Assembly (NCBI GenBank): GCA_034428795.1
Contig: DAOUHF010000121.1
Span: 3,680-67,679 of the forward strand
Direction of reading: 5' to 3'
Origin: Dehalococcoidia bacterium
GTDB taxonomy: Bacteria; Chloroflexota; Dehalococcoidia; Lucifugimonadales; UBA3495
DNA length: 64,000 nt
In this document: positions 1-64,000 of the stretch, one piece after another
Layout of the letters: each line of letters opens with the position of its first letter
Numbering within the stretch: position 1 is the first letter of the stretch
The notes under the pieces: generated by a model
What the model saw: the letters and a program-made list of their open reading frames with translations, nothing else
Database searches by the model: none
What the model was told of the DNA's origin: nothing
Position numbers and translations under genes: made by a program

Positions 1-144
1 CGGGCGCTGGGACTAAGGTTCGATCGAATGACCTGTATTGCGACCCCAGTAGTGCTGTACCGCACCAAGAAATCTGTTAAAGGACTTGCAGAGCGGGTCC
101 AGCAGGACTTGGTTGATTTGGAAGCTGAGGGGCTAGATGGCTAG
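1..144 (+). CDS. 3' end of an upstream CDS (partial; RALGLRFDRMTCIATPVVLYRTKK...LEAEGLDG*), function not identifiable
   Basis: Frame open from base 1 to TAG at 142-144, overlapping the ATG at 137 (coupling-type overlap). Confidence 0.55.
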   Translation, partial: RALGLRFDRMTCIATPVVLYRTKKSVKGLAERVQQDLVDLEAEGLDG

Positions 145-1207
145 ACCGGGCCCAAGCGCAGGGAGCGGACCTACAGGCTCACATGGCCAGCTTGCTCTCT
201 CCCTTGATGGGGGAAAGGCGCCATCGGTATTCCGTAGCCTTTCTCCCGCACGCCCAACGGTCGTTTGCGAGACTTACTGGAAGTTTGCCGTTGAAAGGCA
301 AGAAGTCTTCTTTCGTAAGTTGAATGGGTGCCCGCCTCCCTGGACCGATGACCCCGTTATCGCGCGGCACAAGTTCACCAACCCCTATCGGGCGGCTGAC
401 CGAGTTAGTCAATACCTGATTCGCCATGTTATCTACGAGGGCGACCCATCCGTTCCAGAGGTCTTTTTTCGCACCATCCTCTTCAAGCTCTTCAACAAGA
501 TAGAAACGTGGGAACTGTTGAAGTCCGAGCTGGGTGAGATTTCCTGGGGAGGTTATTCCTTCGACCAGTTCGATACCGTCTTGGCCGGCGCCCTTGCGTC
601 CAAGACGCGGATATACTCGGCAGCCTACATCATGCCCTCGGGAAATACGGCTTTCGGGTACCGGCGGAAACATCGGAACCACCTCAAGCTGCTTGAGCGC
701 ATGATGGAAGATGAGGTGCCGCACCGGATAGCAGGAGCGAAAAGCATGAGGCAGGGCTTCGAAGTTCTGCGGTCGTACCCGATGATCGGCGATTTCCTCG
801 GGTACCAGTTCATCACCGACCTGAACTACAGTGAGATATGCGACTTCTCAGAGATGGAGTTCGTAGTACCTGGTCCGGGGGCTCGTGACGGGATCCGCAA
901 GTGCTTCAGCGACTTGGGCGGGCTGAGCGAGCCTGACATCATCAGGCTGGTTACTGACCGTCAGGAGTACGAGTTTGAACGGCTGGGGCTGGAGTTCCGC
1001 TCATTGTGGGGGAGGCAACTGCAACTGATCGACTGCCAAAACTTATTTTGCGAAGTGTCCAAGTACGCCCGGGTAAGGCATCCTGACGTCACCGGAGTGA
1101 ATGACCGCTCTCGCATCAAGCAGATTTATCGGGCATCGGGAAACCCCTTGGAATTCTGGTTCCCGCCGAAGTGGGGTATCAATCACTTGCTGCCTAAGAA
1201 TTCATGA
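137..1207 (+). CDS. DNA base hypermodification family protein (aGPT-pyrophosphorylase clade 1 / 5-hmdU DNA kinase helical domain-like)
   Basis: Motifs YWKFAVERQEVFFRK, PPPWTDDPVIARHKFTNPYR, IYSAAYIM, IGDFLGYQF, GPGARDG, IDCQNLFCEVSKY; neighbouring MazG fits the known context. Confidence 0.75.
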   Translation: MARPGPSAGSGPTGSHGQLALSLDGGKAPSVFRSLSPARPTVVCETYWKFAVERQEVFFRKLNGCPPPWTDDPVIARHKFTNPYRAADRVSQYLIRHVIYEGDPSVPEVFFRTILFKLFNKIETWELLKSELGEISWGGYSFDQFDTVLAGALASKTRIYSAAYIMPSGNTAFGYRRKHRNHLKLLERMMEDEVPHRIAGAKSMRQGFEVLRSYPMIGDFLGYQFITDLNYSEICDFSEMEFVVPGPGARDGIRKCFSDLGGLSEPDIIRLVTDRQEYEFERLGLEFRSLWGRQLQLIDCQNLFCEVSKYARVRHPDVTGVNDRSRIKQIYRASGNPLEFWFPPKWGINHLLPKNS

Positions 1208-1268
1208 AGGAGCACTCTACACAATGCGGTCCCAGGTTAGACGATAACTCCAGAGGGAGGAACCCACG

Positions 1269-2114
1269 GTGATTTTGAGTGGTGAAGCAATCCGAGAACG
1301 TCTCAAAGCTGGGCAAATTTTTAAGCAGGCCACTTGGGCTGAAGAGTCGATTATGGAAGCGTCATATGCGCTCAGAATTGCCAACGATGGACTCTTGATT
1401 GATGGCAACTTTTACGACCCCGGAACAACTTTCCGCAAGAATTACATCGAGATAGGACCCGGGAAACTAGCGATTCTTTCAACCATCGAGCGCCTAAACA
1501 TGCCGGGCGATCTCTTGGGAAAAATCGGAATACGGTTTGATCAGACAACGCAAGGGTTGACCGGCTTAATGGGGATACAAGTTGACCCCCTGTTCGGGAG
1601 CGAACAAGACGATGAACGGCTTTTCGTCAGGGTCGCGAATTTGGGTAACGAGTCGATAAGGCTTTTGCCCGGGGACAAAGTCTTTACTTTCGAGGTTCAT
1701 GAAGTAAGGGGAGATGTCCAACCCCCTTCAAGTGGCAAACGGCCTATATGGACTCGCCTGAAACGGCGTCTGGGGAATCAGAACAATGCAAGCTGGACCT
1801 ACATCACACAGGTAGACTATAACCTATCGAACGAAACCCAAAACATCAAAGACTATCTGCAACCTCTTGTTATGTTCGGCGTATTCTTGGTTGCGGTAAC
1901 CATTTTGGGAGTTGCAGTCACCATGATTTTGAGCGTGCGGGACACTCCAGAAGTCATGGTGCCAAATTGGGTTACTGACTGGGCTTGGGCTTTAGCGCTA
2001 TCGACTATAACGTTGGCGACGCTGGCCATAGTTTGGGTGGGATTCATCGCAGGTTGGCGTGCATGGCGTCCGTATCGGGCCAACCAAACAAAGCCAAGAA
2101 AAGAGGCTCGTTGA
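1269..2114 (+). CDS. dCTP deaminase/dUTPase-fold protein with two C-terminal transmembrane helices; catalytic residues appear substituted
   Basis: MILSGEAIRERL start, ASYALRI, GKLAILSTIERLNMP, VDPLFG, ANLGNESIRLLPGD; hydrophobic segments PLVMFGVFLVAVTILGVAVTMILSV and WAWALALSTITLATLAIVWVGFIAGW; GGAGG RBS. Confidence 0.75.
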   Translation: MILSGEAIRERLKAGQIFKQATWAEESIMEASYALRIANDGLLIDGNFYDPGTTFRKNYIEIGPGKLAILSTIERLNMPGDLLGKIGIRFDQTTQGLTGLMGIQVDPLFGSEQDDERLFVRVANLGNESIRLLPGDKVFTFEVHEVRGDVQPPSSGKRPIWTRLKRRLGNQNNASWTYITQVDYNLSNETQNIKDYLQPLVMFGVFLVAVTILGVAVTMILSVRDTPEVMVPNWVTDWAWALALSTITLATLAIVWVGFIAGWRAWRPYRANQTKPRKEAR

Positions 2115-2223
2115 GAGATGTAGCCATTCCGTGTTTCACCAAAGAACTAGTGAGACGGTTCACGTCCTGACTCCGTGAATGTAACCATTCTGAAACGAGG
2201 ATTGACCATATTTTCCTTGAAAC

Positions 2224-3102
2224 TCATTCCACTAACTGAATCGTACCCTGCTCCAAGTCGGCGTAAATCTTCCCCTTTCCATTGGCCTTCACGTGACGCC
2301 AGATGTCGAACCCCGTCATGATCGCCCGCTCCCATTCGCCCTCTGTGCGGACGCTCACTTCCAAGTGAGACGTCATGTCCTTTATTGTGCGCAAGAGGTC
2401 ATAGTTGACGCCTTCAACTCCGTCCAGGAAGTTCTGACGCTCGGCGTAGCTGAACACCATCGCGGAGATTCCCTCTTCAATGACAATGGCCCGGCCGCCA
2501 TCTTCAACTTCATCCACCTTGCGGACGCTCTTTCGTTTGCGTCGCAGCAAGGCTCTCAGCGTTGGGGACCAGCCGAGAATGCTGGCATAGGACAGGTGGC
2601 AAATGTCGTGGAAGCGGTAGCCGTCGTCCTCGTAGCGGTTATCCGTCAGCGGATCTCCGTACTTAGCTCCGTCAATGGTTGTGATGGCTATCCCAGATTC
2701 TTCTTCTATAGAGATGTCCATCTGCCTCGGTAGGCGCTCGGACAGCGGAAAGCCCTCATCAAACAGCTTTCTCGTCCCTTTGTCCGCGCCGGCAGGGTGC
2801 CATCGCCTGCCTGTCTTGCTGAGGTTAAAATCCGCTACCCCTTCCAGCGTCAGCCCGTGCTTGGTCGCAACATTGGACAGATACCAGAGGAGGTCGCCCA
2901 GCTCTTCCTTGACCCGTTCGGGGAACAACTTGTACGAGTCGCCATCCCTGAGCCACTTCTTGTGCTCGCCCAGCAGTTCCCCCACTTCTCCTGCCATTCC
3001 CAAGAGTGGCACCAGGATACTTCGGGGGTCGGTATCGAAGTTCCCCGTTTCCGGCTGCTGGTCTGTCTGATTGGCAAGGCGCTGGTATTCGTTAAGTTCC
3101 AA
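2224..3102 (-). CDS. MazG-like nucleoside triphosphate pyrophosphohydrolase with MazG C-terminal domain
   Basis: LLGMAGEVGELL...KK...EELGDLLWYLSNVA MazG motif; C-terminal PLTDN..DDGYRFHD..H and DEVEDGGRAIVIEEGIS. Confidence 0.85.
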   Translation of the reverse strand: MELNEYQRLANQTDQQPETGNFDTDPRSILVPLLGMAGEVGELLGEHKKWLRDGDSYKLFPERVKEELGDLLWYLSNVATKHGLTLEGVADFNLSKTGRRWHPAGADKGTRKLFDEGFPLSERLPRQMDISIEEESGIAITTIDGAKYGDPLTDNRYEDDGYRFHDICHLSYASILGWSPTLRALLRRKRKSVRKVDEVEDGGRAIVIEEGISAMVFSYAERQNFLDGVEGVNYDLLRTIKDMTSHLEVSVRTEGEWERAIMTGFDIWRHVKANGKGKIYADLEQGTIQLVE

Positions 3103-3268
3103 TTGCCCTTACCTCCAGCCAATCTTCGCATTTCTGGTTGCAGATCCCTCCACGTATTCACATCCACAGTTAGTGTAGAGGACTTCCAGTGGACACAATA
3201 TACAGTATTTGTCAATGTGCAAGTGTCAGTGGCGCGGGTTGATTCTTCCTGAGTTTGCACCTCATAAG

Positions 3269-3596
3269 TCATTGAGCCGGTCCCGGCACGAGATTCCCTA
3301 CAATCTCCCCCAAGTGTTCCAGGGCGGCTCTGAGGTTTTCGAGGACCCCGACGGCAATGCCGACGGACGGGAGGAGGGCGCTCCGTCCTCTATGCTTTCG
3401 TCGCGGAGCCAGAAGATGGTCGAGGTTGGCCTTGTCGCGCTTGCCTGGGTTCTCGTAGGCGAAGCAACGGAAGGTCGTCTCCGTCCCCTCGCCCCTGAGT
3501 CGGTTCTCCGCGTTGCAGCAGGTTACAAAGTCGTCCAAGTCGGCACTGGTAAGGGGGTTGGTCTTTAAGGGGAAAGCGGCGGTTGGTGTAGAAGGA
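3269..3596 (-). pseudogene. Frameshifted 3' fragment of a type I R-M methyltransferase (HsdM C-terminus)
   Basis: Manual translation across frameshifts: FPLKTNPLTSADLDDFVTCCNAENR...RDKANLD / IFWLRDESIEDG / LLPSVGIAVGVLENLRAALEHLGEI, the HsdM tail pattern; begins directly after the tRNA CCA. Confidence 0.75.
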
Positions 3597-3671
3597 TGGT
3601 GGGCCCGGCAGGGATCGAACCTGCCACCAGCCGGTTATGAGCCGGCTGCTCTACCACTGAGCTACGGGCCC
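3597..3671 (-). tRNA. tRNA with CAT anticodon, most likely tRNA-Ile2 (lysidine-modified); encoded CCA
   Basis: Reverse complement GGGCCCGTAGCTCAGTGGTAGAGCAGCCGGCTCATAACCGGCTGGTGGCAGGTTCGATCCCTGCCGGGCCCACCA folds as a cloverleaf. G1-C72 pair excludes fMet; the anticodon arm resembles Ile2 tRNAs. Confidence 0.93.
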
Positions 3672-3793
3672 GTTAGTCTAGCCTACGCCCGGTCTTTTCA
3701 GGGTGTCAAGGCAAGTGGACTGTCCCACGGGAAGGGTGGGGTCTTGGCGGCAGCCGGTAATGGGGTCGCAGGCTTGGGCCGCGGCGTTGCCGC

Positions 3794-5149
3794 TTACAGG
3801 CCCAAACGCTGGCGGTAGTCGGGGTCCCAGGCGGCCAGTGTGCCTCGTTCCAATGCTTCGAGTTCCGGCGCCCGCGGGGACACTTCTCCGGTCAGCGGCA
3901 CCGTGGCCACGATGGCTTCTTGGACCAGTTGCTGGTAGTTAGCCTCGTCCATCCCCAGAAGCTCTTGCAGAATCGGGCCGTTGTGCTGCCCGAAGGTGGG
4001 GCTGGGACCGTGTATCCGCAGGTTGCTTTTGGAGAATTTGTAGGGCCGGCCGATGAAGGGCCGTGAGCCCATGCCCCGCTCCGGGGGATAGTCGACACGC
4101 TCCAGGAATCCCCGGCTCCGGTAGTGTGGGTCGAAGTGTACGTCTTTGCCGGTCAGTACGGGGCCAGAGGCGATTCCCAACCCTTGAAGGGCGTGCATCA
4201 GGTCGTAGCGGTCCCGCTCCGTTGTCCATGCACTGATGATTTCGTCCAACGCGTCGTGATTGCGCCGCCGCGACGGCAGGTCGAGGAAGCGGGGGTCCGC
4301 TTTCAATTCAGGCTGGCCCATTAAATCGCAAAACGCCAGCCATTCCGCATCGTCGGCCACCGACAGCGCAATCCACTGGTCGTCGCCCAAAGCCGGATAA
4401 CACCCTTGGGGCGCCCGGTGGGGATGGCGGTTGCCGATGCGGACCCCGTCCCTGCCGTTGGCCACGGCGTCCACGATGTATTCGGACAGGAACATCACGC
4501 CGGCCTGGTACATGCCGATGTCGGCCCACTGTCCCAACCCGGTCTTGTTGCGGTAGCGCAGCGCGGAGCCGATGGCGAACAGGGCAGTCCAACTAGACAG
4601 GAAGTCGACGAAGGACGCGCCGGCCTTGGCGGGACCGCCGTCGGGGTAGCCCGTGACCCAGCAATGGCCGTGGGTCCCCTCCTGTGTCGTGGCTTGGGCC
4701 GGGTAGCCGGAGTACGGTCCGCCGCCGTGGCCGTAGCCGGTGTTGGACACCATGATGATGTCGGGCTTTATCTTCCGGAGGTTGGGGTAGTCGAGCCCCC
4801 AGTTGCGCATGACCCTGGGGGTGAAGTTTTCCATCACCACGTCGCTGACGCCGACCAGTTGCCGGAACAGGTCCCGCCCCCGTTCGTCGGTCAGGTCCAG
4901 GGTGAGGGACTGCTTGCCGCGGTGGATGAGATTGTAGGTGGATGGGCGATTCCACCAGTCCTCCCCGGCATCGTTCTCGGGGAAGGCGCCGGAATAGCCG
5001 CCGGTGCGCGTGATGTCGGGGCGGCCCGGCCCCTCGACCTTGATAACCTCGGCGCCCATGTCGGCCAGCAAGCCGCCGGCATAGGGCAGGGCGAACACGT
5101 AGGTGGAGTCGACCACCCGTATGCCTTCCAGCGGCAGCCGCGGCATCAA
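3794..5149 (-). CDS. CaiB/BaiF (family III) CoA-transferase
   Basis: LPLEGIRVVD...LLADMGAEVIKVE, HRGKQSLTLDL, DVVMENFTPRVM, SPTFGQHN. Confidence 0.92.
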   Translation of the reverse strand: MMPRLPLEGIRVVDSTYVFALPYAGGLLADMGAEVIKVEGPGRPDITRTGGYSGAFPENDAGEDWWNRPSTYNLIHRGKQSLTLDLTDERGRDLFRQLVGVSDVVMENFTPRVMRNWGLDYPNLRKIKPDIIMVSNTGYGHGGGPYSGYPAQATTQEGTHGHCWVTGYPDGGPAKAGASFVDFLSSWTALFAIGSALRYRNKTGLGQWADIGMYQAGVMFLSEYIVDAVANGRDGVRIGNRHPHRAPQGCYPALGDDQWIALSVADDAEWLAFCDLMGQPELKADPRFLDLPSRRRNHDALDEIISAWTTERDRYDLMHALQGLGIASGPVLTGKDVHFDPHYRSRGFLERVDYPPERGMGSRPFIGRPYKFSKSNLRIHGPSPTFGQHNGPILQELLGMDEANYQQLVQEAIVATVPLTGEVSPRAPELEALERGTLAAWDPDYRQRLGL

Positions 5150-5183
5150 CCTCGCTCCGGTGGACAGTTCGGGTCTTGCATCA

Positions 5184-6407
5184 TCAGATCGCGCCGGTCT
5201 GGCGGAGCCTCACCAACTCCTGCCGGGTATAGCCCAAGCCGTCCACGTAGATTTCGTGGTTGTGCTGCCCCAGGGTAGGGGCGGGAGCGATGTAACGATA
5301 AGGGGTCAGGCTCAGGTTGAACAACACCGCCGGGACCTTGATCTTGCCAATCACCGGGTGATCGACTTCCCGGTAGAAGTCCCTGGACTCCAACTGGGGG
5401 CAGTCCGCCAACTCCGAAGGGGTCTGCACCAAGCCGAAAAGCATCCTTGCCTGGGCCGCCTCGGTGAACAGGTCCCACTTGCCGCGGTCTTTGATGGAGT
5501 CCAGCACTATACGGTCCAGCTCCTCGCCGTTCTGATTGCGCTGAGCCGTCTCCGCGAACCTGGGTTCGCGCAACTCCGGCGGGCCGAAGAAGTCGGCGAT
5601 GGTCTCCCAAGTGGCGCCGCCGCCGGTTTGAACGATTATCCAACCGTCCTCGCAGGGCATGGGATGGCCGAAATTACTGCCGGCGGGCCGGCGGCGCGGT
5701 TGCGTGCCGCCCATGAATGGGTACATGGTCTGGGTGGCCATCATGGTCGAAGCCACACACTCGGTTACCGAAACGTCGATATGCTGGCCTTCGCCCGTGT
5801 TGTCAGCCATGAACAGGGCCATCGCGGTGGCCGCGGCGCCGTTCAGGCCGCCTTCGTACTGGGCCTGGAATCCGCCGTGCTTCAGGGGCTCCCTGTCTTG
5901 AGAGCCGCTGATGCTCATGATCATCCCCATGGCGTAGCTGACAATCTCTTCCCCCTTGTACCCGCTGTAGGGCCCGGTCTGCCCGTAGGGGGTAATGGAC
6001 GTCATAATCAATGAAGGGTTCAGCCGTTCGAGACCGTCATACCCCACCCCGAGTCCGTCCAGATACCCAGGCCGGAAGCTCTCGACGACCACGTCGACGT
6101 GCGGGACCAGTTGCTTCAGGAGGTCGCGGCCGGCGGCATTTTCCAGATTCAGGTTGGCGCTCTTCTTGTTCAGGTTCAGCAACAAGAAAAACAGGCTTTT
6201 TTCGGGATGAGGGTCGTCACCGAAAAAGGGAGGCGTCCTGCGCAGGGCCGAGCCCCCCACCGGTTCCAGCTTCAACACGTCGGCGCCGTAGTCGGCCAAG
6301 AGACGGGCGCAGAAGGACCCGGCGATGTCTTCGCTCAGGTCAAGGACCTTGACGCCGTCCAAAGGGCCTAAGGGGAGCGAGGGCGGCAGGGCTGGGGAGT
6401 CGGCCAA
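5184..6407 (-). CDS. CaiB/BaiF (family III) CoA-transferase
   Basis: GPLDGVKVLD...LLADYGADVLKLE, NLNKKS, DVVVESFRPG, APTLGQHN. Confidence 0.92.
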   Translation of the reverse strand: MADSPALPPSLPLGPLDGVKVLDLSEDIAGSFCARLLADYGADVLKLEPVGGSALRRTPPFFGDDPHPEKSLFFLLLNLNKKSANLNLENAAGRDLLKQLVPHVDVVVESFRPGYLDGLGVGYDGLERLNPSLIMTSITPYGQTGPYSGYKGEEIVSYAMGMIMSISGSQDREPLKHGGFQAQYEGGLNGAAATAMALFMADNTGEGQHIDVSVTECVASTMMATQTMYPFMGGTQPRRRPAGSNFGHPMPCEDGWIIVQTGGGATWETIADFFGPPELREPRFAETAQRNQNGEELDRIVLDSIKDRGKWDLFTEAAQARMLFGLVQTPSELADCPQLESRDFYREVDHPVIGKIKVPAVLFNLSLTPYRYIAPAPTLGQHNHEIYVDGLGYTRQELVRLRQTGAI

Positions 6408-6472
6408 AGTACGTATTTACTCCAATGTGGAAATATTGGTTAAGCCTAAATGGGCCCGGCGGCAAAAATCAA

Positions 6473-6510
6473 CCGGCGGATCTGGCCGGCGGATCTGGCC
6501 GGCGGATTTG
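6473..6510. repeat. 13-bp tandem repeat (CCGGCGGATCTGG) x ~3
   Basis: Read directly from the intergenic sequence. Confidence 0.85.
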
Positions 6511-6529
6511 ACCACTCTCCGAAATACCG

Positions 6530-7456
6530 CTAACCGAAGTTCTGTTCCAGGATGGAGCGGAACTGTTCTTGGGTGTAGCTGTAGACTTGGGTTCCTTGGG
6601 ACTGGACGGCGTAATGGCCGCAGATGTTGCCCATCTGCACCGCCCGCGCCGTGCCCCGGCCCTCGATCAATCCCTTGATGAACCCGCCACGGAAGGCGTC
6701 GCCCGCCCCTGTGGGATCGACGACCGCCGCCGTTGGCACTCCGGGAATGGTCACGACGCCGTCGGTGGATAGAATTTCCGCCCCGTGCTCGCCCTTGGTA
6801 ACGACTATGTATTCGACGATACCAGCCAGTTGTTGGCGGCTAAGGCCGGTGCGGTTGCAGATCATCTCGACCTCATAGTCGTTGGCGACGAGTACATTAG
6901 ACTCCTCTATGCTGTGGACAAGATCGCCGGGCTCCCAGATGGGTAGGGACTGGCCGGGGTCGAAGATGGAAAAGATCCCCAGCTTCCGGTGGCGCTCGGC
7001 GAACTCGGCCATGTCGGCAATGTTGCCGGGCGCGACGATAGCGATCGCATTTCCGGGGTCCGCTACATCGAACTTGAACCCTGCCTGGTGTTTCATCGCA
7101 CCGGGGTTGAAGCCGGTGATCTGGTTGTTATCGACGTCGGTGGTGATGTAGGCGCCGGCCGTGAGTTCCTCATCAACGACGCGGATGTCGCCGGTGGCCA
7201 CGCCGTTTTCTTCCAGCCACTGGAAGTACCGGTGATAGTCCTTCCCGATGGAGGCAACGACCCTCGGTTTCTCCCCCAGCAGCGCCAGCGAGTAGGCGAT
7301 ATTCCCGGCGGTGCCGCCGAAATTTTCGGTCAGGCTGTTAACCGTGAAGCTCACGTTTATCACGTGAATCTGTTCCGGCAGGATGTGTTCGGAAAACCGC
7401 CCGGGGAAGTCCATGATCCGGTCGTAGGCCAAGGAACCAGAAACCAAAATCTCCAT
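6530..7456 (-). CDS. PfkB family nucleoside/adenosine kinase
   Basis: VSGSLAYDRIM, FGGTAGNIAY, FDPGQ, VDPTGAGDAFRGG PfkB signature. Confidence 0.88.
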   Translation of the reverse strand: MEILVSGSLAYDRIMDFPGRFSEHILPEQIHVINVSFTVNSLTENFGGTAGNIAYSLALLGEKPRVVASIGKDYHRYFQWLEENGVATGDIRVVDEELTAGAYITTDVDNNQITGFNPGAMKHQAGFKFDVADPGNAIAIVAPGNIADMAEFAERHRKLGIFSIFDPGQSLPIWEPGDLVHSIEESNVLVANDYEVEMICNRTGLSRQQLAGIVEYIVVTKGEHGAEILSTDGVVTIPGVPTAAVVDPTGAGDAFRGGFIKGLIEGRGTARAVQMGNICGHYAVQSQGTQVYSYTQEQFRSILEQNFG

Positions 7457-7521
7457 GTGAGCCGTTCCTCGCTTCTCACTCCCGGCTGCCGCCGGTGGGT
7501 GGGAGTGAATAATATCAAATG

Positions 7522-8262
7522 TCAGCAGCGGTACTCGCCGGCAATGGCGCCGCCGAACTCGACGGTGTTTCCGACCTGCATATCGGCCGCGGCGCCGGCG
7601 TTGACTTCCAGCACGTACTGGATATCGGCGCGCGGCCTATAGCGTTCCAAGTCCGAGCTCTTGGTCCCTGGGGCGGGAGGCGGAACGTTCCTTGAAAAAT
7701 CGACCAGCGTGCAGTCCGCGCCGATCCACAAAATATCCAAAGGGAAATGCATGTTCTTCATCCAAAAGTCCAAGACCTTCGGCGAATCATAGACGAACAG
7801 CATCCCGGCGCCCGGGTCCAAAGAGGGCCGGTCCGAGAGACCCTGTTGTTGCTCGTCGCCGGTGACGGCCAACTCCACCGAGAAGGTTGCGCCGCCAACC
7901 GATACCGTAGGCGCGGCGGCCGCCGGTGTGGCCGATGGGCCCGGGCTGGGCGTCACTGTAGCGGTGGCGGGGGACGCCGTAGGCGTGGAGGGGCGCGCGG
8001 TGGCAGTAGCGGGACGCACGGTAGCGGTGGCCGGGAGCGGCGAGTTTGTCGGAAGCGGCTTGGCAGTGCCGGTTGGCGGTGGAGTGTCCGGAGCCGGGGT
8101 GGCAGTGCCGGTTGGCGATGGAGTGGCCGGGGCCGGGGTGGCCGTCTCTACGGCTGGCGTTGCCGTCGCGCCGGCGCCGTCTCCGCAACCCACCGCCAAT
8201 AGAATGACCAACAGGCCCAATGCCACCCAAATTGCACGCGGCACACCCGGGCGACTTCCCAA
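7522..8262 (-). CDS. DUF192 family lipoprotein with Pro/Thr/Ala-rich linker
   Basis: Lipobox LAVGC; VELAVT..EQQQGLS, GMLFVY, FWMKNMHFPLDILW, YVLEVNAG. Confidence 0.88.
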   Translation of the reverse strand: MGSRPGVPRAIWVALGLLVILLAVGCGDGAGATATPAVETATPAPATPSPTGTATPAPDTPPPTGTAKPLPTNSPLPATATVRPATATARPSTPTASPATATVTPSPGPSATPAAAAPTVSVGGATFSVELAVTGDEQQQGLSDRPSLDPGAGMLFVYDSPKVLDFWMKNMHFPLDILWIGADCTLVDFSRNVPPPAPGTKSSDLERYRPRADIQYVLEVNAGAAADMQVGNTVEFGGAIAGEYRC

Positions 8263-8441
8263 TTCGACCCCACGATAGTTAGCTACGTTATCCCTTCCAC
8301 TGCCACCGTTGCGTTCGTTTCAGGCCCTGGCAGCAGCCCAAGGGGAATGTTATCCCAGCGCCCAAAATTCGACAAGCCGAATTGACGAAACAACAGGGCT
8401 GGAGTAGTCTGGGGGCGTCAATCCGCTGGAGGAAAACGACG

Positions 8442-9005
8442 ATGACTCAAGAAGCCCGGCCTGACACGCAGTCGGCGCTGACCCCGGAAGTCCGGGCAAT
8501 GATCGGTGTCGCCGGTGACGTGGTGGAGTCTTGGGGCACCGTCGATGAAGAGTACCTCCGGAGGTTCACCCAAGCGGTCATGGACCCCGACCCCAGGTAT
8601 TGGGACAAGGAGTTCGCCAGTAAAACCCATTACGGCGGGATAATCGCGCCCCCGATAATGGTGAGCTACATGACCAGCCGCATCCGCCCCGACCAGGACG
8701 ACCCCATCACCAGGGCGTTCGAGGAGAACCCGGAATCGGACGGCATCGGCAGCGTGGAGCGGCCCGGAGCCTTGCCCCCCGTTCCCACCCATTTGGTGCG
8801 GGTGTTGAACGCCGGGAACGAGATCGAGGTCTATCAGTACCCCGGCATCGGCGATAAGATTTACTTCCAGAACCGCTATTCCGACATCCGGGAGCGCGTG
8901 GGCCGCGAGGGCAACCCGTTCCTGATCATCACGGTGGAAACCAGCTACCGCAACCAGAAAGAAGAACTGCTCTGCATCACCCGCCAGTCGTCCATTCGCC
9001 GCTAG
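8442..9005 (+). CDS. MaoC/FAS1-like dehydratase (hotdog), N-terminal type
   Basis: RRFTQAVMDPDPRYWD...HYGGIIAPP, VLNAGNEIEVYQYPGIGD; ATG at 8442 after GGAGG. Confidence 0.8.
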   Translation: MTQEARPDTQSALTPEVRAMIGVAGDVVESWGTVDEEYLRRFTQAVMDPDPRYWDKEFASKTHYGGIIAPPIMVSYMTSRIRPDQDDPITRAFEENPESDGIGSVERPGALPPVPTHLVRVLNAGNEIEVYQYPGIGDKIYFQNRYSDIRERVGREGNPFLIITVETSYRNQKEELLCITRQSSIRR

Positions 9006-9044
9006 GGGCGATGGCAGCTCGGCCGCCATTTTCCGGCATAGGAT

Positions 9045-9617
9045 ATGACGATGAGCGCACCGTTGGAAGAATTGCTAAAGATGGCCCCGGAAGAGATTCT
9101 GGAGCATAACGAGAAACCGTCCGGCGACCAGCTCCGGTACAAGGAGCAAATTTACTACGACGACGTAGCTGTCGGGTTGGAGTTGCCCAAGTACATCTAC
9201 TCCCCCACCCCGACCCACCTTTTCCGGTGGAGCGCGGCTATCGAGAACTTCCACCGGATCCACTACGATCTGGACTTTGGGCTGAACCACGACAAGAACC
9301 CCAGCATCTTGGTCCACGGCTCCTGGAAGCAGAGCGTCGTGCCCCAGTACATCAAAGACTGGACGCTGCCCAAGGGCTGGCCTTGGAAGGCCCGCTTCGA
9401 GCACCGTGCGATGCTGGTGCCCGGCGACATTCTGATCATGTGGGGAATCGTCACCGGCAAGCACGAGAAGGGCGGAATGGGCTTCGTGGACTTGGACATC
9501 GGCATGAAGACCCAGGACGGCATCGAGAGCATGCCGGGCACGGCCACGGTCGTCCTGCCCCTCCGGGGCGGACCCGACATCCCCTACCCCTTCGTGCCTC
9601 CCGGCGAAAGTGGCTAG
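9045..9617 (+). CDS. MaoC-like acyl dehydratase (hotdog)
   Basis: QIYYDDVAVGLELP, NFHRIHYD, ILVHGSW. Confidence 0.82.
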   Translation: MTMSAPLEELLKMAPEEILEHNEKPSGDQLRYKEQIYYDDVAVGLELPKYIYSPTPTHLFRWSAAIENFHRIHYDLDFGLNHDKNPSILVHGSWKQSVVPQYIKDWTLPKGWPWKARFEHRAMLVPGDILIMWGIVTGKHEKGGMGFVDLDIGMKTQDGIESMPGTATVVLPLRGGPDIPYPFVPPGESG

Positions 9618-9618
9618 G

Positions 9619-9720
9619 GGTTAGTGGCCAGTGGCTAGTTGTCAGAGGATAATCACCGACCCCAGCGCCAGCCAACTAACCACTATTCACTAACCACTGA
9701 CCACCGGCCACTGACCACCA
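9619..9720. repeat. Inverted pair of heptamer tandem arrays (GGYYAGT x ~4; spacer; ACTRACC x ~6)
   Basis: 9619-9646 ggttagt ggccagt ggctagt tgtcaga; 9675-9720 actaacc actattc actaacc actgacc accggcc actgacc acca. Confidence 0.85.
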
Positions 9721-9732
9721 AAAGGAGACGGC

Positions 9733-10002
9733 ATGGCCAGGTTTCTTGCTACCCACACAGTCTCCGGACTCACCGAAGAGGAATTCCGGGAAAAGCTGGG
9801 GGCTGTCCGCAAATGGCGGCCAGACCGCCGCACCACCATCCTCAAGGTTTACGCCGACACCCAGAACGGCAAGCTGGTCACCGAATGCGAGGCCGCCGAG
9901 CAGGCCCACTTCGAAGACTGGATGAAGATGGTAGGCTGGCCCGCCGAGTCCATCTACGAGATAGACATGGTCTGCCAGGTGGGCAACATCTGGAAGCTGT
10001 AG
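9733..10002 (+). CDS. Small protein, DUF4242/nickel-binding-like
   Basis: AAGGAG RBS; MARFLATH...KVYADTQNGKLVTECEA...H...GWPAESIYEI pattern. Confidence 0.6.
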   Translation: MARFLATHTVSGLTEEEFREKLGAVRKWRPDRRTTILKVYADTQNGKLVTECEAAEQAHFEDWMKMVGWPAESIYEIDMVCQVGNIWKL

Positions 10003-10003
10003 G
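9976..10003 (+). repeat. 28-bp exact direct repeat, left copy (CAGGTGGGCAACATCTGGAAGCTGTAGG), encoding the C-terminus and stop of the 9733 gene
   Basis: Identical copy at 14036-14063. Confidence 0.95.
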
Positions 10004-10014
10004 GGTGGGGCCGT

Positions 10015-11742
10015 TCAGGGCGTTGGATGATTCCACGGGCTCCGATTTATGTTGGAGAGACCCTTGCGAGTCCGCTCTTTGTCGTCCCTCCTTTCGTGTT
10101 CAAACAGGCGATGAAGAGCTTGAGCCTGCCCCGTAGTCTGCCAGGGAGTGCTCCCAACGATCACAGTTCTCCTTGGGCCCGTCTTCACTGATTGCTGTTC
10201 TATGCCGACCCTACCATATCTATCAATTATCAAGCGCAAGGTATGGCCAATCAGTCGTGCGTCTATTTTTTCATCGATGTACTCTTGCGAGAGAACGAGT
10301 CCGTTGGGATAGGTGATACTTAGTTGGTAGGTCTTAGGGAATAAACCGGAGCGCATGATTGCAGATCGCCGTGTTACTGGAGATGAAACGAACACAGCGA
10401 ATGGCCTGAAATCTGCCGCGAAATTTTGGAATGGTACATATTCCGCTTTGTCTCCCGACTCAAGGTCCTCTAAAGTTACGTGGGCTGGAAGCCGGTTCAG
10501 ATACAAAGGAGAATAGGAATCCGTGTAGCTGTAGCAGGCGCCCATGCTGATCCCTACCAATTCCAGGTCCGGAGTTCCAGCGAGCGCGGGTAGCAACTCC
10601 GCGGCGGTGATAACTTTGTCAGAACCGAACCAATTTGACAGGTTCTTACGGAATGACGGTAACCTGGTCGGGCCTCCAAAAAGGATGATCTTATCGACGT
10701 CCTCAGCCATGTGATTCCGGGTTAACTGCCAAACGCACCTGACCGCCCCGGTAATGTTTCTTGAAATTATTTCGCCGATGGGAGGGTCATCTTCACCGTG
10801 ACCGCGTTTCCACAGCGTTTTTGCGCCAATATATGCGTCGTGGGCCGTCGAGAGCGACTTTCTTGTGAAGCCACGCGCTTCCAGCGCTTCTTCCACATCG
10901 TTCAATGTGAGAACGACTTGGCCCAGAGACACGGAGGGATTTACGTCAGTAAGCTGTTCTTTTGCCTTCCGTAGCAGGTCCGGTTGGCCACGATAGCCCT
11001 TTTTCTTGGTCAACCACTCATCCAGGTCGGACCCTCCCAACAAAGGGTGTCCGTCCGCCCCGTAGACTAACATTTGGTCTTCGTCGACCTCTACGAGGGC
11101 GCAGTCGAATGAGCCGCCTCCGAAATCAAAGACCAAATACGAGCCGTGGCCCAGGTCTCCCAGCCTGCGGGCGAGAGTTAGAAATAGAATTGGCTCCTCG
11201 GAAACCCAATCGACGTTCCCCTTGCCAGTAACGTCAGATAGCGCTTGGGCCAATCCTTCCCGGTAAGACAGGTCCGCATGTACCGGGCAACCTGCGCGCC
11301 ATTCAAATTCACCCTCCAAGCGGGCGCGGCGGAATCCCTCAGCCAAGATCCCACGTATCAGTTGCCATACTGGAAATTCGTGACCCCATGCCTGAACACA
11401 ACCATTTTGTGGGCTCCACCAAGTTGGCGGCCATTGCGGGATTTCCTCTTGGGAGTTTCGAACTCCCAGGTGCCATGCTACATAGGCGTCGGTGGACAAG
11501 GCAATTCTCTTGATATTCCTTATCACCAGAGTTCTGTTGTCTTCGTCCTGCAGGGCATCAGCCTCCTCTCCTACGACGACAGAGATTTCGCCGTCTGTCT
11601 CTCGCCGCAAAGCTACGACCGCTGGCATAGTCGTAGTATTCTGGGCGCCGATGAAGCTCGGTTGAGGGGGAAGGTCCTGCTCGGAATCCCAAGTCGAAAT
11701 CCTGACATTGATCGTACCGAAATCTACACCGAGGCCTTGCAT
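10015..11742 (-). CDS. Atypical Hsp70/actin-fold ATPase
   Basis: GVDFGTIN phosphate-1 motif, EEP, LVFDFGGGSFD phosphate-2 motif, LGGSDLD, IILFGGPTRLP; no canonical DnaK substrate-binding domain recognised. Confidence 0.85.
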   Translation of the reverse strand: MQGLGVDFGTINVRISTWDSEQDLPPQPSFIGAQNTTTMPAVVALRRETDGEISVVVGEEADALQDEDNRTLVIRNIKRIALSTDAYVAWHLGVRNSQEEIPQWPPTWWSPQNGCVQAWGHEFPVWQLIRGILAEGFRRARLEGEFEWRAGCPVHADLSYREGLAQALSDVTGKGNVDWVSEEPILFLTLARRLGDLGHGSYLVFDFGGGSFDCALVEVDEDQMLVYGADGHPLLGGSDLDEWLTKKKGYRGQPDLLRKAKEQLTDVNPSVSLGQVVLTLNDVEEALEARGFTRKSLSTAHDAYIGAKTLWKRGHGEDDPPIGEIISRNITGAVRCVWQLTRNHMAEDVDKIILFGGPTRLPSFRKNLSNWFGSDKVITAAELLPALAGTPDLELVGISMGACYSYTDSYSPLYLNRLPAHVTLEDLESGDKAEYVPFQNFAADFRPFAVFVSSPVTRRSAIMRSGLFPKTYQLSITYPNGLVLSQEYIDEKIDARLIGHTLRLIIDRYGRVGIEQQSVKTGPRRTVIVGSTPWQTTGQAQALHRLFEHERRDDKERTRKGLSNINRSPWNHPTP

Positions 11743-13248
11743 TTACTCGCTCTCCGATTGACGTATCACGTTGGCCTTGAGGATCATACGATCACCAAAC
11801 GGTCCCCCGCGAACGATCACGCCCGGAGCTACCGTCAGCACTAAGGTACCGCTGGGAATTTCCCCCGCTGAGTAGTGTAACGCCGGGTCGTATATCACCG
11901 TTTCGCCGACCGTCCCAAGCGTCCCGGCCCCGCCCTCCCGTAGTGCGATTGGTAGACTGTCTATGACATTTTCTAGTCGGGCTTGAGCACTCGTTTCCGA
12001 CTGGTAGGCCCGCTGGAGCGTGTCACCGACAGCGAGCAACATACCCTGGCGGATTTCGAGTCTGGATTCCTCGCGGCCAGAGGCCATTTGAGCACGGAAC
12101 GCTTGCACCTGCTGGCTTAAGCGTTGTTGTTCCCGGCACCTTAGTCTCAACTGATCCTCGTAGTATGTACTCTTCTGTTCTTGGTCCGACCGCTGTTGCT
12201 CCAATCGGCTCTCGTAAGATAAGCGCTGCTGTTCGAGCTGACCCTCGTAGGACAGGCACAGCATTTCTCGTTCCTGCTGATGTTGTCCCAGTTGTGTCTC
12301 ATAGTCCGCGCGCTGCTGTTTCTGATCCAGCCGCTGCTGTTCCAGCCGCTCCTCGTAAAATCTCGACCGCTGCGCGCCCAATTGACCAGATAAAGCCCCC
12401 GCCAGAAACTTGGATAATCCTGTCTCTTCGGTGTGTTGAGACAACCGGCCGAGCAACTCGACGGTCTGCTCAATCAAATGTCTATCGGAATCCGGCCACG
12501 TGCACCCAATCCATCGCATAGAGGCCCGGCTCACCGACTCGAGCCAGCCCGCCGCCACCGTTGGAGGAGTGCTATCTGACGTCAAAATCCCTCGGGCCCC
12601 CCATATCGTCCGGTCTAAGGCCGGCCCGATTGTCTCGGCAGGCCACTTATCGAGAGCGCCGCATACTGCCTTCGTCGGCGAACGCCCCGGTGGAGGTTCA
12701 GCAATCTCGCTTAGTAGCCACCTCTCCCAGTCGGATACCGTAGCTGGTTTCGGTTTCGGCGGCGGTGGCGCCAGGGGTTCCATTGGCACGTCGTCAACAT
12801 CGACGCCGAGGTTGAGACCGATCTCGTTGATCGCGTTTTTCTTGGTTCTGACGGTCTTGAAATACTTTGACCCGCCAGCGGCCACCCTTACCCGTTCCCA
12901 CCAAGAGTTCCATTTCACGGTCTCACCAAAGACATGGGCTTGAAGCTTTCCCTTGATTTCGCTGGCTTTGGCCGTGCCGCCAATATCCGCCAAGGTTGCG
13001 GCAAGGAGTTTAAGAGGCGCATCCTCTACCCAGGGCCGAATCTTATCCGGGCCGTCCCAGATCATCGCCTCAAGGCCGTCGTCCGGAAGCGCCGTCAAAT
13101 GACGGGCCACTGATAAGCTCATCTGGCGGGTTTCGCTGGTCTTGAAATCGACCGTAACGCCGCCGGATTCATCCCGCCCGATGACCCTGCCTACTCCCAA
13201 GCTATTGTGGCGGACAAACGTCCCTGGCTGAATCCTTGTGCTCGTCAT
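11743..13248 (-). CDS. Multidomain protein: GreA-associated-like N-terminal domain, coiled coil, C-terminal GrpE-like domain
   Basis: N-term VRHNSLGVGRV..VTVDF..MSLSVA..L..L and EIKGKL...WNSWWERVR; YExxLEQQR repeats; C-term LGTVGETVIYDPALH..GTLVLTVAPG...RMILKANV. Confidence 0.6.
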   Translation of the reverse strand: MTSTRIQPGTFVRHNSLGVGRVIGRDESGGVTVDFKTSETRQMSLSVARHLTALPDDGLEAMIWDGPDKIRPWVEDAPLKLLAATLADIGGTAKASEIKGKLQAHVFGETVKWNSWWERVRVAAGGSKYFKTVRTKKNAINEIGLNLGVDVDDVPMEPLAPPPPKPKPATVSDWERWLLSEIAEPPPGRSPTKAVCGALDKWPAETIGPALDRTIWGARGILTSDSTPPTVAAGWLESVSRASMRWIGCTWPDSDRHLIEQTVELLGRLSQHTEETGLSKFLAGALSGQLGAQRSRFYEERLEQQRLDQKQQRADYETQLGQHQQEREMLCLSYEGQLEQQRLSYESRLEQQRSDQEQKSTYYEDQLRLRCREQQRLSQQVQAFRAQMASGREESRLEIRQGMLLAVGDTLQRAYQSETSAQARLENVIDSLPIALREGGAGTLGTVGETVIYDPALHYSAGEIPSGTLVLTVAPGVIVRGGPFGDRMILKANVIRQSESE

Positions 13249-13263
13249 TCCACTTCCTGTCTG

Positions 13264-13968
13264 TCAGTAGAGAAGTTCAATTTCCTTGGCCAGCCAGAGC
13301 CGTTCCAACCCTAGCGACTCCAGGGGAACAAGGCGGGCGTAAATTACGGCGTTCTGGACGATGCCCTGTCCGGCCCGAATTCGTGGCGCAAGAAAAGTGT
13401 AACTTAGGTAGTCTATCGCCGATTCATCATCCGCCAACTCGTCAACGTGAACGGTGATCTGAACGGGGTCGGCGTCGCCTATTGCCCTCGTCAGTTGCTC
13501 GAATCCCATGGAATCCCGTCCGATGTTGAATCGCCGCGCCAAATCGGGTTGGGACCGCTCCCGCACCACCCCGGTTATCTCCTCTGCCGACGACCCCAAC
13601 GGATCAATCCTCATCGTCTCTCGCACGAGGTTCCGGCTTTCGCGGACGCGTTTCGTTATTGCGGGGACGATGGAGTCCCTGCCGCCACGCAAGCTTGGCA
13701 AGAGATCGTAGGCGCCTTGGCGACCGCCCGAGATGTTGATTCCGATAGTCGCCCCCCAGCTAGAGGGGCCTGCGTAAGGCGTCCCGCCGCTTTGCCCACC
13801 GGCGGCTGGCTGCGTCTGGCAATCGTGGAGTGGCCAACCGTCGCCGAGTACGTCGAACAACACCCGAGAGCCGCAATCACATGAAAAGAAGAAGATCCTC
13901 TCTCCACAATAGCGGCAATTCAACGGGAAGGTGTTCGTTTTGCAGTGAAGACCATGAATCATAGACAC
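13264..13968 (-). CDS. Hypothetical protein with N-terminal Cys/His cluster (possible Zn finger)
   Basis: CRYCGERIFFFSCDCGSRVLFDVLGDGWPLHDC; first gene of the operon. Confidence 0.7.
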   Translation of the reverse strand: MSMIHGLHCKTNTFPLNCRYCGERIFFFSCDCGSRVLFDVLGDGWPLHDCQTQPAAGGQSGGTPYAGPSSWGATIGINISGGRQGAYDLLPSLRGGRDSIVPAITKRVRESRNLVRETMRIDPLGSSAEEITGVVRERSQPDLARRFNIGRDSMGFEQLTRAIGDADPVQITVHVDELADDESAIDYLSYTFLAPRIRAGQGIVQNAVIYARLVPLESLGLERLWLAKEIELLY

Positions 13969-14035
13969 CGGTTTTCGATCGCGGTCCGAGGGAGGGCATC
14001 ACCTAAACTAACAATTGGGAATATATTGTATCCGA

Positions 14036-14063
14036 CAGGTGGGCAACATCTGGAAGCTGTAGG
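14036..14063 (+). repeat. 28-bp exact direct repeat, right copy
   Basis: Identical to 9976-10003. Confidence 0.95.
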
Positions 14064-14149
14064 CGGCGGGGGCCGAGGCAATCGCTAGCCGGCTGTAGTT
14101 GAGGGTACAAGGTTTCGTCTGAACTGCACGTATCGCGTATCGGGTCAAA

Positions 14150-14722
14150 TTAAGTGGCCAGCACCTCACGCAGGTCATCGAAGAAGATATTCAGCGAAGC
14201 TACATTTTGCCGGGCCCGGAAGAGGCCATCGTACCGACAATATCATCTGCATATTCCGCGCCGTTCAGCAAGGAATCAACCCCTCCTTCTCGAAAAAGCC
14301 TTCTGAGTTGCGTTTTCAAAGATGCGCAATCGCAGCCGGCCGGTATCGGCGGTGTGGTATTTGCTTGGGCAACGGTTCTAATCGCTTCCTGGTCGGCCAG
14401 ATACCAAGCCTCTATGCAGGGGTTTGGAGCCGCAATTACCAAGGGGCCTAAATAACCGTTGGCATTTCGCAGCAGCGCACTCTTGGTTTCCGGTACTCCC
14501 CGGCAGTCGGTATCCTGAGCTGCTACCACCATGTCGTATCCGGCATAACCCGATTTCAGGTAGTCCAAGACATATCTTCGGAATGACCCCTCCATGCTGG
14601 GTTTCCCACCGGTCGCGTTGCGTGTATCGAAATCGATCACTTCTCCGGGAATGATTTGGCTGGCGGCCTTACGTATGAGACTTGTGATGTCCAACGTCCT
14701 CGAGAAACAGCCCTATTCTCAC
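14150..14722 (-). pseudogene. DUF4276-like partner of the ATPase, two frameshifts
   Basis: GTG at 14722 gives MRIGLFLEDVGH, then the frame shifts to ITSLIRKAASQ... (PNPCIEAWYLAD motif). A second shift near 14226 hides the tail LFRARQNVASLNIFFDDLREVLAT* (TAA 14152-14150). Confidence 0.75.
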
Positions 14723-14725
14723 CGG

Positions 14726-15979
14726 TTAGCCACCTAAGTCCCCACGGATAATCCTCTCGTCTAGCGCCGTGTCGATGTCTTCTGGCTTGAACATCGGCGC
14801 CTTCAGCGGGAAGGGAGTGAACTGCGATCGGTGCCCATCGCGGTACGCAACAACCAAATCAGCGTTTTCAAAGTACTTGGGCATCAGTGGAGAATGGGTC
14901 GTAACGAGTAATTGTTGGCTCATCGACCGGGCTCTTTCCGACAATATTTTGGCGGTTAGCTCGATTCTCCGGGGATGGACTCCATTTTCGGGCTCTTCGA
15001 AACCGATAGTAGTATTGTCTTCTTGGGACGACAGGATAGCCAATAAACCCAATACTCTCAGGGTGCCTTCGGAAATGACTCGCGATGAATAAAAAACCTC
15101 GCCCTCAACAATCAACAACTCCACGAACCCTTCGTCGGTGCGTCGGACGTCCAGGCCGGAAACCGCTGGAACGACCTGCCGCAGAGTCTTAGACAGCGCA
15201 TCGAATTGTCTAGGATTCTTGGCTTTCAGATTGAAGAAATAACCCGCCAAATCCTGACCGTTCGGTCCGATCGCCCGCACTTCCTTTAGCGGCGTATTCT
15301 CCCGCATGAGTATTGGATCGAAATAGTAGAAACTCCAGCGGGCCAATTCCTCTTTGAATGCAGTAATATGCGGATAATGCGGCGCGTATAAAGGCTGTGA
15401 GCCGATAGTGTAAGGTAGTCCGACATCGTGCATAGTCGGATGTGCCTGCCCTTCCATTCGTAGCGAGAGTTTGTCACCGGTTCGTTCGAAGAAGGGGTTT
15501 CTACTCTTCCGCTCGCTCCCGTCTTTGTTCAACGCTACGAGCCGCTCGTCAGCCACCCTCAACACCGCAGTCTCCGGCAAAAACTCAATCGCTAGAGAAT
15601 ATCGCAAGTTGAGTTCAGTAACGTGCCTGGTGCTGGAGGTCGTTAGTCCTTCTCGAAGGTCCCTAATTCGTTTCTCCGTTACGTTAACCGCTTGGTCAGA
15701 AAGAGAAACATCAGCGGTTATCCTGAGTTCGAGTTTTGGCTGGTCAAGCGAATGCTGAATGCCGCGTTCGGTGAAGAACGCTTCCACTGGAATTCCGCGG
15801 TGGGCGTCAAAAGCAGTCTTCAGGTCGGGTTGGGTCACCATTGCGCTTAAAAGGCGGAGAGCATCAAACATATTGCTCTTGCCGGAGGCGTTCGGTCCGA
15901 CGAACACAGTGAGTGGACGAAGCGTCAACTTGACGTCGCAAAGCGATTTGTAGCCGGAAATTTCTACTTGGGTAATCAT
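14726..15979 (-). CDS. AAA/ABC-type ATPase (AAA_21/COG4637-like)
   Basis: VFVGPNASGKSN Walker A, ISEGTLRVLGLL signature, IGFEEPENGVHP Walker B, LVTTHSP. Confidence 0.9.
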   Translation of the reverse strand: MITQVEISGYKSLCDVKLTLRPLTVFVGPNASGKSNMFDALRLLSAMVTQPDLKTAFDAHRGIPVEAFFTERGIQHSLDQPKLELRITADVSLSDQAVNVTEKRIRDLREGLTTSSTRHVTELNLRYSLAIEFLPETAVLRVADERLVALNKDGSERKSRNPFFERTGDKLSLRMEGQAHPTMHDVGLPYTIGSQPLYAPHYPHITAFKEELARWSFYYFDPILMRENTPLKEVRAIGPNGQDLAGYFFNLKAKNPRQFDALSKTLRQVVPAVSGLDVRRTDEGFVELLIVEGEVFYSSRVISEGTLRVLGLLAILSSQEDNTTIGFEEPENGVHPRRIELTAKILSERARSMSQQLLVTTHSPLMPKYFENADLVVAYRDGHRSQFTPFPLKAPMFKPEDIDTALDERIIRGDLGG

Positions 15980-16060
15980 TGTGGCTTATATTCTATCATT
16001 ATCACGCTCCTCCCCTCGCTATCCTATTGTGCTGTACGGCATTGCCCTGGATAGAACAAT

Positions 16061-16585
16061 CTACCCCACCAACCCCCACGCCCCCACGGGCCAGCAGCGC
16101 AGCCAAACTCGGCCTATGATTTGGTCGAACGACACCGGGCCGAAGGCGCGGCTGTCGTCGCTGTTTTGGCGGTTGTCACCCAGGACGAAGACCTCCTCTG
16201 GACCGTTCCACCAGGTCTGTCGCGGCTCGGCGTCTACACCCGGATACCCCAGCGGCGGGGCCATCAGGTACTCCTCTGGCAGCAGCACGTCGTCGGCGTA
16301 GACCCTCCCCCCGGCCATCTTCACTTCTTCGTCGGGAAGGGCCGCGATCCGCTTGATGTAGATTCCTTCGGGCAGACCGGGTCGCCGCAGCACCACCACG
16401 TCGCCCCGTTGGAGATAGTTCCAAGAGAAGACCGGGCGCACCACCAGGACCGACTGTCCGTGTTCCAGCGTGGGGCTCATGCTGTTGCCCTCCACCTTGA
16501 AGCGGGCGGAAAACAGCAGGTTGAGGAAGTTCTGGGCCCAGGAGAGGGGCGGGCCCGTGGGCCGTAGCGAACGTCTGGTAGCCAT
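16061..16585 (-). CDS. lepB: Signal peptidase I
   Basis: VEGNSMSPTL (Ser), RGDVVV, YIKRI (Lys), VFVLGDNRQNSDDSRAFG. Confidence 0.9.
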   Translation of the reverse strand: MATRRSLRPTGPPLSWAQNFLNLLFSARFKVEGNSMSPTLEHGQSVLVVRPVFSWNYLQRGDVVVLRRPGLPEGIYIKRIAALPDEEVKMAGGRVYADDVLLPEEYLMAPPLGYPGVDAEPRQTWWNGPEEVFVLGDNRQNSDDSRAFGPVSFDQIIGRVWLRCWPVGAWGLVG

Positions 16586-16650
16586 GGGAGCCCCAGTATT
16601 CTAGGTTTGAACCGGACTGAGCCGCAACCGGCGGCGCGGTCCCGCCGGTG

Positions 16651-16701
16651 CCCCCATCCTAACCTTCCCCCATCGGGGGGAAGGGACTTGTTCAGATGTT
16701 C
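16651..16701 (+). repeat. REP-like hairpin element, copy 1
   Basis: CCCCCATCCTAACCTTCCCCCATCGGGGGGAAGGGACTTGTTCAGATGTTC; stem CCTTCCCCC/GGGGGAAGG. Confidence 0.88.
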
Positions 16702-16796
16702 CCTAGACTAACCACCGGCGCTAACCTACAATTCCGGCAGCAACTAGCCGGCAGCAACTAGAAAGAAACATCGACTAACCACCGCAGGAGGCAACG

Positions 16797-17864
16797 ATGG
16801 AAAACGGCTTGATCCGAATCGGCTTGATCGGCGCCGGGGCCAACACCCGTCTCCGCCACATTCCCAGTTTCCGGGAACAGTCCGGAGTGGAAATCGTCGC
16901 CGTGGCCAACCGGAGCCGCGAGTCGGGTGAACGCATCGCGAGCGAGTACGAAATCCCCAAGGTCTACGACAACTGGCTGGAGTTGATGGAAGACGACAGC
17001 ATTGACGCCGTCTGCGTCGGCACCTGGCCTTACATGCACCGCAACCTGGTGCTGGCCGCCTTGGAAGCCGACAAGCACGTACTCACCGAAGCCCGCATGG
17101 CCATGAACGCCCAAGAGGCCCACGACATGCTCGACGCCTCCAGCCAGTTCCCTCACCTGGTCACCCAGATAGTGCCCGCCCCCCAGACCCTGGAGGTCGA
17201 CGCCACCGTCAAGGAATATGTGGCCAACGGTTACCTGGGCGAAATCCTGGCCGTGCGGCTGCGGGTCTGCGACTACCACGGCCGCAGCAACCGGGCCGAC
17301 ACCTTCATCGACACCGAAGCGCCGTTGCACTGGCGGCAAGACCGCACTCTGAGCGGCTACAACATCCTGGGCATGGGCATCTGGTATGAGGCTGTCATGC
17401 GGTACGTGGGTCCCGCCACCCGCGTTTCCGCCATGACCAGGGTGTTCGCCAACAGGCGCCGCGACGAGAACGGGGTCGTGCAGGCGGTGTCGGTGCCCGA
17501 CCACGTCAACGTCCTGTGCGAGATGGCCTGCGGAGCCCAGGCCGATTTTAGCTGGAGCACCGTGACCGGGCTGCAGACCGGCACCGATTTCTGGATTTTC
17601 GGCGCCGACGGGACCATCAGCCTGCAGGGACCGCCCTTCAACAAGGTCCTGGGCGGCAAAAGAGGGGCCGAGCAGCTTGAGGAATTGCCCATCGCACCGG
17701 AGATGAGGGGCAAGTGGCGAGTGGAGGAGGAGTTCTGCAACGCCATCCGCGGCACGGAGTCCATCACCCACACTCCCTTCGACATCGGCGTGCAATACAT
17801 GGAGTTCACCGAGGCGGTGACCCGGAGCGCCCAAACCGGACAGGCGGTGTCGCTGCCGCTTTAG
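16797..17864 (+). CDS. Gfo/Idh/MocA family oxidoreductase (paralog 1)
   Basis: RIGLIGAGANTR, DAVCVGTWPYMH, KHVLTEARMA. Confidence 0.9.
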   Translation: MENGLIRIGLIGAGANTRLRHIPSFREQSGVEIVAVANRSRESGERIASEYEIPKVYDNWLELMEDDSIDAVCVGTWPYMHRNLVLAALEADKHVLTEARMAMNAQEAHDMLDASSQFPHLVTQIVPAPQTLEVDATVKEYVANGYLGEILAVRLRVCDYHGRSNRADTFIDTEAPLHWRQDRTLSGYNILGMGIWYEAVMRYVGPATRVSAMTRVFANRRRDENGVVQAVSVPDHVNVLCEMACGAQADFSWSTVTGLQTGTDFWIFGADGTISLQGPPFNKVLGGKRGAEQLEELPIAPEMRGKWRVEEEFCNAIRGTESITHTPFDIGVQYMEFTEAVTRSAQTGQAVSLPL

Positions 17865-17876
17865 GCGGAAAAGGTT

Positions 17877-18259
17877 ATGGGAGAGTTTACTTGGCAGATC
17901 AGCGTCTGGAGCGCCGACCGGAGTGCTTAGAAACGGTGGCCGCGCTGGTTGATACCGGCTCTTCGTATTCAGCGTTTCCCCGGACTATGCTCGAACGTCT
18001 GGGGGTTGTGCCGCGTTTCCTCCTGCCGTTCGAAATGGCCGACGGCAGCATCATCCATAGGGATGTCGGCTTGGCTATGCTGGTGATTAACGACAGCGAG
18101 AGCTCCATGCGCGTCATATTCGGTGATGACGACGCCGAGCCCTTAATCGGCGCCAACGCGCTGCAAGAATTTTTGCTTATGGTAGACCCGGTTGAGGAAC
18201 GGCTGGTTCCGCGGACAGGAAGAATGAAGCCTTTGGGGAGGGGAAAGCCCCCATCCTAA
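17877..18259 (+). pseudogene. Clan AA aspartic protease (retropepsin-like), 1-bp frameshift after codon ~16
   Basis: MGEFTWQISVWSADRS / LETVAALVDTGSSYS...LIGANALQ; collinear with the intact 19396 paralog; its stop lies inside REP copy 2. Confidence 0.8.
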
Positions 18260-18298
18260 CCTTCCTCCATCGGGGGGAGGGGACTTGTTCAGATGTTC
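18248..18298 (+). repeat. REP-like hairpin element, copy 2
   Basis: 49/51 identical to copy 1. Confidence 0.88.
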
Positions 18299-18335
18299 TC
18301 TAACTCGAACCGGCCACCGGTAAAGGAGAATAAAC

Positions 18336-19373
18336 ATGGCTAGCGAAGGTATACGAGTCGGCCTAATCGGGGCCGGCCGGAACACCCGGGACCGCCATAT
18401 TCCCGGTTTCCACGAGGTAAACGGTGTGGAGATAGTCGCGGTGGCCAACCGCTCCCGGGAATCCGGGCGTCAGGCGGCCGACCAGTTCAACATCCCCACC
18501 GTCTACGACAACTGGCAGGAGCTGCTGGAAGACCCCACCATCGACGCCGTCTGCATCGGCACCTGGCCCTACATGCACCGGGTGTTGACCATCTCGGCCC
18601 TCGAGGCTGGCAAGCACGTGCTCTGCGAGGCCCGGATGGCGGCCACCGCCCAAGAAGCCCACGACATGCTCGACGCCTCGCGGGCCCGCCCCGACCTGGT
18701 CACCCAGATCGTGCCGTCCCCTCTTACATTCAAGGTGGATAACCTGTTGCAACAGAAGATCGCGGAGGGTTACGTGGGTGACATCCTGGCAGTCTCGGTC
18801 CAATCGCTGGCCCCGGCATTCATGGAGGCCGGAGGGCCGATGCACTGGCGCAACGACCGCGACCTGAGCGGCTTTAACATCCTCAACATGGGTATCTGGT
18901 ACGAGGCCATGATCCGTTGGGTGGGGCGCGCCAATAACGTAATGGCGATGACCAGCATCAACGCTTCCCACCGGACCGACGAAGCGGGCAGCCGCGTGCC
19001 GGTCAGCATCCCCGACCACGTCGACGTTCTGGCCGGGTTGGCCAACGGGGCCCAAGCCAACCTGCGCTTCAGCGCGGTGACCGGCCTCGCCCCCGGGAAC
19101 GACGTTTGGATCTATGGCGCCGAGGGCACTCTGCGGTTGGACTCGGGGTTGAACGTCTGGGGCGGCAAGCGCGGCGAACACCAACTGACGGAAATTCCCA
19201 ATCCCTCCGAAGGACAGGCTTACTGGCGGGTCGAAGAGGAGTTCTGCCGCGCCATACGCGGCCAGGAAAGAATCACCCGCACCCCCTTCGACGTCGGCGT
19301 CCACTACATGGAGTTCACCGAGGCCGTCACCCGCAGCGCCCAGACCGGCCAAGCGGTAGGCCTGCCGTTATGA
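18336..19373 (+). CDS. Gfo/Idh/MocA family oxidoreductase (paralog 2)
   Basis: RVGLIGAGRNTR, DAVCIGTWPYMH, KHVLCEARMA; C-terminus almost identical to paralog 1. Confidence 0.9.
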   Translation: MASEGIRVGLIGAGRNTRDRHIPGFHEVNGVEIVAVANRSRESGRQAADQFNIPTVYDNWQELLEDPTIDAVCIGTWPYMHRVLTISALEAGKHVLCEARMAATAQEAHDMLDASRARPDLVTQIVPSPLTFKVDNLLQQKIAEGYVGDILAVSVQSLAPAFMEAGGPMHWRNDRDLSGFNILNMGIWYEAMIRWVGRANNVMAMTSINASHRTDEAGSRVPVSIPDHVDVLAGLANGAQANLRFSAVTGLAPGNDVWIYGAEGTLRLDSGLNVWGGKRGEHQLTEIPNPSEGQAYWRVEEEFCRAIRGQERITRTPFDVGVHYMEFTEAVTRSAQTGQAVGLPL

Positions 19374-19395
19374 TGCTATCGAAGCGAGGGAACGA

Positions 19396-19752
19396 ATGGG
19401 AACGTTCAACTGTTCGGTCAGGCTAACCAGCTTCGATGGCGAAAAGTCCGTAGACGTGGAAGCGCTGGTCGATACCGGCGCCAGCTACAGCGTGTTTCCT
19501 GCCAGCGTGTTGGCCGACCTGGGGGTTTCGCCGGGCGAACGCAGCGAGTTTGAACACGGAGACGGTCGGCGCGCCGAGTTGGATTCAGGTCAACACTGGA
19601 TAACGGTCGATGGTCGAAGTACTGTCACTTGGTCAATATTCGGCGAGGATGAATCGACATTCCTGTTGGGGTCCTACGCGCTTGAAGGGGTGCGACTTGG
19701 CGTAGATCCCTACTCCCAGAGGCTTATCCCGATCATCGGGTTGATCAAGTAA
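19396..19752 (+). CDS. Clan AA aspartic protease (retropepsin-like)
   Basis: EALVDTGASYSVFP, LLGSYALEG..L.VDP. Confidence 0.88.
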   Translation: MGTFNCSVRLTSFDGEKSVDVEALVDTGASYSVFPASVLADLGVSPGERSEFEHGDGRRAELDSGQHWITVDGRSTVTWSIFGEDESTFLLGSYALEGVRLGVDPYSQRLIPIIGLIK

Positions 19753-19763
19753 AGATACACCCT

Positions 19764-20306
19764 CTACCTGTCCAGCAAATGCCGCATCGCCTGCGGGGCG
19801 GCCGTGGCGGCCCGTTCCCGAAGCTCAGGAACGGTCAACGTGACAATAGGGTGGTCGATGATAGCCAAGCCGTAGTCCGCGTCCCCCCGCATCCGGGCCA
19901 TGGCGCGGGCTTGACTCACGAAGGGCTTGGTGGTCAACACTGTGGAGGCCACTCCCAGCAGCTCCATCTCCATCGCGTCGTGCACACTGCACGAGGTGCA
20001 GGAGCCTCATTCCGCCGTGGCGTGAATCATCACGTCGCAGCGTTGGGCCAAGTCTTCCAACGCGCTGCGGTCGGCGGGCCATTGGTGGCCGCCCTTGTTG
20101 TATTCCACCACTTCCTTCAGCGAATACCGTTCGCCAATGGTCTCGGCCATCATGCGCAACAGGTCCTCGGAGTGGGGCTTGTTGTTGGACAACAGTCCCA
20201 GCACCCGGCCATCGAGGCTGGCCGGGCGGGCGGCCAGCACGGCCTGGGTTGGCTGGGCGCGGTCCCGGGGGTCAAGGGTATAAATACCTCTTGGTGATTC
20301 CGGCAT
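19764..20306 (-). CDS. UGSC family selenoprotein (Sec at TGA 20009-20007)
   Basis: Track ORFs 20007..20306 and 19764..19985 are in frame and joined by HATAE-TGA-GSCTSCSVHD. Confidence 0.88.
19978..19994 (-). promoter_or_regulatory. Candidate bacterial SECIS hairpin
   Basis: UCGUGCA-GUG-UGCACGA starting 12 nt after the UGA. Confidence 0.6.
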
Positions 20307-20339
20307 TCCCGATTTCCCTCCGGTGGCTCCCGGTGATTT

Positions 20340-21356
20340 TTACCGGGGGACCGTGATTTCCCTTGTAACCGAACGGCTGCTGCCCCAAGACGTAATGGCG
20401 GCCATGAACTCCCCCGCATCCCCTCCGGCCGGCGCCACCGTGATACGTCCGGGTTCTGAGACGATACCGATAAGCCTCTCCCGGTCCGCCGCCGGCCCCA
20501 GCCGGTCGATGCGCCGCCACCGGTCCCACTCGCCGGCGGGCAGCCGGGTCTTTTCGTAGACAAAGGCGGCGACTTGTTCCCGGGTCCAACCGGACGCGGC
20601 GACGTAGGCCATGAGCTCCTGGCTGATCACCAAGACGACTTCCGAGACAGACGGTCCGAGGCCGAGCATGGCATGGGACGCGGCGGTGAGGAAACCTTCC
20701 GGCTCCCGGTCACCGTGGGTCTCCAACTGCAACGGCGCGTTGGCGGCGACCATGGTGACGGTGCTGGAGCCTTCGTGGAAACCCTTGGCCTCCGCCAATG
20801 ACCCCCAAGGGCTGGTATCGACGTCTTCAGCGAAGCAGAAGCTGTATTTGCCGGGATGACCGAAGGTGCTTTTGTCCATGTCTTGAGCGACCGAGCCGTA
20901 GTGGTTGGCTTTGACCAGGTTGATCGCTCGTCCGATGGCCGCGTTGGCCCGGTTCGCCTGCCCCATGAGGTTGACTCCCGGGTTCATGCCGATGTGGGAG
21001 GCGTAGGGGCCGCTCACCATCACGAGGTTCGCGATGCCGTTGGTGGAGGTGCTGCTGGCGTGCAGGTTATAAGTCCGGTCGCAGACCGCCGAAATTGCCG
21101 CCGCGACCACCGGAAAATGCTCCGGCAGGCAGCCAGCCATCACCGCGTTGACCGCCACGCTCTCAGCCTGAAACGTCTTGCGGCGAATGCCCTCGACACC
21201 CAGAACATAGTCCGGAGCAAGGCCGCAATGTTCCAGCATTGCCGAAACGCGCTCCGGGGTGGGCGGAACGATTGGCAGGCCGTCGGTCAGCCCTTCCCGG
21301 AAGTAAAATTCCTGGGCCTCTTCCCAATCGTTGAAGTGAAAATGCTCGGACGACAT
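20340..21356 (-). CDS. Conserved hypothetical protein typically adjacent to UGSC proteins
   Basis: TDGLPIVPPTPERV, AVNAVMAGCLPE, NRANAAIGRA, GHPGKY. Confidence 0.8.
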   Translation of the reverse strand: MSSEHFHFNDWEEAQEFYFREGLTDGLPIVPPTPERVSAMLEHCGLAPDYVLGVEGIRRKTFQAESVAVNAVMAGCLPEHFPVVAAAISAVCDRTYNLHASSTSTNGIANLVMVSGPYASHIGMNPGVNLMGQANRANAAIGRAINLVKANHYGSVAQDMDKSTFGHPGKYSFCFAEDVDTSPWGSLAEAKGFHEGSSTVTMVAANAPLQLETHGDREPEGFLTAASHAMLGLGPSVSEVVLVISQELMAYVAASGWTREQVAAFVYEKTRLPAGEWDRWRRIDRLGPAADRERLIGIVSEPGRITVAPAGGDAGEFMAAITSWGSSRSVTREITVPR

Positions 21357-21739
21357 GACGCCACTTTAAGACACAAGCCGCCCCAGGCGCAATTGACGGT
21401 AATCTCTCCTCCGGTCCCCCTCCCCCGGTCCCCCTCTTTTGGTATCCAGGAGGGCCCAGGTCGGAGAAGAGCCTGCCAAAAAGACCCAGACCGGCCGTAC
21501 CGCGGCGCCGCGCCCCCTACTCCCCCATGTATGCAGACGGGCGGGCCGGGCACGGTCGGTCTGGGTCCCCGCCCTGCGGCCCCGAGGTGTTGGGGCCCTT
21601 GAGCCGGAGGGCGGGGAGTGGAATCCCGGTGAACGGTCGCTGCTAATTAGTCGTGGGCCGTTCCAGGATCACCAGCGGGATGCAATATATCGCCTGGGCC
21701 ATCGTTGTCTGCCTCCTGGAGAATTCTTCCCGAAGCGTC

Positions 21740-22225
21740 CTAAGACAGAGCGATAGGCAGATAGCGGGTGAGACTGTCCAGGCACCGGCCCCAACCCTGT
21801 TGGTGTTCCTGGCGCATGTTTTCGTCGGGGAACATTTCGTGAGTGAGTCTGACCTCGGTCGACCCGTCCCGGTCAAAGAACTCGATGGTAACCAGGGTTT
21901 CGGTCGGCGCCCAGTCCGCGCCGTAGGGCGGCGGCCCCGCCTCCCATTTCCAGGTGAAGACGAGCTTCTCCGGTGGAATGATCTCTCTATATACCCCGCT
22001 TACAATGAAAGGCTGTTCTTGATCCGGGACCTGCATTCCCAACCGATAACTGCCGCCGGTCCGCAGGTCGACCTCCGCAATAGGCACGGTGAAATCCTCC
22101 TGCACGGCCCACCAACGGTGCAAGTGCGCCGGATTGGTCCATGCCTCGAACACCCGCTCCCTGGGGGCGTTGATGGTGCGGTTGATTACCACTCTGAAGG
22201 TCGGGTCCGGGGTTGGCTGGGTCAT
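21740..22225 (-). CDS. SRPBCC/AHSA1 domain protein
   Basis: RTINAPRERVFEAWT, VDLRTGGSYR, PPEKLVFTW, HQQGW. Confidence 0.9.
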   Translation of the reverse strand: MTQPTPDPTFRVVINRTINAPRERVFEAWTNPAHLHRWWAVQEDFTVPIAEVDLRTGGSYRLGMQVPDQEQPFIVSGVYREIIPPEKLVFTWKWEAGPPPYGADWAPTETLVTIEFFDRDGSTEVRLTHEMFPDENMRQEHQQGWGRCLDSLTRYLPIALS

Positions 22226-22237
22226 TTGGGAATCCTT

Positions 22238-22621
22238 CTACCTGGGGTCTTGCGACAGTTGATTTGCGCTTGGCGCCGGTGGGGCATCCTCCGGGATAGT
22301 GTCTTCCAGGTAGCTGGCCAAGGACTCCAACTGCTGGTCCCAGAACCGCCGGTACTGTTCGATCCACTGGACTGCGTGTTGCATCGGCGCTGTTTGCAAC
22401 CGGCATCGTCTGACCCTTCCATCCCGTTCTTGGGTGACCAACCCTGCCCTTTCCAGTACGCGCAGTTGCTTGGAGATAGCGGGTAGGGAAACCTCGAATG
22501 GTTCCGCCAGAACGGTGACTGGCAGAGCTTCTCGTGAGAGGCGCTCCAGCATGGCCCGCCTGGTGGGATCGGCCAGCGCCGCAAAGGTCTGATTCAGTGT
22601 CTCGACGGCATTGTTAACCAT
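22238..22621 (-). CDS. ArsR/SmtB family transcriptional regulator
   Basis: FAALADPTRRAML, SLPAISKQLRVLERAGLV. Confidence 0.92.
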   Translation of the reverse strand: MVNNAVETLNQTFAALADPTRRAMLERLSREALPVTVLAEPFEVSLPAISKQLRVLERAGLVTQERDGRVRRCRLQTAPMQHAVQWIEQYRRFWDQQLESLASYLEDTIPEDAPPAPSANQLSQDPR

Positions 22622-22629
22622 TTGGTTAA
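22614..22629. promoter_or_regulatory. Palindromic putative ArsR autoregulatory operator over the start codon
   Basis: TTAACCA-TT-TGGTTAA. Confidence 0.6.
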
Positions 22630-22677
22630 ATATGTAACATCCGGCCCTCCGTTGTCAACCCTCGCGCGGCATCCAAC

Positions 22678-22709
22678 AAAAAACCCGCGCCCCTGAATGG
22701 GGCACGGGT
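22678..22709 (-). terminator. Intrinsic terminator downstream of the sulfurtransferase
   Basis: On the minus strand ACCCGTGCCCC-ATTCA-GGGGCGCGGGT followed by a T run. Confidence 0.7.
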
Positions 22710-22868
22710 GTGATCGGGGACCGGCGCGCCGGTCAGGCCGGTTGGCTATGCGGCCGGTGTCAGGCGGGGGGCCGGTGTCAGACGGGGGGCCGGTCTTCGT
22801 CGATTCCTCTTATCTGGGCGAACGCGCCGGCGGCCATACAGTCAGCACTGTTCCGGTTTATCCAGGGA

Positions 22869-23696
22869 TCAGACCTCCAGCGGAGTATCATCGCGGTTGG
22901 CCCATTCACCCATGGAGGCGTCGTAGTTTTTCGTCTGGTTGTAACCGACCAGTTGGAGGACGAACACACCGTGCGCCGCACGGATCCCGCCCTGTCAATA
23001 CGTGTAGACTTTCTTCTCGGGCGTGATGCCGGCCTCCGACAGGACTCGCTTGATTTCGTTGGCTGGCTTGAACCGGTGAGTGCCCCGGTCCATCACGTTG
23101 AACCATTCCAGATGAACCGCCCCAGGAATGTGCCCAACACGCTGGTTGCCCCGGGGATCGCTGCCGTCCCATTCGGCGTCGGCCCGCACGTCCCAGATCA
23201 CGGCGTCGGCCAGGCCGCAGGCCTCCTTCAGATCATCGACCATCACCAGCAACGACTCATCCCGCCGCGATGTGAAAGTAGCGCCGGCGGCCCCGGAGGA
23301 GCGATCGACGCCGACACCGTTCCCGGCGGCTATCCAACTCCTCCAGCCCCCGTCGAGCACTTTGACGTTGGCATGCCCGTAGGTGTTGAGGGCCCACCAG
23401 AGCCGGGCGGCGTAGAGGCTTTGGGAGTTGTCGTAGGCGATTACCAGCGTGTCGTCGCCAACACCAAGCCCCTCGCACGTGGCTTTGAATTGTTCGGAAG
23501 ACATCAGGTGGACCCGGCCGGTGTCCGGGTCCTTTTCGAAGTTGTCGGGGACTATCACCGCGCCGGGAATATGACCGCGGTTGTAAGCGGCGTCGACGTC
23601 GCAATCGACAACCACGACGTTCGAGTCGTCCTTGTGGGCGGCCACCCATGCGGCGTCGACCAGATATTCGGGATGGGTGTAGTCCTCGGTCGTCAT
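22869..23696 (-). CDS. Tandem-domain rhodanese/sulfurtransferase selenoprotein (Sec at TGA 22997-22995)
   Basis: Readthrough gives VYTY-U-QGGIRAAHGVFVLQLVGYNQTKNYDASMGEWANRDDTPLEV*, with TGA at the catalytic Cys position; hairpin CCGUGC-GGC-GCACGG 11 nt after the UGA (22983-22969). Confidence 0.88.
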
Positions 23697-23929
23697 ATTC
23701 CCTCCTGCCGGCCGCCGCCGGCCTCATCGCGGCAGCATGCGGCATTATGACTATCGTTTCAGGAATTGTAGGCCACCGGCGCGAACACGGTCAACGCGGG
23801 CCGGGCGCTCCGGCGTCCGTTTGCCTTGCCGTGCCCCAATCCTGAAAGCTAAAATGCGGGAAAGCCCGCCGGCCCGCCCCCGCCCAGAGACCGGGGCGGG
23901 CCGTCTTGTTGGAACGCCGCCCCACTAAA

Positions 23930-23977
23930 TAGAGCCGGGTCCGAGTAGGGCCGGGTCCGAATAGAGCCGGGTCCGGG
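23930..23977. repeat. 16-bp tandem repeat (TAGRGCCGGGTCCGRN) x3
   Basis: Read directly between the divergent sulfurtransferase and acs genes. Confidence 0.85.
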
Positions 23978-24177
23978 ATTGGCCGACGGCCAATGAGAGG
24001 TAGTGAAGCGGGGCCGATTGAAGCGGGAAGGCCGGTCCCATTCAATCTGGCTCAACCCGGTCACAGGAGAGGTTCAATCCATACCTCGACACGCTGAGAT
24101 TGATGACATTCTAGCCCGCAATATATGCCGTAAATTATCGATCCCTATTATTGGCAGGGAGTAACAGGAGGGCCAAC

Positions 24178-26088
24178 ATGGTACAGCAAGGACAGATCGA
24201 CCATCTGCTCCAGGAGACCGGCGAAATTGCACCGCCGGGACCGCTGGTGGCGCAAGCGACCCTCCAGGACTTCGAGGGCGCTTACCGCGACTCCATGGAG
24301 TCGCCGGAGGTGTTCTGGGAGGGTGTGGCCTCTGAGCTGGAATGGTCCCGCCGGTGGGACAAGGTCTTCGAGTGGGATTACCCGACTTTCCGATGGTTCC
24401 TGGGGGCGCGGTGCAACATCACCCGGAATTGCCTTGACCGTCACCTGACCAACGGCAACAAGAACAAAGCGGCCTTCATCTGGCTGGGGGAAGACGGCTC
24501 GGAACGAGTCTACACCTACGGCAGGCTGGCCCAACTCGTGAACCGGTTCGCCAACGGGCTCCGGTCCCTGGGAGTAGGCAAGGGCGACCGCGTGGTCATC
24601 TACATGCCGCTGACACCGGAAGGGGCTATCGCGATGCTGGCCTGCGCCCGAGTCGGCGCGGTCCACAGCGTGGTGTACGCCGGCTTCAGCGTCGGCGCGT
24701 TGCGCGACCGGATAATCGACGCCCAGGCCAAGGTGGTGATTACCGCCGACGTTGGCTATCGCCGGGGCAACGAAGTGGGCCTGAAGAGCATCACCGACAA
24801 AGCGGTGGCCAACCTGGACGTGGTTGAGCACGTGGTGGTCTGGCGGCGCAAAGGCGGGGGCGACGACACCGGCCAGGATCCCCGGGAAGTCGATTTCGAT
24901 GAGTTGGTGGCCCGGGGCGGCGTAGACTGCCCGGCCGAGGAGATGGACTCGGAAGACCCTCTCTATATCCTGTACACCAGCGGCACCACCGGGAAGCCCA
25001 AAGGGGTGCAACACGTACACGGCGGTTACATGGTGGGCACCTACTACCACTTCAAGACGTTCTGGGACGTAAAAGACGACGACGTTTTCTGGTGCACTTC
25101 GGACATCGGCTGGGTAGTGGGCCACAGCTACATCGTCTACGCCCCCCTCGTCGCGGGGGCCACCACCGTGTTCCGCGAAGGCGCCATCGACTACCCTCAT
25201 CCCGGCGTGTTCTACGAAATCATCGAGAAATACGGGGTAAACGTCATTTTCACGGCGCCCACCGCCCTGCGCATGCTGATGCGCTACGGCGAAAAATACC
25301 CCCAGGGGTATGACCTGCGCTCCCTTCGGTTCCTCACCTGCGCCGGCGAGCCGTTGAACCCCGAGGCCCTGCGCTGGACCTACGAGCATATCTGCGGCAG
25401 CGGCCGGTGGGGCCACGTGGTGGACAACTGGTGGCAGACGGAGACCGGCGGGCCGTGTCTGGGCACCACCGCCACCATGCCGGTGAAGCCGGGCCGGGTC
25501 GGCCGGCCGTTGCCGGGGGCCGAAATGGACATCGTGGACCGGGAGGGCCAGCCCATCACCGAGCCGGACAAGGGCGGCCTCCTGGTGATTAAACGGCCCT
25601 TCCCCCATTTCTTCCGGACGGTGTTCGGCGACCCGGAGCGCTACTCCCAGGACTGGAACACCATCCCCGGAGTGTACTTCACCGGCGACGTGGCGCTGCG
25701 GGACGCCGACGGCTACTACATGGTGGTGGGCCGCGCCGACGACGTGCTCAACGTGGCCGGACACCGCATCGGGTCCGCCGAGGTGGAGAGCGCCCTGGTG
25801 TCCCACCCGGCGGTGGCCGAGGCCGCGGTCATCGGCAAGCCCGACGAGCTGCGCGGGGAGTCCATCAAGGGTTTCGTGACCCTTCGCGCGGGCAACGATC
25901 CTTCAGACGGCATGGTGGACGCGCTGAAGCTGCACGTTCGAAACGAATTGGGCCCCATCGCAGTTCCCGCAGAGCTCGAATTCACTTCCACCCTCCCCAA
26001 GACCCGCTCCGGAAAAATCATGCGCCGCCTGCTAAAGGCGCAGGAATTGGGCTTGGACCCCGGTGACATCACCACCCTGGAGGAGTGA
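24178..26088 (+). CDS. acs: Acetyl-CoA synthetase
   Basis: ILYTSGTTGKPKG, TSDIGWVVGHSY, VDNWWQTETGG, LPKTRSGKIMRR; AGGAG RBS before ATG 24178. Confidence 0.95.
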   Translation: MVQQGQIDHLLQETGEIAPPGPLVAQATLQDFEGAYRDSMESPEVFWEGVASELEWSRRWDKVFEWDYPTFRWFLGARCNITRNCLDRHLTNGNKNKAAFIWLGEDGSERVYTYGRLAQLVNRFANGLRSLGVGKGDRVVIYMPLTPEGAIAMLACARVGAVHSVVYAGFSVGALRDRIIDAQAKVVITADVGYRRGNEVGLKSITDKAVANLDVVEHVVVWRRKGGGDDTGQDPREVDFDELVARGGVDCPAEEMDSEDPLYILYTSGTTGKPKGVQHVHGGYMVGTYYHFKTFWDVKDDDVFWCTSDIGWVVGHSYIVYAPLVAGATTVFREGAIDYPHPGVFYEIIEKYGVNVIFTAPTALRMLMRYGEKYPQGYDLRSLRFLTCAGEPLNPEALRWTYEHICGSGRWGHVVDNWWQTETGGPCLGTTATMPVKPGRVGRPLPGAEMDIVDREGQPITEPDKGGLLVIKRPFPHFFRTVFGDPERYSQDWNTIPGVYFTGDVALRDADGYYMVVGRADDVLNVAGHRIGSAEVESALVSHPAVAEAAVIGKPDELRGESIKGFVTLRAGNDPSDGMVDALKLHVRNELGPIAVPAELEFTSTLPKTRSGKIMRRLLKAQELGLDPGDITTLEE

Positions 26089-26137
26089 GCAACAGATTCA
26101 TTTCGGCAGTCGAGCCCAAAGGTGAATCCACCAGGAG

Positions 26138-26361
26138 ATGAACAACAGAGAATTTATCCGGCGGGCGCGCCGCTACGCCAGACGCAATGGATTGGAGTTC
26201 TATTTGGACCCGACCCGAGGTAAGGGCAGCCACGGAACGGTCTACGTGGGAGACCAGCGTACATGGGAGACCAGCGTACAATAGTGCAGCACGGCGAAAT
26301 TGGCAGGGGAGTTTTGTCTACTATGCTCAGAGAATTGAGAATTGATAGACAGGGGTTCTGA
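26138..26361 (+). pseudogene. hicA: HicA toxin frameshifted by an exact 17-bp tandem duplication
   Basis: MNNREFIRRARRYARRNGLEFYLDPTRGKGSHGTVYVGDQRT [dup 26247-26280] IVQHGEIGRGVLSTMLRELRIDRQGF*; GKGSH motif. Confidence 0.88.
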
Positions 26362-26364
26362 ACA

Positions 26365-26799
26365 ATGAAATACGCTTACTCTTGCAACATTGTTCCCGAC
26401 GAAGAAGAGGGAGAAGGATTCGTAATAAACTTTCCCGATGTGAAAGGAGCGATTACCGGCGCCAAAACGTTTAAGGAATCGCTGGTTAAGGCCGAGGACT
26501 GCCTGCTGGTGGCACTGTGCGCTTACGTTGACTGCAATGAAGATATCCCAATCCCCAGCCCTCCAGGCACGGGTCAGGAACTCATCGCCGTGGAGCCCCT
26601 CCCCGCGGCCAAGCTGGCCCTGTACTCCGCAATGCGGCGGAAGGGCATCACCAAGGCGGAACTATCCGACCGTACCGGCCTCAGCGAACCCACAGTCCGC
26701 AAGCTGCTGATCCCGGACCGCTACTCCCACATCAGCCATGTTACCAGGGCCCTGGACGCCGTAGGCTGCCGCCTGGTGGTGGAAGACTTGGTGGCATGA
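26365..26799 (+). CDS. hicB: HicB family antitoxin
   Basis: GFVINFPDVKGAITG..F.E...AEDCL, AAKLALY.AMRRKGITKAEL HTH. Confidence 0.9.
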   Translation: MKYAYSCNIVPDEEEGEGFVINFPDVKGAITGAKTFKESLVKAEDCLLVALCAYVDCNEDIPIPSPPGTGQELIAVEPLPAAKLALYSAMRRKGITKAELSDRTGLSEPTVRKLLIPDRYSHISHVTRALDAVGCRLVVEDLVA

Positions 26800-26845
26800 C
26801 GGCGGCAGTGCGGGACACCCACAGCCTACGGGGGCGAGGTAAGCG

Positions 26846-27496
26846 ATGCGCGACGTAATTGGGCGCTACAGATTCAAAGAGGAGCAGCACCGCGAGATGG
26901 CGAAGTATGGCATGTTGCCCAAGTCATACGATGCTGGAAATGTGGACGATTCGACCCACAGGTTCACCGTCGACGAGTTCGTGCGGATGGCGGAAATAGG
27001 CATCCTGGATCCGGATGACCGGGTGGAGCTCATCGACGGGGTGATAGTGGAAATCGCGCCTGTCGGCAGACCGCATGGAAATCGGGTAAGCGACGTTGCC
27101 AGAGCCTTTTGGGAGCACGTGCCAAAGAGTGTGCGAGTGTACATTGGTTCAACAATTCGCCTTGACGACAGAATCGGGCCGCAGCCCGACCTCGTGCTCC
27201 TTAATCCACAAGCGTCGGCGGACGAAGAAACCGTCCCCCGACCAGAAGACATATTACTTATCGTTGAAGTATCGGCTTCGACCCTCCGAACCGACAGGGG
27301 CGCCAAGGCGAGGCGATACGCCCAGAACGGTATCCCCGAGTTGTGGATTTTCGTCTTGGCGACCGAGCAAATCGAGGTCTGCCGTCAGCCCACTCCGGAA
27401 GGCTACGCTGAAGTACGGCGATTCAGCCGTGGCGACACGCTGACCATACAGGCTCTGCCCGGCATCAAGATTTCGATGGATGAGCTGCTGGCCTGA
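26846..27496 (+). CDS. Uma2/DUF820 family endonuclease-like protein
   Basis: HRFTVDEFVRMAEIGIL..DDRVELIDG, PQPDL, LLIVEVS, YAQNGIPELW. Confidence 0.9.
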   Translation: MRDVIGRYRFKEEQHREMAKYGMLPKSYDAGNVDDSTHRFTVDEFVRMAEIGILDPDDRVELIDGVIVEIAPVGRPHGNRVSDVARAFWEHVPKSVRVYIGSTIRLDDRIGPQPDLVLLNPQASADEETVPRPEDILLIVEVSASTLRTDRGAKARRYAQNGIPELWIFVLATEQIEVCRQPTPEGYAEVRRFSRGDTLTIQALPGIKISMDELLA

Positions 27497-27518
27497 GCAA
27501 CAAATGAGGGGCAATATC

Positions 27519-28538
27519 ATGCTGTTGGAACCTCTGATTTCAGTGATCGAAACGCTCAAGAAGCGTATCGCCGTTCACGGAGCGTCTCTACGCGAAAACG
27601 AGACTCGCACGCGAATGGCGTTGATAGACCCGCTGTTGCAGGCCCTTGGCTGGGACATTGCTGACCCAGCGATGGTACTGCCAGAGTATTCCGTTTCCAA
27701 AGGAAGGGTAGACTACGCTTTGCTTGCTCCAAGCGGCAAACCTTCCACTGTGCTGGAGGCCAAAAGACTCACCGAGGGATTGGAAAATCACAGCACTCAG
27801 ATGGTTGCTTATGCCTTGGAGGATGGTGTTGCTTATGCCGGGCTTACTGACGGTGATCGATGGCATATCTACGACGTATTTAAACCCGTCCCCCTTTCAG
27901 ACAAGCGAATACTGGATATTTCCATCTCCAGCACCTCGGCCCATGAGACAGCTCTGAAACTCCTGCTGCTCTGGCGGCCAAACCTAGCGTCGGGGCTACC
28001 GGTAGCGGCCAGCGAGCCGATTTTGTCCGCGCGGTTGGAACCTGCGTCAACCCAGGCATTTCAGTCGGTGGATACGCCATCAACCCCGTCTCAGACGAGA
28101 CCTTCTACACCCTCTTTGCAAACTCCCATTTCAGTTGAAGCGGGTTGGAACTCTCTCGTAGACGTCACCTACCAGCCAGGTGATAAAAAGCCGACTGGTA
28201 TCAGGTTCTCAGGGGCCGATTTGAAGGACATCAAGAGCTGGGCAGATGTGTGGTTCGAAGTTTGTGAGTGGCTGACTCGCGATGAAAAGTTGACTGCCGC
28301 AAATTGCCCAGTGCCAAGCTCGAGAGGCAAAGGTGTAAGGGAGCTTGTGAATACCACAGGTCAACATCCACCATCAAGCAAAAATCCAAACGGAAATGAA
28401 TTCGCTCAGTCAAGGAAGACTTCAACGGGTCTCTTTGTTGAGACCAACTATGCTCCAAAAGATTTGATCGGCAACGCGAAATTCCTGCTTGATAGACTAA
28501 GTATCCCTGTCGAAACCGTGGAACTGCGATTCGCCTGA
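27519..28538 (+). CDS. Stand-alone HsdR_N-like PD-(D/E)XK nuclease with unrelated C-terminal domain
   Basis: ENETRTRMALIDPLLQALGWD, GRVDYAL..VLEAK, AGLTDGDRWHIY. Confidence 0.8.
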   Translation: MLLEPLISVIETLKKRIAVHGASLRENETRTRMALIDPLLQALGWDIADPAMVLPEYSVSKGRVDYALLAPSGKPSTVLEAKRLTEGLENHSTQMVAYALEDGVAYAGLTDGDRWHIYDVFKPVPLSDKRILDISISSTSAHETALKLLLLWRPNLASGLPVAASEPILSARLEPASTQAFQSVDTPSTPSQTRPSTPSLQTPISVEAGWNSLVDVTYQPGDKKPTGIRFSGADLKDIKSWADVWFEVCEWLTRDEKLTAANCPVPSSRGKGVRELVNTTGQHPPSSKNPNGNEFAQSRKTSTGLFVETNYAPKDLIGNAKFLLDRLSIPVETVELRFA

Positions 28539-28675
28539 GCGCGACGCAGCCACAGCTGGGCAGTAGTAGGGAACATCTGAACAAGTCCCTTGATATAGAA
28601 TACTGTAATGGAATGCCAACTAACCCGCCCTGCGCCCGGCGCGCGGGCTGAATACAGGCCGGTGGACTTTCCGAA

Positions 28676-30718
28676 ATGGTTGCGCTGACGCCAGACCGCC
28701 CCCGCCGCACACCGGCAGAGCCGCCCCACGTTGACCCGGCGCCCGACGCCGGGCGGCCTCTCGTGCCTCGGATAGTACGGCTTTTCCGCCCCTACCGGGT
28801 CCAAGTCGCCATAGTCGTGTTGTTCATCCTCGCAACCTCCACCTTGGGCGTGGTGAACCCGATGCTCATCCAGGTGGTCTTCGACGATGGGCTGGGTGTG
28901 GCGTCGGAAAGCCCCCCCAACATCGACCTTCTTTGGATTCTCGGCGGCGTGATGATCGCCATTGCCGCGGCCAACGCGGCCATGGGGATCTTCCAGACCT
29001 ACATGACCAACAAGGTCGGGCAGCACGTCATGCGAGACCTGCGCGACGCCGTGTACGCCCACCTGCAGGGGATGTCGCTCCGGTTTTTCACCGGGACCCG
29101 CACCGGAGAGATCCAGTCCCGTGTATCCAACGACGTCGGCGGCATTCAGTCGGTGGTGACCACCACCCTGAGCGACGCCATAGCCAACGTCGCCATACTG
29201 GCCAGCACCCTCGGCGCCATGGTTTTCCTGTCGTGGCAGTTGACCCTGGTGGCCGTCGCCACCGTGCCTCTCTACTTCTTCATGGCCCAGTGGGTGGGCC
29301 ATAAGCGGCGGGAAATTACTTCCCGCACTCAGAAGTCCATGGCCGAGATGACCGTCATCACCCAAGAAACACTGTCGGTATCGGGAATCATGCTGGCCAA
29401 GCTCTTCGGGCGGCAGCACGAGGAGATGGCCAACTTTCGCCGTCACAACCAGGAGCTGTCCGACCTGACCGTGCGCCAGCAGATGATCGGACACTCCTTC
29501 TTCGCGGTGGTGATGGCCTTCCTCTCCGTCAGTCCCGTGGCCATCTACCTGCTGGCGGGTTACATGATGTCCGGGGGCGGCCCGTCGGTGGTTACCGCGG
29601 GCACCATCATCGCCTTCACCGTCCTGCAAAACCGCCTGTATTTCCCTGTGGGACGCCTGCTGCAGGTATCGGTGGAGCTTCAGTCCTCCCTGGCGGTGTT
29701 CGAGCGCATCTTCGGCTACCTGGACATGAAACAGGATATCGTTGACTCGCCGAATGCCCGTTCGCTGCCCGCCGATAAGGTTGCCGGGGCAATAGCCTTC
29801 GACTCGGTGCGGGTAAACTACCGTCGCGCCGAGGGCGAAGAGCCGGAGGACGCCGACGCGGAGGGCCTGGACGGACGCCAGTGGGCGCTGGACGGCGTGA
29901 GCTTCCGCATTCCGCCGGGGCAACTGGCCGCCTTCGTCGGCCCCAGCGGCGCCGGCAAATCTACGATCGCCAACCTGGTCCCCCGCCTCTACGACGTGAC
30001 CGAGGGAGGGGTGAGCATCGACGGTCTGGACGTCCGGGACGTCCGGCTGGCCGATCTGTCCCAAATCGTGGGGTTCGTCACTCAGGAGAGCTACCTGTTC
30101 CACGCGACGATGGAGAAGAACCTGCTCTACGCCCGTCCCGACGCGACCAGAGCGGAAATGATCGAAGCGGCCCAGGCCGCCTTCATCCACGACCGCATCG
30201 TGGAGTTACCGGACGGGTACGACACGGTAGTCGGCGAACGCGGGTTCCGCCTGTCCGGAGGGGAGAGACAGCGGCTGTCCATCGCCCGGGTGATTCTGCA
30301 CCAACCCCGCGTTCTCATTCTGGACGAGGCCACTTCGGCATTGGATACCACCAGCGAACGCTACGTTCAGTCGGCCCTCCAGCCCCTGATGCGGGAACGC
30401 ACCACCCTGGTGATCGCCCACCGCCTGTCGACGATCATTGCGGCCGACGTGATCTACGTGGTCGACCGCGGGAGAATCGTCGACTCCGGGACCCACGACG
30501 AGCTCCTCGCCCGCGGGGGCCTCTACGCCAACCTTTACGTCGAACAGTTCGGCGGCGGTCTTATCGAGGCCCGCTGTGACGACGGCGTGGTGTTCTCCAA
30601 CGGCAGCATCTACCGCATCGAGGCCCAGGAACCCGCCCTGGCGGGAGCGGGAGCGACAGCCGCCACCGGTGGACGGGCGCCCCGGGATGAGGGCCCCACA
30701 CCCTGGGAAGAAGCCTAG
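28676..30718 (+). CDS. ABC exporter, fused permease/ATPase
   Basis: Six TM segments; GPSGAGKST, LSGGERQRLSIAR, LILDEATSALD. Confidence 0.93.
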   Translation: MVALTPDRPRRTPAEPPHVDPAPDAGRPLVPRIVRLFRPYRVQVAIVVLFILATSTLGVVNPMLIQVVFDDGLGVASESPPNIDLLWILGGVMIAIAAANAAMGIFQTYMTNKVGQHVMRDLRDAVYAHLQGMSLRFFTGTRTGEIQSRVSNDVGGIQSVVTTTLSDAIANVAILASTLGAMVFLSWQLTLVAVATVPLYFFMAQWVGHKRREITSRTQKSMAEMTVITQETLSVSGIMLAKLFGRQHEEMANFRRHNQELSDLTVRQQMIGHSFFAVVMAFLSVSPVAIYLLAGYMMSGGGPSVVTAGTIIAFTVLQNRLYFPVGRLLQVSVELQSSLAVFERIFGYLDMKQDIVDSPNARSLPADKVAGAIAFDSVRVNYRRAEGEEPEDADAEGLDGRQWALDGVSFRIPPGQLAAFVGPSGAGKSTIANLVPRLYDVTEGGVSIDGLDVRDVRLADLSQIVGFVTQESYLFHATMEKNLLYARPDATRAEMIEAAQAAFIHDRIVELPDGYDTVVGERGFRLSGGERQRLSIARVILHQPRVLILDEATSALDTTSERYVQSALQPLMRERTTLVIAHRLSTIIAADVIYVVDRGRIVDSGTHDELLARGGLYANLYVEQFGGGLIEARCDDGVVFSNGSIYRIEAQEPALAGAGATAATGGRAPRDEGPTPWEEA

Positions 30719-31756
30719 CGGAGGGGCGTCGACCGGGTTGACCGTGTTGGCTCCCGGAGCAGCTCTGGACTCTCTCTGGCCAGCCCCCTGCCGCGCCGGG
30801 AAGTTGCGGGTGATGACCGCGCGGGCCTCTTCCAGGGGGATGTTGGCGGCTACGGCGCAGGGGGCGGTTTCGGCGAGGATCGCGTCGGTGTCGCCCAGCA
30901 GGGTGTGCTTCTTGAACTGGTCTTCGTGCTCGATGCCCAAGGCCCGCCCCACCAGCGTCAGGTAGTGTTCCACCCGCACCGGGAAGTCCGCCTCCAACCC
31001 GCACATGTGCCGCTGGCAGCCGTGGTATAGCGTGGCGAACGTGTCGGCCCCGGCGTCCACCGCCTGCCGCACCGAGTCCCGGGCCATCTCGTCCCAAACC
31101 TCCGGCCCGACCTCCTGCCGCACTGCGGGAGTGCAATGCCTTCCATAACGCTCGTCGGTGCCCAGGTCCAGCGCCGTGACTCCGGGAAGCTTCGACAGGA
31201 GAGTCAACGCGCTCCGGGCCTCAGCGGCGGACTGCGGACGGCCGGAGTGGTAATGGAGCGAGAGCGTGGTCTCCGGTTGAGGCTGGAAGTCCAAACGGTC
31301 CAGGTTCTGCACCAGGAATTCCGTGACGTACTGGAAGGTGAACTCCTCCCGCATGTCCATGATGTCGTCGTAGAAGAAGATGCACGACGGGCACCACATG
31401 ACCACCTGCTCCGGGTCGAACTTGCGGAAGTTGGCGGCGGTGGTCTCAGCCACGGACCGGGCCGAAGCCTTGTCGCCCCGCTGGAAGTGCTGGATGCCGC
31501 AGCAGTAGGACGCCCCTCCCACGGCGGTGAAATCGACGTCCAGCAGCTTGAACACGTCCATCACGGTGCGCACCAGATGGGTCGTCCGCAGGACGTTGCA
31601 ACCCAGGTAGAGCACGATTTCCGAGGGCTTGACGTCGCCTTTGGGCGTGGTCAGCAGCCAGTCCCGTTCCTCGGGGGCTGACTGCAGCCCGTGGAGAACG
31701 TCGATCTCCCGGTAGTAATCCCGGTAGAAGCTGCGGTCAGAGCTCGATTGAGTCAC
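30206..31756 (-). CDS. CCG-domain (Fe-S)-binding protein, heterodisulfide-reductase-like; true 3' end uncertain
   Basis: GTG 31756 after GGAGGA; LYLGCNV, YCCG, WCPSC, YHGCQR. The frame runs ~510 bp antisense into the ABC gene. Confidence 0.75.
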   Translation of the reverse strand: MTQSSSDRSFYRDYYREIDVLHGLQSAPEERDWLLTTPKGDVKPSEIVLYLGCNVLRTTHLVRTVMDVFKLLDVDFTAVGGASYCCGIQHFQRGDKASARSVAETTAANFRKFDPEQVVMWCPSCIFFYDDIMDMREEFTFQYVTEFLVQNLDRLDFQPQPETTLSLHYHSGRPQSAAEARSALTLLSKLPGVTALDLGTDERYGRHCTPAVRQEVGPEVWDEMARDSVRQAVDAGADTFATLYHGCQRHMCGLEADFPVRVEHYLTLVGRALGIEHEDQFKKHTLLGDTDAILAETAPCAVAANIPLEEARAVITRNFPARQGAGQRESRAAPGANTVNPVDAPPLGFFPGCGALIPGRPSTGGGCRSRSRQGGFLGLDAVDAAVGEHHAVVTAGLDKTAAELFDVKVGVEAPAGEELVVGPGVDDSPAVDHVDHVGRNDRRQAVGDHQGGAFPHQGLEGRLNVAFAGGIQCRSGLVQNENAGLVQNHPGDGQPLSLPSGQAEPAFADYRVVPVR

Positions 31757-31779
31757 GTTGTCCTCCCCGCCAGGGACTG

Positions 31780-33372
31780 CTACCAGCCGACGACTGCGCC
31801 GTCTTTCCTGGGTTCGGTGCCGCCTTGGAGCACGCCGGTATCCAGGTCCCGTTGGATCACCTGCGCCCCGCCGATGGATACCCGCTGGCGGCCCGTGATC
31901 GCACCCAGCTTGTGGCCGCGGGACTGCAGGTCGCGGGCCACTTCCGGGTCCAGTCCTTCTTCGATAATCACCTGGTCGTTGCCTACCATGAACCGGAGGG
32001 CGTTGATGGCCTGCTGGGGGTCCATGCCGTGGTCGACCATGTTGCTGATGAGCTGCAGGTGGCCCTGGGGCTGCATGAACGCACCCATCATCCCGTAGCA
32101 CCAGCGAAGCTCGCCGTCCACGGTGACCATTCCGGGGATGATGGTATGGTACGGCCGCTTGCCGGGGGCAAGGGCGTTGGGATGGTCGGGGTCCAACGAG
32201 AAGAGGGCCGCCCGGTTGTGCAGCACGATGCCGGTACCCGGAACGACCATCGCCGACCCGAAGTCGTTGAAGATGCTGTTGATGAACGAGCAGGCGTTCC
32301 CCTGCCCGTCGACCACGCTGATGTATACGGTGTCGCTGCCGCCCTGGACCTGGCCGTATGGCGCCGTATCCATGGCTTTCCGGGGCTCGATCAGTTCGCG
32401 CCGGCTGGCGGCGAATTTCTTGGATATCAACTCCTCAGTAGGTACCTCCACCTTGCGGGGGTCGGCCACGTAGCGAAACGCGTCTGCGAAGCCCAGGCGC
32501 ATCGCCTCGATGAGGTGGTGGTAGGCGTCGGGCGACTGTGCGCCCATGCCCTGGATGTCGAATCCCTCGGCGATGTTGAGGGCCTCTAAAGCCGCGATGC
32601 CCTGGCCGTTGGGCGGACATTCCCAGCAGGTGAAGCCCCGGTAGTCGATGGAGATGGGTTCGTCCCAGTCGGAAGTGTGTCCGGCCAGGTCCTCCAGAGT
32701 CAGCCAGCCTCCGTGTTCCTCGACGAAGGAGGACATCTTTCGGGCCAAGTCCCCGTGATAGAAGGCCTCCGTGCCGCCCTCGGCGATAGCCCGCATGGTG
32801 CGGCCCAGGGTGGGCAGGCGCATCAGGTGGCCTTTGACCGGCGCTTGACCGTCCACCAGGAACTCCTGGCCCGACGGGAAACTCGATATTTTGCGCAGGT
32901 TGGCGTCCCACTGGAAGGCGATGATTTCGGAGACCGGAAACCCCTCTTCCGCATAGCGGATGGCGGGCGCCAAGAGCCGGTCCAAGGGCATTGAGCCGCA
33001 TTCCCGCCGCAGGGTCTCCCAGCCGTGGACCGTCCCCGGAACAGCGACGGAATAGGGGCCGACGTTGGGCATGGAGTGGTGGCCCGCGGCCCTCAATTCC
33101 TCCAGGTTGGCTTGCGACGATGCGCGGCCGCTGCCGTTCAGGGCCCGCACCGACTTCTCTTGCTCATTCCACGTCAAGGCGAACACGTCGCCGCCCACGC
33201 CGGTTGAGTTGGGCTCCACCACGTTCAGCGTGGCGGCGGTGCAGATCGCGGCGTCCACGGCGTTGCCGCCTTCCATCAGCACCTGCAACCCGGCCACAGA
33301 GGCCAGGGGTTGGCTGGTGGCCACCATTCCGTTGGCAGCCAACACGGTCGAGCGCCGGGAGTCAAAATACAT
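31780..33372 (-). CDS. ggt: Gamma-glutamyltransferase
   Basis: GMVATSQPLAS, GGNAVDAA, GSDT (catalytic Thr), GKRPYHTIIP, GAFMQPQG. Confidence 0.93.
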   Translation of the reverse strand: MYFDSRRSTVLAANGMVATSQPLASVAGLQVLMEGGNAVDAAICTAATLNVVEPNSTGVGGDVFALTWNEQEKSVRALNGSGRASSQANLEELRAAGHHSMPNVGPYSVAVPGTVHGWETLRRECGSMPLDRLLAPAIRYAEEGFPVSEIIAFQWDANLRKISSFPSGQEFLVDGQAPVKGHLMRLPTLGRTMRAIAEGGTEAFYHGDLARKMSSFVEEHGGWLTLEDLAGHTSDWDEPISIDYRGFTCWECPPNGQGIAALEALNIAEGFDIQGMGAQSPDAYHHLIEAMRLGFADAFRYVADPRKVEVPTEELISKKFAASRRELIEPRKAMDTAPYGQVQGGSDTVYISVVDGQGNACSFINSIFNDFGSAMVVPGTGIVLHNRAALFSLDPDHPNALAPGKRPYHTIIPGMVTVDGELRWCYGMMGAFMQPQGHLQLISNMVDHGMDPQQAINALRFMVGNDQVIIEEGLDPEVARDLQSRGHKLGAITGRQRVSIGGAQVIQRDLDTGVLQGGTEPRKDGAVVGW

Positions 33373-33480
33373 GCGGATCGCGCTCCCAAAGGGAAAATCA
33401 AGCCGGGCAAGCCTCTTCCAACGCGGCCGAAAGACGCCGGAATTGTACCATAGCGTCTGCTGGGAAGCGGATGTCCGTCA

Positions 33481-33540
33481 GCCTGTCCCCCGGCCTGTTT
33501 CGCGGCCTGTCCCCCGGCCTGTTTCGCGGCCTGTCCCCCG
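33481..33540. repeat. Tandem repeat of alternating 12-mers GGCCTGTCCCCC / GGCCTGTTTCGC (5 units)
   Basis: Read directly. Confidence 0.88.
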
Positions 33541-33699
33541 ATGCCTCAGCCGGACCGGTCGAGGCGGTGGAACTGCGGCGGCGGCTCCAACTTGACAACA
33601 CCGGCGGCTGAGCCCATGATTGGCTCAGCGTTTGGGACAAAACGACGCTAGGCGCGGCGTCACACGTTTACAATAGAATAGCCCGCACAACAAGATCCA

Positions 33700-33815
33700 A
33701 CGATGGAAGTGCCCTTCCCAGGGCTTGAACGGGGAAGCTGGTCAAAGTCCAGCGCTGTCCCGCAACGGTAGGTCCCGATTTATCGGGGCGAGTCCGGTCC
33801 ACGGCTCCCATCGAT
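33700..33815 (+). ncRNA. Cobalamin riboswitch
   Basis: GAACGGGGAAGCTGGTCAAAGTCCAGCGCTGTCCCGCAACGGTA core, GAGTCCG 3' motif, CGATGG/CCATCG closing stem; upstream of BtuFCD-like genes. Confidence 0.88.
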
Positions 33816-33954
33816 GTTCTTACCTTCGAGGAAAGGTACTGGCATAGCCCGTTAGCCGCAACAAGCCCTGTTCCTTCCTTGAGTAAGCGTTGGAACAGGG
33901 CTTTTTATTTGTCCGCGACCCATACCAATAAACCAGGAAACGAGGAAACAACGC

Positions 33955-35061
33955 GTGATCAGGATTCGACTTATCCTCTGTGCAATAGCGTTGCTGGCCG
34001 TAGCGGTGCTGGTTGCAGCGTGCTCGGCCGCTGCCCCCACAGCGCCGCCAGCCCCGACAGTCGCCCCTACTCTGCCGCCGACGTCAGCTCCGGCCTCGCC
34101 GACTATCGTCCCTGCCGGCGGGCCTGCCGGCGGGCCTACGGTCGAAGCAACCGCCGCCCCGACCGCCGCGCCCACCGCGCCGCCGGCGGCCACCCGGCCC
34201 GCGCCAGAACCCACGGCGGTCCCGACGCGGCCACCCTCGCCCACCAGCACTGTCGAGCCGACGGCCACGCCAGCCCCGGTGGTTGTCACGGATACCAACG
34301 GCAAACCGGTCCAGTTCGACACCCCGCCGGAGCGCATGGTGGTCTACGACGGGGCGGCGGTTGAGATGCTGTTCGCCATCGGCCAGGGGCATCGCGTCGT
34401 TGGAACCCACAGTTACGTTACCTACCCGCCGGAGACGGCAAGCATCCCCAAGATTGGCGACGCTTTCAACATGGACATCGAGGCCATCGTCGCCTTGGAG
34501 CCGGACTTGGTGTACGTGTTCTACGACCGTTTCAACGGGGACCTGGAGCGGGCCGGTTTGAAGGTGCTCTACATCAAGGATCTGTCCCACGGCTTCACCG
34601 AAGTGGCCGACCTGATACGGATGTGGGGCCTGGTCACCGGCGCGACCGGGGAAGCCGAGAAGCTGGCCGGCGAGTTCGACGCGCGGGTGGCCGCCATCGA
34701 AGAAAGGCTGGACGACGTTGAATCAACCAAGACCGTCTACTCCCATGGCCTTGAATGGTGGACGCCGGGACGCAAAACCCTGGTCAACGACGTGTTCGAG
34801 CTGCTGAAGCTTCACAACATCGCCGACTTCGAAGGCTATCAGCAAATCAGCCCCGAGGTGGTGGCGGCCGCCAACCCCGACATCATCATGGGGTCGATAG
34901 AAGACGTGACCGGGGAGCCGGCGCTGTCCGGCCTGCCCGCGGCCGGGCCTGACCGTATCTTCACCCTTAGCGAGGGCAACTCCTTCAGCGTGGCCGGGCC
35001 GCAGTTCATAAACGCCGTGGAAGAAATGGCCGCCTGGGTCTATCCCGACCGGTTCGAGTAA
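33955..35061 (+). CDS. Cobalamin/Fe-siderophore ABC substrate-binding lipoprotein (BtuF-like)
   Basis: Lipobox LVAAC, Pro/Ala linker, DTNGKPV..PERMV, EAIVALEPDLV; riboswitch upstream. Confidence 0.88.
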   Translation: MIRIRLILCAIALLAVAVLVAACSAAAPTAPPAPTVAPTLPPTSAPASPTIVPAGGPAGGPTVEATAAPTAAPTAPPAATRPAPEPTAVPTRPPSPTSTVEPTATPAPVVVTDTNGKPVQFDTPPERMVVYDGAAVEMLFAIGQGHRVVGTHSYVTYPPETASIPKIGDAFNMDIEAIVALEPDLVYVFYDRFNGDLERAGLKVLYIKDLSHGFTEVADLIRMWGLVTGATGEAEKLAGEFDARVAAIEERLDDVESTKTVYSHGLEWWTPGRKTLVNDVFELLKLHNIADFEGYQQISPEVVAAANPDIIMGSIEDVTGEPALSGLPAAGPDRIFTLSEGNSFSVAGPQFINAVEEMAAWVYPDRFE

Positions 35062-35084
35062 CCCGTGGCAGAGGACTAGCAGCA

Positions 35085-36218
35085 GTGGCCGAAAGGAGCA
35101 GCAAGCCCCCCCTACACCCCAGCGGTGGGGTTACAAGGGGGGAGGGACCAGCGGCCTTGGACCTCGGCAGGATCGCCGGGGGGTTGGTCGGCCTTCGCTA
35201 CCCGTGGTGGCGGCTGGCCTTCGGCGGGACCGCTTTCTTAGTGGCGGCGGTATTCGCGGCCAGCCTTGGCTCCGTCGACATTCCCTTCCTGGCGACTGCC
35301 CAGATCGTGCTCTCCCGGCTGCCCGGCATTGACTCCCCGGCGGATGCTCCGGCGGCGTGGGACACTATTGTGTGGCAACTCCGGCTGCCCCGGGTAGCCT
35401 TGGCCGGGATCGTGGGTGGGGGCCTGGCGATGGCCGGCGCCGCCTACCAGGGGCTCTTCAAGAACCCGCTGGCCGATCCCTACCTCGTGGGGGTCGCGTC
35501 GGGGGCGGGGCTGGCGGCAGTTATCGTTCTGCTGACCGGAGTGCCTTTGTTCATCGGCGGGTTCAGCTTCCTCCCCGTCGCGGCATTCCTTGGCGGCGTC
35601 TCGGCGGTGGCGGTGGCCTATTCCGTCGCCCGCAGCTCCCGGGGAACGCCCCTGACCACCCTGATCCTGGCGGGGGTGGCCATTGCCTCACTGGCCGGAG
35701 CGGTAACCAGCCTGCTGATGATCCGCAGCGATCCAGAGCTCCGTCCGGTCATCAGCTGGCTCTTGGGCAGCTTCATCTCGTCGGAGTGGAGCGAGTGCGC
35801 CATCGTTCTGGCCTACCTGGCCCCCAGCATGGCGGTGCTCCTGGGGTTCGGCCGGGTGTTGAACGTGCTGCAGTTGCGGGAGGAACACGCCTCGATGCTG
35901 GGCGTCGAGGTCGAAAAGGTGAAATTACTCCTCATCGTGGCGGCCACCATGACCACGGCCGCCGCCGTATCCTTCACCGGGCTCATCGGCTTCGTCGGGC
36001 TGATCGCGCCCCACGTCGTGAGGCTGCTCTGGGGGACCGACTACCGGTTCATCCTGCCCATGTCGGCCATTCTAGGGGCCACGTTCCTGGTGCTGGCCGA
36101 CCTGGCGGCCCGCACTGTGGCGAGCCCCGGCGAACTGCCCGTTGGCATCGTCACCGCATTCTGCGGCGCGCCATTCTTCCTGTACCTGCTCCGGCGCCGC
36201 GGCGCCGGTATGGTCTAG
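35085..36218 (+). CDS. FecCD/BtuC family permease
   Basis: LRLPRVAL, LFKNPLADPYLVGVASGA, IGFVGLIAPH. Confidence 0.92.
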   Translation: MAERSSKPPLHPSGGVTRGEGPAALDLGRIAGGLVGLRYPWWRLAFGGTAFLVAAVFAASLGSVDIPFLATAQIVLSRLPGIDSPADAPAAWDTIVWQLRLPRVALAGIVGGGLAMAGAAYQGLFKNPLADPYLVGVASGAGLAAVIVLLTGVPLFIGGFSFLPVAAFLGGVSAVAVAYSVARSSRGTPLTTLILAGVAIASLAGAVTSLLMIRSDPELRPVISWLLGSFISSEWSECAIVLAYLAPSMAVLLGFGRVLNVLQLREEHASMLGVEVEKVKLLLIVAATMTTAAAVSFTGLIGFVGLIAPHVVRLLWGTDYRFILPMSAILGATFLVLADLAARTVASPGELPVGIVTAFCGAPFFLYLLRRRGAGMV

Positions 36219-36231
36219 GGATAGGTGTGAC

Positions 36232-37113
36232 GTGAGCTCGAACGGCCGCACACCGCTTCCCGCCACGGACGCCGTGGACGCCCTGGACGCCATCGATCAG
36301 GGCGGCATGCAAAACGGCGCGGGGCCCGCACACCACGAGGTTGCCGGAATCGACGTTTCCGGGGTCTGGGCGGGGTACGGAGAACGGCAGGTGCTCTCCG
36401 GAGTGGACTTGGCCGTGGAGCAGGGGACGCTCATCGCCTTGGCCGGCCCCAACGGAGTCGGCAAATCGACGCTCCTTCGATTGATCGCCGGAAGCCTGCG
36501 GCCGCGTCAAGGCTGCGTCACCGTCATGGGGACCGACGTATCGACCCTCTCGTCCCGGGAGAGGGCCAAGCGGGTGGCCGTGGTGCCTCAGGCCCCCGAG
36601 CTTCCCCACGGCTCTTCAGCGTTGGAAGTCGTGCTGATGGGACGGAACCCTCATCTGGGGATGCTGGCATGGGAGGGCCCGGAGGACGTTGAAATCGCCG
36701 TGCGGGCCATGCGGTCGACCGTCTCGGAAGAGTTCATGGACCGGCCCGTTCAACAGCTTTCCGGCGGCGAAAGGCAGCGGGTCGCGGTGGCGATGGCCTT
36801 GGCCCAAGAGACTCCCGTCATACTTCTGGACGAACCGACGGCCAACCTCGACCTCGCCTTTCAACCCGCGATAATGCGGTTGCTGCGCGACCTGGCGGCG
36901 TCGGGCAAGACGGTGGTGACTGCGGTCCACGACCTGACCCTGGCCGGCCAATTCGCGGATGTCGTAGCCATGCTGGGAGACGGGAGAATTCACTCGATCG
37001 GCGCCCCGGAAACGGTGCTGACCGCCGCCAACATCAAACACGTCTACGGGGCCGACACCGTCGTGATGAAACACCCGGAAACAGGCAAGCCGGTGGTGGT
37101 AAGTTCGAACTAA
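36232..37113 (+). CDS. ABC ATP-binding protein (BtuD/FepC-like)
   Basis: GPNGVGKST, LSGGERQRV, LLDEPTANLD; start uncertain. Confidence 0.9.
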   Translation: MSSNGRTPLPATDAVDALDAIDQGGMQNGAGPAHHEVAGIDVSGVWAGYGERQVLSGVDLAVEQGTLIALAGPNGVGKSTLLRLIAGSLRPRQGCVTVMGTDVSTLSSRERAKRVAVVPQAPELPHGSSALEVVLMGRNPHLGMLAWEGPEDVEIAVRAMRSTVSEEFMDRPVQQLSGGERQRVAVAMALAQETPVILLDEPTANLDLAFQPAIMRLLRDLAASGKTVVTAVHDLTLAGQFADVVAMLGDGRIHSIGAPETVLTAANIKHVYGADTVVMKHPETGKPVVVSSN

Positions 37114-37396
37114 CGGCACTCACACCCGCTCGGGGCCTATACCAACCATTACGCCCGTTCCAGTCCTATCGCCACTACACCACCGACCCCTCTCCCCACG
37201 CCCAAGGCATAACGTCCGACACTACGCCTCTGATGGTACCGGGAACGCGCCAAGGGTATCGAGGTTGAAAAATTCATGGCAGCAACCCTACCATAGTAAT
37301 ATGTCTTCGGACGTGGGAAGGTGACCAACCTTGATCCACGTATAAATCTAGGGGTCGGCGACAACGAAGCCGTGCAGAACCACGGCCTCGTATAGT

Positions 37397-39916
37397 ATGA
37401 ACGAAGCTACAGCGCGGCTAAAGATTAACAGGCTGCTGGAGAGGGCCGGTTGGCGCTTCTTCCCGGAAGCGGCTGGGCCCGCCAACATCCGCCTTGAGCA
37501 GGGCGTCGAGATCAAGCCCTCCGACCTCGACGGGCTGGGCGACGACTTCGAGAATGCCGGCAGGGGGTTCGTCGATTACCTCCTTCTGGACGTCCGGGGA
37601 TTTCCGCTCTTGGTGTTGGAGGCCAAGTCCGAGGGGAAGCAGCCTCTGGCCGGGAAGGAGCAGGCACGCCGCTACGCCCGTTCTCAAAACTGCCGCTTCG
37701 TTATTCTCTCCAACGGGGTCCTGCACTACTTCTGGGACCTGGAGCGGGGCAATCCCTACATCGTCACTTCGTTTCCGACGCCGGAGTCGGTTACCGGCTA
37801 TAGCAAGGTCACGCCGGACCCCAAGCGCCTGGTTGAAGAACAGATCCAGGACGATTACATCGTTCAGACCCAGCGGCCCGGCTATGCCTCTGAAGCGGCA
37901 TGGAAGAACGAGGTTGAGCGGCACGGTTTCATCCAAGCCAACAACCTGCGCTTTCTGCGGACATACCAACTCCAGGCAGTTCACGCGTTGCAGCAAGCGG
38001 TGAAAGACCGCAACGACCGCTTTCTGTTCGAAATGGCCACAGGCACCGGTAAGACCCTCACCGCCGCAGCCGTCATCAAGCTGTTCCTCCGCTCCGGTAA
38101 TGCCTCGCGTGTGTTGTTCCTCGTGGACCGTCTTGAGCTTGAAGAGCAAGCCCGGAAGGTGTTTGCGGCCATTCTTTCGGCAGACTACACAACGGTAATT
38201 TACAAAGAAAAGCGCGACGATTGGCGTTCGGCGGAAATAGTGGTCACTACCGTCCAGTCGCTGCTGTTCAACAACAAATACCAGTCCCTTTTCTCTCCCA
38301 CCGACTTTGATCTCGTAATCTCCGATGAGGCCCACCGGTCCATCAACGGCAATGCCCGCTCCGTGTTTGAATATTTTGTCGGTTACAAGCTGGGTCTTAC
38401 CGCTACCCCCCGAGACTACCTGCGAGCATTCAGCAATACCGGCCGCAACGTCCGCGATCCTCGTGAGGCCGAGCGGAGGCTGTTGCTTGACACCTATCGC
38501 ACTTTTGGGTGTGAGAGCGGGCAGCCCACGTTCAGATACACGCTGGTTGACGGTGTGAAGGACGGCTATCTGATCAATCCTACTGTGGTAGACGCCCGGA
38601 CCGAAGTGACCACCCAACTGCTGGCAGAGGAGGGCTTTGTCGTTTCCTTCACTGACGACACCGGGGATGAGCACGAAGAAACTTTCAAGCAGCGGGAATT
38701 CGAGAAGCGGTTCTTTTCCGATGCAACTAACCAGGTCTTTTGCAAAACCTTCCTGGAGAATGCGCTGCGCGATCCCGTCAGCTCCGAAATCGGCAAATCG
38801 ATAATCTTCGCCGTGAGCCAAAACCACGCGGCGCGGCTGACGCAGACCCTCAATGAAATGGCCGACGTCATGTTTCCAGGCAAGTACCGGTCGGACTTCG
38901 CCGTGCAAGTCACCTCTCAGGTGCCGGCTGCCCAGCAGTTCACTATCAATTTCGCCAACAACACCCTGATGGGTTCAGGCAACATCCTCCCCTCTTATCG
39001 GACCAGCAAGGCAAGGGTCTGTGTTACCGTCGGTATGATGACCACCGGCTACGACTGCACCGACATCCTGAACCTTGGCCTTCTCCGGCCCATCTTCTCA
39101 CCGACGGACTTCGTTCAGATGAAGGGCAGGGGCACCCGAAGGCACAACTTCCTCGATCAGCTTACCGACCCCGTCATCGCGGCGGGTGTGGCCCAGCCGA
39201 ACAAGAAGGCGTTCAAACTCTTCGGCTTTTTCGGGAACTGCGAATACTTCGAGACAGAGTTCAACTACGACGAGATTCTAGAACTGCCCAGATCCCAACC
39301 GGTTGAGAACCCCGGAGACGGTCCGTCGTCGGCTTCCAGCTACGAACACCTTGGCGCGGACATACTTTCGAGCATCAAGGAAGAGACTATCGGCAACCAG
39401 GGGATGAGGATCGACCGGATGTTGTTTGACCGGTTCGCGGACACCGTGCGCGGAGACGACGCCATCAAAGAGGCCGTCGAGGTCGGGAACTGGGACCGTG
39501 TCCTCGACTATGTACACCGAGAGGTCTTTGACAAGCCGGAAGAATTTTACAATTTGGAAAAGTTGAGGAGGGCCGCCGAAGTGGACCGCCGCCTCAGCTT
39601 GCGGGAAATAATGGAACGGGTCTTCGGCCTGATCCCGCGTTTCAAGTCTAAAGACGAACTGCTTGAAGAGGAATTCTCCAAATTCGTCGCCGGCCACCAA
39701 CCGGAACGGCCCAACTCGGTCCCGGCGATCAAGACCTACTTCAAAGCCTACGCCACCAACGGTTACCTGCGCGGCATCATCGACCAGCGCCGGTTCGCAG
39801 CGCTGGCCACGAACCCAGTGTTCAGCCGCGCCGATTTTAGCGCGGTGCCGGACAGATACCGCCGGTTGGTCCCCGAGTACATCAAGGACTATGTGTCCTT
39901 GAACCAGTTTGTCTGA
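37397..39916 (+). CDS. hsdR: Type I-like restriction endonuclease/helicase R subunit
   Basis: FVDYLL..VLEAK nuclease motif, MATGTGKT, DEAH, GLTATP, TGYD, QMKGRGTR. Confidence 0.9.
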   Translation: MNEATARLKINRLLERAGWRFFPEAAGPANIRLEQGVEIKPSDLDGLGDDFENAGRGFVDYLLLDVRGFPLLVLEAKSEGKQPLAGKEQARRYARSQNCRFVILSNGVLHYFWDLERGNPYIVTSFPTPESVTGYSKVTPDPKRLVEEQIQDDYIVQTQRPGYASEAAWKNEVERHGFIQANNLRFLRTYQLQAVHALQQAVKDRNDRFLFEMATGTGKTLTAAAVIKLFLRSGNASRVLFLVDRLELEEQARKVFAAILSADYTTVIYKEKRDDWRSAEIVVTTVQSLLFNNKYQSLFSPTDFDLVISDEAHRSINGNARSVFEYFVGYKLGLTATPRDYLRAFSNTGRNVRDPREAERRLLLDTYRTFGCESGQPTFRYTLVDGVKDGYLINPTVVDARTEVTTQLLAEEGFVVSFTDDTGDEHEETFKQREFEKRFFSDATNQVFCKTFLENALRDPVSSEIGKSIIFAVSQNHAARLTQTLNEMADVMFPGKYRSDFAVQVTSQVPAAQQFTINFANNTLMGSGNILPSYRTSKARVCVTVGMMTTGYDCTDILNLGLLRPIFSPTDFVQMKGRGTRRHNFLDQLTDPVIAAGVAQPNKKAFKLFGFFGNCEYFETEFNYDEILELPRSQPVENPGDGPSSASSYEHLGADILSSIKEETIGNQGMRIDRMLFDRFADTVRGDDAIKEAVEVGNWDRVLDYVHREVFDKPEEFYNLEKLRRAAEVDRRLSLREIMERVFGLIPRFKSKDELLEEEFSKFVAGHQPERPNSVPAIKTYFKAYATNGYLRGIIDQRRFAALATNPVFSRADFSAVPDRYRRLVPEYIKDYVSLNQFV

Positions 39917-40228
39917 ACTGTGATTCGTTTGATTAAGGGATTGGTGTGATTAAACGGGAGCATCGGCACTCGGAATTGACCGCAAAGGTGATCGGCTGTG
40001 CTATGACGGTCCATTCCGCTCTGGGGAATGGGTGAACAAGTCCCTTCCCCCTCGACGGGGGAAGGTTAGGATGGGGGTGCCGACGTTCATTGCATAGCTG
40101 ACCTCCCTAATCTACCCGCTGATTAACTTTGGGAGCCGGAGCCTTGAGTTTAAAAGAGTTACTAGCAGGAAGTTCCGGCAAAAGAATCAGGGTAATCCAA
40201 GAAATCAAACGAATCACAGTTCAGACAA
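39909..40228. mobile_element. Decayed GxxExxY cassette bounded by a perfect 26-bp inverted repeat, centre replaced at a REP copy
   Basis: TTGTCTGAACTGTGATTCGTTTGATT (39909-39934) and its reverse complement (40203-40228). Remnants MIKREHRHSELTAKVIGCAMTVHSALGNG (from 39946) and LINFGSRSLEFKRV. Confidence 0.8.
40033..40077 (-). repeat. REP-like hairpin element, copy 3 (inverted)
   Basis: Reverse complement CCCCCATCCTAACCTTCCCCCGTCGAGGGGGAAGGGACTTGTTCA. Confidence 0.88.
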
Positions 40229-40243
40229 TCAAGAGAAGCACGA

Positions 40244-42220
40244 ATGTTAGACGCCGACACCAAACGCCGCATCGACACCGCCCGCGACATCCTTGTGGGC
40301 AAGGTGCCGGACCCCAAGAGCCAGGTCGAGCAGATTACCATCGCGCTCATCTACAAGTTCATGGACGACATCGACGCCGAGAGCGAGGAGTGGGGCGGCG
40401 AACGCGAGTTCTTCGCTGGCGACTTCGCCAGGTACGGATGGGCCAAGCTGATGCACCCCAGCCTGGGCGGGCACGAAACCCTCACGCTCTACGCCGAGGC
40501 GCTGAACCGGATTCCGGAAAACCCCGGCGTGCCGCCCCTGTTTCGGGACATCTTCAGCAACGCTTACCTGCCCTACCGCGACCCGGAGACTCTGCGGGAG
40601 TTCCTCAAGGTCATCAACGACTTTTCCTATGCCGACTCGGAGCGGTTGGGCGACGCCTTCGAGTACCTGCTCTCAGTTCTCGGCGCCCAAGGCGACGCCG
40701 GGCAGTTCCGCACCCCGCGGCACATCATTGACTTCATCGTATCTGTCGTAGACCCCAAGAAACACGAAACGGTCCTCGACCCGGCCTGCGGCACCGCTGG
40801 TTTCCTTGTATCGTCCTACAAGCACATCCTGGCGGCCAACACCGGCGACGGCGGCCAGAGCACCCTGACGCCCGACGAGCGCGGCCGGCTGGCCGAAAAC
40901 TTCAGCGGCTACGACATCTCGCCCGACATGGTCCGCCTGTCGCTGGTCAACCTTTACCTGCACGGCTTCGCCGACCCGCGCATCCACGAGTACGACACTC
41001 TCACCAGTGACGACCGTTGGAACGAGTACGCGGACGTTATTCTGGCCAACCCGCCCTTTATGTCGCCGAAAGGCGGCATCCGGCCCCACAACCGCTTCTC
41101 GGTCCAGTCAAAGCGCAGCGAAGTCTTGTTCGTAGACTATATGGCCGAGCATCTAACCGCCACTGGCCGGGCCGGAATCATTGTCCCGGAAGGAATCATC
41201 TTCCAGAGTCAAACCGCCTACCAACAATTGCGAAAAATGCTGGTGGAGGAATGCCTGGTGGCCGTGGTCTCCTTGCCTGCGGGGGTGTTCAACCCCTACT
41301 CCGGAGTCAAGACATCGGTGCTCATCCTCGACCGGGCACTGGCCAAGCGAACGGACCGCATCGCCTTTTTCAAAGTAGAAAACGACGGCTTCGACTTGGG
41401 TGCCCAGCGTCGGCCGGTCGATAAGAACGACTTGCTCCGGGTGCGGGTCGAACTTGCCGAATGCTTTCGCCTTTTGAGGGGTGAAGCCGCGGGCGATTTC
41501 CGGCCCACGTTGGGCCTCGTGGTCAAGAAAGAAAAGATTGCCGAGGGCGGATATTACAACCTGAGCGGGGAACGGTATCGGGAGAATGTGGCTACGAGTA
41601 CGACATGGCCAATGACAACTATTGGGGTAGTGTGTCAGATAAATCCACAAAACGTGGACCCACAGGAATTATATCCCGATTCGTACTTTAACTACATCGA
41701 CATATCCTGTGTAGAAAACGAGTCCGGCAGGTTCCGAGGCACCAATAAAGTAGAAACTGTAGATGCGCCGAGCAGGGCAAGACGACTTGTGACACGTGGG
41801 GATGTCTTGATTTCTACGGTGCGCCCAAACTTGCGTGCATTCACTGTCTTGACAAATCTGCCCGATCGGGCAATTGCGTCCACTGGCTTCGCGGTTTTGC
41901 GGCCGAATACCCAGCAACTGCTACCAGAGTTCCTCATATGCTTGATCCGAGACGGCAATTCAGTTGACCAAATGGTCAACCTGATGGGTCGGGGATCTTA
42001 TCCTAGTATCAACCAGAAGGATGTCGCGTCAATCCAAATACCCCTGCCCCCGCTGGAAGTGCAGCATGAAATTGTGGCAGAGATTGAGGAGTGTCAAAGG
42101 GCCATTGACAACCATCAACAGCAGATTAGAGGATTGGAGGATAGTATCCAGGCCGCTATAAGCCGCGTGTGGGGGGAGGATAGCGAGACAGAATGGGATC
42201 AATCAAAGCGATGGCCATGA
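40244..42220 (+). CDS. N6-adenine methyltransferase fused to a single HsdS-type target recognition domain (M-S fusion)
   Basis: GQFRTPRH, VLDPACGTAGFL, ILANPPF; C-terminal GDVLISTVRPNL..STGFAVLR..IPLPPLEVQHEIV; GC drops in the TRD. Confidence 0.9.
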   Translation: MLDADTKRRIDTARDILVGKVPDPKSQVEQITIALIYKFMDDIDAESEEWGGEREFFAGDFARYGWAKLMHPSLGGHETLTLYAEALNRIPENPGVPPLFRDIFSNAYLPYRDPETLREFLKVINDFSYADSERLGDAFEYLLSVLGAQGDAGQFRTPRHIIDFIVSVVDPKKHETVLDPACGTAGFLVSSYKHILAANTGDGGQSTLTPDERGRLAENFSGYDISPDMVRLSLVNLYLHGFADPRIHEYDTLTSDDRWNEYADVILANPPFMSPKGGIRPHNRFSVQSKRSEVLFVDYMAEHLTATGRAGIIVPEGIIFQSQTAYQQLRKMLVEECLVAVVSLPAGVFNPYSGVKTSVLILDRALAKRTDRIAFFKVENDGFDLGAQRRPVDKNDLLRVRVELAECFRLLRGEAAGDFRPTLGLVVKKEKIAEGGYYNLSGERYRENVATSTTWPMTTIGVVCQINPQNVDPQELYPDSYFNYIDISCVENESGRFRGTNKVETVDAPSRARRLVTRGDVLISTVRPNLRAFTVLTNLPDRAIASTGFAVLRPNTQQLLPEFLICLIRDGNSVDQMVNLMGRGSYPSINQKDVASIQIPLPPLEVQHEIVAEIEECQRAIDNHQQQIRGLEDSIQAAISRVWGEDSETEWDQSKRWP

Positions 42221-42612
42221 TTAGCTTGAGCACGGCCGCATTGGCATTGGCCCTATCGGTGTCATGCCAGCAGGAGCCGCCCCCTCGACCGATCCCAACC
42301 AGCGTACCGGTCGAATGGGTGTACGATCATTATCAGAGCGAAAAAGAGGCAAATCCCACTCGGCTTGAACAACGGGTTGATAACGGAGAGGCGGTTGCGT
42401 TCAGAGGGGTCATTACCAAGATCGAGGATTCAAAAATACAATTCCTTAACGAAGACCGGTTTTTGGAACATGACAAATATGTCGAATGTAAATTTTCGAG
42501 CAAACAAAACATGTTACGTCTAAGTAAAGGGGACACCGTTATGGTGTACGGCAAACTTGACGGCGTGAATAGCGCCGTCAAATTCAAAGGCTGTGTCCTT
42601 CTTTCGTCGTGA
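42193..42612 (+). CDS. OB-fold (tRNA_anti-like) lipoprotein
   Basis: Lipobox LSVSC; VAFRGVITKI, LSKGDTVMVYGKLDG..FKGC. Confidence 0.65.
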   Translation: MGSIKAMAMISLSTAALALALSVSCQQEPPPRPIPTSVPVEWVYDHYQSEKEANPTRLEQRVDNGEAVAFRGVITKIEDSKIQFLNEDRFLEHDKYVECKFSSKQNMLRLSKGDTVMVYGKLDGVNSAVKFKGCVLLSS

Positions 42613-42627
42613 AGCTCGCCGGTGCGT

Positions 42628-42656
42628 TTGACAGTGGTAGCCGCCGATGGTACGGT
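42628..42656 (+). promoter_or_regulatory. Putative sigma70 promoter of the heme A/O synthase-cox cluster
   Basis: TTGACA-17 bp-TACGGT. Confidence 0.45.
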
Positions 42657-42834
42657 GCGATTCGAGTCGCGACCGAGTAGAAGGGGCCAACACAGCGGGT
42701 CCCTCGTTTCCTAGCCTACAACCATCGGCAATCCGCTCTGGAGTACCGCAGGCAGCCCTGCCTAAAATGCGTCACCGTCCCACGCCTTTTCCGACGTCCT
42801 CGCGGCGATCAACCTCCGTGTCTCCCGTGCCGCC

Positions 42835-43863
42835 GTGGCGGTAGCGCGCGCGGGCCGGGCGGCGCCGGGGAGCCGCCGGGCCGGCTCGTGGTTCCGCGGC
42901 CTCACCCTCGTTACGTTCATCTCGGTTTTCGCATTGGTCGTGCTGGGGGGCGTGGTCCGGGTGACCGGGTCCGGGCTGGGCTGCCCCGATTGGCCCCTCT
43001 GCCACGGCGGCTTGCTGCCGCCCCTTGAGACCAAGGCCATAATCGAATTCAGCCACCGTTTTGTGGCCTCGATTCTGGTGGGGCCGCTGATCATCGTGAC
43101 CTGCCTTTCGGCCTGGGTGTTCCAACGGAACGAAAGGTGGCTGATTGTACCGGCAACCGCCGCCTTGGTATTACTGGTGCTCCAGGCGCTGCTCGGCGGC
43201 TATACGGTGCTGAACGAGTTGCCGGGTATCATCGTTTTGGTCCATCTGGCCGTGGGACAGGGGCTGTTGGGTTGTCTAACCCTAATGACGGTGGTAGCCT
43301 ACCGGGGGCCCTTACGGGGCGGGCCGCGGCCGTGGACCGGGGGAAAACTCCGCAGGTTCCCCTCACTGTCCATCGTCGCGGCAGCGGTGGTGTTCGGCCT
43401 GTTGCTGTCGGGTTCGTGGGTGACTATTTCCGGGTCCACCGGCGCCTGTTTGGACTGGCCCCTGTGTAACGGCGACGCCTTCCCCTCACAACGGCTCCAG
43501 ATGATTCACATGGTCCACCGGTACGTGGCGCTGGTAATAGGTCTGTTGGTCTTGTACACGTTACACCTGGGGTTCAGGGGGAGCGTCCAACCCACACCCG
43601 TCAGGGCGCTGTCGCTCGCCGGGGCCGCATTGTTTGTCGGCCAGGTGCTGGTGGGAGCCGGCGCGGTGTGGACCGACTTTTCACAAGAATTTCGCGCCCT
43701 TCACCTGGCGTTGGCCACCGGTGTCTGGGCCGCAGTAGCCGCGCTGGCCTTCGTGGTCTACACTGAAAGCGCTAAAACCGGAAACGCCGAAACCGGAAGC
43801 GCTGAAGCCGGGGGGAGCCCCGCACGCGGGCACACCTCATCCACCAGGACCGCTAATGGCTGA
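42835..43863 (+). CDS. ctaA: Heme A synthase (COX15/CtaA)
   Basis: GGVVRVTGSGLGCPDWPLCHG, IEFSHR, VHL, HMVHR; start uncertain. Confidence 0.9.
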   Translation: MAVARAGRAAPGSRRAGSWFRGLTLVTFISVFALVVLGGVVRVTGSGLGCPDWPLCHGGLLPPLETKAIIEFSHRFVASILVGPLIIVTCLSAWVFQRNERWLIVPATAALVLLVLQALLGGYTVLNELPGIIVLVHLAVGQGLLGCLTLMTVVAYRGPLRGGPRPWTGGKLRRFPSLSIVAAAVVFGLLLSGSWVTISGSTGACLDWPLCNGDAFPSQRLQMIHMVHRYVALVIGLLVLYTLHLGFRGSVQPTPVRALSLAGAALFVGQVLVGAGAVWTDFSQEFRALHLALATGVWAAVAALAFVVYTESAKTGNAETGSAEAGGSPARGHTSSTRTANG

Positions 43864-44788
43864 TCAGATCGGGGCCGATCGAATAGACCTGAGCAAACCC
43901 GCCGCCGGCCGGGCCGCGGCAATAGGCCGGGTGGCGGCCGATTACCTCACCCTCACCAAACCGCCCATCATCTCCCTGCTCTTGGTCACCGCCGTCGGCG
44001 GGATGTTTCTGGCCGCCCAAGGAGTTCCCCCCATTATCACCCTGCTGCTGGTCTGTGCCGGAGGGGCTCTGGGGGCCGGCGGGGCCAACGCCATCAACCA
44101 CTACCTGGACCAGGACATCGACGCCCTGATGAGCCGCACCGCGCAGCGGCCGGTGCCCGCCAACCGGATAGCGCCGGCACGGGCGCTGGCCTTTGGCATA
44201 GGGCTGAATGTGGCGGCTTTCCTGGTGTTGGCCGGCGGGGTCAACATGCTGGCGGCGGTCCTCACCCTGGGAGCCACCCTGTTCTACGTGCTGGTCTATA
44301 CCCTGTGGCTGAAGCGCACCACCCCGCAGAACATCGTCATCGGGGGTGCGGCCGGCTCAATACCTCCGGTGGTTGGCTGGGTGGCAATCACGGGGTCCTT
44401 CGACGTGTCAGCCCTGTACCTGTTCACCATCATTTTCTTCTGGACCCCGCCCCACTTCTGGGCCCTGTCTCTGCTGATACAAAAGGACTACGAGCGGGCC
44501 GGCGTGCCCATGCTCCCAGTGGTGGCAGGCAAGGAACGCACGGTACAGAGCATCTTCGGCTACACCCTCGTGCTGGTGGCCCTCACTCTGGTGTTCACGG
44601 CGTCCTCCACCCTGGGGCCGGTCTACCTCGGAATGGCAGCGGTACTGGGGGCCGTCTTGGTGTGGATGGCCTGGCAGTTACGGCGAGAGCAGACAGCCCG
44701 GCGGGCGCGTCACCTGTACCTGTATTCGCTGCTCTACCTGGCGGTGCTGTTCGTAGCGATAATGGTCGACAGCGTACTGGCATTCTGA
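43856..44788 (+). CDS. ctaB: Protoheme IX farnesyltransferase (heme O synthase)
   Basis: LTKP, NHYLDQDIDALMSRTAQRP, LKRTTPQNIVIGGAAG, FFWTPPHFWAL. Confidence 0.95.
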   Translation: MADQIGADRIDLSKPAAGRAAAIGRVAADYLTLTKPPIISLLLVTAVGGMFLAAQGVPPIITLLLVCAGGALGAGGANAINHYLDQDIDALMSRTAQRPVPANRIAPARALAFGIGLNVAAFLVLAGGVNMLAAVLTLGATLFYVLVYTLWLKRTTPQNIVIGGAAGSIPPVVGWVAITGSFDVSALYLFTIIFFWTPPHFWALSLLIQKDYERAGVPMLPVVAGKERTVQSIFGYTLVLVALTLVFTASSTLGPVYLGMAAVLGAVLVWMAWQLRREQTARRARHLYLYSLLYLAVLFVAIMVDSVLAF

Positions 44789-44921
44789 GATACCGAATCG
44801 CCGGGAATATTGCCCGCCCGCCCCTCTTCAAATACGTTGACAGTGCCGACGGCGCTGTGATAACGTCCCACCGCAAACAAGCACACCGCGCAGGCGGCTG
44901 TCGCTTTAGGGGAGTCCGAAT

Positions 44922-46112
44922 ATGGGGTTGATGCCCTCGCGACGGGCAGGTCCCCCCCACCACGAAACCGGTAACCCTGAACGGTCCGTCCAGCACCGAA
45001 ACTGGTCACGAACAGTGGTCTTTTTCGGTACCTTGGCGGCCCTTTTATTGCTTGCCGTGGCCTGCAGCCAGGGAAAGCAGTCCACTTGGGAGGCCGTGGG
45101 GCCGGTCGCCGAAAAACAGCTCCTGCTGTTTAAGGTGCTGCTCTGGACCATGGTAGCGGTCTTCGTGCTGGTGGAGGGAGCCCTCCTTTACACTCTGATA
45201 CGCTACCGGCGCCGTCCCGGGCAGGAACGGCCGCCCCAGATCCACGGTCACACCGCGCTGGAAGTCATTTGGACCATCATCCCCACGATAGTGGTCCTGG
45301 GGCTGGGAATCTGGTCGGTGTTCACCCTCTTCGAGTTGGACGAACCCCCAAAGAACGGCCCCGAGGTGCTCGACGTCGTCGTCACGGGCCACCAGTGGTA
45401 TTTCGAGTTCGAATATCCGGACGCCGGCGGCGGGAAGAGGATAACCACCGCCAACGAGCTCCGCATCCCCGTTGACCGGCCCGTCCGCCTGGACCTGGAA
45501 AGCGACGACGTGCTCCACAGCTTCTGGGTGCCCAAGCTGGCCGGCAAAGTGGACCTCGTGCCCACCCGCACAAATCACCTTTGGTTCCAAGCCGATAGGG
45601 ACAAGATCGACGAAGCACTGCCAGCCACGTTCTACGGCCAGTGCGCCGAGCTATGCGGCATCTCCCACGCCCTGATGCGGTTCCGGGTGATAGTCATGGA
45701 CCAAGACGATTTCGACTCCTGGGTGGCCGACTACGGGCCCCCGGCGGCCGTCACCCCGCGGGCCCAGCAGGGGCAACAGGTCTTCAACATCAACTGCGCC
45801 CTTTGCCATACCGTCAATGGCGCGGAAAACGAGGCGGTGGCCGAAACCAGGCTTACGCAGTTCCTGAGCGGGGGGGATATCGTCGCGGTGCCCGGTCCGA
45901 ACCTGACCGACCTCCGGCACCGGAAGACCCTGGGCGCCGGAATAACGGACCTTTCGGTGGAGAACCTCCGGGCCTGGATCACGAACCCGGAGAAGTTGAA
46001 GCCCGGCAACTGGATGTACGACAAAGCAATCATGTACCAGGACGGCGGCGATGCCAATCTCAGCGATGATGACATCGATGCTGTGATTGAGTATCTGATG
46101 AACCTGCGCTAG
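44922..46112 (+). CDS. coxB: Cytochrome c oxidase subunit II with fused C-terminal cytochrome c (caa3 type)
   Basis: DVLHSFWVP, CAELCGISHALM CuA motif, CALCH heme motif; lipobox LAVAC. Confidence 0.93.
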   Translation: MGLMPSRRAGPPHHETGNPERSVQHRNWSRTVVFFGTLAALLLLAVACSQGKQSTWEAVGPVAEKQLLLFKVLLWTMVAVFVLVEGALLYTLIRYRRRPGQERPPQIHGHTALEVIWTIIPTIVVLGLGIWSVFTLFELDEPPKNGPEVLDVVVTGHQWYFEFEYPDAGGGKRITTANELRIPVDRPVRLDLESDDVLHSFWVPKLAGKVDLVPTRTNHLWFQADRDKIDEALPATFYGQCAELCGISHALMRFRVIVMDQDDFDSWVADYGPPAAVTPRAQQGQQVFNINCALCHTVNGAENEAVAETRLTQFLSGGDIVAVPGPNLTDLRHRKTLGAGITDLSVENLRAWITNPEKLKPGNWMYDKAIMYQDGGDANLSDDDIDAVIEYLMNLR

Positions 46113-46172
46113 ACTAGTCTCGGAAAGGAAAGGTCCCCCCGCGGAAGCGGGACGGACCGGCTTAGAAGAGCA

Positions 46173-48026
46173 ATGGCCACACTAACTGACGTAATTGCCC
46201 GGCCTACCGGTTACTCCGGCATCTGGAGCTGGATAACGACCGTTGACCACAAGCGCATCGGCGTCTTGTACGGCACAACGGCGTTCATCTTCATGCTGTT
46301 CGCCGGAATCGAGGCGGGCGTCATCCGGGTACAACTGTCCCAGCCAGAGCTTGGCATCGTCAGTCCCGGCCGCTATAACGAAATGTTCACCATGCACGCT
46401 ACCGTGATGATTTTCATGGTGGTTATGCCCTTGTCGGCCAGCTTCTTCAACTTTGTCGTGCCTCTGGCAATCGGGGCCAGGGACGTCGCGTTCCCCAGGC
46501 TGAACGCCCTGAGCTACTGGATTTTCCTGTTCGGCGGCATCCTGATGCACGTCAGCTTCGCCGTGGGCGAGGTGCCCGACGCCGGCTGGTTCTCCTACGC
46601 CAACCTGACGGAGAAGCCTTTCAGCCCCGATCGCGGCCTGGACTTCTGGTCCCTGAGCCTGCTGGTGCTGGGGACCTCCTCAGTGGCTGCCGCCCTCAAC
46701 TTCGTCGTCACCATCGTCAACCTGCGTGCCCCGGGCATGACGCTCATGCGTATGCCGGTGTTCATCTGGATGACTCTTATAACTTCCATCCTGCTGGTTT
46801 TGGCCTTCCCGGTAATTACCGTGGGCCTTATCGAACTCACGATGGACCGCAACTTCGGCACCCATTTCTTCGTCCCGTCGGGGGGCGGCGACCCCATATT
46901 GTGGCAGCACCTTTTCTGGGTGTTCGGGCACCCTGAAGTCTACATTCTCATCTTGCCGCCCATGGGTATCGTCTCGGAAATACTGCCGACCTTCACGAGG
47001 AAGCCGTTGTTCGGGTACCCGTTCATCATATTCTCCGGCATCGTTATCGGCATGATGGGCTGGGCGGTGTGGAGTCACCACATGTTCACCGTGGGCCTCG
47101 GACCCGTGGCGAACTCGGTCTTTACCATCACGACCATGCTCATCGCAGTGCCCACCGGCGTGAAGATATTCAACTGGATGGCCACACTGTGGAAAGGGTC
47201 AATAGAATTCTCGCCCGCCATGTTGTTTGCTCTCGGGTTCATCTCCCTGTTCATCATCGGCGGGCTCAGCGGGGTCTCCCACGCGGTGTCGCCGTCGGAC
47301 TTCCAGCAGCAGGACACCTACTACATAGTGGCCCACATCCACTACGTGCTGTTTGGCGGCTCGATGTTCGGCATATTTGCCGGAATCTATTACTGGTACC
47401 CCAAGATCACCGGGAAAATATTGGCCGACTCCTGGGGCAAGATCACCTTCGCGCTAATGTTCGTAGGCATGAACCTGACCTTCTTCCCCATGCACTTCGT
47501 CGGGATGAACGGAATGCCGCGGCGGATCTTCACCTACGCCGAGGAGTTCGGCTGGGGCAACCTGAACCTTCTGGCGACCGCCGGCTACTTCGTTCTCTTC
47601 ATCAGCATTCTCACGTTCATGTACAGCGTCTGGCAAAGCCGGAGCTCGCGGCCGGTGAGCCACGACCCGTGGGACGCCCCGGGGCTGGAATGGAGCATCG
47701 CCTCCCCGCCCCCGCCCTATAACTTCGCGGAGATCCCCAGGGTCGAGGGACGGGACCATTACTGGATCGTGAAAGACCGCGCCCGCGAGGAAGGCAACCC
47801 CATCACGGGCCCGGAAGCTCTCGTTGATCCGGCTTCGATTCACATGCCCAGTCCCTCGTACTGGCCCATTATCACAGCCGCGGGAGTAGCCCTCATCGGC
47901 GGCGGGATAGTGTCCCACTACGGAATCAGTTTCCTCGGCGGTATCATAGCGTTCCTCGGCGTCATCGGGTGGGCCAACGAACCCCCGGCCGCGATTGAGG
48001 AAGGCCACGCCGGGGCACACCGCTAG
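46173..48026 (+). CDS. coxA: Cytochrome c oxidase subunit I
   Basis: VDHKRIG, FGHPEVYIL, WSHHM, AHIHYV. Confidence 0.96.
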   Translation: MATLTDVIARPTGYSGIWSWITTVDHKRIGVLYGTTAFIFMLFAGIEAGVIRVQLSQPELGIVSPGRYNEMFTMHATVMIFMVVMPLSASFFNFVVPLAIGARDVAFPRLNALSYWIFLFGGILMHVSFAVGEVPDAGWFSYANLTEKPFSPDRGLDFWSLSLLVLGTSSVAAALNFVVTIVNLRAPGMTLMRMPVFIWMTLITSILLVLAFPVITVGLIELTMDRNFGTHFFVPSGGGDPILWQHLFWVFGHPEVYILILPPMGIVSEILPTFTRKPLFGYPFIIFSGIVIGMMGWAVWSHHMFTVGLGPVANSVFTITTMLIAVPTGVKIFNWMATLWKGSIEFSPAMLFALGFISLFIIGGLSGVSHAVSPSDFQQQDTYYIVAHIHYVLFGGSMFGIFAGIYYWYPKITGKILADSWGKITFALMFVGMNLTFFPMHFVGMNGMPRRIFTYAEEFGWGNLNLLATAGYFVLFISILTFMYSVWQSRSSRPVSHDPWDAPGLEWSIASPPPPYNFAEIPRVEGRDHYWIVKDRAREEGNPITGPEALVDPASIHMPSPSYWPIITAAGVALIGGGIVSHYGISFLGGIIAFLGVIGWANEPPAAIEEGHAGAHR

Positions 48027-48039
48027 GAGACTGTAGACG

Positions 48040-48672
48040 TTGGCCCACCCACCCGAATCGGCGCCCCTGGACCACCATTACACCACTACCGGCCTGAACC
48101 ACCGGAAGCTGCTGATGTGGGTGTTCCTGGGTTCGGATTGCCTGTTCTTCGCCTCACTGATCGCCACCTACATGGTCTACCGGGGACAGAGCCTGGTGGG
48201 GCCATACCCCAACGACATCATAGACGTCCCCATAACCACCATCAGCACCTTCGTTCTGCTGATGAGCAGCTTCGCCATGGTCCGGGCGCTGGCGGCCACC
48301 AATGCCAACGACCAAAGGGGAATCAAGATCTGGTTGCTGGCCACGGCGTTGCTGGGGGCGGTTTTCATCGGCTTCCAGATCTACGAGTTCAACGCCTTCA
48401 AAAACGAGGGATTGACGCTGGGCACGAACCTGTTCGGCGCTACCTTCTTCACCCTAACCGGGTTCCACGGAGCCCACGTCACATTGGGAATCATCTGGCT
48501 GGTGGGCCTCTTCATCCTGTCGTTCAAGGGCCGCCTCGGGCCCGCAACGGCGCTGGACGTGGAGCTTGCCGGCCTTTACTGGCACTTCGTAGACATCGTC
48601 TGGATCGTGATATTCACTCTTCTCTATCTGATCGGCGGATTCGACGTGGGTCCCGCGCTCCCGGCCGGCTAG
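48040..48672 (+). CDS. coxC: Cytochrome c oxidase subunit III
   Basis: MWVFLGSD, LTGFHGAHV, LYWHFVDIVW. Confidence 0.93.
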   Translation: MAHPPESAPLDHHYTTTGLNHRKLLMWVFLGSDCLFFASLIATYMVYRGQSLVGPYPNDIIDVPITTISTFVLLMSSFAMVRALAATNANDQRGIKIWLLATALLGAVFIGFQIYEFNAFKNEGLTLGTNLFGATFFTLTGFHGAHVTLGIIWLVGLFILSFKGRLGPATALDVELAGLYWHFVDIVWIVIFTLLYLIGGFDVGPALPAG

Positions 48673-48724
48673 CCGGCCGCCTTATTTCCCTGTGCTGTCA
48701 GGAGACCCCTAGGAGAACCTTCAA

Positions 48725-49615
48725 TTGGCCACGACCCACGAAGCTGAACACGATGTTCGCCACCCCACTATCAAGCAGTATGCGGCGATTGCGGCGATCC
48801 TTTTCGCCATCACCATCGTCGAATTCATCCTGATCTGGCCCACCGCCGGGATAGACGACGATCTGGGGCTGTCCAAGATACCCCTGCTGATTTTCCTTTC
48901 GGCCATCAAGTTCGCCATCGTGATCCTGTTCTACATGCACCTCAAGTTCGACCATCCCCTCTTCTTGAGAGTGTTCATCGCCGGGCTGGCCCTGGCTTTC
49001 ATGGTGGGGCTGGCCCTCATGGGCCTGTTCACCGCCATCAAGGGCGAATCCAGGGCGTTCGCCGAAGAACGCGCCGTTCCGTTCGTTCACGAAGGAGAAC
49101 ACGTGGAGGCCCATCCGGCGCCCACCACCGTTCCCCAAGCGCCGCCGACCCCGATACCAACACTGCCGCCGTCGCCCTTTGAAACACTGGTTCCCACGGC
49201 CGAGCCGGCCCCGGCAGGTGAGGAGACTCCGGCGGAATCCGTGGTGCTTGGCCCGGGCGCTCCTCTGGGTTTAGGAGTAAATGGCGACGTGCTGGAATTT
49301 GATGCCTCGTCGATGTCGGGGTCAGCGGGAGAAACGTACACACTCACCCTGACCAACACGTCGACAGTCAACTCCCACAACTGGGTGTTGGTCCAATCGG
49401 GGACCGGTGAAGAGGTGGCCACCGAGGGAGCCAACCACGCCGCCTCCGACTGGGTCCCGCCCGGCGACTCCAGGGTATTCGCCAACACCCCCCTCATTGC
49501 GCCGGGCGCCACTGGTGAAGTCACGTTCGTGGCCCCGGGTGCGGGTGCTTACCAGTTCGTCTGCACGTTCCCGGCCCACCAATTCACCATGACCGGGACC
49601 TTCACCGTCAACTAG
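48725..49615 (+). CDS. Cytochrome c oxidase subunit IV fused via a Pro-rich linker to an auracyanin/azurin-like cupredoxin
   Basis: KFAIVILFYMHLKFD (COX4); SHNWVLV and FVCTFPAHQFTMTG type-1 Cu ligands. Confidence 0.85.
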   Translation: MATTHEAEHDVRHPTIKQYAAIAAILFAITIVEFILIWPTAGIDDDLGLSKIPLLIFLSAIKFAIVILFYMHLKFDHPLFLRVFIAGLALAFMVGLALMGLFTAIKGESRAFAEERAVPFVHEGEHVEAHPAPTTVPQAPPTPIPTLPPSPFETLVPTAEPAPAGEETPAESVVLGPGAPLGLGVNGDVLEFDASSMSGSAGETYTLTLTNTSTVNSHNWVLVQSGTGEEVATEGANHAASDWVPPGDSRVFANTPLIAPGATGEVTFVAPGAGAYQFVCTFPAHQFTMTGTFTVN

Positions 49616-49700
49616 CCGCGCATGGCCCCAGGTCCAGCCTGGAAGCATTCCCCAGCTCCGGCGGCCTGACAAACCCAGCCTCACCTATTATCATTGGCTA

Positions 49701-49753
49701 GTGACCGGAAGGGAATTTTTGAGGCGCGCCAAGCGCTACGCCGCGAGTTCTGA
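49701..49753 (+). pseudogene. hicA remnant with large internal deletion
   Basis: GTG..MTGREFLRRAKRYA (cf. MNNREFIRRARRYA at 26138) joined out of frame to GAG TTC TGA just before the hicB ATG. Confidence 0.75.
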
Positions 49754-49755
49754 CT

Positions 49756-50259
49756 ATGCGTTACGCTTTCCCGTGCGATATCGTTCCTGACGATTTGGAA
49801 GAAAGGGAAGCCTATGTCGTGACATTTCCCGACGTATACGGAGCCACAACCGGCGGTTGGTCGTGGAAAGAGTCCGTGGAATTGGCCGAAGACGTATTAG
49901 GCGTCGCCTTGGCGGCTTACGTCCGATTCGACCAGGATATCCCTGTCCCCAGTTCCCTCGAAGAAGGCCAGGCGCTGATCCCGGTACCGCTCATCGTGGC
50001 GGCCAAGCTGACCCTCTACACTTCCATGCGCGAACAAGGAATAACTAACGTCGAACTCGCCGAACGTTTGGGGCTCAGCGAAGATGCGGTTAAGAAGTTG
50101 GTCAATCCAAGGCGCCACTCCCACGTTACCCAAATCGACAATGCCCTGCGGGCAGTCGGACGCCGCCTGATCGTCGAAGACCAGGCAGGCGTCCCGCCGA
50201 AGCCTCGTCAAGCTTACCAGCGGTCAGAAAGCGTGTTTCCCGTCGGAGCCGAGGCGTAA
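49756..50259 (+). CDS. hicB: HicB family antitoxin (paralog)
   Basis: YVVTFPDVYGATTGG, AAKLTLY.SMREQGIT..EL. Confidence 0.9.
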   Translation: MRYAFPCDIVPDDLEEREAYVVTFPDVYGATTGGWSWKESVELAEDVLGVALAAYVRFDQDIPVPSSLEEGQALIPVPLIVAAKLTLYTSMREQGITNVELAERLGLSEDAVKKLVNPRRHSHVTQIDNALRAVGRRLIVEDQAGVPPKPRQAYQRSESVFPVGAEA

Positions 50260-50553
50260 GCCGCGGACCCGCACCACCGCGTCCAGGTTGAGCTTGCCGT
50301 AGATGTGCGGGTATTCTTCACCGGAGCGGCTGGGCTCGTACTCGACCCGCGCCCCCAGTTTCTCCACGTCCACGTCGACTACCCGCAGGTCCCTGCGGCC
50401 CTGATACAACCGCTCCGCCACCCGCAGCAACTGCGGCTCGTCTATGGAGCAGTGGATGAACCCCTCCTCGGCCAGGCTTGGGGCCTCGTATTCGCCCAGG
50501 GGTTGCGCCGCCTGCCAGGCTTCCTGACTGGTCAGATGATAGATGATCGCCAT
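50224..50553 (-). CDS. DUF952 family protein
   Basis: IYHL..W, SLAEEGFIHCS, YPHIYG.LNLDAV. Confidence 0.9.
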   Translation of the reverse strand: MAIIYHLTSQEAWQAAQPLGEYEAPSLAEEGFIHCSIDEPQLLRVAERLYQGRRDLRVVDVDVEKLGARVEYEPSRSGEEYPHIYGKLNLDAVVRVRGLRLGSDGKHAF

Positions 50554-50584
50554 ATTGCCGTCCCTCGTTCTTGCTGCGGTCTCG

Positions 50585-50640
50585 CCGGAAACGCTTGGCC
50601 GGAAACACTTGACCGGAAACGCTTGACCGGAAGCACTCGA
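50585..50640. repeat. 14-bp tandem repeat (CCGGAAACRCTTGR) x4
   Basis: Read directly between divergent genes. Confidence 0.88.
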
Positions 50641-50701
50641 ATTGTACCCCTAACCACCGGGTGTTAGGATGTTAGCCGTGACTCGATCCCAGGGGGCCGA
50701 C

Positions 50702-51385
50702 ATGCAGGGCGAAATCCACGAAGGGCCGGGGCTTAAATACCTGACGGTCCTGCCCGACGGTTATGACCCGGAGGCAGCCTACCCCGTGGTGATCATGCTC
50801 CACGGGTTCGGAGCCAACATGCACGACCTGGCGGGCCTAGCCTCCGCGATCAATTCCACCGGGTACGTGTACGCGTGCCCCAACGCGCCGATCCCGTTCA
50901 ACCTCGGACAGGGACATGCCGGATTCGGCTGGATGACCCCTCGGGGCGGTTCGACTCCCGAGGAGGTGGCCAACTCCGAGAAGTTACTGGACGACTTCTT
51001 CCAGGAGGTCTTGGAGAAATTCAGCGTGGGACCGGGCAAGGCGTTGCTCTTGGGCTTCTCGCAAGGCGGCGGGATGACCTACCGGTGCGGTCTCGGCCGG
51101 GCTGAAACGTTCGCGGGACTGGCCGCCCTGAGCGCCACCCTGCCCGGAGCCGACGAGTTGGACCCGCGTCTGCCTGCGGACCGGTCCCAGCCCATCTTCG
51201 TCGCGCACGGCAGGTACGACCAAATGATCGCCGAGTCCACCGCATACGCGGCGAAGGACTACCTGGAAACGGCCGGATACAGCCCCGAACTCCACGTCTA
51301 CGACATGGGGCACGAAATCAGCGGCGAGCTGCTGGGGGACCTGGTCCCGTGGATAGCTTCGGTACTACCGCCTTTCGGCGCCTAG
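50702..51385 (+). CDS. Phospholipase/carboxylesterase (alpha/beta hydrolase)
   Basis: MLHGFGAN, LLGFSQGG, AHGRYD, MGHEI. Confidence 0.9.
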   Translation: MQGEIHEGPGLKYLTVLPDGYDPEAAYPVVIMLHGFGANMHDLAGLASAINSTGYVYACPNAPIPFNLGQGHAGFGWMTPRGGSTPEEVANSEKLLDDFFQEVLEKFSVGPGKALLLGFSQGGGMTYRCGLGRAETFAGLAALSATLPGADELDPRLPADRSQPIFVAHGRYDQMIAESTAYAAKDYLETAGYSPELHVYDMGHEISGELLGDLVPWIASVLPPFGA

Positions 51386-51795
51386 TCCTCCACCCACGAC
51401 ATAATGCGGGCCACGGTAATCTCGATGAGAACCAACCGCGACTCGGCCAGCAATTCCTCGGCGTAAGCGGGTCCGCGCTCCGGGCCATCGTACTTTACGC
51501 AAAGGCGATTGACCATAGATTCCACACCGTCGCTGGTCACCGATGCCTGGCCCTCCACGACCACGTACGCGAAGGGGCGCTCCGAGGTGGCCACCGACAA
51601 CGCCACGTCCGGATTGTTCCGGATGTTGCGAATTTTAACCGCCTGGGCGTCGGCTATCACCCATGCCTTGTCCCCGTCCCAGAGGAACCAGACCGGGGCT
51701 GCGTGAGGCGTTCCCGCCGCACGTACCGTCACTAGATGACCAATCCGGGGCTCGCCCAAAAAGGACCCAATCTCTTCTTGCGTAAACGCGGCCAC
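51382..51795 (-). CDS. PPOX-class (F420-dependent-like) oxidoreductase
   Basis: AAGGAG RBS then GTG 51795; GTPHAAPVWF, KIRNIRNNPDVAL. Confidence 0.85.
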   Translation of the reverse strand: MAAFTQEEIGSFLGEPRIGHLVTVRAAGTPHAAPVWFLWDGDKAWVIADAQAVKIRNIRNNPDVALSVATSERPFAYVVVEGQASVTSDGVESMVNRLCVKYDGPERGPAYAEELLAESRLVLIEITVARIMSWVED

Positions 51796-51816
51796 AGCGG
51801 TCGACTCCTTCTTCAA

Positions 51817-52944
51817 ATGCGGCGCCCCAATATAGCACAACACGTAACCACGTTCTTGGCCCTGCTCCCCGCTCTCGTCCTGGCCACCGCCTGCGGGGCG
51901 GCAACACCGACCCACTCGCCCGCCCCGGCGCCGACGCCTACGCCGACCAGCTTGCCCACCCCCACGCTTTCACCACTGGTGTCGCTGCCCCAAGACGAAG
52001 CTCCCCATGACGCGCCCGTCGAATGGTGGTACTTCAACGGGCTGCTCACCGACGCAGCAGGCAACGAATACAGCTACCACTTCGTCGCCTTTAAGGGCCC
52101 GGCCCTCGCCAACGCCGTCCCCCACCTGATGCACGCCAGCCTGGGCGACCACCAACGCGGCGAGCACTTCGCGGCCGAGACGCCGACCCTTTCGCCGGTC
52201 GCCGTCGACGCCGACGGCGTTGACGTCGCGGCCGGCGGCTGGACCATGCGGGGCGACGGCGCCGCCTACCAACTCCGCTTCAGTCTGGGCGGGCGCACCG
52301 TCGAAATCGAGGCTGTCCCCCAACGGGAGCCGGTGCTGCACGGCGGCACGGGCCTGATAAGCCTCGGACCGGTTGGGGACACCTACTACTATTCACGGAC
52401 TCGCCTGGAAACCGCCGGTTACATCGAGGACCAGGATGGGCGTCGGACGGTCGGCGGCACGAGCTGGATGGACCACCAATGGGGCACCGTATCCGGCCGC
52501 ACCGTAGGCTGGGACTGGATGAGCCTGCACCTCGACGACGGTGCAGACCTGATGGCAGTCGTCGTACGGGATCCCGGCACCCGCCGATTATTCGCCAACT
52601 ACGGCACTTACGTCGGTCCCGGTGGCGAGGTAATCCATCTGGACGGCCAAGACGTTTCCATTACGCCAACCGGCTCTTGGACCAGCCCCGCCACCGGCAT
52701 CACCTACCCCATGGGCTGGAAGCTGGAAATCCCGCCGCTGGGCCTGAGCATAGAGGCAGTACCCGTGCTGGAACAAGCGGAGTTCGCCGTCAGCGACTTC
52801 ATCGCCGCCGCTTATTGGGAAGGAGCGGTCAATGCGTCGGGAACGCTGGCCGGTTCGCCCATAACCGGCGCGGGATTCGTGGAACTGGTAGGATACGACC
52901 CGCGGCAACTGGAGACGCCGGAACCGTCACCGACTCGTGAATAG
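51817..52944 (+). CDS. Lipocalin-like/CrtC-AttH family lipoprotein
   Basis: Lipobox LATAC; EWWYFNG, YYYS.TRL, WMDHQWG, GWDW, YWEGAV. Confidence 0.85.
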   Translation: MRRPNIAQHVTTFLALLPALVLATACGAATPTHSPAPAPTPTPTSLPTPTLSPLVSLPQDEAPHDAPVEWWYFNGLLTDAAGNEYSYHFVAFKGPALANAVPHLMHASLGDHQRGEHFAAETPTLSPVAVDADGVDVAAGGWTMRGDGAAYQLRFSLGGRTVEIEAVPQREPVLHGGTGLISLGPVGDTYYYSRTRLETAGYIEDQDGRRTVGGTSWMDHQWGTVSGRTVGWDWMSLHLDDGADLMAVVVRDPGTRRLFANYGTYVGPGGEVIHLDGQDVSITPTGSWTSPATGITYPMGWKLEIPPLGLSIEAVPVLEQAEFAVSDFIAAAYWEGAVNASGTLAGSPITGAGFVELVGYDPRQLETPEPSPTRE

Positions 52945-52972
52945 TTGCCGACTCGGCGAAAGAGAGATAGTC

Positions 52973-54061
52973 ATGCTGATGGATGATATCAAACTGTGGG
53001 CCGTCGACGACTCGAACGGCGCCGTCCCCGTGGCGGCAGCAGACCGGATGGAGTCGGAGCGTCTGCTGGAAAAAACGCTGGTCGACAACCCGGACTTGCT
53101 CATGCCCGGACTGACAATCGTAGGACGCCAGGCGCCCACCGACGGGGGCCCGCTGGACCTTCTCGGCGTGGACGAGGACGGCCGGCTCGTGGTATTCGAA
53201 CTGAAGCGCGGCAGTTTGACCCGTGAAGCCGTTGCCCAAATCATCGACTATGCTTCCGCGCTTGAGTCCAAGGGCGACGGAGCCTTGGCCCAATTTATCA
53301 TCGACAAGTCAGGACAGCATGATGTGCCAAAGATAGACGATTTAGAAGGATGGTATGAATCGAGGTGGGAAGGACAGGGTTTGAGCGCGCTGCTTCCGGT
53401 GCGTATGGTTCTCGTCGGTCTGGGCGTCGATGAACCGACCAACCGCATGGTGCGCTTCCTGGCCAGGAGCGGCGTCGACATATCTCTCCTGACCTTTCAC
53501 GGATATACCTATGACGGCAAGACCCTGCTCGCCCGTCAAGTGCGCGTGGAACCGGAAGAGGCCGCTGAATCCAGCCCCAGAACCTCAAGGGCGCGACCTA
53601 GCCAGCGGGAATTGATTGAGAGAATCGAATACCGTATCCAACAACAGAGAGACCAATGGGAGGAGGGCTATAGCGTGTGGAATGCTGCCCGTCAAATGCT
53701 CCGGGAGAACTTAGCTAACCCTCGCGAAAGATCATCCAGGGCCGATACAGAATGGGCTAGACATCGCATCAATTTCTGCCTTCGGCTGTCAGGAAGAAGG
53801 CACTATGCCGGGGTCCAACTCAACCCATTGAACCAAAGCGTAGAAATAATTTTCTTCCCGGCCGCCGTCCAACTTTGCCTTGAGGAATTCACAGAACTGC
53901 GGAAGAAGATTCCGTACTTCACTTACCCCGAAGACGACCCCGCAAAGGAAGAAGGCGTCATAGAGGTCAAGTTCGTAATGAAATCAATGATCGATTGGGA
54001 GACCCACAAAGAAAAGCTGGCTTCCGCAGCCCGGTCCGTTTACGGGGCGAACAAGGCGTGA
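52973..54061 (+). CDS. NucS/DUF91-like PD-(D/E)XK nuclease domain protein
   Basis: GPLDLLGVDEDGRLVVFELKRG..REAVAQIIDYA. Confidence 0.8.
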   Translation: MLMDDIKLWAVDDSNGAVPVAAADRMESERLLEKTLVDNPDLLMPGLTIVGRQAPTDGGPLDLLGVDEDGRLVVFELKRGSLTREAVAQIIDYASALESKGDGALAQFIIDKSGQHDVPKIDDLEGWYESRWEGQGLSALLPVRMVLVGLGVDEPTNRMVRFLARSGVDISLLTFHGYTYDGKTLLARQVRVEPEEAAESSPRTSRARPSQRELIERIEYRIQQQRDQWEEGYSVWNAARQMLRENLANPRERSSRADTEWARHRINFCLRLSGRRHYAGVQLNPLNQSVEIIFFPAAVQLCLEEFTELRKKIPYFTYPEDDPAKEEGVIEVKFVMKSMIDWETHKEKLASAARSVYGANKA

Positions 54062-54107
54062 TCCGTTTACGAGGCGGCCGAGGCGCAGCTTCGGAGCGAC
54101 GACCAGG

Positions 54108-55214
54108 ATGACTGCTGACAACCTGCGCACTCCCCTGTACGCCACCCATCTCGCCCTGGGCGCCCGTATCGTGCCCTTCGGCGGGTGGGACATGCCGGTG
54201 CAGTACCCCGGCGGTATTCTGGCCGAGGTCAACTCGGTGCGGACCGCTTCGGGCATGTTCGACGTTTCACACATGGGCCGCGTTTACATTTCCGGTCCGG
54301 GCTCCGCCGAATTCCTGGACTGGGTGTTGACCGGCTCGGCGGCGGCGCTGCGCGTGGGGCGCGCCCGCTACTGCCTCATCTGCAACGAGCGGGGCGGCGT
54401 CATCGACGACACTATCTTCTACCGCTTGGCCGACGACCGCTTCCTGCTCATCCCCAACGCCGGCAACCGCGAAACTGTGGTGGCCTGGCTGCAACGCTGG
54501 ATTGACGAGAAGTTCCCAGGCAAATGCACCCTGGACGACCAGACCGCGCAGACCGCCCTGCTTGCCGTCCAAGGCCCGGCCGCGCCGTCCGTCCTGGACC
54601 GGTTGTGCGAGAACCCGGTCTCCGGGGTGCGTCCCTTCGCCTGGACCGCGGCCCGGCTGGCAGGCGCGGACGCGCTCTTGGGGCGCACCGGCTACACCGG
54701 CGAAGACGGCTTCGAGATTCTCTGTGGCAGCGAGGACGCCGTGAACGTCTGGACCGCCCTGCAGCAAACCGGGGTCACCCCCTGCGGCCTCGGCGCGCGG
54801 GACGTGCTTCGCCTGGAAGCGGGCCTGCCCCTGCACGGTCACGAAATCGACGAGAACACGACCCCCATCGAAGCGGGGCTTCATCGCTTTGTCCGGTCCG
54901 ACAAGGAATACGTCGGCTCCGGGGTACTGCTCCGGCAACGCGGCGAGGGCACGGAGCGGACACTGGTGGGGCTGCAATTGCCCGGACGGTCGGCCCCCCG
55001 AGCGGGCTACGCGCTGTCCCGCGAAGGGGTCCCGGCGGGAAGCGTTACCAGCGGCAGCTACTCGCCCACGCTTGACACCAGCATCGGCATGGGCTACGTT
55101 TTTGTGCGGTACGCCGAGCCGGGCACGTTGCTCGACCTGGACATTCGTGGACGCACCGCTTGTGTAGAGGTCGTACCACTTCCGTTCTACAAGCGCCCCG
55201 CTTCAACTCCTTGA
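54108..55214 (+). CDS. gcvT: Glycine cleavage system aminomethyltransferase T
   Basis: LRTPLY, FGGWDMPVQY, FDVSHMG, GYTGEDGFE, GLGARD.LRLEAG. Confidence 0.95.
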   Translation: MTADNLRTPLYATHLALGARIVPFGGWDMPVQYPGGILAEVNSVRTASGMFDVSHMGRVYISGPGSAEFLDWVLTGSAAALRVGRARYCLICNERGGVIDDTIFYRLADDRFLLIPNAGNRETVVAWLQRWIDEKFPGKCTLDDQTAQTALLAVQGPAAPSVLDRLCENPVSGVRPFAWTAARLAGADALLGRTGYTGEDGFEILCGSEDAVNVWTALQQTGVTPCGLGARDVLRLEAGLPLHGHEIDENTTPIEAGLHRFVRSDKEYVGSGVLLRQRGEGTERTLVGLQLPGRSAPRAGYALSREGVPAGSVTSGSYSPTLDTSIGMGYVFVRYAEPGTLLDLDIRGRTACVEVVPLPFYKRPASTP

Positions 55215-55229
55215 AGGAGGCCGGACCCC

Positions 55230-55622
55230 GTGAGTCCCGACGATAGAAACTACACTCGCGAACACGAGTGGATAATGATTGAAGACGCCGCCAGCAAGCG
55301 CGGCCTGGCCGGAATCACCCACTACGCCCAAGAGCAGTTGGGAGACATTGTTTACTTAGAGTTGCCCAAGGTGGGCGACACCGTTTCCCACTTGGGCAAG
55401 ATGGGGGAGGTCGAGTCGGTGAAGGCGGTCTCGGACCTATACTCCCCGGTGACCGGCGAGGTCATCGAGGTCAACCCGGAGCTGGTCCAGCACCCCGAAC
55501 TGGTCAACGAGGACCCCTTTGGCGCGGGATGGCTGATCCGCGTGACTCTGGCAAACGTAGACGAGGTCAACGGCCTGATGTCGGCCGGCGAATACGACGC
55601 TTACACCGCCGGGCTCTCATGA
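55230..55622 (+). CDS. gcvH: Glycine cleavage system H protein
   Basis: YTREHEW, GITHYAQEQLGD, ESVKAVSD (lipoyl Lys). Confidence 0.95.
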   Translation: MSPDDRNYTREHEWIMIEDAASKRGLAGITHYAQEQLGDIVYLELPKVGDTVSHLGKMGEVESVKAVSDLYSPVTGEVIEVNPELVQHPELVNEDPFGAGWLIRVTLANVDEVNGLMSAGEYDAYTAGLS

Positions 55623-56974
55623 CGGCTCCCCGGACGGCGCCGGCTGCTCCCGGCAGCAACGGGCACTTCCAGTCCCACTACATTCCCAACACCCCCGATG
55701 AACAGGCCGCGATGTTGGAAACCCTCGGCCTGGCCTCTATCGACCAGCTTTTCGACGACATTCCCGCCGAATTCCGCAACCCCTCCCTGGGCTTGCCGCC
55801 GCCGCTCTCCGAGTTGGAAATTCAGCGAGAGTTGGGGGCCTTGGCCGCCCAGAACCGCCCTTTGGGCAGCGGCCCGTCGTTCTTGGGCGCGGGATGCTAC
55901 CACCATTTCATCCCGGCCATCGTGAAGGCCCTGATGACCCGCGGCGAGTTTCTGACCGCCTACACTCCCTACCAAGCCGAGGCCAGCCAAGGAACGCTTC
56001 AGGTCATCTACGAGTTCCAGACGCTGGTCTGCAACCTGTTCGATATGGACGTTGGCAACGCCGGAATGTACGACGGCGCCACCAGCCTGGCGGAAGCGGC
56101 TTTGATGGCCTGCCGGGTGACCCGCCGCAACAAGGTGATTGTGCTGGACACGGTGTCCCCGGCGTACAACGAGGTCATTCACACCTACTGCCGTCCCCAG
56201 AACATCGAAGTGCTCACCGCCCCGGCCGAATCGTCCGGCATCGATGATGAATCAGCGTGCGTCGTGGTCCAGTACCCCAACTTCTTCGGCTATATCGAAG
56301 ACTTGGCGGGACTGATGGACGCCGCCCATTCCCACGGAGCGTTGGGCGTGGTCTCCTGCGACCCCATCGCGGTGGGCATGTTCCAACCACCAGGACACTT
56401 CGGGGCCGACATCGTAACCGGCGAGGGCCAGTCCCTGGGCATTCCGGCCAGCTTCGGCGGGCCGTACCTCGGACTCTTTGCGACCAAACAGGAATTCATC
56501 CGCCAGATGCCCAGCCGCCTGTCCGGGCGGACCGTTGACCGCAACGGCGAGACCGGGTACGTATTGACGCTCCAGACGCGGGAACAGCACATCCGCCGGG
56601 AACGGGCCACCTCCAACATCTGCACCAACGAGGCCCTCTACGCACTGGCCTCCACGATATATCTGGCCGCCTTGGGCAAGAGCGGCCTGAAGCAGGTGGC
56701 AGAGTTGTGCTACCACAAAGCGCACTATGCCGCATCTGAGATTGCGGCCCTCCCGGGCTATTCCCTGCCGTCGCCGGGGACCTTTTTCCAGGAATTCGTG
56801 GTCCAGTGCCCGCTGCCCGCGCCGGAGATAAACCGGAGGCTGATGGAGCGAAACATCCTGGGCGGGTTGGACGTCGGGGACCGCTGGCCCCACGGCATGC
56901 TGCTGTGCGTCACGGAGATGAGCGCCAAGGCCGAAATCGATGCCCTAGTCGCCGCCCTGGCGGAGGTGTCCTGA
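55619..56974 (+). CDS. gcvPA: Glycine dehydrogenase subunit 1
   Basis: FLGAGCYHH, AYTPYQAE.SQG, TREQHIRRERATSNICTN. Confidence 0.95.
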   Translation: MTAPRTAPAAPGSNGHFQSHYIPNTPDEQAAMLETLGLASIDQLFDDIPAEFRNPSLGLPPPLSELEIQRELGALAAQNRPLGSGPSFLGAGCYHHFIPAIVKALMTRGEFLTAYTPYQAEASQGTLQVIYEFQTLVCNLFDMDVGNAGMYDGATSLAEAALMACRVTRRNKVIVLDTVSPAYNEVIHTYCRPQNIEVLTAPAESSGIDDESACVVVQYPNFFGYIEDLAGLMDAAHSHGALGVVSCDPIAVGMFQPPGHFGADIVTGEGQSLGIPASFGGPYLGLFATKQEFIRQMPSRLSGRTVDRNGETGYVLTLQTREQHIRRERATSNICTNEALYALASTIYLAALGKSGLKQVAELCYHKAHYAASEIAALPGYSLPSPGTFFQEFVVQCPLPAPEINRRLMERNILGGLDVGDRWPHGMLLCVTEMSAKAEIDALVAALAEVS

Positions 56975-58431
56975 TGCGACAAGGCGGCAATCGGGAGACT
57001 TCCCAACTGCTGATGGAGCGCAGCGTACCGGGCCGGGTCGGGTGCGTGCTGCCCGGCTTGGACGTGCCCGCGCAGCCGCTCCCGGACGCCGCTTTGCTGC
57101 GCGACAAACTGGCGCTTCCGGAGATTTCCGAGCCGGAGGTCGTCCAGTACTTCACGGGACTCAGCCAGCGCAACTTTTCCATCGACACCCATTTCTACCC
57201 CCTGGGCAGTTGTACCATGAAGTACAACCCCAAAATCAACGACGAGACCGCCTTCCTGCCAGGCTTTGCGGGCATCCACCCGCTGCAGCCCGCCGCGCAG
57301 TCCCAGGGCGCGCTGGAATTGCTGTACCGGCTGCAGGAGTTCTTGGGCGAGATCACCGGCCTGCCTGCCGTCAGCCTGGCCACATTGGCCGGCGCCCACG
57401 GCGAGCTGGCGGGCATGTTGATGATCCGGGCGCATCACCAAGCCAACGGCGACACCGGCCGGGTGAAAGTGGCGATTCCCGACAGCGCCCACGGCACCAA
57501 CCCGGCCTCGGCCGCCATGGCGGGATTCGAAGTCGTCGAGATGCGCTCCAACCGCGACGGCAACCTTGACCTGGACGCGGTGCACGAGATCGCGGGACCG
57601 GACTTGGCGGGCGTGATGATTACCCTGCCCAGCACCCTGGGCCTGTTCAACCCCAACATCGTGGAAGTTTGCCGCATAGTCCACGAGGCCGGCGGGCTGG
57701 TCTACGGCGACGGCGCAAACATGAACGCGCTGTTGGGCCGGGTGAAGCTGGGTGAATTGGGCTTTGACGTGGCCCACCTGAACCTGCACAAGACCTTCAG
57801 CACACCCCACGGCGGCGGCGGCCCCGGTTCGGGGCCGGTCTGCGCCAACGTGACTCTTGCGCCGTACCTGGCCGCGCCGGTGGTGGCGCGGGGCGAAGGA
57901 GGCTACAACCTGGCCGCGCCGGAGAACAGCATCGGCAAGCTGGCCGGCTTCCACGGCAACTTCGGCGTGCTGGTGCGGGCCTACACCTATATCCGGACGC
58001 TGGGTGCGGACGGCATCAAGTCCATCAGCGGCAACGCGGTCCTGAACGCAAACTACATGATGGAAGCACTGAAGGGCGTCTACCGCCTGCCCTATGACCG
58101 CACCTGTATGCACGAGGCGGTCTTTGCCGCCGACTGGCAAAAGGCCCGCGGCGCCGGGGGCCTGGAGATCGCCAAACGCCTGCTGGACTATGGCTTCCAC
58201 GCCCCTACGATGTACTTCCCGCTGATCGTCCCCGAATGCCTGATGATCGAACCGACGGAGTCCGAGACCCAGGAGACTATTGACCGTTTCGTGGAGGCCC
58301 TGATCGCCATCGACCGCGAGGTCACCGAAGACCCCGACCTGGTCCGCAACGCTCCACACACCACCCCGGTGGCGCGGCTGGACGAGGCACTGGCAGCGCG
58401 CCGGCCGAATTTACGCTGGATTGGGAGTTAG
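56974..58431 (+). CDS. gcvPB: Glycine dehydrogenase subunit 2
   Basis: YPLGSCTMKYNP, HGTNPASA, HLNLHKTFSTPHGGGGPG; TGATG overlap. Confidence 0.95.
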   Translation: MRQGGNRETSQLLMERSVPGRVGCVLPGLDVPAQPLPDAALLRDKLALPEISEPEVVQYFTGLSQRNFSIDTHFYPLGSCTMKYNPKINDETAFLPGFAGIHPLQPAAQSQGALELLYRLQEFLGEITGLPAVSLATLAGAHGELAGMLMIRAHHQANGDTGRVKVAIPDSAHGTNPASAAMAGFEVVEMRSNRDGNLDLDAVHEIAGPDLAGVMITLPSTLGLFNPNIVEVCRIVHEAGGLVYGDGANMNALLGRVKLGELGFDVAHLNLHKTFSTPHGGGGPGSGPVCANVTLAPYLAAPVVARGEGGYNLAAPENSIGKLAGFHGNFGVLVRAYTYIRTLGADGIKSISGNAVLNANYMMEALKGVYRLPYDRTCMHEAVFAADWQKARGAGGLEIAKRLLDYGFHAPTMYFPLIVPECLMIEPTESETQETIDRFVEALIAIDREVTEDPDLVRNAPHTTPVARLDEALAARRPNLRWIGS

Positions 58432-58435
58432 GGGG

Positions 58436-59332
58436 TTAAGCGGTATTGACTGTTAAGTCCTGTCCTACACGGGTCAAAAACTCGCTCTGCCCTTCTTTGT
58501 CGTCCCAAGAGTAACTGCTGTACGATGACTTTTCCCCGGCGGCTGCCAGCAGCTTGGCGGCTGGTTCCTGAACCCAGTCTTCTCTTCCAAAACCGTAGAC
58601 CATCCTGACGCCGATTTCACTGCCGTTGTCAACAGACCAGGCGAGGTCATTAGCAACAGCAATCGTCTTATCTGCCTTATCCAGCGGCTTCGTTACGTCC
58701 AGGTCCACAGCCAATATGTAGACTATTTTGCCGGAATCTTCCTTGCTTCCCTCGAAAGGCGGATAAGTAGTAGTGTAGCTCAAGTCGACCCAGTGCGACC
58801 TGTTGGTTAAGCCGCGAACAGTATGCTGCGGCACTATTACGTGGCTGAACCCCTCTTGAACCAGCCTGTTCGTTAATTCACGTGCCGTTCTTCCGACTTT
58901 TCGCGCTGCGTTGGCCCTCTGCGGAGTTGGAGAAGAAGTCGGAATCAATACCGGGACCAACGCTATTACCCGGGCCAGTTCCATCAGCCAATACCGTAAT
59001 CCGTCTTCAGTTGTTTCTACGTTGACTAACCCTGTTTCAAGGTCTTTTTTCAGGGCGGAATCGGAAAGCAGCCGCTGTACCGCCTCCCGGTCCGGCCTCG
59101 TTGGCCCATTCCGCCTCGATTCGAATAGCAATGCCGAAATGTGGCCGCCATCATGAATTACAATGTGTCCGTCGCTCTCGGTAACGTACACGGAGATGAC
59201 ATCCCCACTAGGCTCCAGTAGCGGCAGAGTCACCTGACAAACTTCGTCGCCTGTGACCATCGGGTGCAATGACACTCCCATCCACTCAGAAAATTGCCGG
59301 TCGATCACTTTTTTCAAATACTCGGGATTCAT
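58436..59332 (-). CDS. DUF1828-like domain protein with C-terminal restriction-fold-like region
   Basis: VTLPLLEPSGDVISVYV..IVIHDGG; lower GC. Confidence 0.65.
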   Translation of the reverse strand: MNPEYLKKVIDRQFSEWMGVSLHPMVTGDEVCQVTLPLLEPSGDVISVYVTESDGHIVIHDGGHISALLFESRRNGPTRPDREAVQRLLSDSALKKDLETGLVNVETTEDGLRYWLMELARVIALVPVLIPTSSPTPQRANAARKVGRTARELTNRLVQEGFSHVIVPQHTVRGLTNRSHWVDLSYTTTYPPFEGSKEDSGKIVYILAVDLDVTKPLDKADKTIAVANDLAWSVDNGSEIGVRMVYGFGREDWVQEPAAKLLAAAGEKSSYSSYSWDDKEGQSEFLTRVGQDLTVNTA

Positions 59333-59334
59333 TG

Positions 59335-59835
59335 TTAGCCTCCGGACAGCCTCCTTTGCTGCTCAACAGGGTCCCCAACGAGATTGATTTCCGCTGCAAA
59401 CACCGTAACGGCATCACGCAGCGAAATCGATTCAGGCACGTTCCAATTGTATACCCTCGTTCTAGCGCTCCTGCTATCAATTACGCTGAACACCGTCGTA
59501 GGAAAGTGAATATGAGGCCCAGAGAAGAGCGGGCCATTGTCAGGTTCTTGATGAGGGCCGCCTATGTGCGCACGCCGCAATAATCTATCTCCGTGCCAAA
59601 GTCTGATAATGATTGCTCCTCTGAGTTCCTGATATGCTCGTACAAGAAAGCTTCCCTCTCGTTCTATTTCGTCGTTTGGCTCGGCAAGGCGCAATTCAGA
59701 TTCGTAACCATCAGCAAATTCGGTGGAAGAGGGTAGTTGATGGAGCACTCCCCATCTCTTTTCAGCCGCAACCGCTCGCTCCACGGCCGTTTGCGTCTCC
59801 TCTCCGCTTCTCCAATGGTTTTGTCGCTGAACCAC
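59335..59835 (-). CDS. Hypothetical protein with His motifs, coupled to the DUF1828-like gene
   Basis: HIGGPHQEPD...SGPHIHF; 2-bp gap to the next gene. Confidence 0.65.
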   Translation of the reverse strand: MVQRQNHWRSGEETQTAVERAVAAEKRWGVLHQLPSSTEFADGYESELRLAEPNDEIEREGSFLVRAYQELRGAIIIRLWHGDRLLRRAHIGGPHQEPDNGPLFSGPHIHFPTTVFSVIDSRSARTRVYNWNVPESISLRDAVTVFAAEINLVGDPVEQQRRLSGG

Positions 59836-59873
59836 AATCCTCCTGTCAAAGGACGCTGTTCAGGCTAACAGCA

Positions 59874-60818
59874 CTACCCGCTGCCCGCGTTCCGCTCTTC
59901 CTCCAGTACGGCGTTCAACAGTGCCTCGTCCACGCGTACCTCTACTCCGGAGCGTTCCTCCTGCAGCAGCATGGCGACGCGCGAGTCGCGGAGGCCCCAG
60001 CCCCGGTTTAGAGCCTCGGTCATTTCCTGGAGCGTTAGCTGGGCCAGGCGCATAGGGACGTCGTACTCGCGGCCCACCCCGACGGCCAGGTCGACGTCTT
60101 TGCGGGCGAGGCGCAGGGCGAAGTCGGGCGGATCGAACTTGCCGGGGAGCAGGTGTTCCGCCAAGCCCTCGAAGACTCCCCGGCGTCCTACGGCGCCCTT
60201 CCGCACCGCCTGCCACAGCGCCAGCGGCTCCACGCCGGCCTTCACGCCCATGGTGAACACTTCCGCCAGCGCCGCCTGCACGATGTACCCGGTGCAGTTG
60301 TGGACCAGCTTGGCGATGGCGCCGCAGCCGATGGGCCCCACGTAGTAGGCCTTGTCGCCGATGCTGTCGAGCACCAGCTTGCAACGGTCGAAGACGTCCT
60401 TGTCGCCGCCGACCCATATCGCAAGGTTGCCGGTGCGAGCTCCCCTCGGCCCTCCGCTCACGGGAGCGTCCAGCACGTGGATGCCCCGAGCTGCCGCTTG
60501 TTCGTGAATGTGGCGGATCAGGCCCGGTGTGCTGGTGCTGAGGTCGAAGTAGACCTTGTTCTCGCTGAGACCCTCCAGGATGCCGTCCTCGCCCAGCCCG
60601 ACCGCCTCCACCTCCGTGGGGCCGGGCAGCGAGGTGAAGACGATCTCCGAGGCCTCCGCGACCTGCCGGGGGGAGTCCGCCCACTCCGCGCCGGCCTCCA
60701 AGTGCTGGGTGGCCGCCTCGCGCCGAATGTCGTGGACGACCATCTCGTTGCCACCCTGCAGGCAGTTGTAGGCCATGCTGGCCCCCATGGTGCCCAGTCC
60801 GATAAATCCAACTTTCAT
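59874..60818 (-). CDS. NAD(P)-dependent beta-hydroxyacid dehydrogenase (3-hydroxyisobutyrate DH family)
   Basis: VGFIGLGTMG, LDAPVSGG, GAIAKLVHN, KDVDLA. Confidence 0.92.
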   Translation of the reverse strand: MKVGFIGLGTMGASMAYNCLQGGNEMVVHDIRREAATQHLEAGAEWADSPRQVAEASEIVFTSLPGPTEVEAVGLGEDGILEGLSENKVYFDLSTSTPGLIRHIHEQAAARGIHVLDAPVSGGPRGARTGNLAIWVGGDKDVFDRCKLVLDSIGDKAYYVGPIGCGAIAKLVHNCTGYIVQAALAEVFTMGVKAGVEPLALWQAVRKGAVGRRGVFEGLAEHLLPGKFDPPDFALRLARKDVDLAVGVGREYDVPMRLAQLTLQEMTEALNRGWGLRDSRVAMLLQEERSGVEVRVDEALLNAVLEEERNAGSG

Positions 60819-60949
60819 GTCGGCCTCCGTAGGTGTTAGTCTTCAAAAACGGCTGTATTTAACCACAGAGAGCGTTAGAGAGCACAGAGCGATCAATAAA
60901 CTTGTATTCTCTGTGGTAAAAAGGATGGTCGAGGAACGGAGGTCGGGAA

Positions 60950-61939
60950 ATGGCGGAACAGCAAGAGCAGCTCTGGGAATTCGACTCGGTGGAGCCGGGG
61001 CAGGCGGGTGCTTCGACTGTAGTCGACATCACTGCTGAGAACATCGCGGAGTGCGCCCGGGTATCGTTGAACGACCACCCCCGCTACCGGGCCGATGACG
61101 GCCGAAGCATACCCATGCCCACCATGGTCCTCAGCTATGCCCCATTGCTCCGGGACGAAATAGCGGAGGCCAACGGGTTCGTGGCCTTGGAGCAATCCAA
61201 GACGGCCCGCCGCCAGACGCCCTTCGCCAAATGCGAAATCCGCTGGGAGCGTCCGGTAAAGGCCGGCGACTCCATCACCGGGACCCGCCGCGTCCTGGAG
61301 AAGTACGAGAGACGGGGCAGCAGGTTCGTCACATTCCGTGTGGAAGCGTCAAACCAGGAAAGGCAGCGCGTCGCCTCCTACGAGTACACCTGCATCTTCG
61401 AGTACGCCAAGGGCCAGCGGGAGACGCCCGAGACCCCGGATTCGGCCTCCCCTGCCCCGGGAGGACCGGCGCATCAGGCCGCTGCCAGACCCGCTTCGCC
61501 CCGGTTGCTGGACTACTCGACCGCCGCCGAGGGGTTGCAAATGGCGCAGCTGTCCATCACCGAGAGCCAAGAAATTATGAACCGCAAGAACGGCTTCCGG
61601 TTGGCCGGGCGGGCCAATGAAAGCAACATCCATACCGACGAAGAGTTCGCCAGGCAGAATATCTTCGGCGGCACGGTGAACTCCGGCCCGGCAACGATGT
61701 CCTACGTCGACCAGATGTTGCAGCTTTCTTTCCCGGCGGAGGCCTTCTACAACGGCGGGAGGCTGCTGATGCGGGCGATAACCCCCTTCCGCAGCGGCGA
61801 CACGGTCGCGTTCCAAGGAGAAATCAACGGCAGACGGGAGGAAGGCGGCCTGGGCATCGTTGAGTGCGGCGTCCGCGGCGTCAACCAGCGCGGCGAGTTG
61901 GTGTGCCTGGCCGATGCCTCGCTGGTACTTCCTCGTTGA
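60950..61939 (+). CDS. Double-hotdog MaoC-like dehydratase
   Basis: Two hotdog halves; SNIHTDEEFAR..FGGTVNSG. Confidence 0.8.
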   Translation: MAEQQEQLWEFDSVEPGQAGASTVVDITAENIAECARVSLNDHPRYRADDGRSIPMPTMVLSYAPLLRDEIAEANGFVALEQSKTARRQTPFAKCEIRWERPVKAGDSITGTRRVLEKYERRGSRFVTFRVEASNQERQRVASYEYTCIFEYAKGQRETPETPDSASPAPGGPAHQAAARPASPRLLDYSTAAEGLQMAQLSITESQEIMNRKNGFRLAGRANESNIHTDEEFARQNIFGGTVNSGPATMSYVDQMLQLSFPAEAFYNGGRLLMRAITPFRSGDTVAFQGEINGRREEGGLGIVECGVRGVNQRGELVCLADASLVLPR

Positions 61940-62001
61940 TACCCGTAACAGCAATTCGTGGATAGTCCCTACGGCCGAATTGGCCGCCGGTCCGTCCGGC
62001 C

Positions 62002-62427
62002 TTAGCCCCGAACTATCCCGTAAACCCGCTGGGGGGTTACCAGCACGATTACGGCGTCCTGCTGCACCATCGCCACGTCGTACTCTTCCCAATCGGGGTG
62101 GTCTTTGTCGCCACAGGCGCGGAACACCTCGCGCAGTTCGACGCGCATCGTTTCGGCGTCGGTGTTGTGGTAGTCCATGAGCGTGGACGTGCCTTCGACG
62201 GCGGCGCAGCTCCGCCAGTCCTCGCTGACGGCCATGACGGTGCAACGGTTGTCGCGGCGCAGGTTGCCCACCTTGACCGAGTTGCCCCGCACGATGACGA
62301 AGGCCGCCTTGCCCTGATACGCGCCGCAGACCACGATGCTGCCGTGGCCCGCGCCGTTGCGCCGGTAGGTGGTGATGACCCCCCGATGATTGCTCTTGAC
62401 GAAATTCTCGTAGTCCTGAAATTCCAT
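62002..62427 (-). CDS. PPOX-class (F420-dependent-like) oxidoreductase
   Basis: GVITTYRRNG, VKVGNLRRDNRC, YDVAMVQQDAVIV. Confidence 0.85.
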   Translation of the reverse strand: MEFQDYENFVKSNHRGVITTYRRNGAGHGSIVVCGAYQGKAAFVIVRGNSVKVGNLRRDNRCTVMAVSEDWRSCAAVEGTSTLMDYHNTDAETMRVELREVFRACGDKDHPDWEEYDVAMVQQDAVIVLVTPQRVYGIVRG

Positions 62428-62527
62428 TTCGATACCTCCGGGCCGTGGCCCGCAATGATTAACTCAACTGGTATAACATACCCGTCATTCCTGCGGAAAC
62501 GCCAGCTGGAACTGAGAGGAAAGAGCG

Positions 62528-63350
62528 ATGCAATACAAAGAGCTGGGCAACTCCGGCGTTATGATACCCGAAATCGGCCTGGGCACGTGGAAATACCGGG
62601 GCGGACCCAAGCCGCTGCAACGCGGCATCGAGTTGGGGGCCAACTTCATCGACACCGCCGAGATGTACCGCACCGAGGACGTGGTAGGGGAGGCGGTCCG
62701 GGGTATCCGCGACCGGGTGTTCGTTGCGACGAAGGTGTTGGCCAGTAATCTCCGCTACGACGACGTGATGCGGGCCGCCGAGAAAAGCCTGCGTCTGCTG
62801 GACGACGACGTCATAGACCTCTACCAGATTCACTGGCCCAACCGGTCGGTCCCAATCGCCGAAACCATGCGGGCCATGGAGGAGTTGGTGGCGCGGGGGA
62901 TGGTCAGGTATATCGGGGTGAGTAACTTTTCGTTGGATGGACTGCGGGAAGCGCAGGGGGTGATGACCAACAATCCCATCGTTTCCAACCAAGTGCTGTA
63001 TAACCTCAAGCGCCGTCACATCGAGCGGGACTTGGTACCATACTGCCAGGAACACCGGATAACGGTCATCGCCTATACACCGCTGTCCGACGGGACACTT
63101 GCCAAGGACGACGGGGCCGGGAAACCGCGCCTGTTGCCCCGGCCGGAAGCTGTCGGTATTGCAGGACATCGCCAGGGAATTGAACAAGACCCCGGCGCAG
63201 GTGGCCCTGAACTGGTGCGTCTCCCGCCCCTGCGTGGTAGCCATCCCCAAGACCAACAGCGTGGCCCGCACTGAGGAAAACTGCGGCGCCTCCGGGTGGC
63301 GGCTGACCACGGAGCAACTCAAAAAGCTGGAGGAAGCGTATCCAGCGTAA
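62528..63350 (+). pseudogene. Aldo/keto reductase, frameshifted at ~63100-63150
   Basis: IGLGTW, IDTAEMY, DLYQIHWP, IGVSNF in the first frame; LQDIARELNKTPAQVALNW..IPK..ENCGA in the second frame, ending 63350. Confidence 0.8.
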
Positions 63351-63465
63351 CCGGGTTGACAAAATTTCTCTCCCTGACTACGGTTAGGCCGAAGAAATAC
63401 CACAGCCGGGTGCTTGGGAGTGGGAGGCTGGGGACGTAGACAGGCTGTGACTTGGGGTGCCGCCA

Positions 63466-64000
63466 ATGGCTGCTGAAAGCTCCTTACCTGCCGCCGCAAC
63501 CAACGGAACGAGCTATGAAAAACAGCCCTACATAAAAGTCAATTCGGTCTGGAAGGTGTTCGGCAAGGACCCGGAGAAAGTCCTCGCCCCCCAGTATGCC
63601 GGCAAGGACAAAGCCTACTTCCAAGCTGAATTCGGCAACGTTATCGGTCTTCAGGACGTTTCCTTCGAAGTCAATCAAGGGGAAACGTTTGTCATCATGG
63701 GTCTCTCGGGCAGCGGCAAGTCCACGATGGTGCGCTGCCTGACCCGCTTGATCGAGCCCACCGGCGGCGAGATCGTCATCGACGGCGAAAACGTCACCGC
63801 AATGTCCGAGAAGCAGCTCATAGCCTTCCGCCGCAACAAGATTGCGATGGTCTTCCAGCACTACGGCCTGATGCCGCACCGCAACGTGTTGGACAACGCC
63901 TCATGGGGGTTGGAAGTCCAAGGCGTTGGCCAAGAAGAACGCTACGCCCGCGCCCGTGAGATATTGGATATGGTCGGGTTGGGGGATTGGGAGATGTCCT
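63466..64000 (+). CDS. Glycine betaine/proline ABC transporter ATP-binding subunit (ProV/OpuAA-like), runs off the window
   Basis: Manual translation from ATG 63466: VWKVFG, FVIMGLSGSGKST, LIEPTGG, MVFQHYGLMPHRNVLDN. Confidence 0.9.
   Translation, partial: MAAESSLPAAATNGTSYEKQPYIKVNSVWKVFGKDPEKVLAPQYAGKDKAYFQAEFGNVIGLQDVSFEVNQGETFVIMGLSGSGKSTMVRCLTRLIEPTGGEIVIDGENVTAMSEKQLIAFRRNKIAMVFQHYGLMPHRNVLDNASWGLEVQGVGQEERYARAREILDMVGLGDWEMS

Follow-up and report, generated by a model that had tools for sequence, protein, structure and literature searches.

The gap between a small conserved gene and the convergently oriented gene for signal peptidase I is a cassette hotspot in a group of Dehalococcoidia. 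In the window, that is, the whole 64,000-nucleotide stretch of DNA that was analyzed, this gap holds an operon of about 4 kb bracketed by an exact 28-bp direct repeat, followed by a second cassette. With moderate confidence, the two appear to be alternative cassettes of the hotspot, stacked through a single non-homologous junction that left the last 28 bp of the small gene as a stub between them. The host belongs to an uncultured lineage of Dehalococcoidia that is known from MAGs only.

Alternative cassettes between two conserved genes

The left border of the gap, which serves as the anchor (or target) of the cassettes, is a conserved core gene on the forward strand (9733..10002) that encodes an 89-aa protein with a weak SCO4226-like match (NCBIfam NF033706, E 0.0066, far under the cutoff). 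The identical protein is present in 38 collection blocks, and, of its 134 homologues, those with a source name come from Dehalococcoidia. The gene stays intact beside the insertion and shows 0.7-3% nucleotide divergence from sister lineages. A donor origin of the window's copy was also considered; this divergence does not exceed that of the neighboring genes and is uninformative in this respect. The right border is the signal peptidase I gene on the reverse strand (16061..16585; Pfam Peptidase_S26, 7.9e-31), which is adjacent to the small gene in the relative L004. The flanking core genes have GC3 values of 0.79-0.86 vs 0.57-0.67 for the genes of the interval, and the low-GC stretch runs beyond the second repeat, to approximately position 16000, a feature absent from the original prediction.

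Among the relatives, the gap is found in six different states. It is empty in L024-L027, where the small gene and the signal peptidase gene overlap by 6 nt, and in L004, where they are separated by a 48-nt spacer. Five close relatives (L005, L006, L008, L009, and L011), with core genes about 96% identical to those of the window, carry only a pair of genes that includes an AAA ATPase, along with a single 28-mer. In these genomes, the sequence corresponding to the window from 14036 onward directly follows the small gene, so that the position of the second repeat copy is the true end of that gene. L008 additionally has a gene for an IS110-family transposase, which is located next to the signal peptidase gene, at the end of the AAA cassette away from the small gene; this is the sole transposase-type gene in the gap across the haplotypes. 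The gap holds CxxCxxCC and nitroreductase genes in L028-30, and homologous Hsp70 modules in four lineages (L017, L019/L020, L031/L032, and L037). The second copy of the gene end is present only in the window clade: in L017, L019, L031, L037, and L028-30, local alignments with it score at chance level. Among about 12 haplotypes, there is none in which an integrase adjoins the small gene.

These comparisons bear out the part of the original prediction that treated the 4-kb interval as a real insertion: it is polymorphic for presence and absence among close relatives, so that the relatives do not always carry it, and the expected empty allele, with a single 28-mer, is the state of the five AAA-only genomes. 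The expectation of other cargo at the same site held only in part, since different cargo is indeed found there but is not accompanied by repeats, and the anticipated integrase tied to the same att site did not turn up beside the small gene.

The 28-bp repeat

The window contains exactly two copies of the repeat, CAGGTGGGCAACATCTGGAAGCTGTAGG, which are located on the forward strand at 9976-10003 and 14036-14063. There are no further copies in the window even with up to three mismatches allowed, and the chance expectation is 0 (100 shuffles). The first copy comprises the last 27 nt of the 89-aa gene, encoding QVGNIWKL and the stop codon, plus one G; exact search thus confirmed the predicted recurrence of this gene end at 14036. 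In our interpretation, the second copy, which heads the AAA cassette, is an orphaned remnant of the 3' end of the small gene. The left edge of the repeat is abrupt, with 3 of the 10 preceding nucleotides matching, as expected by chance, and the right edge lies one base past the stop codon, where every allele diverges. To the right of both copies, the heptamer GGGGCCG alone recurs, with an offset (p 0.01-0.04).

Both junction 40-mers were found in 10 fetched loci representing at least seven independent assemblies, among them a Logan assembly and long-read contigs, so the repeat is not an assembly artefact. Across these loci of the window clade, there is no polymorphism for the repeat-bracketed arrangement; L010 carries one substitution within the second copy (in one assembly). 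The bare repeat by itself could reflect either a misassembly or the target-site duplication of a transposase. The probability of this pair of explanations is negligible: the reproduced junctions effectively refute the former, and the latter is at odds with the interval, which contains no terminal inverted repeats and no transposase. A target duplication of 28 bp is, moreover, outside the usual range. An element of the IMEX or Xer-dif type was considered and rejected, given that the 28-mer lacks two inverted arms of about 11 bp around a 6-bp center and that the site corresponds to the coding end of a gene. By inspection, the outer 11-mers pair as inverted repeats at only about 2-3 of 11 positions, and the 28-mer shows no clear dyad symmetry.

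The Hsp70-like and GrpE-like operon

The approximately 4 kb between the repeats are filled by three intact genes (10015-13968), all on the reverse strand, leaving only about 106 nt of non-coding DNA. The first of these in window coordinates (10015..11742) encodes an Hsp70-like ATPase of 575 aa (Pfam PF00012, 1.3e-10), the stop codon of which is 12 nt from that of the small gene. The nucleotide-binding domain occupies residues 1 to approximately 380 (1.5e-15 for the family profile against the DnaK nucleotide-binding domain in the PDB). The PDB and Pfam matches end near residue 380, so that the canonical substrate-binding domain of Hsp70 is absent, and the C-terminal portion of about 195 aa has no family match in PDB or Pfam at E-values up to 10. 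The protein has about 330 homologues, the best of which, other than itself, is 60% identical; a search of IMG/VR for this Hsp70 family returned no relative.

The adjacent gene (11743..13248) encodes a partner protein of 501 aa with a precomputed match to PF27167 (HTH_GRAD). According to the AlphaFold model (pLDDT 83.7), the partner is predicted to consist of a Tudor-like barrel, a winged helix (HTH_GRAD), a helical domain, a 115-residue helix, and a GrpE-like C-terminus of two helices plus a beta portion. The best fold match of this model in the PDB identified by Foldseek is GrpE (3a6m_A; E 8.5e-3, probability 1.00, 154 columns), and there is no Pfam GrpE match in the C-terminus; in addition, the protein shows a weak match to the N-terminal extension of long GreA. 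The third gene (13264..13968) encodes a 234-aa protein with no family or PDB match. To the eye, its Cys/His-rich N-terminal part looks like a zinc ribbon. The homologue is called as 232 aa in L031 and L036, with 85% identity to the L031 protein over 234 aa, and the C-terminal 116 aa are conserved in the homologous modules (55% identity to L018 and L023). The 5' region of the operon (13969..14035, reverse strand) includes a -10-like TACAAT, the reverse complement of 14025-14030; a scan with promoter consensus sequences found no full promoter in this region or at its end.

As the original prediction stated, the interval has no recombinase: scans of the three ORFs against Pfam, NCBIfam, PHROGs, and PADLOC detected no recombinase domain. 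The same holds for 10 scanned ORFs of the window with low GC3, and an Rfam scan of the 8-18 kb region gave no match.

The operon resembles the DnaK-GrpE pair in that an Hsp70 nucleotide-binding domain is encoded beside a long-helix protein with a putatively GrpE-like C-terminus. It differs in the lack of the canonical substrate-binding domain, in the Tudor-like and winged-helix domains that the partner appears to add, in the identity to housekeeping DnaK being limited to the motifs of the nucleotide-binding domain, and in being located in a variable gap instead of the dnaK operon; no accompanying J-domain protein was identified. No description of such an operon was found in the literature on the GRAD domain name and on Hsp70-based defence. 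It is conceivable, albeit rather doubtful, that the three genes constitute an uncharacterized anti-phage conflict system with a private chaperone cycle and that, in the window lineage, the operon is also a true cis-mobilizable cassette. If so, the half of the module that contains the Hsp70 and GrpE-like portions could be swapped between alleles, the module would be one of a set of exchangeable cassettes that follow the small gene, and the cassette could be moved by some recombinase that recognizes the coding end of that gene.

The AAA ATPase cassette

To the right of the second repeat, on the reverse strand, the window carries the second cassette of the hotspot. Its ATPase of 417 aa (14726..15979) belongs to the AAA_21/AAA_15 group (Pfam AAA_21, 2.3e-25) and is HEC-01A-like and MADS3-like (PADLOC HEC-01A, 1.6e-62; NCBIfam MAD3, 3.2e-44, under the cutoff). 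The partner gene (14064..14725), which encodes 194 aa in the relatives and shows a weak RloB-like match (RloB, E 0.16), is a pseudogene in the window, with two frameshifting deletions relative to L005 and L008, one of 11 nt near 14681 and the other of 1 nt near 14225. Both deletions are shared by 10 clade loci without gaps, so the window clade does not possess a HEC-01 or MADS3-like system with an intact partner gene. A candidate degenerate third repeat at the right edge of this cassette is not significant (p about 0.25).

Origin of the repeat

L031 is a member of the same species group, with flanks 91-96% identical to the window at the nucleotide level. The L031 module is 86.6% identical to window positions 12369-14035 (blastn), and the match stops immediately before the second 28-mer; the seam is 14035|14036, and homology to the L031 module extends no further than 13969..14035. 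Beyond the seam, L031 matches the 28-mer at 7 of 28 positions (manual count), which is the chance level. L031 instead carries an old 40-nt spacer, which shows homology with those of L017 (shuffle p 0.0014) and L019 (0.009) and not with a decayed att site. A candidate decayed attR in L017, a 10-nt match (CAACATCTGG), was rejected: it is not conserved in L019 or L031, and the global alignment to attR is at chance. Conservation across the module is uneven: the N-terminal half of the GrpE-like partner and the zinc-ribbon gene are approximately 87% identical to L031, vs 36-73% for the rest; this mosaic indicates that the locus evolves by recombination between alleles. Taken as the signature of site-specific integration that restores the target gene, as originally predicted, the repeat is thus weakly supported, considering that homologous Hsp70 modules occur in four lineages without a second repeat and that the homology with L031 stops at the seam, where L031 runs into the old spacer.

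Stacking of cassettes could proceed as follows. Alternative, non-homologous cassettes occupy the gap in different lineages, each starting right after the stop codon of the small gene, with the Hsp70-like/GrpE-like operon (with or without the zinc-ribbon gene) as an old resident allele and the AAA ATPase pair as another one. In the window lineage, a single recombination event, combining a homologous crossover in the shared flank with a single non-homologous junction, would have put both alleles in tandem. On one side, the junction would lie just past the -10-like TACAAT in the 5' region of the Hsp70 operon (...TATCCGA, 14035) and, on the other side, where the last 28 nt of the small gene begin in an AAA-type chromosome (CAGGTGG..., 14036). 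The 28 orphaned nucleotides on the right are orthologous to the end of the complete small gene on the left, hence the perfect direct repeat. The process would be homology-facilitated illegitimate recombination or an equivalent unequal exchange; we infer both this mechanism and its direction, that is, which cassette arrived later. Similar events have been proposed to account for the displacement of toxin tips and for orphan immunity genes at Rhs and T6SS loci (PMC5361080).

Several observations count against stacking. A perfect repeat around foreign-looking DNA, with one copy at the 3' end of a gene, is the classic footprint of an integrase; the recurrent GGGGCCG heptamer is left unexplained; and the junction lacks the microhomology that more commonly accompanies illegitimate joins. 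The searchable collections, in which the clade is thinly sampled, yielded no precursor haplotype with a window-type Hsp70 cassette abutting the signal peptidase gene and no AAA cassette, and an exact-protein look-up of the Hsp70 protein and its 99% cluster returned only the window arrangement. The nearest haplotype to the precursor is that of L031, with 87% or 65% identity in the two parts of the module.

A tentative alternative, to which we assign a minor but appreciable probability, is an integrase-less, CIME-like cassette: a circle with the 28-mer as attP would have integrated in the Campbell manner into the 3' end of the small gene, the two 28-mers being attL and attR, with the recombinase supplied in trans from elsewhere in the genome or from a helper element that has since departed. 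The exact repeats with one copy restoring the gene end, the clean single-copy empty sites in close relatives, the foreign-like composition of the interval, and the marginal extra similarity to the right of the 28-bp core are all compatible with such an origin, as is a recent event, which is suggested by the identity of the copies while the surrounding neutral DNA diverges. There is also a precedent in the same class, namely the ssrA islands of Dehalococcoides, which have 20-bp repeats and some of which lack integration modules (PMC3146451). However, an integrase-bearing occupant is found in none of the about 12 haplotypes of the site, vs the sixteen ssrA islands with an integration module, and the L031 allele has its ancestral spacer exactly where attR would start. 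The 28-mer and the Hsp70 protein also lack attP-like or viral context. A scan with a wobble-degenerate 28-mer pattern yielded no match in IMG/VR, one 1.5-kb contig from the JGI metagenomes, and, among GTDB representatives, a single copy in each of two Dehalococcoidia MAGs, with no attP-like or integrase context in any of the three collections. The lack of polymorphism within the window clade, the only about 106 nt of non-coding DNA available to hold attP, and the lack of clear dyad symmetry in the 28-mer further argue against this origin. Should a circle form, 14035 would be joined to 10004, giving the junction ...TATCCGA, the 28-mer, and GGTGGGGCCGT....

The same product could be obtained without a dedicated recombinase if a donor fragment, extending from 28 nt before the stop codon of the small gene to the promoter region of the operon, circularized by chance and then inserted by general (RecA) recombination through the 28-bp identity with the recipient's gene end. 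This route is compatible with L031 as the donor-type allele but is improbable, given that it involves two rare steps, illegitimate circularization followed by homologous recombination on 28 bp, vs one for stacking.

Finally, the module with both repeats might be ancestral and vertically inherited, and the relatives would then have lost it in repeated deletions between the two copies. Precise loss could be mediated by a repeat, and the Hsp70 modules at the site in distant lineages imply that the presence of the module is old. Nevertheless, this history is highly improbable: the non-coding second copy is identical at 28 of 28 positions, yet has left no trace in L017, L019, L031, or L037; the mismatch already seen in L010 within the clade indicates that this copy drifts; and the tree of the flanks requires at least two independent precise losses. 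Under stacking, it is possible that the repeat would now allow rare precise loss of the Hsp70 operon.

Relationship to known systems

The closest parallels to the stacked arrangement are the C-terminal displacement of Rhs proteins and the effector-immunity arrays of the T6SS in Vibrio cholerae, in which, as here, a conserved upstream anchor is followed by alternative, non-homologous downstream cassettes, an older cassette pushed downstream keeps a piece of the anchor's 3' end, and no integrase is involved (PMC5361080). Unlike in those arrays, the anchor is a small stand-alone gene rather than a toxin core, the stub is only 28 nt long, the cassettes are a Hsp70/GrpE-like operon and an AAA ATPase pair, and the mechanism is putative.

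CIMEs and the ssrA islands of Dehalococcoides are similar in that direct repeats of the 3' end of a single-copy gene bracket the island (PMC3146451). The ssrA islands form tandem arrays that include integrase-bearing members (with the DsiB serine recombinase), and 20-bp repeats are found at each island border, with a conserved motif beside each repeat (PMC3146451). By contrast, the present locus has one repeat pair, an integrase in no haplotype, and homologous cassettes without repeats. In particular, a cognate integrase-bearing element at the same att site in related strains, which characterizes CIMEs, was not found in about 12 haplotypes.

Defence hotspots flanked by core genes occupy a fixed position between conserved genes and hold differing defence-type cargo in each strain. 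The locus described here shares with them the low GC content and the presence of neighboring hotspots in the same region; it is distinct in being confined to a few tens of bases between two convergent genes and in that the defence role of the cassettes is putative.

Implications

For the identification of genomic islands, this locus calls for caution: a perfect direct repeat at the 3' end of a gene need not be an att site but can also arise as a scar when two hotspot alleles are stacked, and these origins can be told apart only by comparing haplotypes. The mapping of a compact, well-delimited cassette hotspot in uncultured Dehalococcoidia provides a natural series of empty, single, and stacked haplotypes that could serve the study of the exchange of defence-type genes in a group without genetics. 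The more interesting part of the locus may be the Hsp70/GrpE-like operon itself, which is widespread, as indicated by its about 330 homologues, unnamed, and recognized by no defence catalogue.

A duplicated gene end in a cassette hotspot

The window contains two exact copies of the 28-mer CAGGTGGGCAACATCTGGAAGCTGTAGG, one at 9976-10003 and the other at 14036-14063; a search allowing up to three mismatches yields no additional copies, and none is expected by chance. As stated in the original prediction, the first copy coincides with the end (...QVGNIWKL and the stop codon) of a small gene. This gene (hereinafter, the small gene) is a 270-nt ORF on the plus strand (9733-10002), a conserved core gene encoding an 89-aa protein, and the copy extends one base beyond its stop codon. 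The repeat has sharp edges on both sides: on the left, 3 of 10 bases agree between the copies, as expected by chance, and on the right, the copies share only the heptamer GGGGCCG, displaced by 2 nt (p 0.01-0.04 in comparison with random or GC-matched 16-mers). Both junctions recur in ten retrieved loci, which come from no fewer than seven independent assemblies, so that an assembly artefact, which the original prediction had named as a potential refutation, is excluded; the alternative under which the structure is an artefact or results from transposition is hardly credible. In the related locus L010, the second copy contains one substitution, so this copy drifts.

The low-GC stretch crosses the second repeat and extends to approximately position 16000, taking in a second cassette (14064-15979, minus strand). 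The latter encodes a 417-aa ATPase (AAA_21/AAA_15; PADLOC HEC-01A, 1.6e-62) and a partner (14064-14725) that consists of 194 aa in the relatives L005, L008, and L009. Compared with L005 and L008, the partner gene has lost 11 nt near 14681 and 1 nt near 14225; both deletions are common to every assembly of the clade sharing the window arrangement, and the gene thus is a pseudogene in all of them. In locus L035, the ATPase gene is called as two pieces of 309 and 65 aa (versus 417 aa), probably because of a frameshift, judging from the gene calls. The AAA cassette of the window clade seems to be decaying. It is followed by a signal peptidase I gene (16061-16585, minus strand) that is convergent with the small gene.

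The host is an uncultured Dehalococcoidia lineage, and the identical 89-aa protein is encoded on many contigs. Together with further database records, these contigs reveal at least six states of the gap that separates the small gene from the signal peptidase gene: nothing, with the two genes overlapping by 6 nt (L024-27); a 48-nt spacer alone (L004); the AAA cassette alone (L005, L006, L009, and L011); the AAA cassette with an IS110 element (L008); CxxCxxCC-domain and nitroreductase genes (L028-30); and Hsp70 modules (L017, L019/20, L031/32, and L037). The divergence point common to all alleles is one base past the stop codon of the small gene. Where the AAA cassette is the sole occupant of the gap, a single 28-mer is followed by uninterrupted sequence corresponding to the window from 14036 onward. 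With respect to the 4-kb interval, such haplotypes are exact empty sites, so the empty allele sought in relatives does exist and the interval is not always carried. That the repeats are ancestral and the interval was precisely lost in relatives, repeatedly, is highly improbable. In a tree built from seven flanking genes, the window clade is sister to L005 and L006 and falls within a group whose members differ by 2-4.6% in the flanking genes. In the 'empty' haplotype L004, the sequence just past the small gene (10244-10290 of that locus; GGAAGCTGTAGC TATC GGAAGCTGACGG) is a short tandem echo of the last 12 nt of this gene, which might be a scar of an older cassette loss.

The Hsp70 module

Three minus-strand genes occupy 10015-13968. 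These encode a 575-aa Hsp70-like ATPase (Pfam HSP70, 1.3e-10; family profile against structures of the DnaK nucleotide-binding domain, 1.5e-15), the last ~195 aa of which match no family; a 501-aa partner protein containing the recently defined HTH_GRAD domain (precomputed Pfam); and a 234-aa protein with a Cys/His-rich N-terminus and a C-terminal region of 116 aa that is kept in homologous operons. The AlphaFold model of the partner (38 homologues, mean pLDDT 83.7) comprises, in order, a Tudor-like barrel, a winged helix, a helical domain, a 115-residue helix, and two helices with a small beta domain. Its top fold match in the PDB is GrpE of Thermus thermophilus (3a6m_A, E 8.5e-3, probability 1.00), and accordingly the operon is predicted to encode a private Hsp70/GrpE-like pair with a small zinc-ribbon-like protein. 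From sequence and model, this cargo would function in the manner of DnaK and GrpE, although neither a canonical substrate-binding domain nor a J protein is present. Searches of Pfam, NCBIfam, PHROGs, and PADLOC with the three proteins returned no recombinase, in agreement with the original prediction, and no PADLOC defence model or phage family of known function.

The operon is absent from catalogues of defence systems. A role in conflict is plausible, although unproven, because the alternative allele of the hotspot is an ATPase defence candidate and because homologues elsewhere adjoin GmrSD, Cas3, and toxin-antitoxin genes and transposases. Outside the hotspot, homologous Hsp70/GRAD operons are found amid transposases in L021 (a 243-kb contig labelled circular), L018, and L023, with Cas3-like, GmrSD, resolvase, anti-Pycsar-like, and PIN/Phd genes as neighbours; thus, the operon also travels in junk-yard or plasmid-like contexts.

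Compared with L031, the module (window 10033-14035) is a mosaic. Right of ~12430, in the zinc-ribbon gene and the N-terminal ~280 aa of the partner, identity is ~87%; on the left side, which covers the coiled coil and the GrpE-like domain of the partner as well as the Hsp70 gene, it is only 36-73%. The break falls where the long helix of the partner begins, which suggests that Hsp70 and the GrpE-like exchange-factor domain were swapped as one unit. The mosaic makes clear that the locus evolves by recombination of alleles.

The repeat as an attachment site

The original prediction took the repeat for the signature of site-specific integration. An integrase-less cassette mobilized in trans (CIME-like) would account for the repeat footprint, which is classic. 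The class has a precedent in the ssrA islands of Dehalococcoides (PMC3146451), and the marginal similarity to the right of the repeats would also fit an attP. Nevertheless, this explanation is doubtful. Homologous Hsp70 modules occupy the same gap in four other lineages, next to small proteins 99% to 69% identical to that of the window, and all four (L017, L019/20, L031/32, and L037) lack a second copy of the gene end. The most informative of these, L031, belongs to the same species group as the window (flanks 91-96% identical at the nucleotide level), and its module shares 86.6% identity with window 12369-14035, a stretch that comprises the operon 5' region, the zinc-ribbon gene, and the partner's N-terminal half. 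The homology stops at 14035, the last base preceding the second 28-mer; past this point, L031 has a 40-nt spacer and then the signal peptidase stop codon. By our own count, this spacer matches the 28-mer at 7 of 28 positions, the chance level, and has significant similarity to its counterparts in L017 (shuffle p 0.0014) and L019 (0.009), so that the order Hsp70 operon, spacer, signal peptidase is an old arrangement. In the window, the operon breaks off within this spacer region and is joined to the final 28 nt of a small gene heading an AAA cassette.

Other cargo in the gap has no repeats around it. None of the haplotypes examined encodes an integrase adjacent to the small gene; the sole transposase-type gene in the gap is the IS110-family transposase of L008 (12347-13780 of that locus), which has the AAA cassette on one side and the signal peptidase gene on the other. 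Neither the 28-mer pattern nor the Hsp70 family is found in IMG/VR. Ten low-GC3 ORFs scanned in the window include no recombinase and encode restriction-modification, toxin-antitoxin, and nuclease-type domains. Three defining features of an integrative element are missing: a recombinase of its own, a cognate integrase-bearing element at the same site, and flanking repeats in the sibling elements. The 28-bp repeat probably does not represent an att site. As an alternative origin of the structure, the insertion of a chance circle by RecA-mediated Campbell recombination is improbable.

Other variable sites and repeats

A second variable low-GC island (137-3568) adjoins tRNA-Met (3597-3671, minus strand). 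Its products in the window clade are HMUDK_hel (5-hmdU DNA kinase-like), DCD-like, and MazG_C proteins, as assigned from precomputed Pfam matches of the near-identical locus L001 rather than from the ORFs of the window itself; at this position, relatives carry an AAA_16 protein (L004), FRG and PIN (L005), or GmrSD with transposase fragments (L009). In L006 (4538-6722), a PLDc_2 nuclease and an N6_N4 methyltransferase are inserted between the CoA-transferase and PfkB genes; this insert and the IS110 of L008 are haplotype-specific and lie in the same neighbourhood. Further low-GC3 stretches contain defence-type genes, with no recombinase among them: 26365-28538 (HicB-like/HTH, Uma2 nuclease, and HSDR_N proteins), 37397-42612 (type I restriction-modification R subunit and fused M/S subunit), and 52937-54061 (NucS_C-like protein).

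The intergenic region upstream of the small gene (9618-9732) differs by 33-41% from all close relatives, versus 1-5% for the adjacent genes, and consists of short repeated motifs (CTAACCAC / GTGGCTAG-like), some of them inverted. A 37-nt repeat, CCCCCATCCTAACCTTCC.CCATCGGGGGGA.GGGAC, is located upstream of both GFO_IDH_MocA paralogues (16651-16687 and 18248-18284; two mismatches, none expected by chance), and a tandem 14-mer, CCGGCAGCAACTAG, is present at 16734-16761.

Origin of the tandem arrangement

On balance, we lean toward the stacking of two hotspot cassettes via a single non-homologous junction that left the 28-nt stub. Under this scenario, two alternative cassettes of one hotspot, arriving in either order, would have been joined in tandem by one homologous crossover in a flank common to both, together with a single non-homologous junction at 14035|14036, through homology-facilitated illegitimate recombination or an equivalent unequal exchange, and the 3'-terminal 28 nt of one small-gene copy would have been left behind as an orphan. 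A mechanism of the same kind has been proposed to account for displaced toxin tips and orphan immunity genes at Rhs and T6SS loci (PMC5361080). The structure in the window is another case of a known kind, a cassette hotspot flanked by core genes with a probable displacement scar, and the most useful by-products of the analysis are the Hsp70 operon and the natural series of haplotypes.

What the first reader, a model, noticed from the sequence alone, without database searches (positions are those of the whole stretch)
10015..13968. Three-gene Hsp70 module whose GrpE-like partner carries a GreA-associated (possibly RNA-polymerase-binding) domain
Seen: the operon Cys-rich protein > 501-aa protein > atypical Hsp70 (TAA directly abutting ATG). 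The 501-aa N-terminus (HNSLGVGRV..VDF..MSL..A..L, WNSWWERVR) resembles the N-terminal extension of long GreA proteins in spirochaetes and chlamydiae. Its C-terminus resembles the GrpE beta domain (GE...DP..H...G.V....G....R.L.A.V). Inference: a dedicated Hsp70/nucleotide-exchange pair targeted to transcription complexes or acting as a conflict or defence sensor. I do not recognise this as a described system.
Basis: partly seen in the sequence, partly recalled or inferred. Interest (0 to 1): 0.8.

Follow-up and report, generated by a model that had tools for sequence, protein, structure and literature searches.

The report
Polymorphic Hsp70 module with tethered GrpE-like partner
A Dehalococcoidia bacterium carries a private Hsp70-type motor and a matching GrpE-type exchange factor that bears domains otherwise seen on RNA-polymerase-binding proteins, and this gene pair is swapped between related species far faster than its neighbours, which points to a role in genetic conflict rather than housekeeping.

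Summary
The three minus-strand genes are real. They encode a Cys/His-rich protein (13264-13962), a 501-aa protein (11743-13248) and a divergent Hsp70 (10015-11742, TAA abutting ATG).

The 501-aa C-terminus is GrpE-like by PDB profile, NCBIfam GrpE models and an AlphaFold model whose top Foldseek hit is GrpE. Its N-terminus is a PcrA/UvrD/CarD-type Tudor barrel plus a winged helix (Pfam HTH_GRAD) that aligns to the internal extension of long GreA factors.

The 501-aa and Hsp70 genes are adjacent in all 37 related loci inspected, all named ones from Dehalococcoidia or Chloroflexi. The Cys-rich protein (zinc-binding region plus OB fold) is an optional third part.

The new result is that the pair sits at a conserved chromosomal site but is hypervariable there. 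Flanking proteins have a median identity of 85%, against 42-69% for the module parts. Synonymous divergence is saturated, breakpoints fall at cassette or domain borders, and purifying selection is retained. That means old alleles are exchanged by recombination.

Best reading: a specialised Hsp70/exchange-factor machine tethered to transcription or nucleic-acid complexes, probably conflict-related. The function is untested. I found no published description.

The parts
13264..13962 (-). Accessory gene encoding a 232-aa Cys/His-rich protein. It has an N-terminal putative zinc-binding region (invariant H5 C9 C18 C21 C30 H48 C50, numbered from the GTG start at 13968), a disordered linker and a C-terminal OB fold.
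   Evidence: ORF. 25 homologues and invariant Cys/His columns. AF2 C-terminal domain has pLDDT 82-93. Foldseek's top hits are SSB, RPA and LysRS OB folds: Rim1 6cqo_H prob 1.0, TMt 0.70, E=0.02. No Pfam, PADLOC, NCBIfam, PHROG or PDB sequence hit.
13963..14199 (-). Upstream intergenic region of the module. The proximal ~75 nt, including a TACAAT element, are conserved with locus L001; the promoter itself is not mapped.
   Evidence: Sequence. The alignment with L001 shows conservation from TCGGATACAATATA to the start codon. The consensus promoter scan found nothing above background.
11743..13248 (-). 501-aa GrpE-like partner protein carrying HTH_GRAD (whole gene).
13087..13224 (-). Tudor-like beta barrel, residues ~9-54, of the PcrA/UvrD C-terminal domain and CarD/Mfd-RID type.
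   Evidence: AF2 strands 11-54. The N-terminal profile's best PDB hit is the 54-residue helicase chain 9dqs_A, which aligns like the C-terminal Tudor region of UvrD1, E=0.0085; UvrD1 itself matches at residues 721-760. Pfam PcrA_UvrD_tudor, CarD_TRCF_RID and DUF3553 give weak hits in some members. Foldseek finds PHF20 and PHF1 Tudor domains, prob 0.99.
12814..13032 (-). Winged helix-turn-helix, residues ~73-145. Together with the Tudor barrel it aligns to the internal extension of long GreA factors.
   Evidence: AF2 H-E-H-H-E-E topology. Foldseek forkhead and winged-helix hits. PRK14720 positions 304-438 and PRK06330 positions 139-261. PF27167:HTH_GRAD is assigned to this very protein.
12433..12738 (-). 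All-helical domain, residues ~171-272, with no recognised relatives. It is absent from some family members.
   Evidence: AF2. Its absence from the L035 partner is shown by hhalign.
12007..12417 (-). Single ~137-residue helix, residues ~278-414, probably a coiled-coil stalk. It is built from YExxLEQQR-like repeats. Its C-terminal end is the GrpE-like long helix. In longer homologues this region is replaced or expanded by a helical insert.
   Evidence: AF2. Alignment A1 shows the two length classes. TRF finds a 15-nt period at 12322-12350. GrpE models align from here onward.
11761..11988 (-). GrpE-like helix-bundle helix and beta domain, residues ~421-496. The DP..H and K-A-x-V motifs lie here; the LLxVxDxLxRA motif is at residues 404-414, at the end of the preceding long helix.
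   Evidence: Alignment to GrpE 8gb3_E residues 95-184. Nearly invariant H458, K491, A492 and V494. Foldseek 3a6m_A prob 1.0.
10588..11742 (-). Hsp70-like nucleotide-binding domain, residues 1-385, with the catalytic set intact.
   Evidence: Pfam HSP70 at 40.6 bits, above the 20.6 cut-off. The family profile matches the DnaK NBD at 7e-17 over residues 2-378. D7, K78, E183, D206, GGGSFD and FGGPT are invariant.
10015..10587 (-). Hsp70-like C-terminal domain, residues 386-575, with a conserved NRLP..VTLEDLQTG...LRLVIDR.GRVGVE pattern. It might be an SBD-beta-like domain, but this is not demonstrated. No helical lid is recognisable.
   Evidence: Conserved columns. No PDB match beyond residue 378.

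Best explanation
The core is a two-gene machine.

- **The motor.** A divergent Hsp70-family ATPase with all catalytic residues intact.
- **The partner.** A dedicated, translationally coupled protein whose C-terminal third has the GrpE form: a long helix, a helix-bundle helix and a beta domain. It is therefore most likely this Hsp70's nucleotide-exchange factor, and probably a dimer like GrpE.
- **The tether.** Unlike GrpE, the partner carries an N-terminal Tudor barrel of the PcrA/UvrD/CarD type, which in those proteins binds the RNA polymerase beta subunit. It also carries the HTH_GRAD winged helix shared with the extension of long GreA factors. I infer that these heads anchor the exchange factor, and through it the Hsp70, on RNA polymerase or on DNA/RNA-bound complexes. 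The ATPase cycle would then be spent locally, remodelling or stripping a bound protein.
- **The optional third part.** A subset of loci adds a zinc-binding plus OB-fold protein, which would supply or sense single-stranded nucleic acid.

The cassette occupies a fixed chromosomal site (lepB > module < small SCO4226-like gene) in a Dehalococcoidia clade. There it is a polymorphic locus. Old, functional alleles are exchanged by recombination, the N-terminal targeting half shuffles independently of the GrpE-like/Hsp70 half, and toxin-antitoxin, defence-like and transposase genes insert next to it. I read this as a conflict-related function, such as surveillance of the transcription machinery against phages or mobile elements, rather than housekeeping.

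**Shown:** the domain homologies, the strict pairing, the hypervariability, and purifying selection within alleles.
**Inferred:** exchange activity, RNAP or nucleic-acid tethering, and the conflict role.
For: **Hsp70 NBD**
- Pfam HSP70 scores above its cut-off.
- The family profile matches the DnaK NBD at 7e-17, and the catalytic columns are invariant.

**GrpE-like C-terminus**
- PDB profile top hit 8gb3_E, E=0.0049.
- GrpE NCBIfam models hit 12 of 78 members, best 9.4e-8, covering model positions 54-213 of 220.
- The AF2 model has pLDDT 86 and its top Foldseek hit is GrpE 3a6m, prob 1.0.

**N-terminal module**
- PRK14720 and PRK06330 hits reach 3.6e-14.
- PF27167 HTH_GRAD is assigned to the window protein.
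- The UvrD1 Tudor region is the best PDB hit of the N-terminal profile, E=0.0085. The PcrA Tudor domain is an experimentally defined RNAP-interaction domain (PMC5397179).

**Pairing**
- The Hsp70 gene lies directly downstream of the partner gene in 33 of 33 genome loci and in 4 further metagenome loci.

**Third protein**
- Its OB fold is supported.

**Polymorphism**
- Window versus L001: flanks are 91-97% identical in nucleotides. The segment covering the GrpE-like region and the Hsp70 NBD is 65.7% identical. The stalk and the Hsp70 C-terminus are unalignable.
- Over 300 locus pairs, median protein identity is 84.6% for flanks. It is 42.3% for the partner's N-terminal part (MidN), 64.5% for its C-terminal part (MidC), 65.2% for the Hsp70 NBD and 68.8% for the Hsp70 C-terminal domain.
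- Similarity is lost exactly at cassette or domain borders.
- Among 26 syntenic loci there are 8 N-terminal allele groups (>=60% identity) and 12 Hsp70-NBD groups (>=75%). Three flanking proteins form only 1-2 groups (>=85%).
- dS is 0.05-0.16 in the flanks and saturated in the GrpE-like and Hsp70 parts, while dN/dS there is 0.1-0.3.
- The C-terminal half of the partner co-varies with the Hsp70 (Spearman 0.70-0.73). The N-terminal half does not (0.24-0.44).

**Neighbours**
- In the window, an AAA_21/HEC-01A-like ATPase pair is a clean 2-kb indel at this site.
- In L005 a Phd/YefM-PIN pair lies directly upstream, and in L004 a DDE transposase does.
Against: - No effector domain (nuclease, TIR, pore-former or similar) is recognisable.
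- No PADLOC model matches any of the three proteins, and no relatives were found in viral contigs.
- RNAP binding rests on weak profile matches, and the residues needed in PcrA are only partly kept: H14 is retained, but K712 aligns to Q42.
- An RNAP-binding head would be expected to be conserved, yet the N-terminal half is the most variable part, and some family members lack the Tudor barrel altogether.
- No J-domain partner is encoded nearby (gene lists).
- The Hsp70 substrate-binding domain could not be verified.
- The co-variation of the GrpE-like part with the Hsp70 could reflect physical linkage rather than co-adaptation.
- All loci were found by searching for the partner protein. How often the site is empty is therefore unknown, and patchiness was not measured.
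Confidence: 0.5

Rival explanations
1. A housekeeping, lineage-specific transcription chaperone. The pair is a vertically inherited second DnaK/GrpE system that keeps RNA polymerase or a sigma or transcription factor functional. An example would be reactivating or recycling stalled or damaged RNAP in slow-growing Dehalococcoidia. There would be no conflict role.
For: The chromosomal position between lepB and metabolic genes is conserved in 26 loci. The surrounding genes are metabolic or housekeeping. The ATPase residues are intact and selection is purifying. The Tudor and HTH_GRAD module is shared with RNAP-associated proteins. From general knowledge, not tested here, E. coli DnaK is reported to reactivate heat-inactivated RNAP and to regulate sigma-32.
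Against: Alleles differ far more than the flanks, with saturated dS, discordant nearest neighbours and sharp recombination breakpoints. A housekeeping partner of a conserved enzyme should track the genome. The N-terminal targeting half is the least conserved part and is sometimes missing.
Confidence: 0.2
2. An Hsp70/exchange-factor machine tethered to DNA or to some other client rather than to RNA polymerase. The winged helix, and the OB-fold protein where present, would bind nucleic acid directly. The Tudor barrel would bind another protein. The system would then remodel nucleoprotein complexes such as replication, recombination or mobile-element complexes.
For: Winged-helix and OB folds are typical nucleic-acid binders. 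The conserved core of the partner across the family is winged helix plus stalk plus GrpE-like part, without the Tudor barrel. Tudor folds bind many different partners (PMC5397179).
Against: The same Tudor plus winged-helix module is fused to the Gre cleavage factor, whose only known client is RNAP. Its best PDB relative is the RNAP-binding C-terminal domain of UvrD/PcrA.
Confidence: 0.2
3. A dispensable accessory cassette that merely sits in a recombination and insertion hotspot. Its allelic diversity would reflect neutral exchange of an old gene pair near mobile elements, not selection for diversity. Its cellular role could be any specialised protein-folding task.
For: Insertions (ATPase pair, toxin-antitoxin pair, transposase) occur at the same site, and phage portal and terminase-like genes lie ~4 kb downstream in 8 loci. 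Repeats in the stalk-coding DNA could promote recombination.
Against: Every allele keeps the catalytic and GrpE motifs, and dN/dS is 0.1-0.3 apart from 0.78 in one short segment of the most recent pair, so the genes are maintained by selection. Breakpoints respect domain borders.
Confidence: 0.1

Closest known systems
[quoted passage not shown]
   Same: An Hsp70 NBD with the full catalytic set. The partner has the GrpE long helix, a helix-bundle helix and a beta domain, with the LLxVxDxLxRA, DP..H and K/R-A-x-V motifs. The two genes are adjacent and translationally coupled.
   Different: The partner has ~270 extra N-terminal residues (Tudor, HTH_GRAD winged helix, helical domain) and a much longer stalk. 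The Hsp70 has no recognisable helical lid, and its C-terminal domain does not match the DnaK SBD by sequence. No J-protein is encoded in the operon. The cassette is hypervariable, whereas dnaK and grpE are, from general knowledge, highly conserved.
Long GreA factors of spirochaetes and chlamydiae (NCBIfam PRK14720, PRK06330) and Pfam PF27167 HTH_GRAD
   Same: The Tudor plus winged-helix module aligns to PRK14720 positions ~304-438 and PRK06330 positions ~139-261, with E-values down to 3.6e-14.
   Different: In those proteins the module is fused to a Gre transcript-cleavage factor. Here it is fused to a GrpE-like exchange factor. The function of the module is not established in either context, as far as I could find.
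RNAP-interaction Tudor domains of PcrA/UvrD, CarD/CdnL and Mfd
   Same: A five-stranded barrel with the V-x-H-x-x-hydrophobic-G-x-G-x-V signature. The UvrD1 C-terminal region is the best PDB hit of the N-terminal profile.
   Different: The E-values are marginal. The lysine important in PcrA (K712) is not kept in the window protein. The barrel is missing from part of the family.
Hsp70-containing conflict systems: GAP1-N2 GTPase-centric systems with HSP70 and GrpE (Kaur et al. 2020, PMC7159879) and CoCoNuT CnuD Hsp70-like proteins (Bell et al. 2024, PMC11090510)
   Same: An Hsp70-family ATPase (with GrpE in the first case) is recruited into a variable, conflict-type gene neighbourhood.
   Different: No GTPase, FNIII/DnaJ protein, McrBC, HEPN or nuclease genes accompany the pair here. 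In CoCoNuTs the Walker-like motifs are degenerate, whereas the catalytic residues here are invariant.
Eukaryotic BAG-1M/Hap46 (functional analogy only)
   Same: An Hsp70 nucleotide-exchange factor that also carries a targeting function towards DNA and transcription. The paper PMC2672009 turned up but was not read; the rest is general knowledge.
   Different: The fold is unrelated (BAG domain, not GrpE) and there is no homology.

Membership tests
Hsp70 (Pfam PF00012) | Actin-fold nucleotide-binding domain scoring above the family cut-off | tested here: met
   PF00012 scores 40.6 bits against a cut-off of 20.6. The family profile matches the DnaK NBD at 7e-17 over residues 2-378.
Hsp70 (Pfam PF00012) | Catalytic and phosphate-binding residues (DnaK D8, K70, E171, D194, GGGTFD, adenosine motif) | tested here: met
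   D7, K78, E183, D206, G208-D213 (GGGSFD) and G356-G357 are invariant in 35 family members.
Hsp70 (Pfam PF00012) | Substrate-binding domain (beta sandwich plus helical lid) | tested here: inconclusive
   No PDB match beyond residue 378. hhalign against the DnaK SBD gave prob 0.1%. A DnaK-like pattern is visible by eye only.
GrpE (Pfam PF01025 and NCBIfam GrpE models) | Sequence-profile match over the long helix, the helix bundle and the beta domain | tested here: met
   The match holds at family level. PDB top hit is GrpE 8gb3_E, E=0.0049. PRK14164 hits 12 of 78 members, best 9.4e-8, and other GrpE models hit too. The window protein alone does not reach any GrpE model.
GrpE (Pfam PF01025 and NCBIfam GrpE models) | GrpE fold | tested here: met
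   The AF2 model has pLDDT 86. Its top Foldseek PDB hit is 3a6m_A GrpE: prob 1.0, TMt 0.46, 121 columns, whole-chain E=0.06.
GrpE (Pfam PF01025 and NCBIfam GrpE models) | Dimerisation, binding to the Hsp70 NBD and acceleration of nucleotide release | not testable with these tools
   This needs a complex prediction or biochemistry. There is only indirect support: strict adjacency and co-variation.
HTH_GRAD (Pfam PF27167) / long-GreA extension | Match to the family model | tested here: met
   A precomputed PF27167 hit exists on the identical protein P0001 and on the window gene in L040 and L041. The name appears. The model is not in the local Pfam copy, so the match coordinates were not seen.
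PcrA/UvrD-CarD-Mfd RNAP-interaction Tudor domains | Tudor fold with the family sequence signature | tested here: inconclusive
   The fold is predicted with confidence. The profile hit to the UvrD1 C-terminal region has E=0.0085. Pfam hits occur in only 1-3 members, at E of 6e-4 to 2e-3.
PcrA/UvrD-CarD-Mfd RNAP-interaction Tudor domains | Binding to the RNAP beta subunit | not testable with these tools
   Of the PcrA residues needed for binding (H681, W684, K712, L714), H is kept, W aligns to L/F/Y, and K aligns to Q42 with R41 adjacent (by inspection).
Catalogued anti-phage defence systems (PADLOC-DB 2.0) | Match of any component to a system model | tested here: not met
   There are no hits for the three proteins. 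Only the neighbouring 417-aa ATPase matches, to HEC-01A at 1.6e-62.
Complete Hsp70 chaperone triad (Hsp70 + J-protein + NEF) | A J-domain co-chaperone encoded with the pair | tested here: not met
   No DnaJ Pfam hit appears on the window neighbours scanned or in the precomputed gene lists. The Cys-rich protein lacks the CxxCxGxG repeats. By inspection, there is no HPD motif in the partner.

The most novel reading that the evidence does not exclude
The pair is a stand-alone Hsp70-based immune module. A dimeric GrpE-like scaffold would park on RNA polymerase or nascent nucleic acid through interchangeable Tudor/HTH_GRAD heads. It would sense phage take-over of transcription, for example through phage RNAP-binding proteins. 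It would then use its cognate Hsp70 to strip or inactivate the complex. The allelic head-swapping would record an arms race. This would be a defence system whose only enzyme is a chaperone ATPase.
Probability: 0.25. Interest if true: 0.85.

Novelty: new variant of a known kind. Interest (0 to 1): 0.7.

Why it matters
Hsp70 systems are usually viewed as conserved general chaperones, with specificity supplied by J-proteins. Here the nucleotide-exchange factor carries the targeting domains. Those domains are of the type used by PcrA/UvrD, CarD, Mfd and long GreA proteins on RNA polymerase.

If the tethering is real, this would be a bacterial case of an exchange factor acting as the localisation subunit of an Hsp70. 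It would also give the first functional handle on the unexplained HTH_GRAD extension of spirochaete and chlamydial GreA.

The population pattern resembles immunity loci: old alleles, modular shuffling and retained function. It suggests that chaperone ATPases can be the working part of a conflict system.

The locus is also a natural experiment on Hsp70/exchange-factor specificity, because the GrpE-like half and the Hsp70 travel together.

Tried and rejected
- **PADLOC, PHROGs and viral-contig searches.** No defence or phage match for the three proteins. The only PHROG hit is a generic Hsp70-like family.
- **CoCoNuT and GAP1-N2 systems.** I read both papers. I rejected membership because no McrBC, GTPase, HEPN or FNIII-DnaJ genes accompany the pair in any locus.
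- **ParM/ParR-type partition system.** I considered this because it pairs an actin-fold ATPase with a DNA-binding adaptor. I rejected it because the ATPase matches DnaK specifically and the partner matches GrpE.
- **DnaJ-like role for the Cys-rich protein.** Rejected: there is no J domain, no CxxCxGxG repeats, and the C-terminus is an OB fold.
- **SBD homology of the Hsp70 C-terminus.** This is left open.
- **Sequence search of the Cys-rich family against the PDB.** Nothing found.
- **Promoter and terminator consensus scans.** Nothing above the shuffled background.
- **Literature searches** for GrpE-like/DnaK-like pairs, 'GreA-associated domain', GRAD and PF27167. Nothing found.
- **In-situ positive selection as the cause of divergence.** Rejected because dS is saturated in the divergent segments and dN/dS stays at 0.1-0.3.
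- **My crude ORF caller.** It produced spurious antisense ORFs in this GC-rich DNA and masked the Cys-rich gene in L001. I therefore used tblastn results for co-occurrence.

Full report
**1. What is there**

Window 10015-13968 holds three consecutive minus-strand ORFs.
- A Cys-rich protein at 13264-13968 if read from a GTG. The ATG at 13962 gives the 232-aa length seen in homologues.
- A 501-aa protein at 11743-13248.
- A 575-aa Hsp70-like protein at 10015-11742.

The stop of the 501-aa gene (TAA) directly abuts the ATG of the Hsp70 gene. A 15-nt spacer containing AGGAAG separates the first two genes. A small SCO4226-like gene (9733-10002, plus strand) converges on the 3' end.

Upstream on the same strand lie a 417-aa AAA_21/AAA_15 ATPase (PADLOC HEC-01A 1.6e-62; MAD3-like) and a 164-aa protein with weak RloB/HEC-01B similarity. 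These two are a separate unit; see section 6.

**2. The Hsp70-like protein**

Pfam HSP70 is passed at 40.6 bits against a cut-off of 20.6. A profile of 35 family members matches the DnaK nucleotide-binding domain over residues 2-378 at 7e-17. The residues equivalent to DnaK D8, K70, E171 and D194, the GGGxFD loop and the adenosine motif are invariant. The protein should therefore be an active ATPase.

Residues 386-575 are conserved within the family, with the pattern NRLP..VTLEDLQTG...LRLVIDR.GRVGVE. They match nothing in the PDB by sequence. hhalign against the E. coli DnaK substrate-binding domain was not significant. Whether this region is an SBD-beta-like domain stays open. No helical lid is evident.

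**3. The 501-aa protein**

An AlphaFold model built on 78 homologues is confident, with mean pLDDT 86. It shows:
- a five-stranded barrel (residues ~11-54);
- a winged helix (~78-145);
- a helical domain (~171-272);
- one ~137-residue helix (278-414);
- a further helix (421-438);
- a small beta domain (442-496).

*The C-terminal third is GrpE-like.*
- The family profile's best PDB hit is M. tuberculosis GrpE (8gb3_E, E=0.0049). The alignment runs through LLAVGD.LQRA / LLGVLDDLERA, YDP.LHHS / FDPVLHEA and the final beta strands.
- NCBIfam GrpE models hit 12, 9 and 8 of 78 members (best 9.4e-8) over model positions ~54-213 of 220.
- The top Foldseek PDB hit of the whole model is T. thermophilus GrpE (3a6m_A, prob 1.0).

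*The N-terminal ~140 residues align to the interior of long GreA proteins.*
- PRK14720 positions ~304-438 of 906, and PRK06330 ('transcript cleavage factor/unknown domain fusion protein') positions ~139-261 of 718.
- The window protein scores 3.8e-4. 17 and 13 of 78 members hit these models. More divergent family members reach 3.6e-14.
- The window protein carries the precomputed Pfam family PF27167, named HTH_GRAD.

*The barrel in front is a Tudor domain of the bacterial RNAP-binding kind.*
- The best PDB hit of an N-terminal profile is the 54-residue helicase chain 9dqs_A (E=0.0085). It aligns like residues 721-760 of UvrD1.
- A few members hit Pfam PcrA_UvrD_tudor, CarD_TRCF_RID or DUF3553.
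- The PcrA Tudor domain is an experimentally defined RNAP-interaction domain related in fold to those of Mfd, CarD and RapA (PMC5397179).
- Of the PcrA residues needed for binding, the histidine is kept and the lysine is not, so RNAP binding is a lead and not a result.

**4. The Cys-rich protein**

Its 25 homologues share invariant H5, C9, C18, C21, C30, H48 and C50 in the first 50 residues. The AF2 model is poor there but confident for residues ~115-234. That region is an OB fold resembling SSB, RPA and the LysRS anticodon-binding domain (Rim1 6cqo_H prob 1.0, TMt 0.70, E=0.02). It is best described as a zinc-binding region plus an OB fold, a plausible single-stranded nucleic-acid binder. It has no J domain.

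**5. Co-occurrence**

A scan of one genome per species found 33 loci encoding relatives of the 501-aa protein. All are in MAGs named Dehalococcoidia or Chloroflexi. In 33 of 33 loci an Hsp70-like gene follows immediately.

Four further metagenome loci, reached from distant Hsp70-like or Cys-rich proteins, show the same pairing (L034, L035, L036, L038). Their partner proteins belong to the same family (hhalign prob 100 for L035 and L036), although some lack the Tudor barrel or the helical domain.

The Cys-rich gene is clearly present in only about 6 of the 34 loci in the genome-scan comparison. In L038 it lies downstream of the Hsp70 gene. In L037 and L039 homologues occur without the pair.

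The conserved unit is therefore the two-gene pair. Its conserved architectural core is winged helix plus stalk plus GrpE-like domain, together with the Hsp70. No relatives were found in viral contigs.

**6. The unexpected part: a hypervariable cassette at a fixed site**

In 26 loci the pair sits in the same chromosomal context: Gfo/Idh/MocA oxidoreductase, lepB, the module, then the convergent SCO4226-like gene and two MaoC-like genes.

*Window versus its closest relative, L001.*
- Flanks are 91-97% identical in nucleotides.
- The 2-kb ATPase/164-aa pair is simply absent from L001, as a clean indel.
- The Cys-rich gene and the N-terminal half of the partner are 86.6% identical.
- The stalk is unalignable.
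- The GrpE-like part plus the Hsp70 NBD are 65.7% identical.
- The Hsp70 C-terminus is unalignable.
- Identity returns to 91% exactly at the next gene.

*Other pairs.* L013 and L023 lose similarity over precisely the two genes. L003 and L017 lose it only over the Cys-rich gene and the N-terminal part of the partner.

*Over 300 locus pairs.*
- Median protein identity is 84.6% for flanks. It is 42.3% for the N-terminal half, 64.5% for the GrpE-like part, 65.2% for the NBD and 68.8% for the Hsp70 C-terminal domain.
- The GrpE-like part co-varies with the Hsp70 (Spearman 0.70-0.73). The N-terminal half is largely decoupled (0.24-0.44).
- In 57 pairs the N-terminal half is below 50% identical while the GrpE-like part is at least 70% identical.

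*Allele groups and selection.*
- There are 8 N-terminal allele groups (>=60% identity) and 12 NBD groups (>=75%), against 1-2 groups (>=85%) for three flanking proteins.
- Nearest neighbours by flank and by cassette often disagree.
- For the window versus L001, synonymous divergence is 0.05-0.16 in the flanks, ~0.4 in the Cys-rich and N-terminal parts, and saturated in the GrpE-like and Hsp70 parts.
- dN/dS stays at 0.1-0.3 there, against 0-0.15 in most flanking genes and up to 0.27 in lepB. The exception is 0.78 for the short GrpE-like segment in the most recently diverged pair.

The diversity is therefore not rapid in-place change. It is old, functional alleles being exchanged by recombination, with domain-level mosaicism.

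*Neighbours at the same spot.* Other loci carry a Phd/YefM-PIN toxin-antitoxin pair (L005) or a DDE transposase (L004) here. Phage portal and terminase-like genes lie ~4 kb downstream in eight loci.

**7. Interpretation**

*Shown:* a catalytically intact Hsp70 and a GrpE-type partner that are inseparable. The partner carries a Tudor/HTH_GRAD module shared with RNAP-associated proteins. There is an optional OB-fold protein. The cassette is polymorphic.

*Inferred:* the partner is this Hsp70's exchange factor and, through its N-terminal heads, localises the ATPase on RNA polymerase or nucleic-acid-bound complexes. The allelic pattern, together with the insertions next to it, points to a conflict-related role.

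*Against this reading:*
- No effector domain is recognisable.
- No catalogued defence model matches.
- The supposedly RNAP-binding half is the least conserved part and is sometimes absent.
- No J-protein is linked.
- All loci were ascertained through the partner protein itself, so patchiness is unmeasured.

The rivals are a housekeeping transcription chaperone, a DNA- or other-client-tethered remodeller, and a neutral passenger in a recombination hotspot. I put about 0.5 on the combined best reading, with near certainty on the domain assignments and much less on RNAP tethering or defence.

**8. Comparison with known systems, and novelty**

It works like DnaK-GrpE, but the targeting function sits on the exchange factor. 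It shares a module with long GreA. It resembles the Hsp70-containing conflict systems described by Kaur et al. and the CoCoNuT CnuD proteins only in recruiting an Hsp70. None of their defining partners is present.

I found no paper describing this pair. Pfam already models the HTH domain.

I rate it a new variant of a known kind (Hsp70 plus GrpE-type factor), with an unusual architecture and an unusual evolutionary mode.

Noticed in passing
window 14200-15979 (minus strand): A 417-aa AAA_21/AAA_15 ATPase (PADLOC HEC-01A 1.6e-62; NCBIfam MAD3-like 3e-44) and a 164-aa protein with weak RloB/HEC-01B similarity form a defence-like pair. They are a clean ~2-kb indel relative to the closest related locus L001, inserted between lepB and the Hsp70 module.
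   Followed up: partly
window 12007-12417 (minus strand; residues ~278-414 of the 501-aa protein): The stalk is built from imperfect YExxLEQQR-type repeats, and TRF sees a 15-nt period at 12322-12350. Homologues fall into a ~500-aa class with this repeat stalk and a ~575-625-aa class in which a ~120-residue helical insert replaces or expands it.
   Followed up: partly
window 9733-10002 (plus strand): An 89-aa protein with a weak match to the SCO4226 nickel-binding family (E=0.0066) converges on the Hsp70 gene with a 12-nt gap. It is present downstream in 25 of 33 related loci at 67-99% identity and serves as the conserved right border of the variable cassette.
   Followed up: partly
L005 6906-7644; L004 6331-7176; L004 15642-16874 and seven other loci: In related loci the site next to the module holds a Phd/YefM antitoxin plus PIN toxin pair (L005) or a DDE transposase (L004). 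A phage portal gene and a terminase-like gene lie ~4 kb downstream in eight loci.
   Followed up: partly
L040 6650-6985 and L041 6635-6985 (same genes as window 13264-13962): Public gene calls shorten the Cys-rich gene to 111-116 aa, the OB-fold part only. The upstream 50-residue Cys/His region is nevertheless conserved in 23 homologues, so the longer 232-aa reading is likely correct.
   Followed up: partly
proteins P0147 and P0178 (alignment A4, columns ~590-730): Some Hsp70-like family members (719-744 aa) carry extra copies of the first C-terminal segment. The VT(L/I)EDLQ(T/S)G.K..Y motif is repeated three to four times.
   Followed up: no
window 16797-19400 (plus strand): There are two paralogous Gfo/Idh/MocA oxidoreductase genes, each followed by a small retropepsin-like (Asp_protease_2) gene. 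The unit is duplicated here and in most related loci.
   Followed up: no
window 33690-33823 (plus strand) and 3597-3671 (minus strand): A cobalamin riboswitch (Rfam RF00174, 52.7 bits) and a tRNA-Met (CAT) gene.
   Followed up: no
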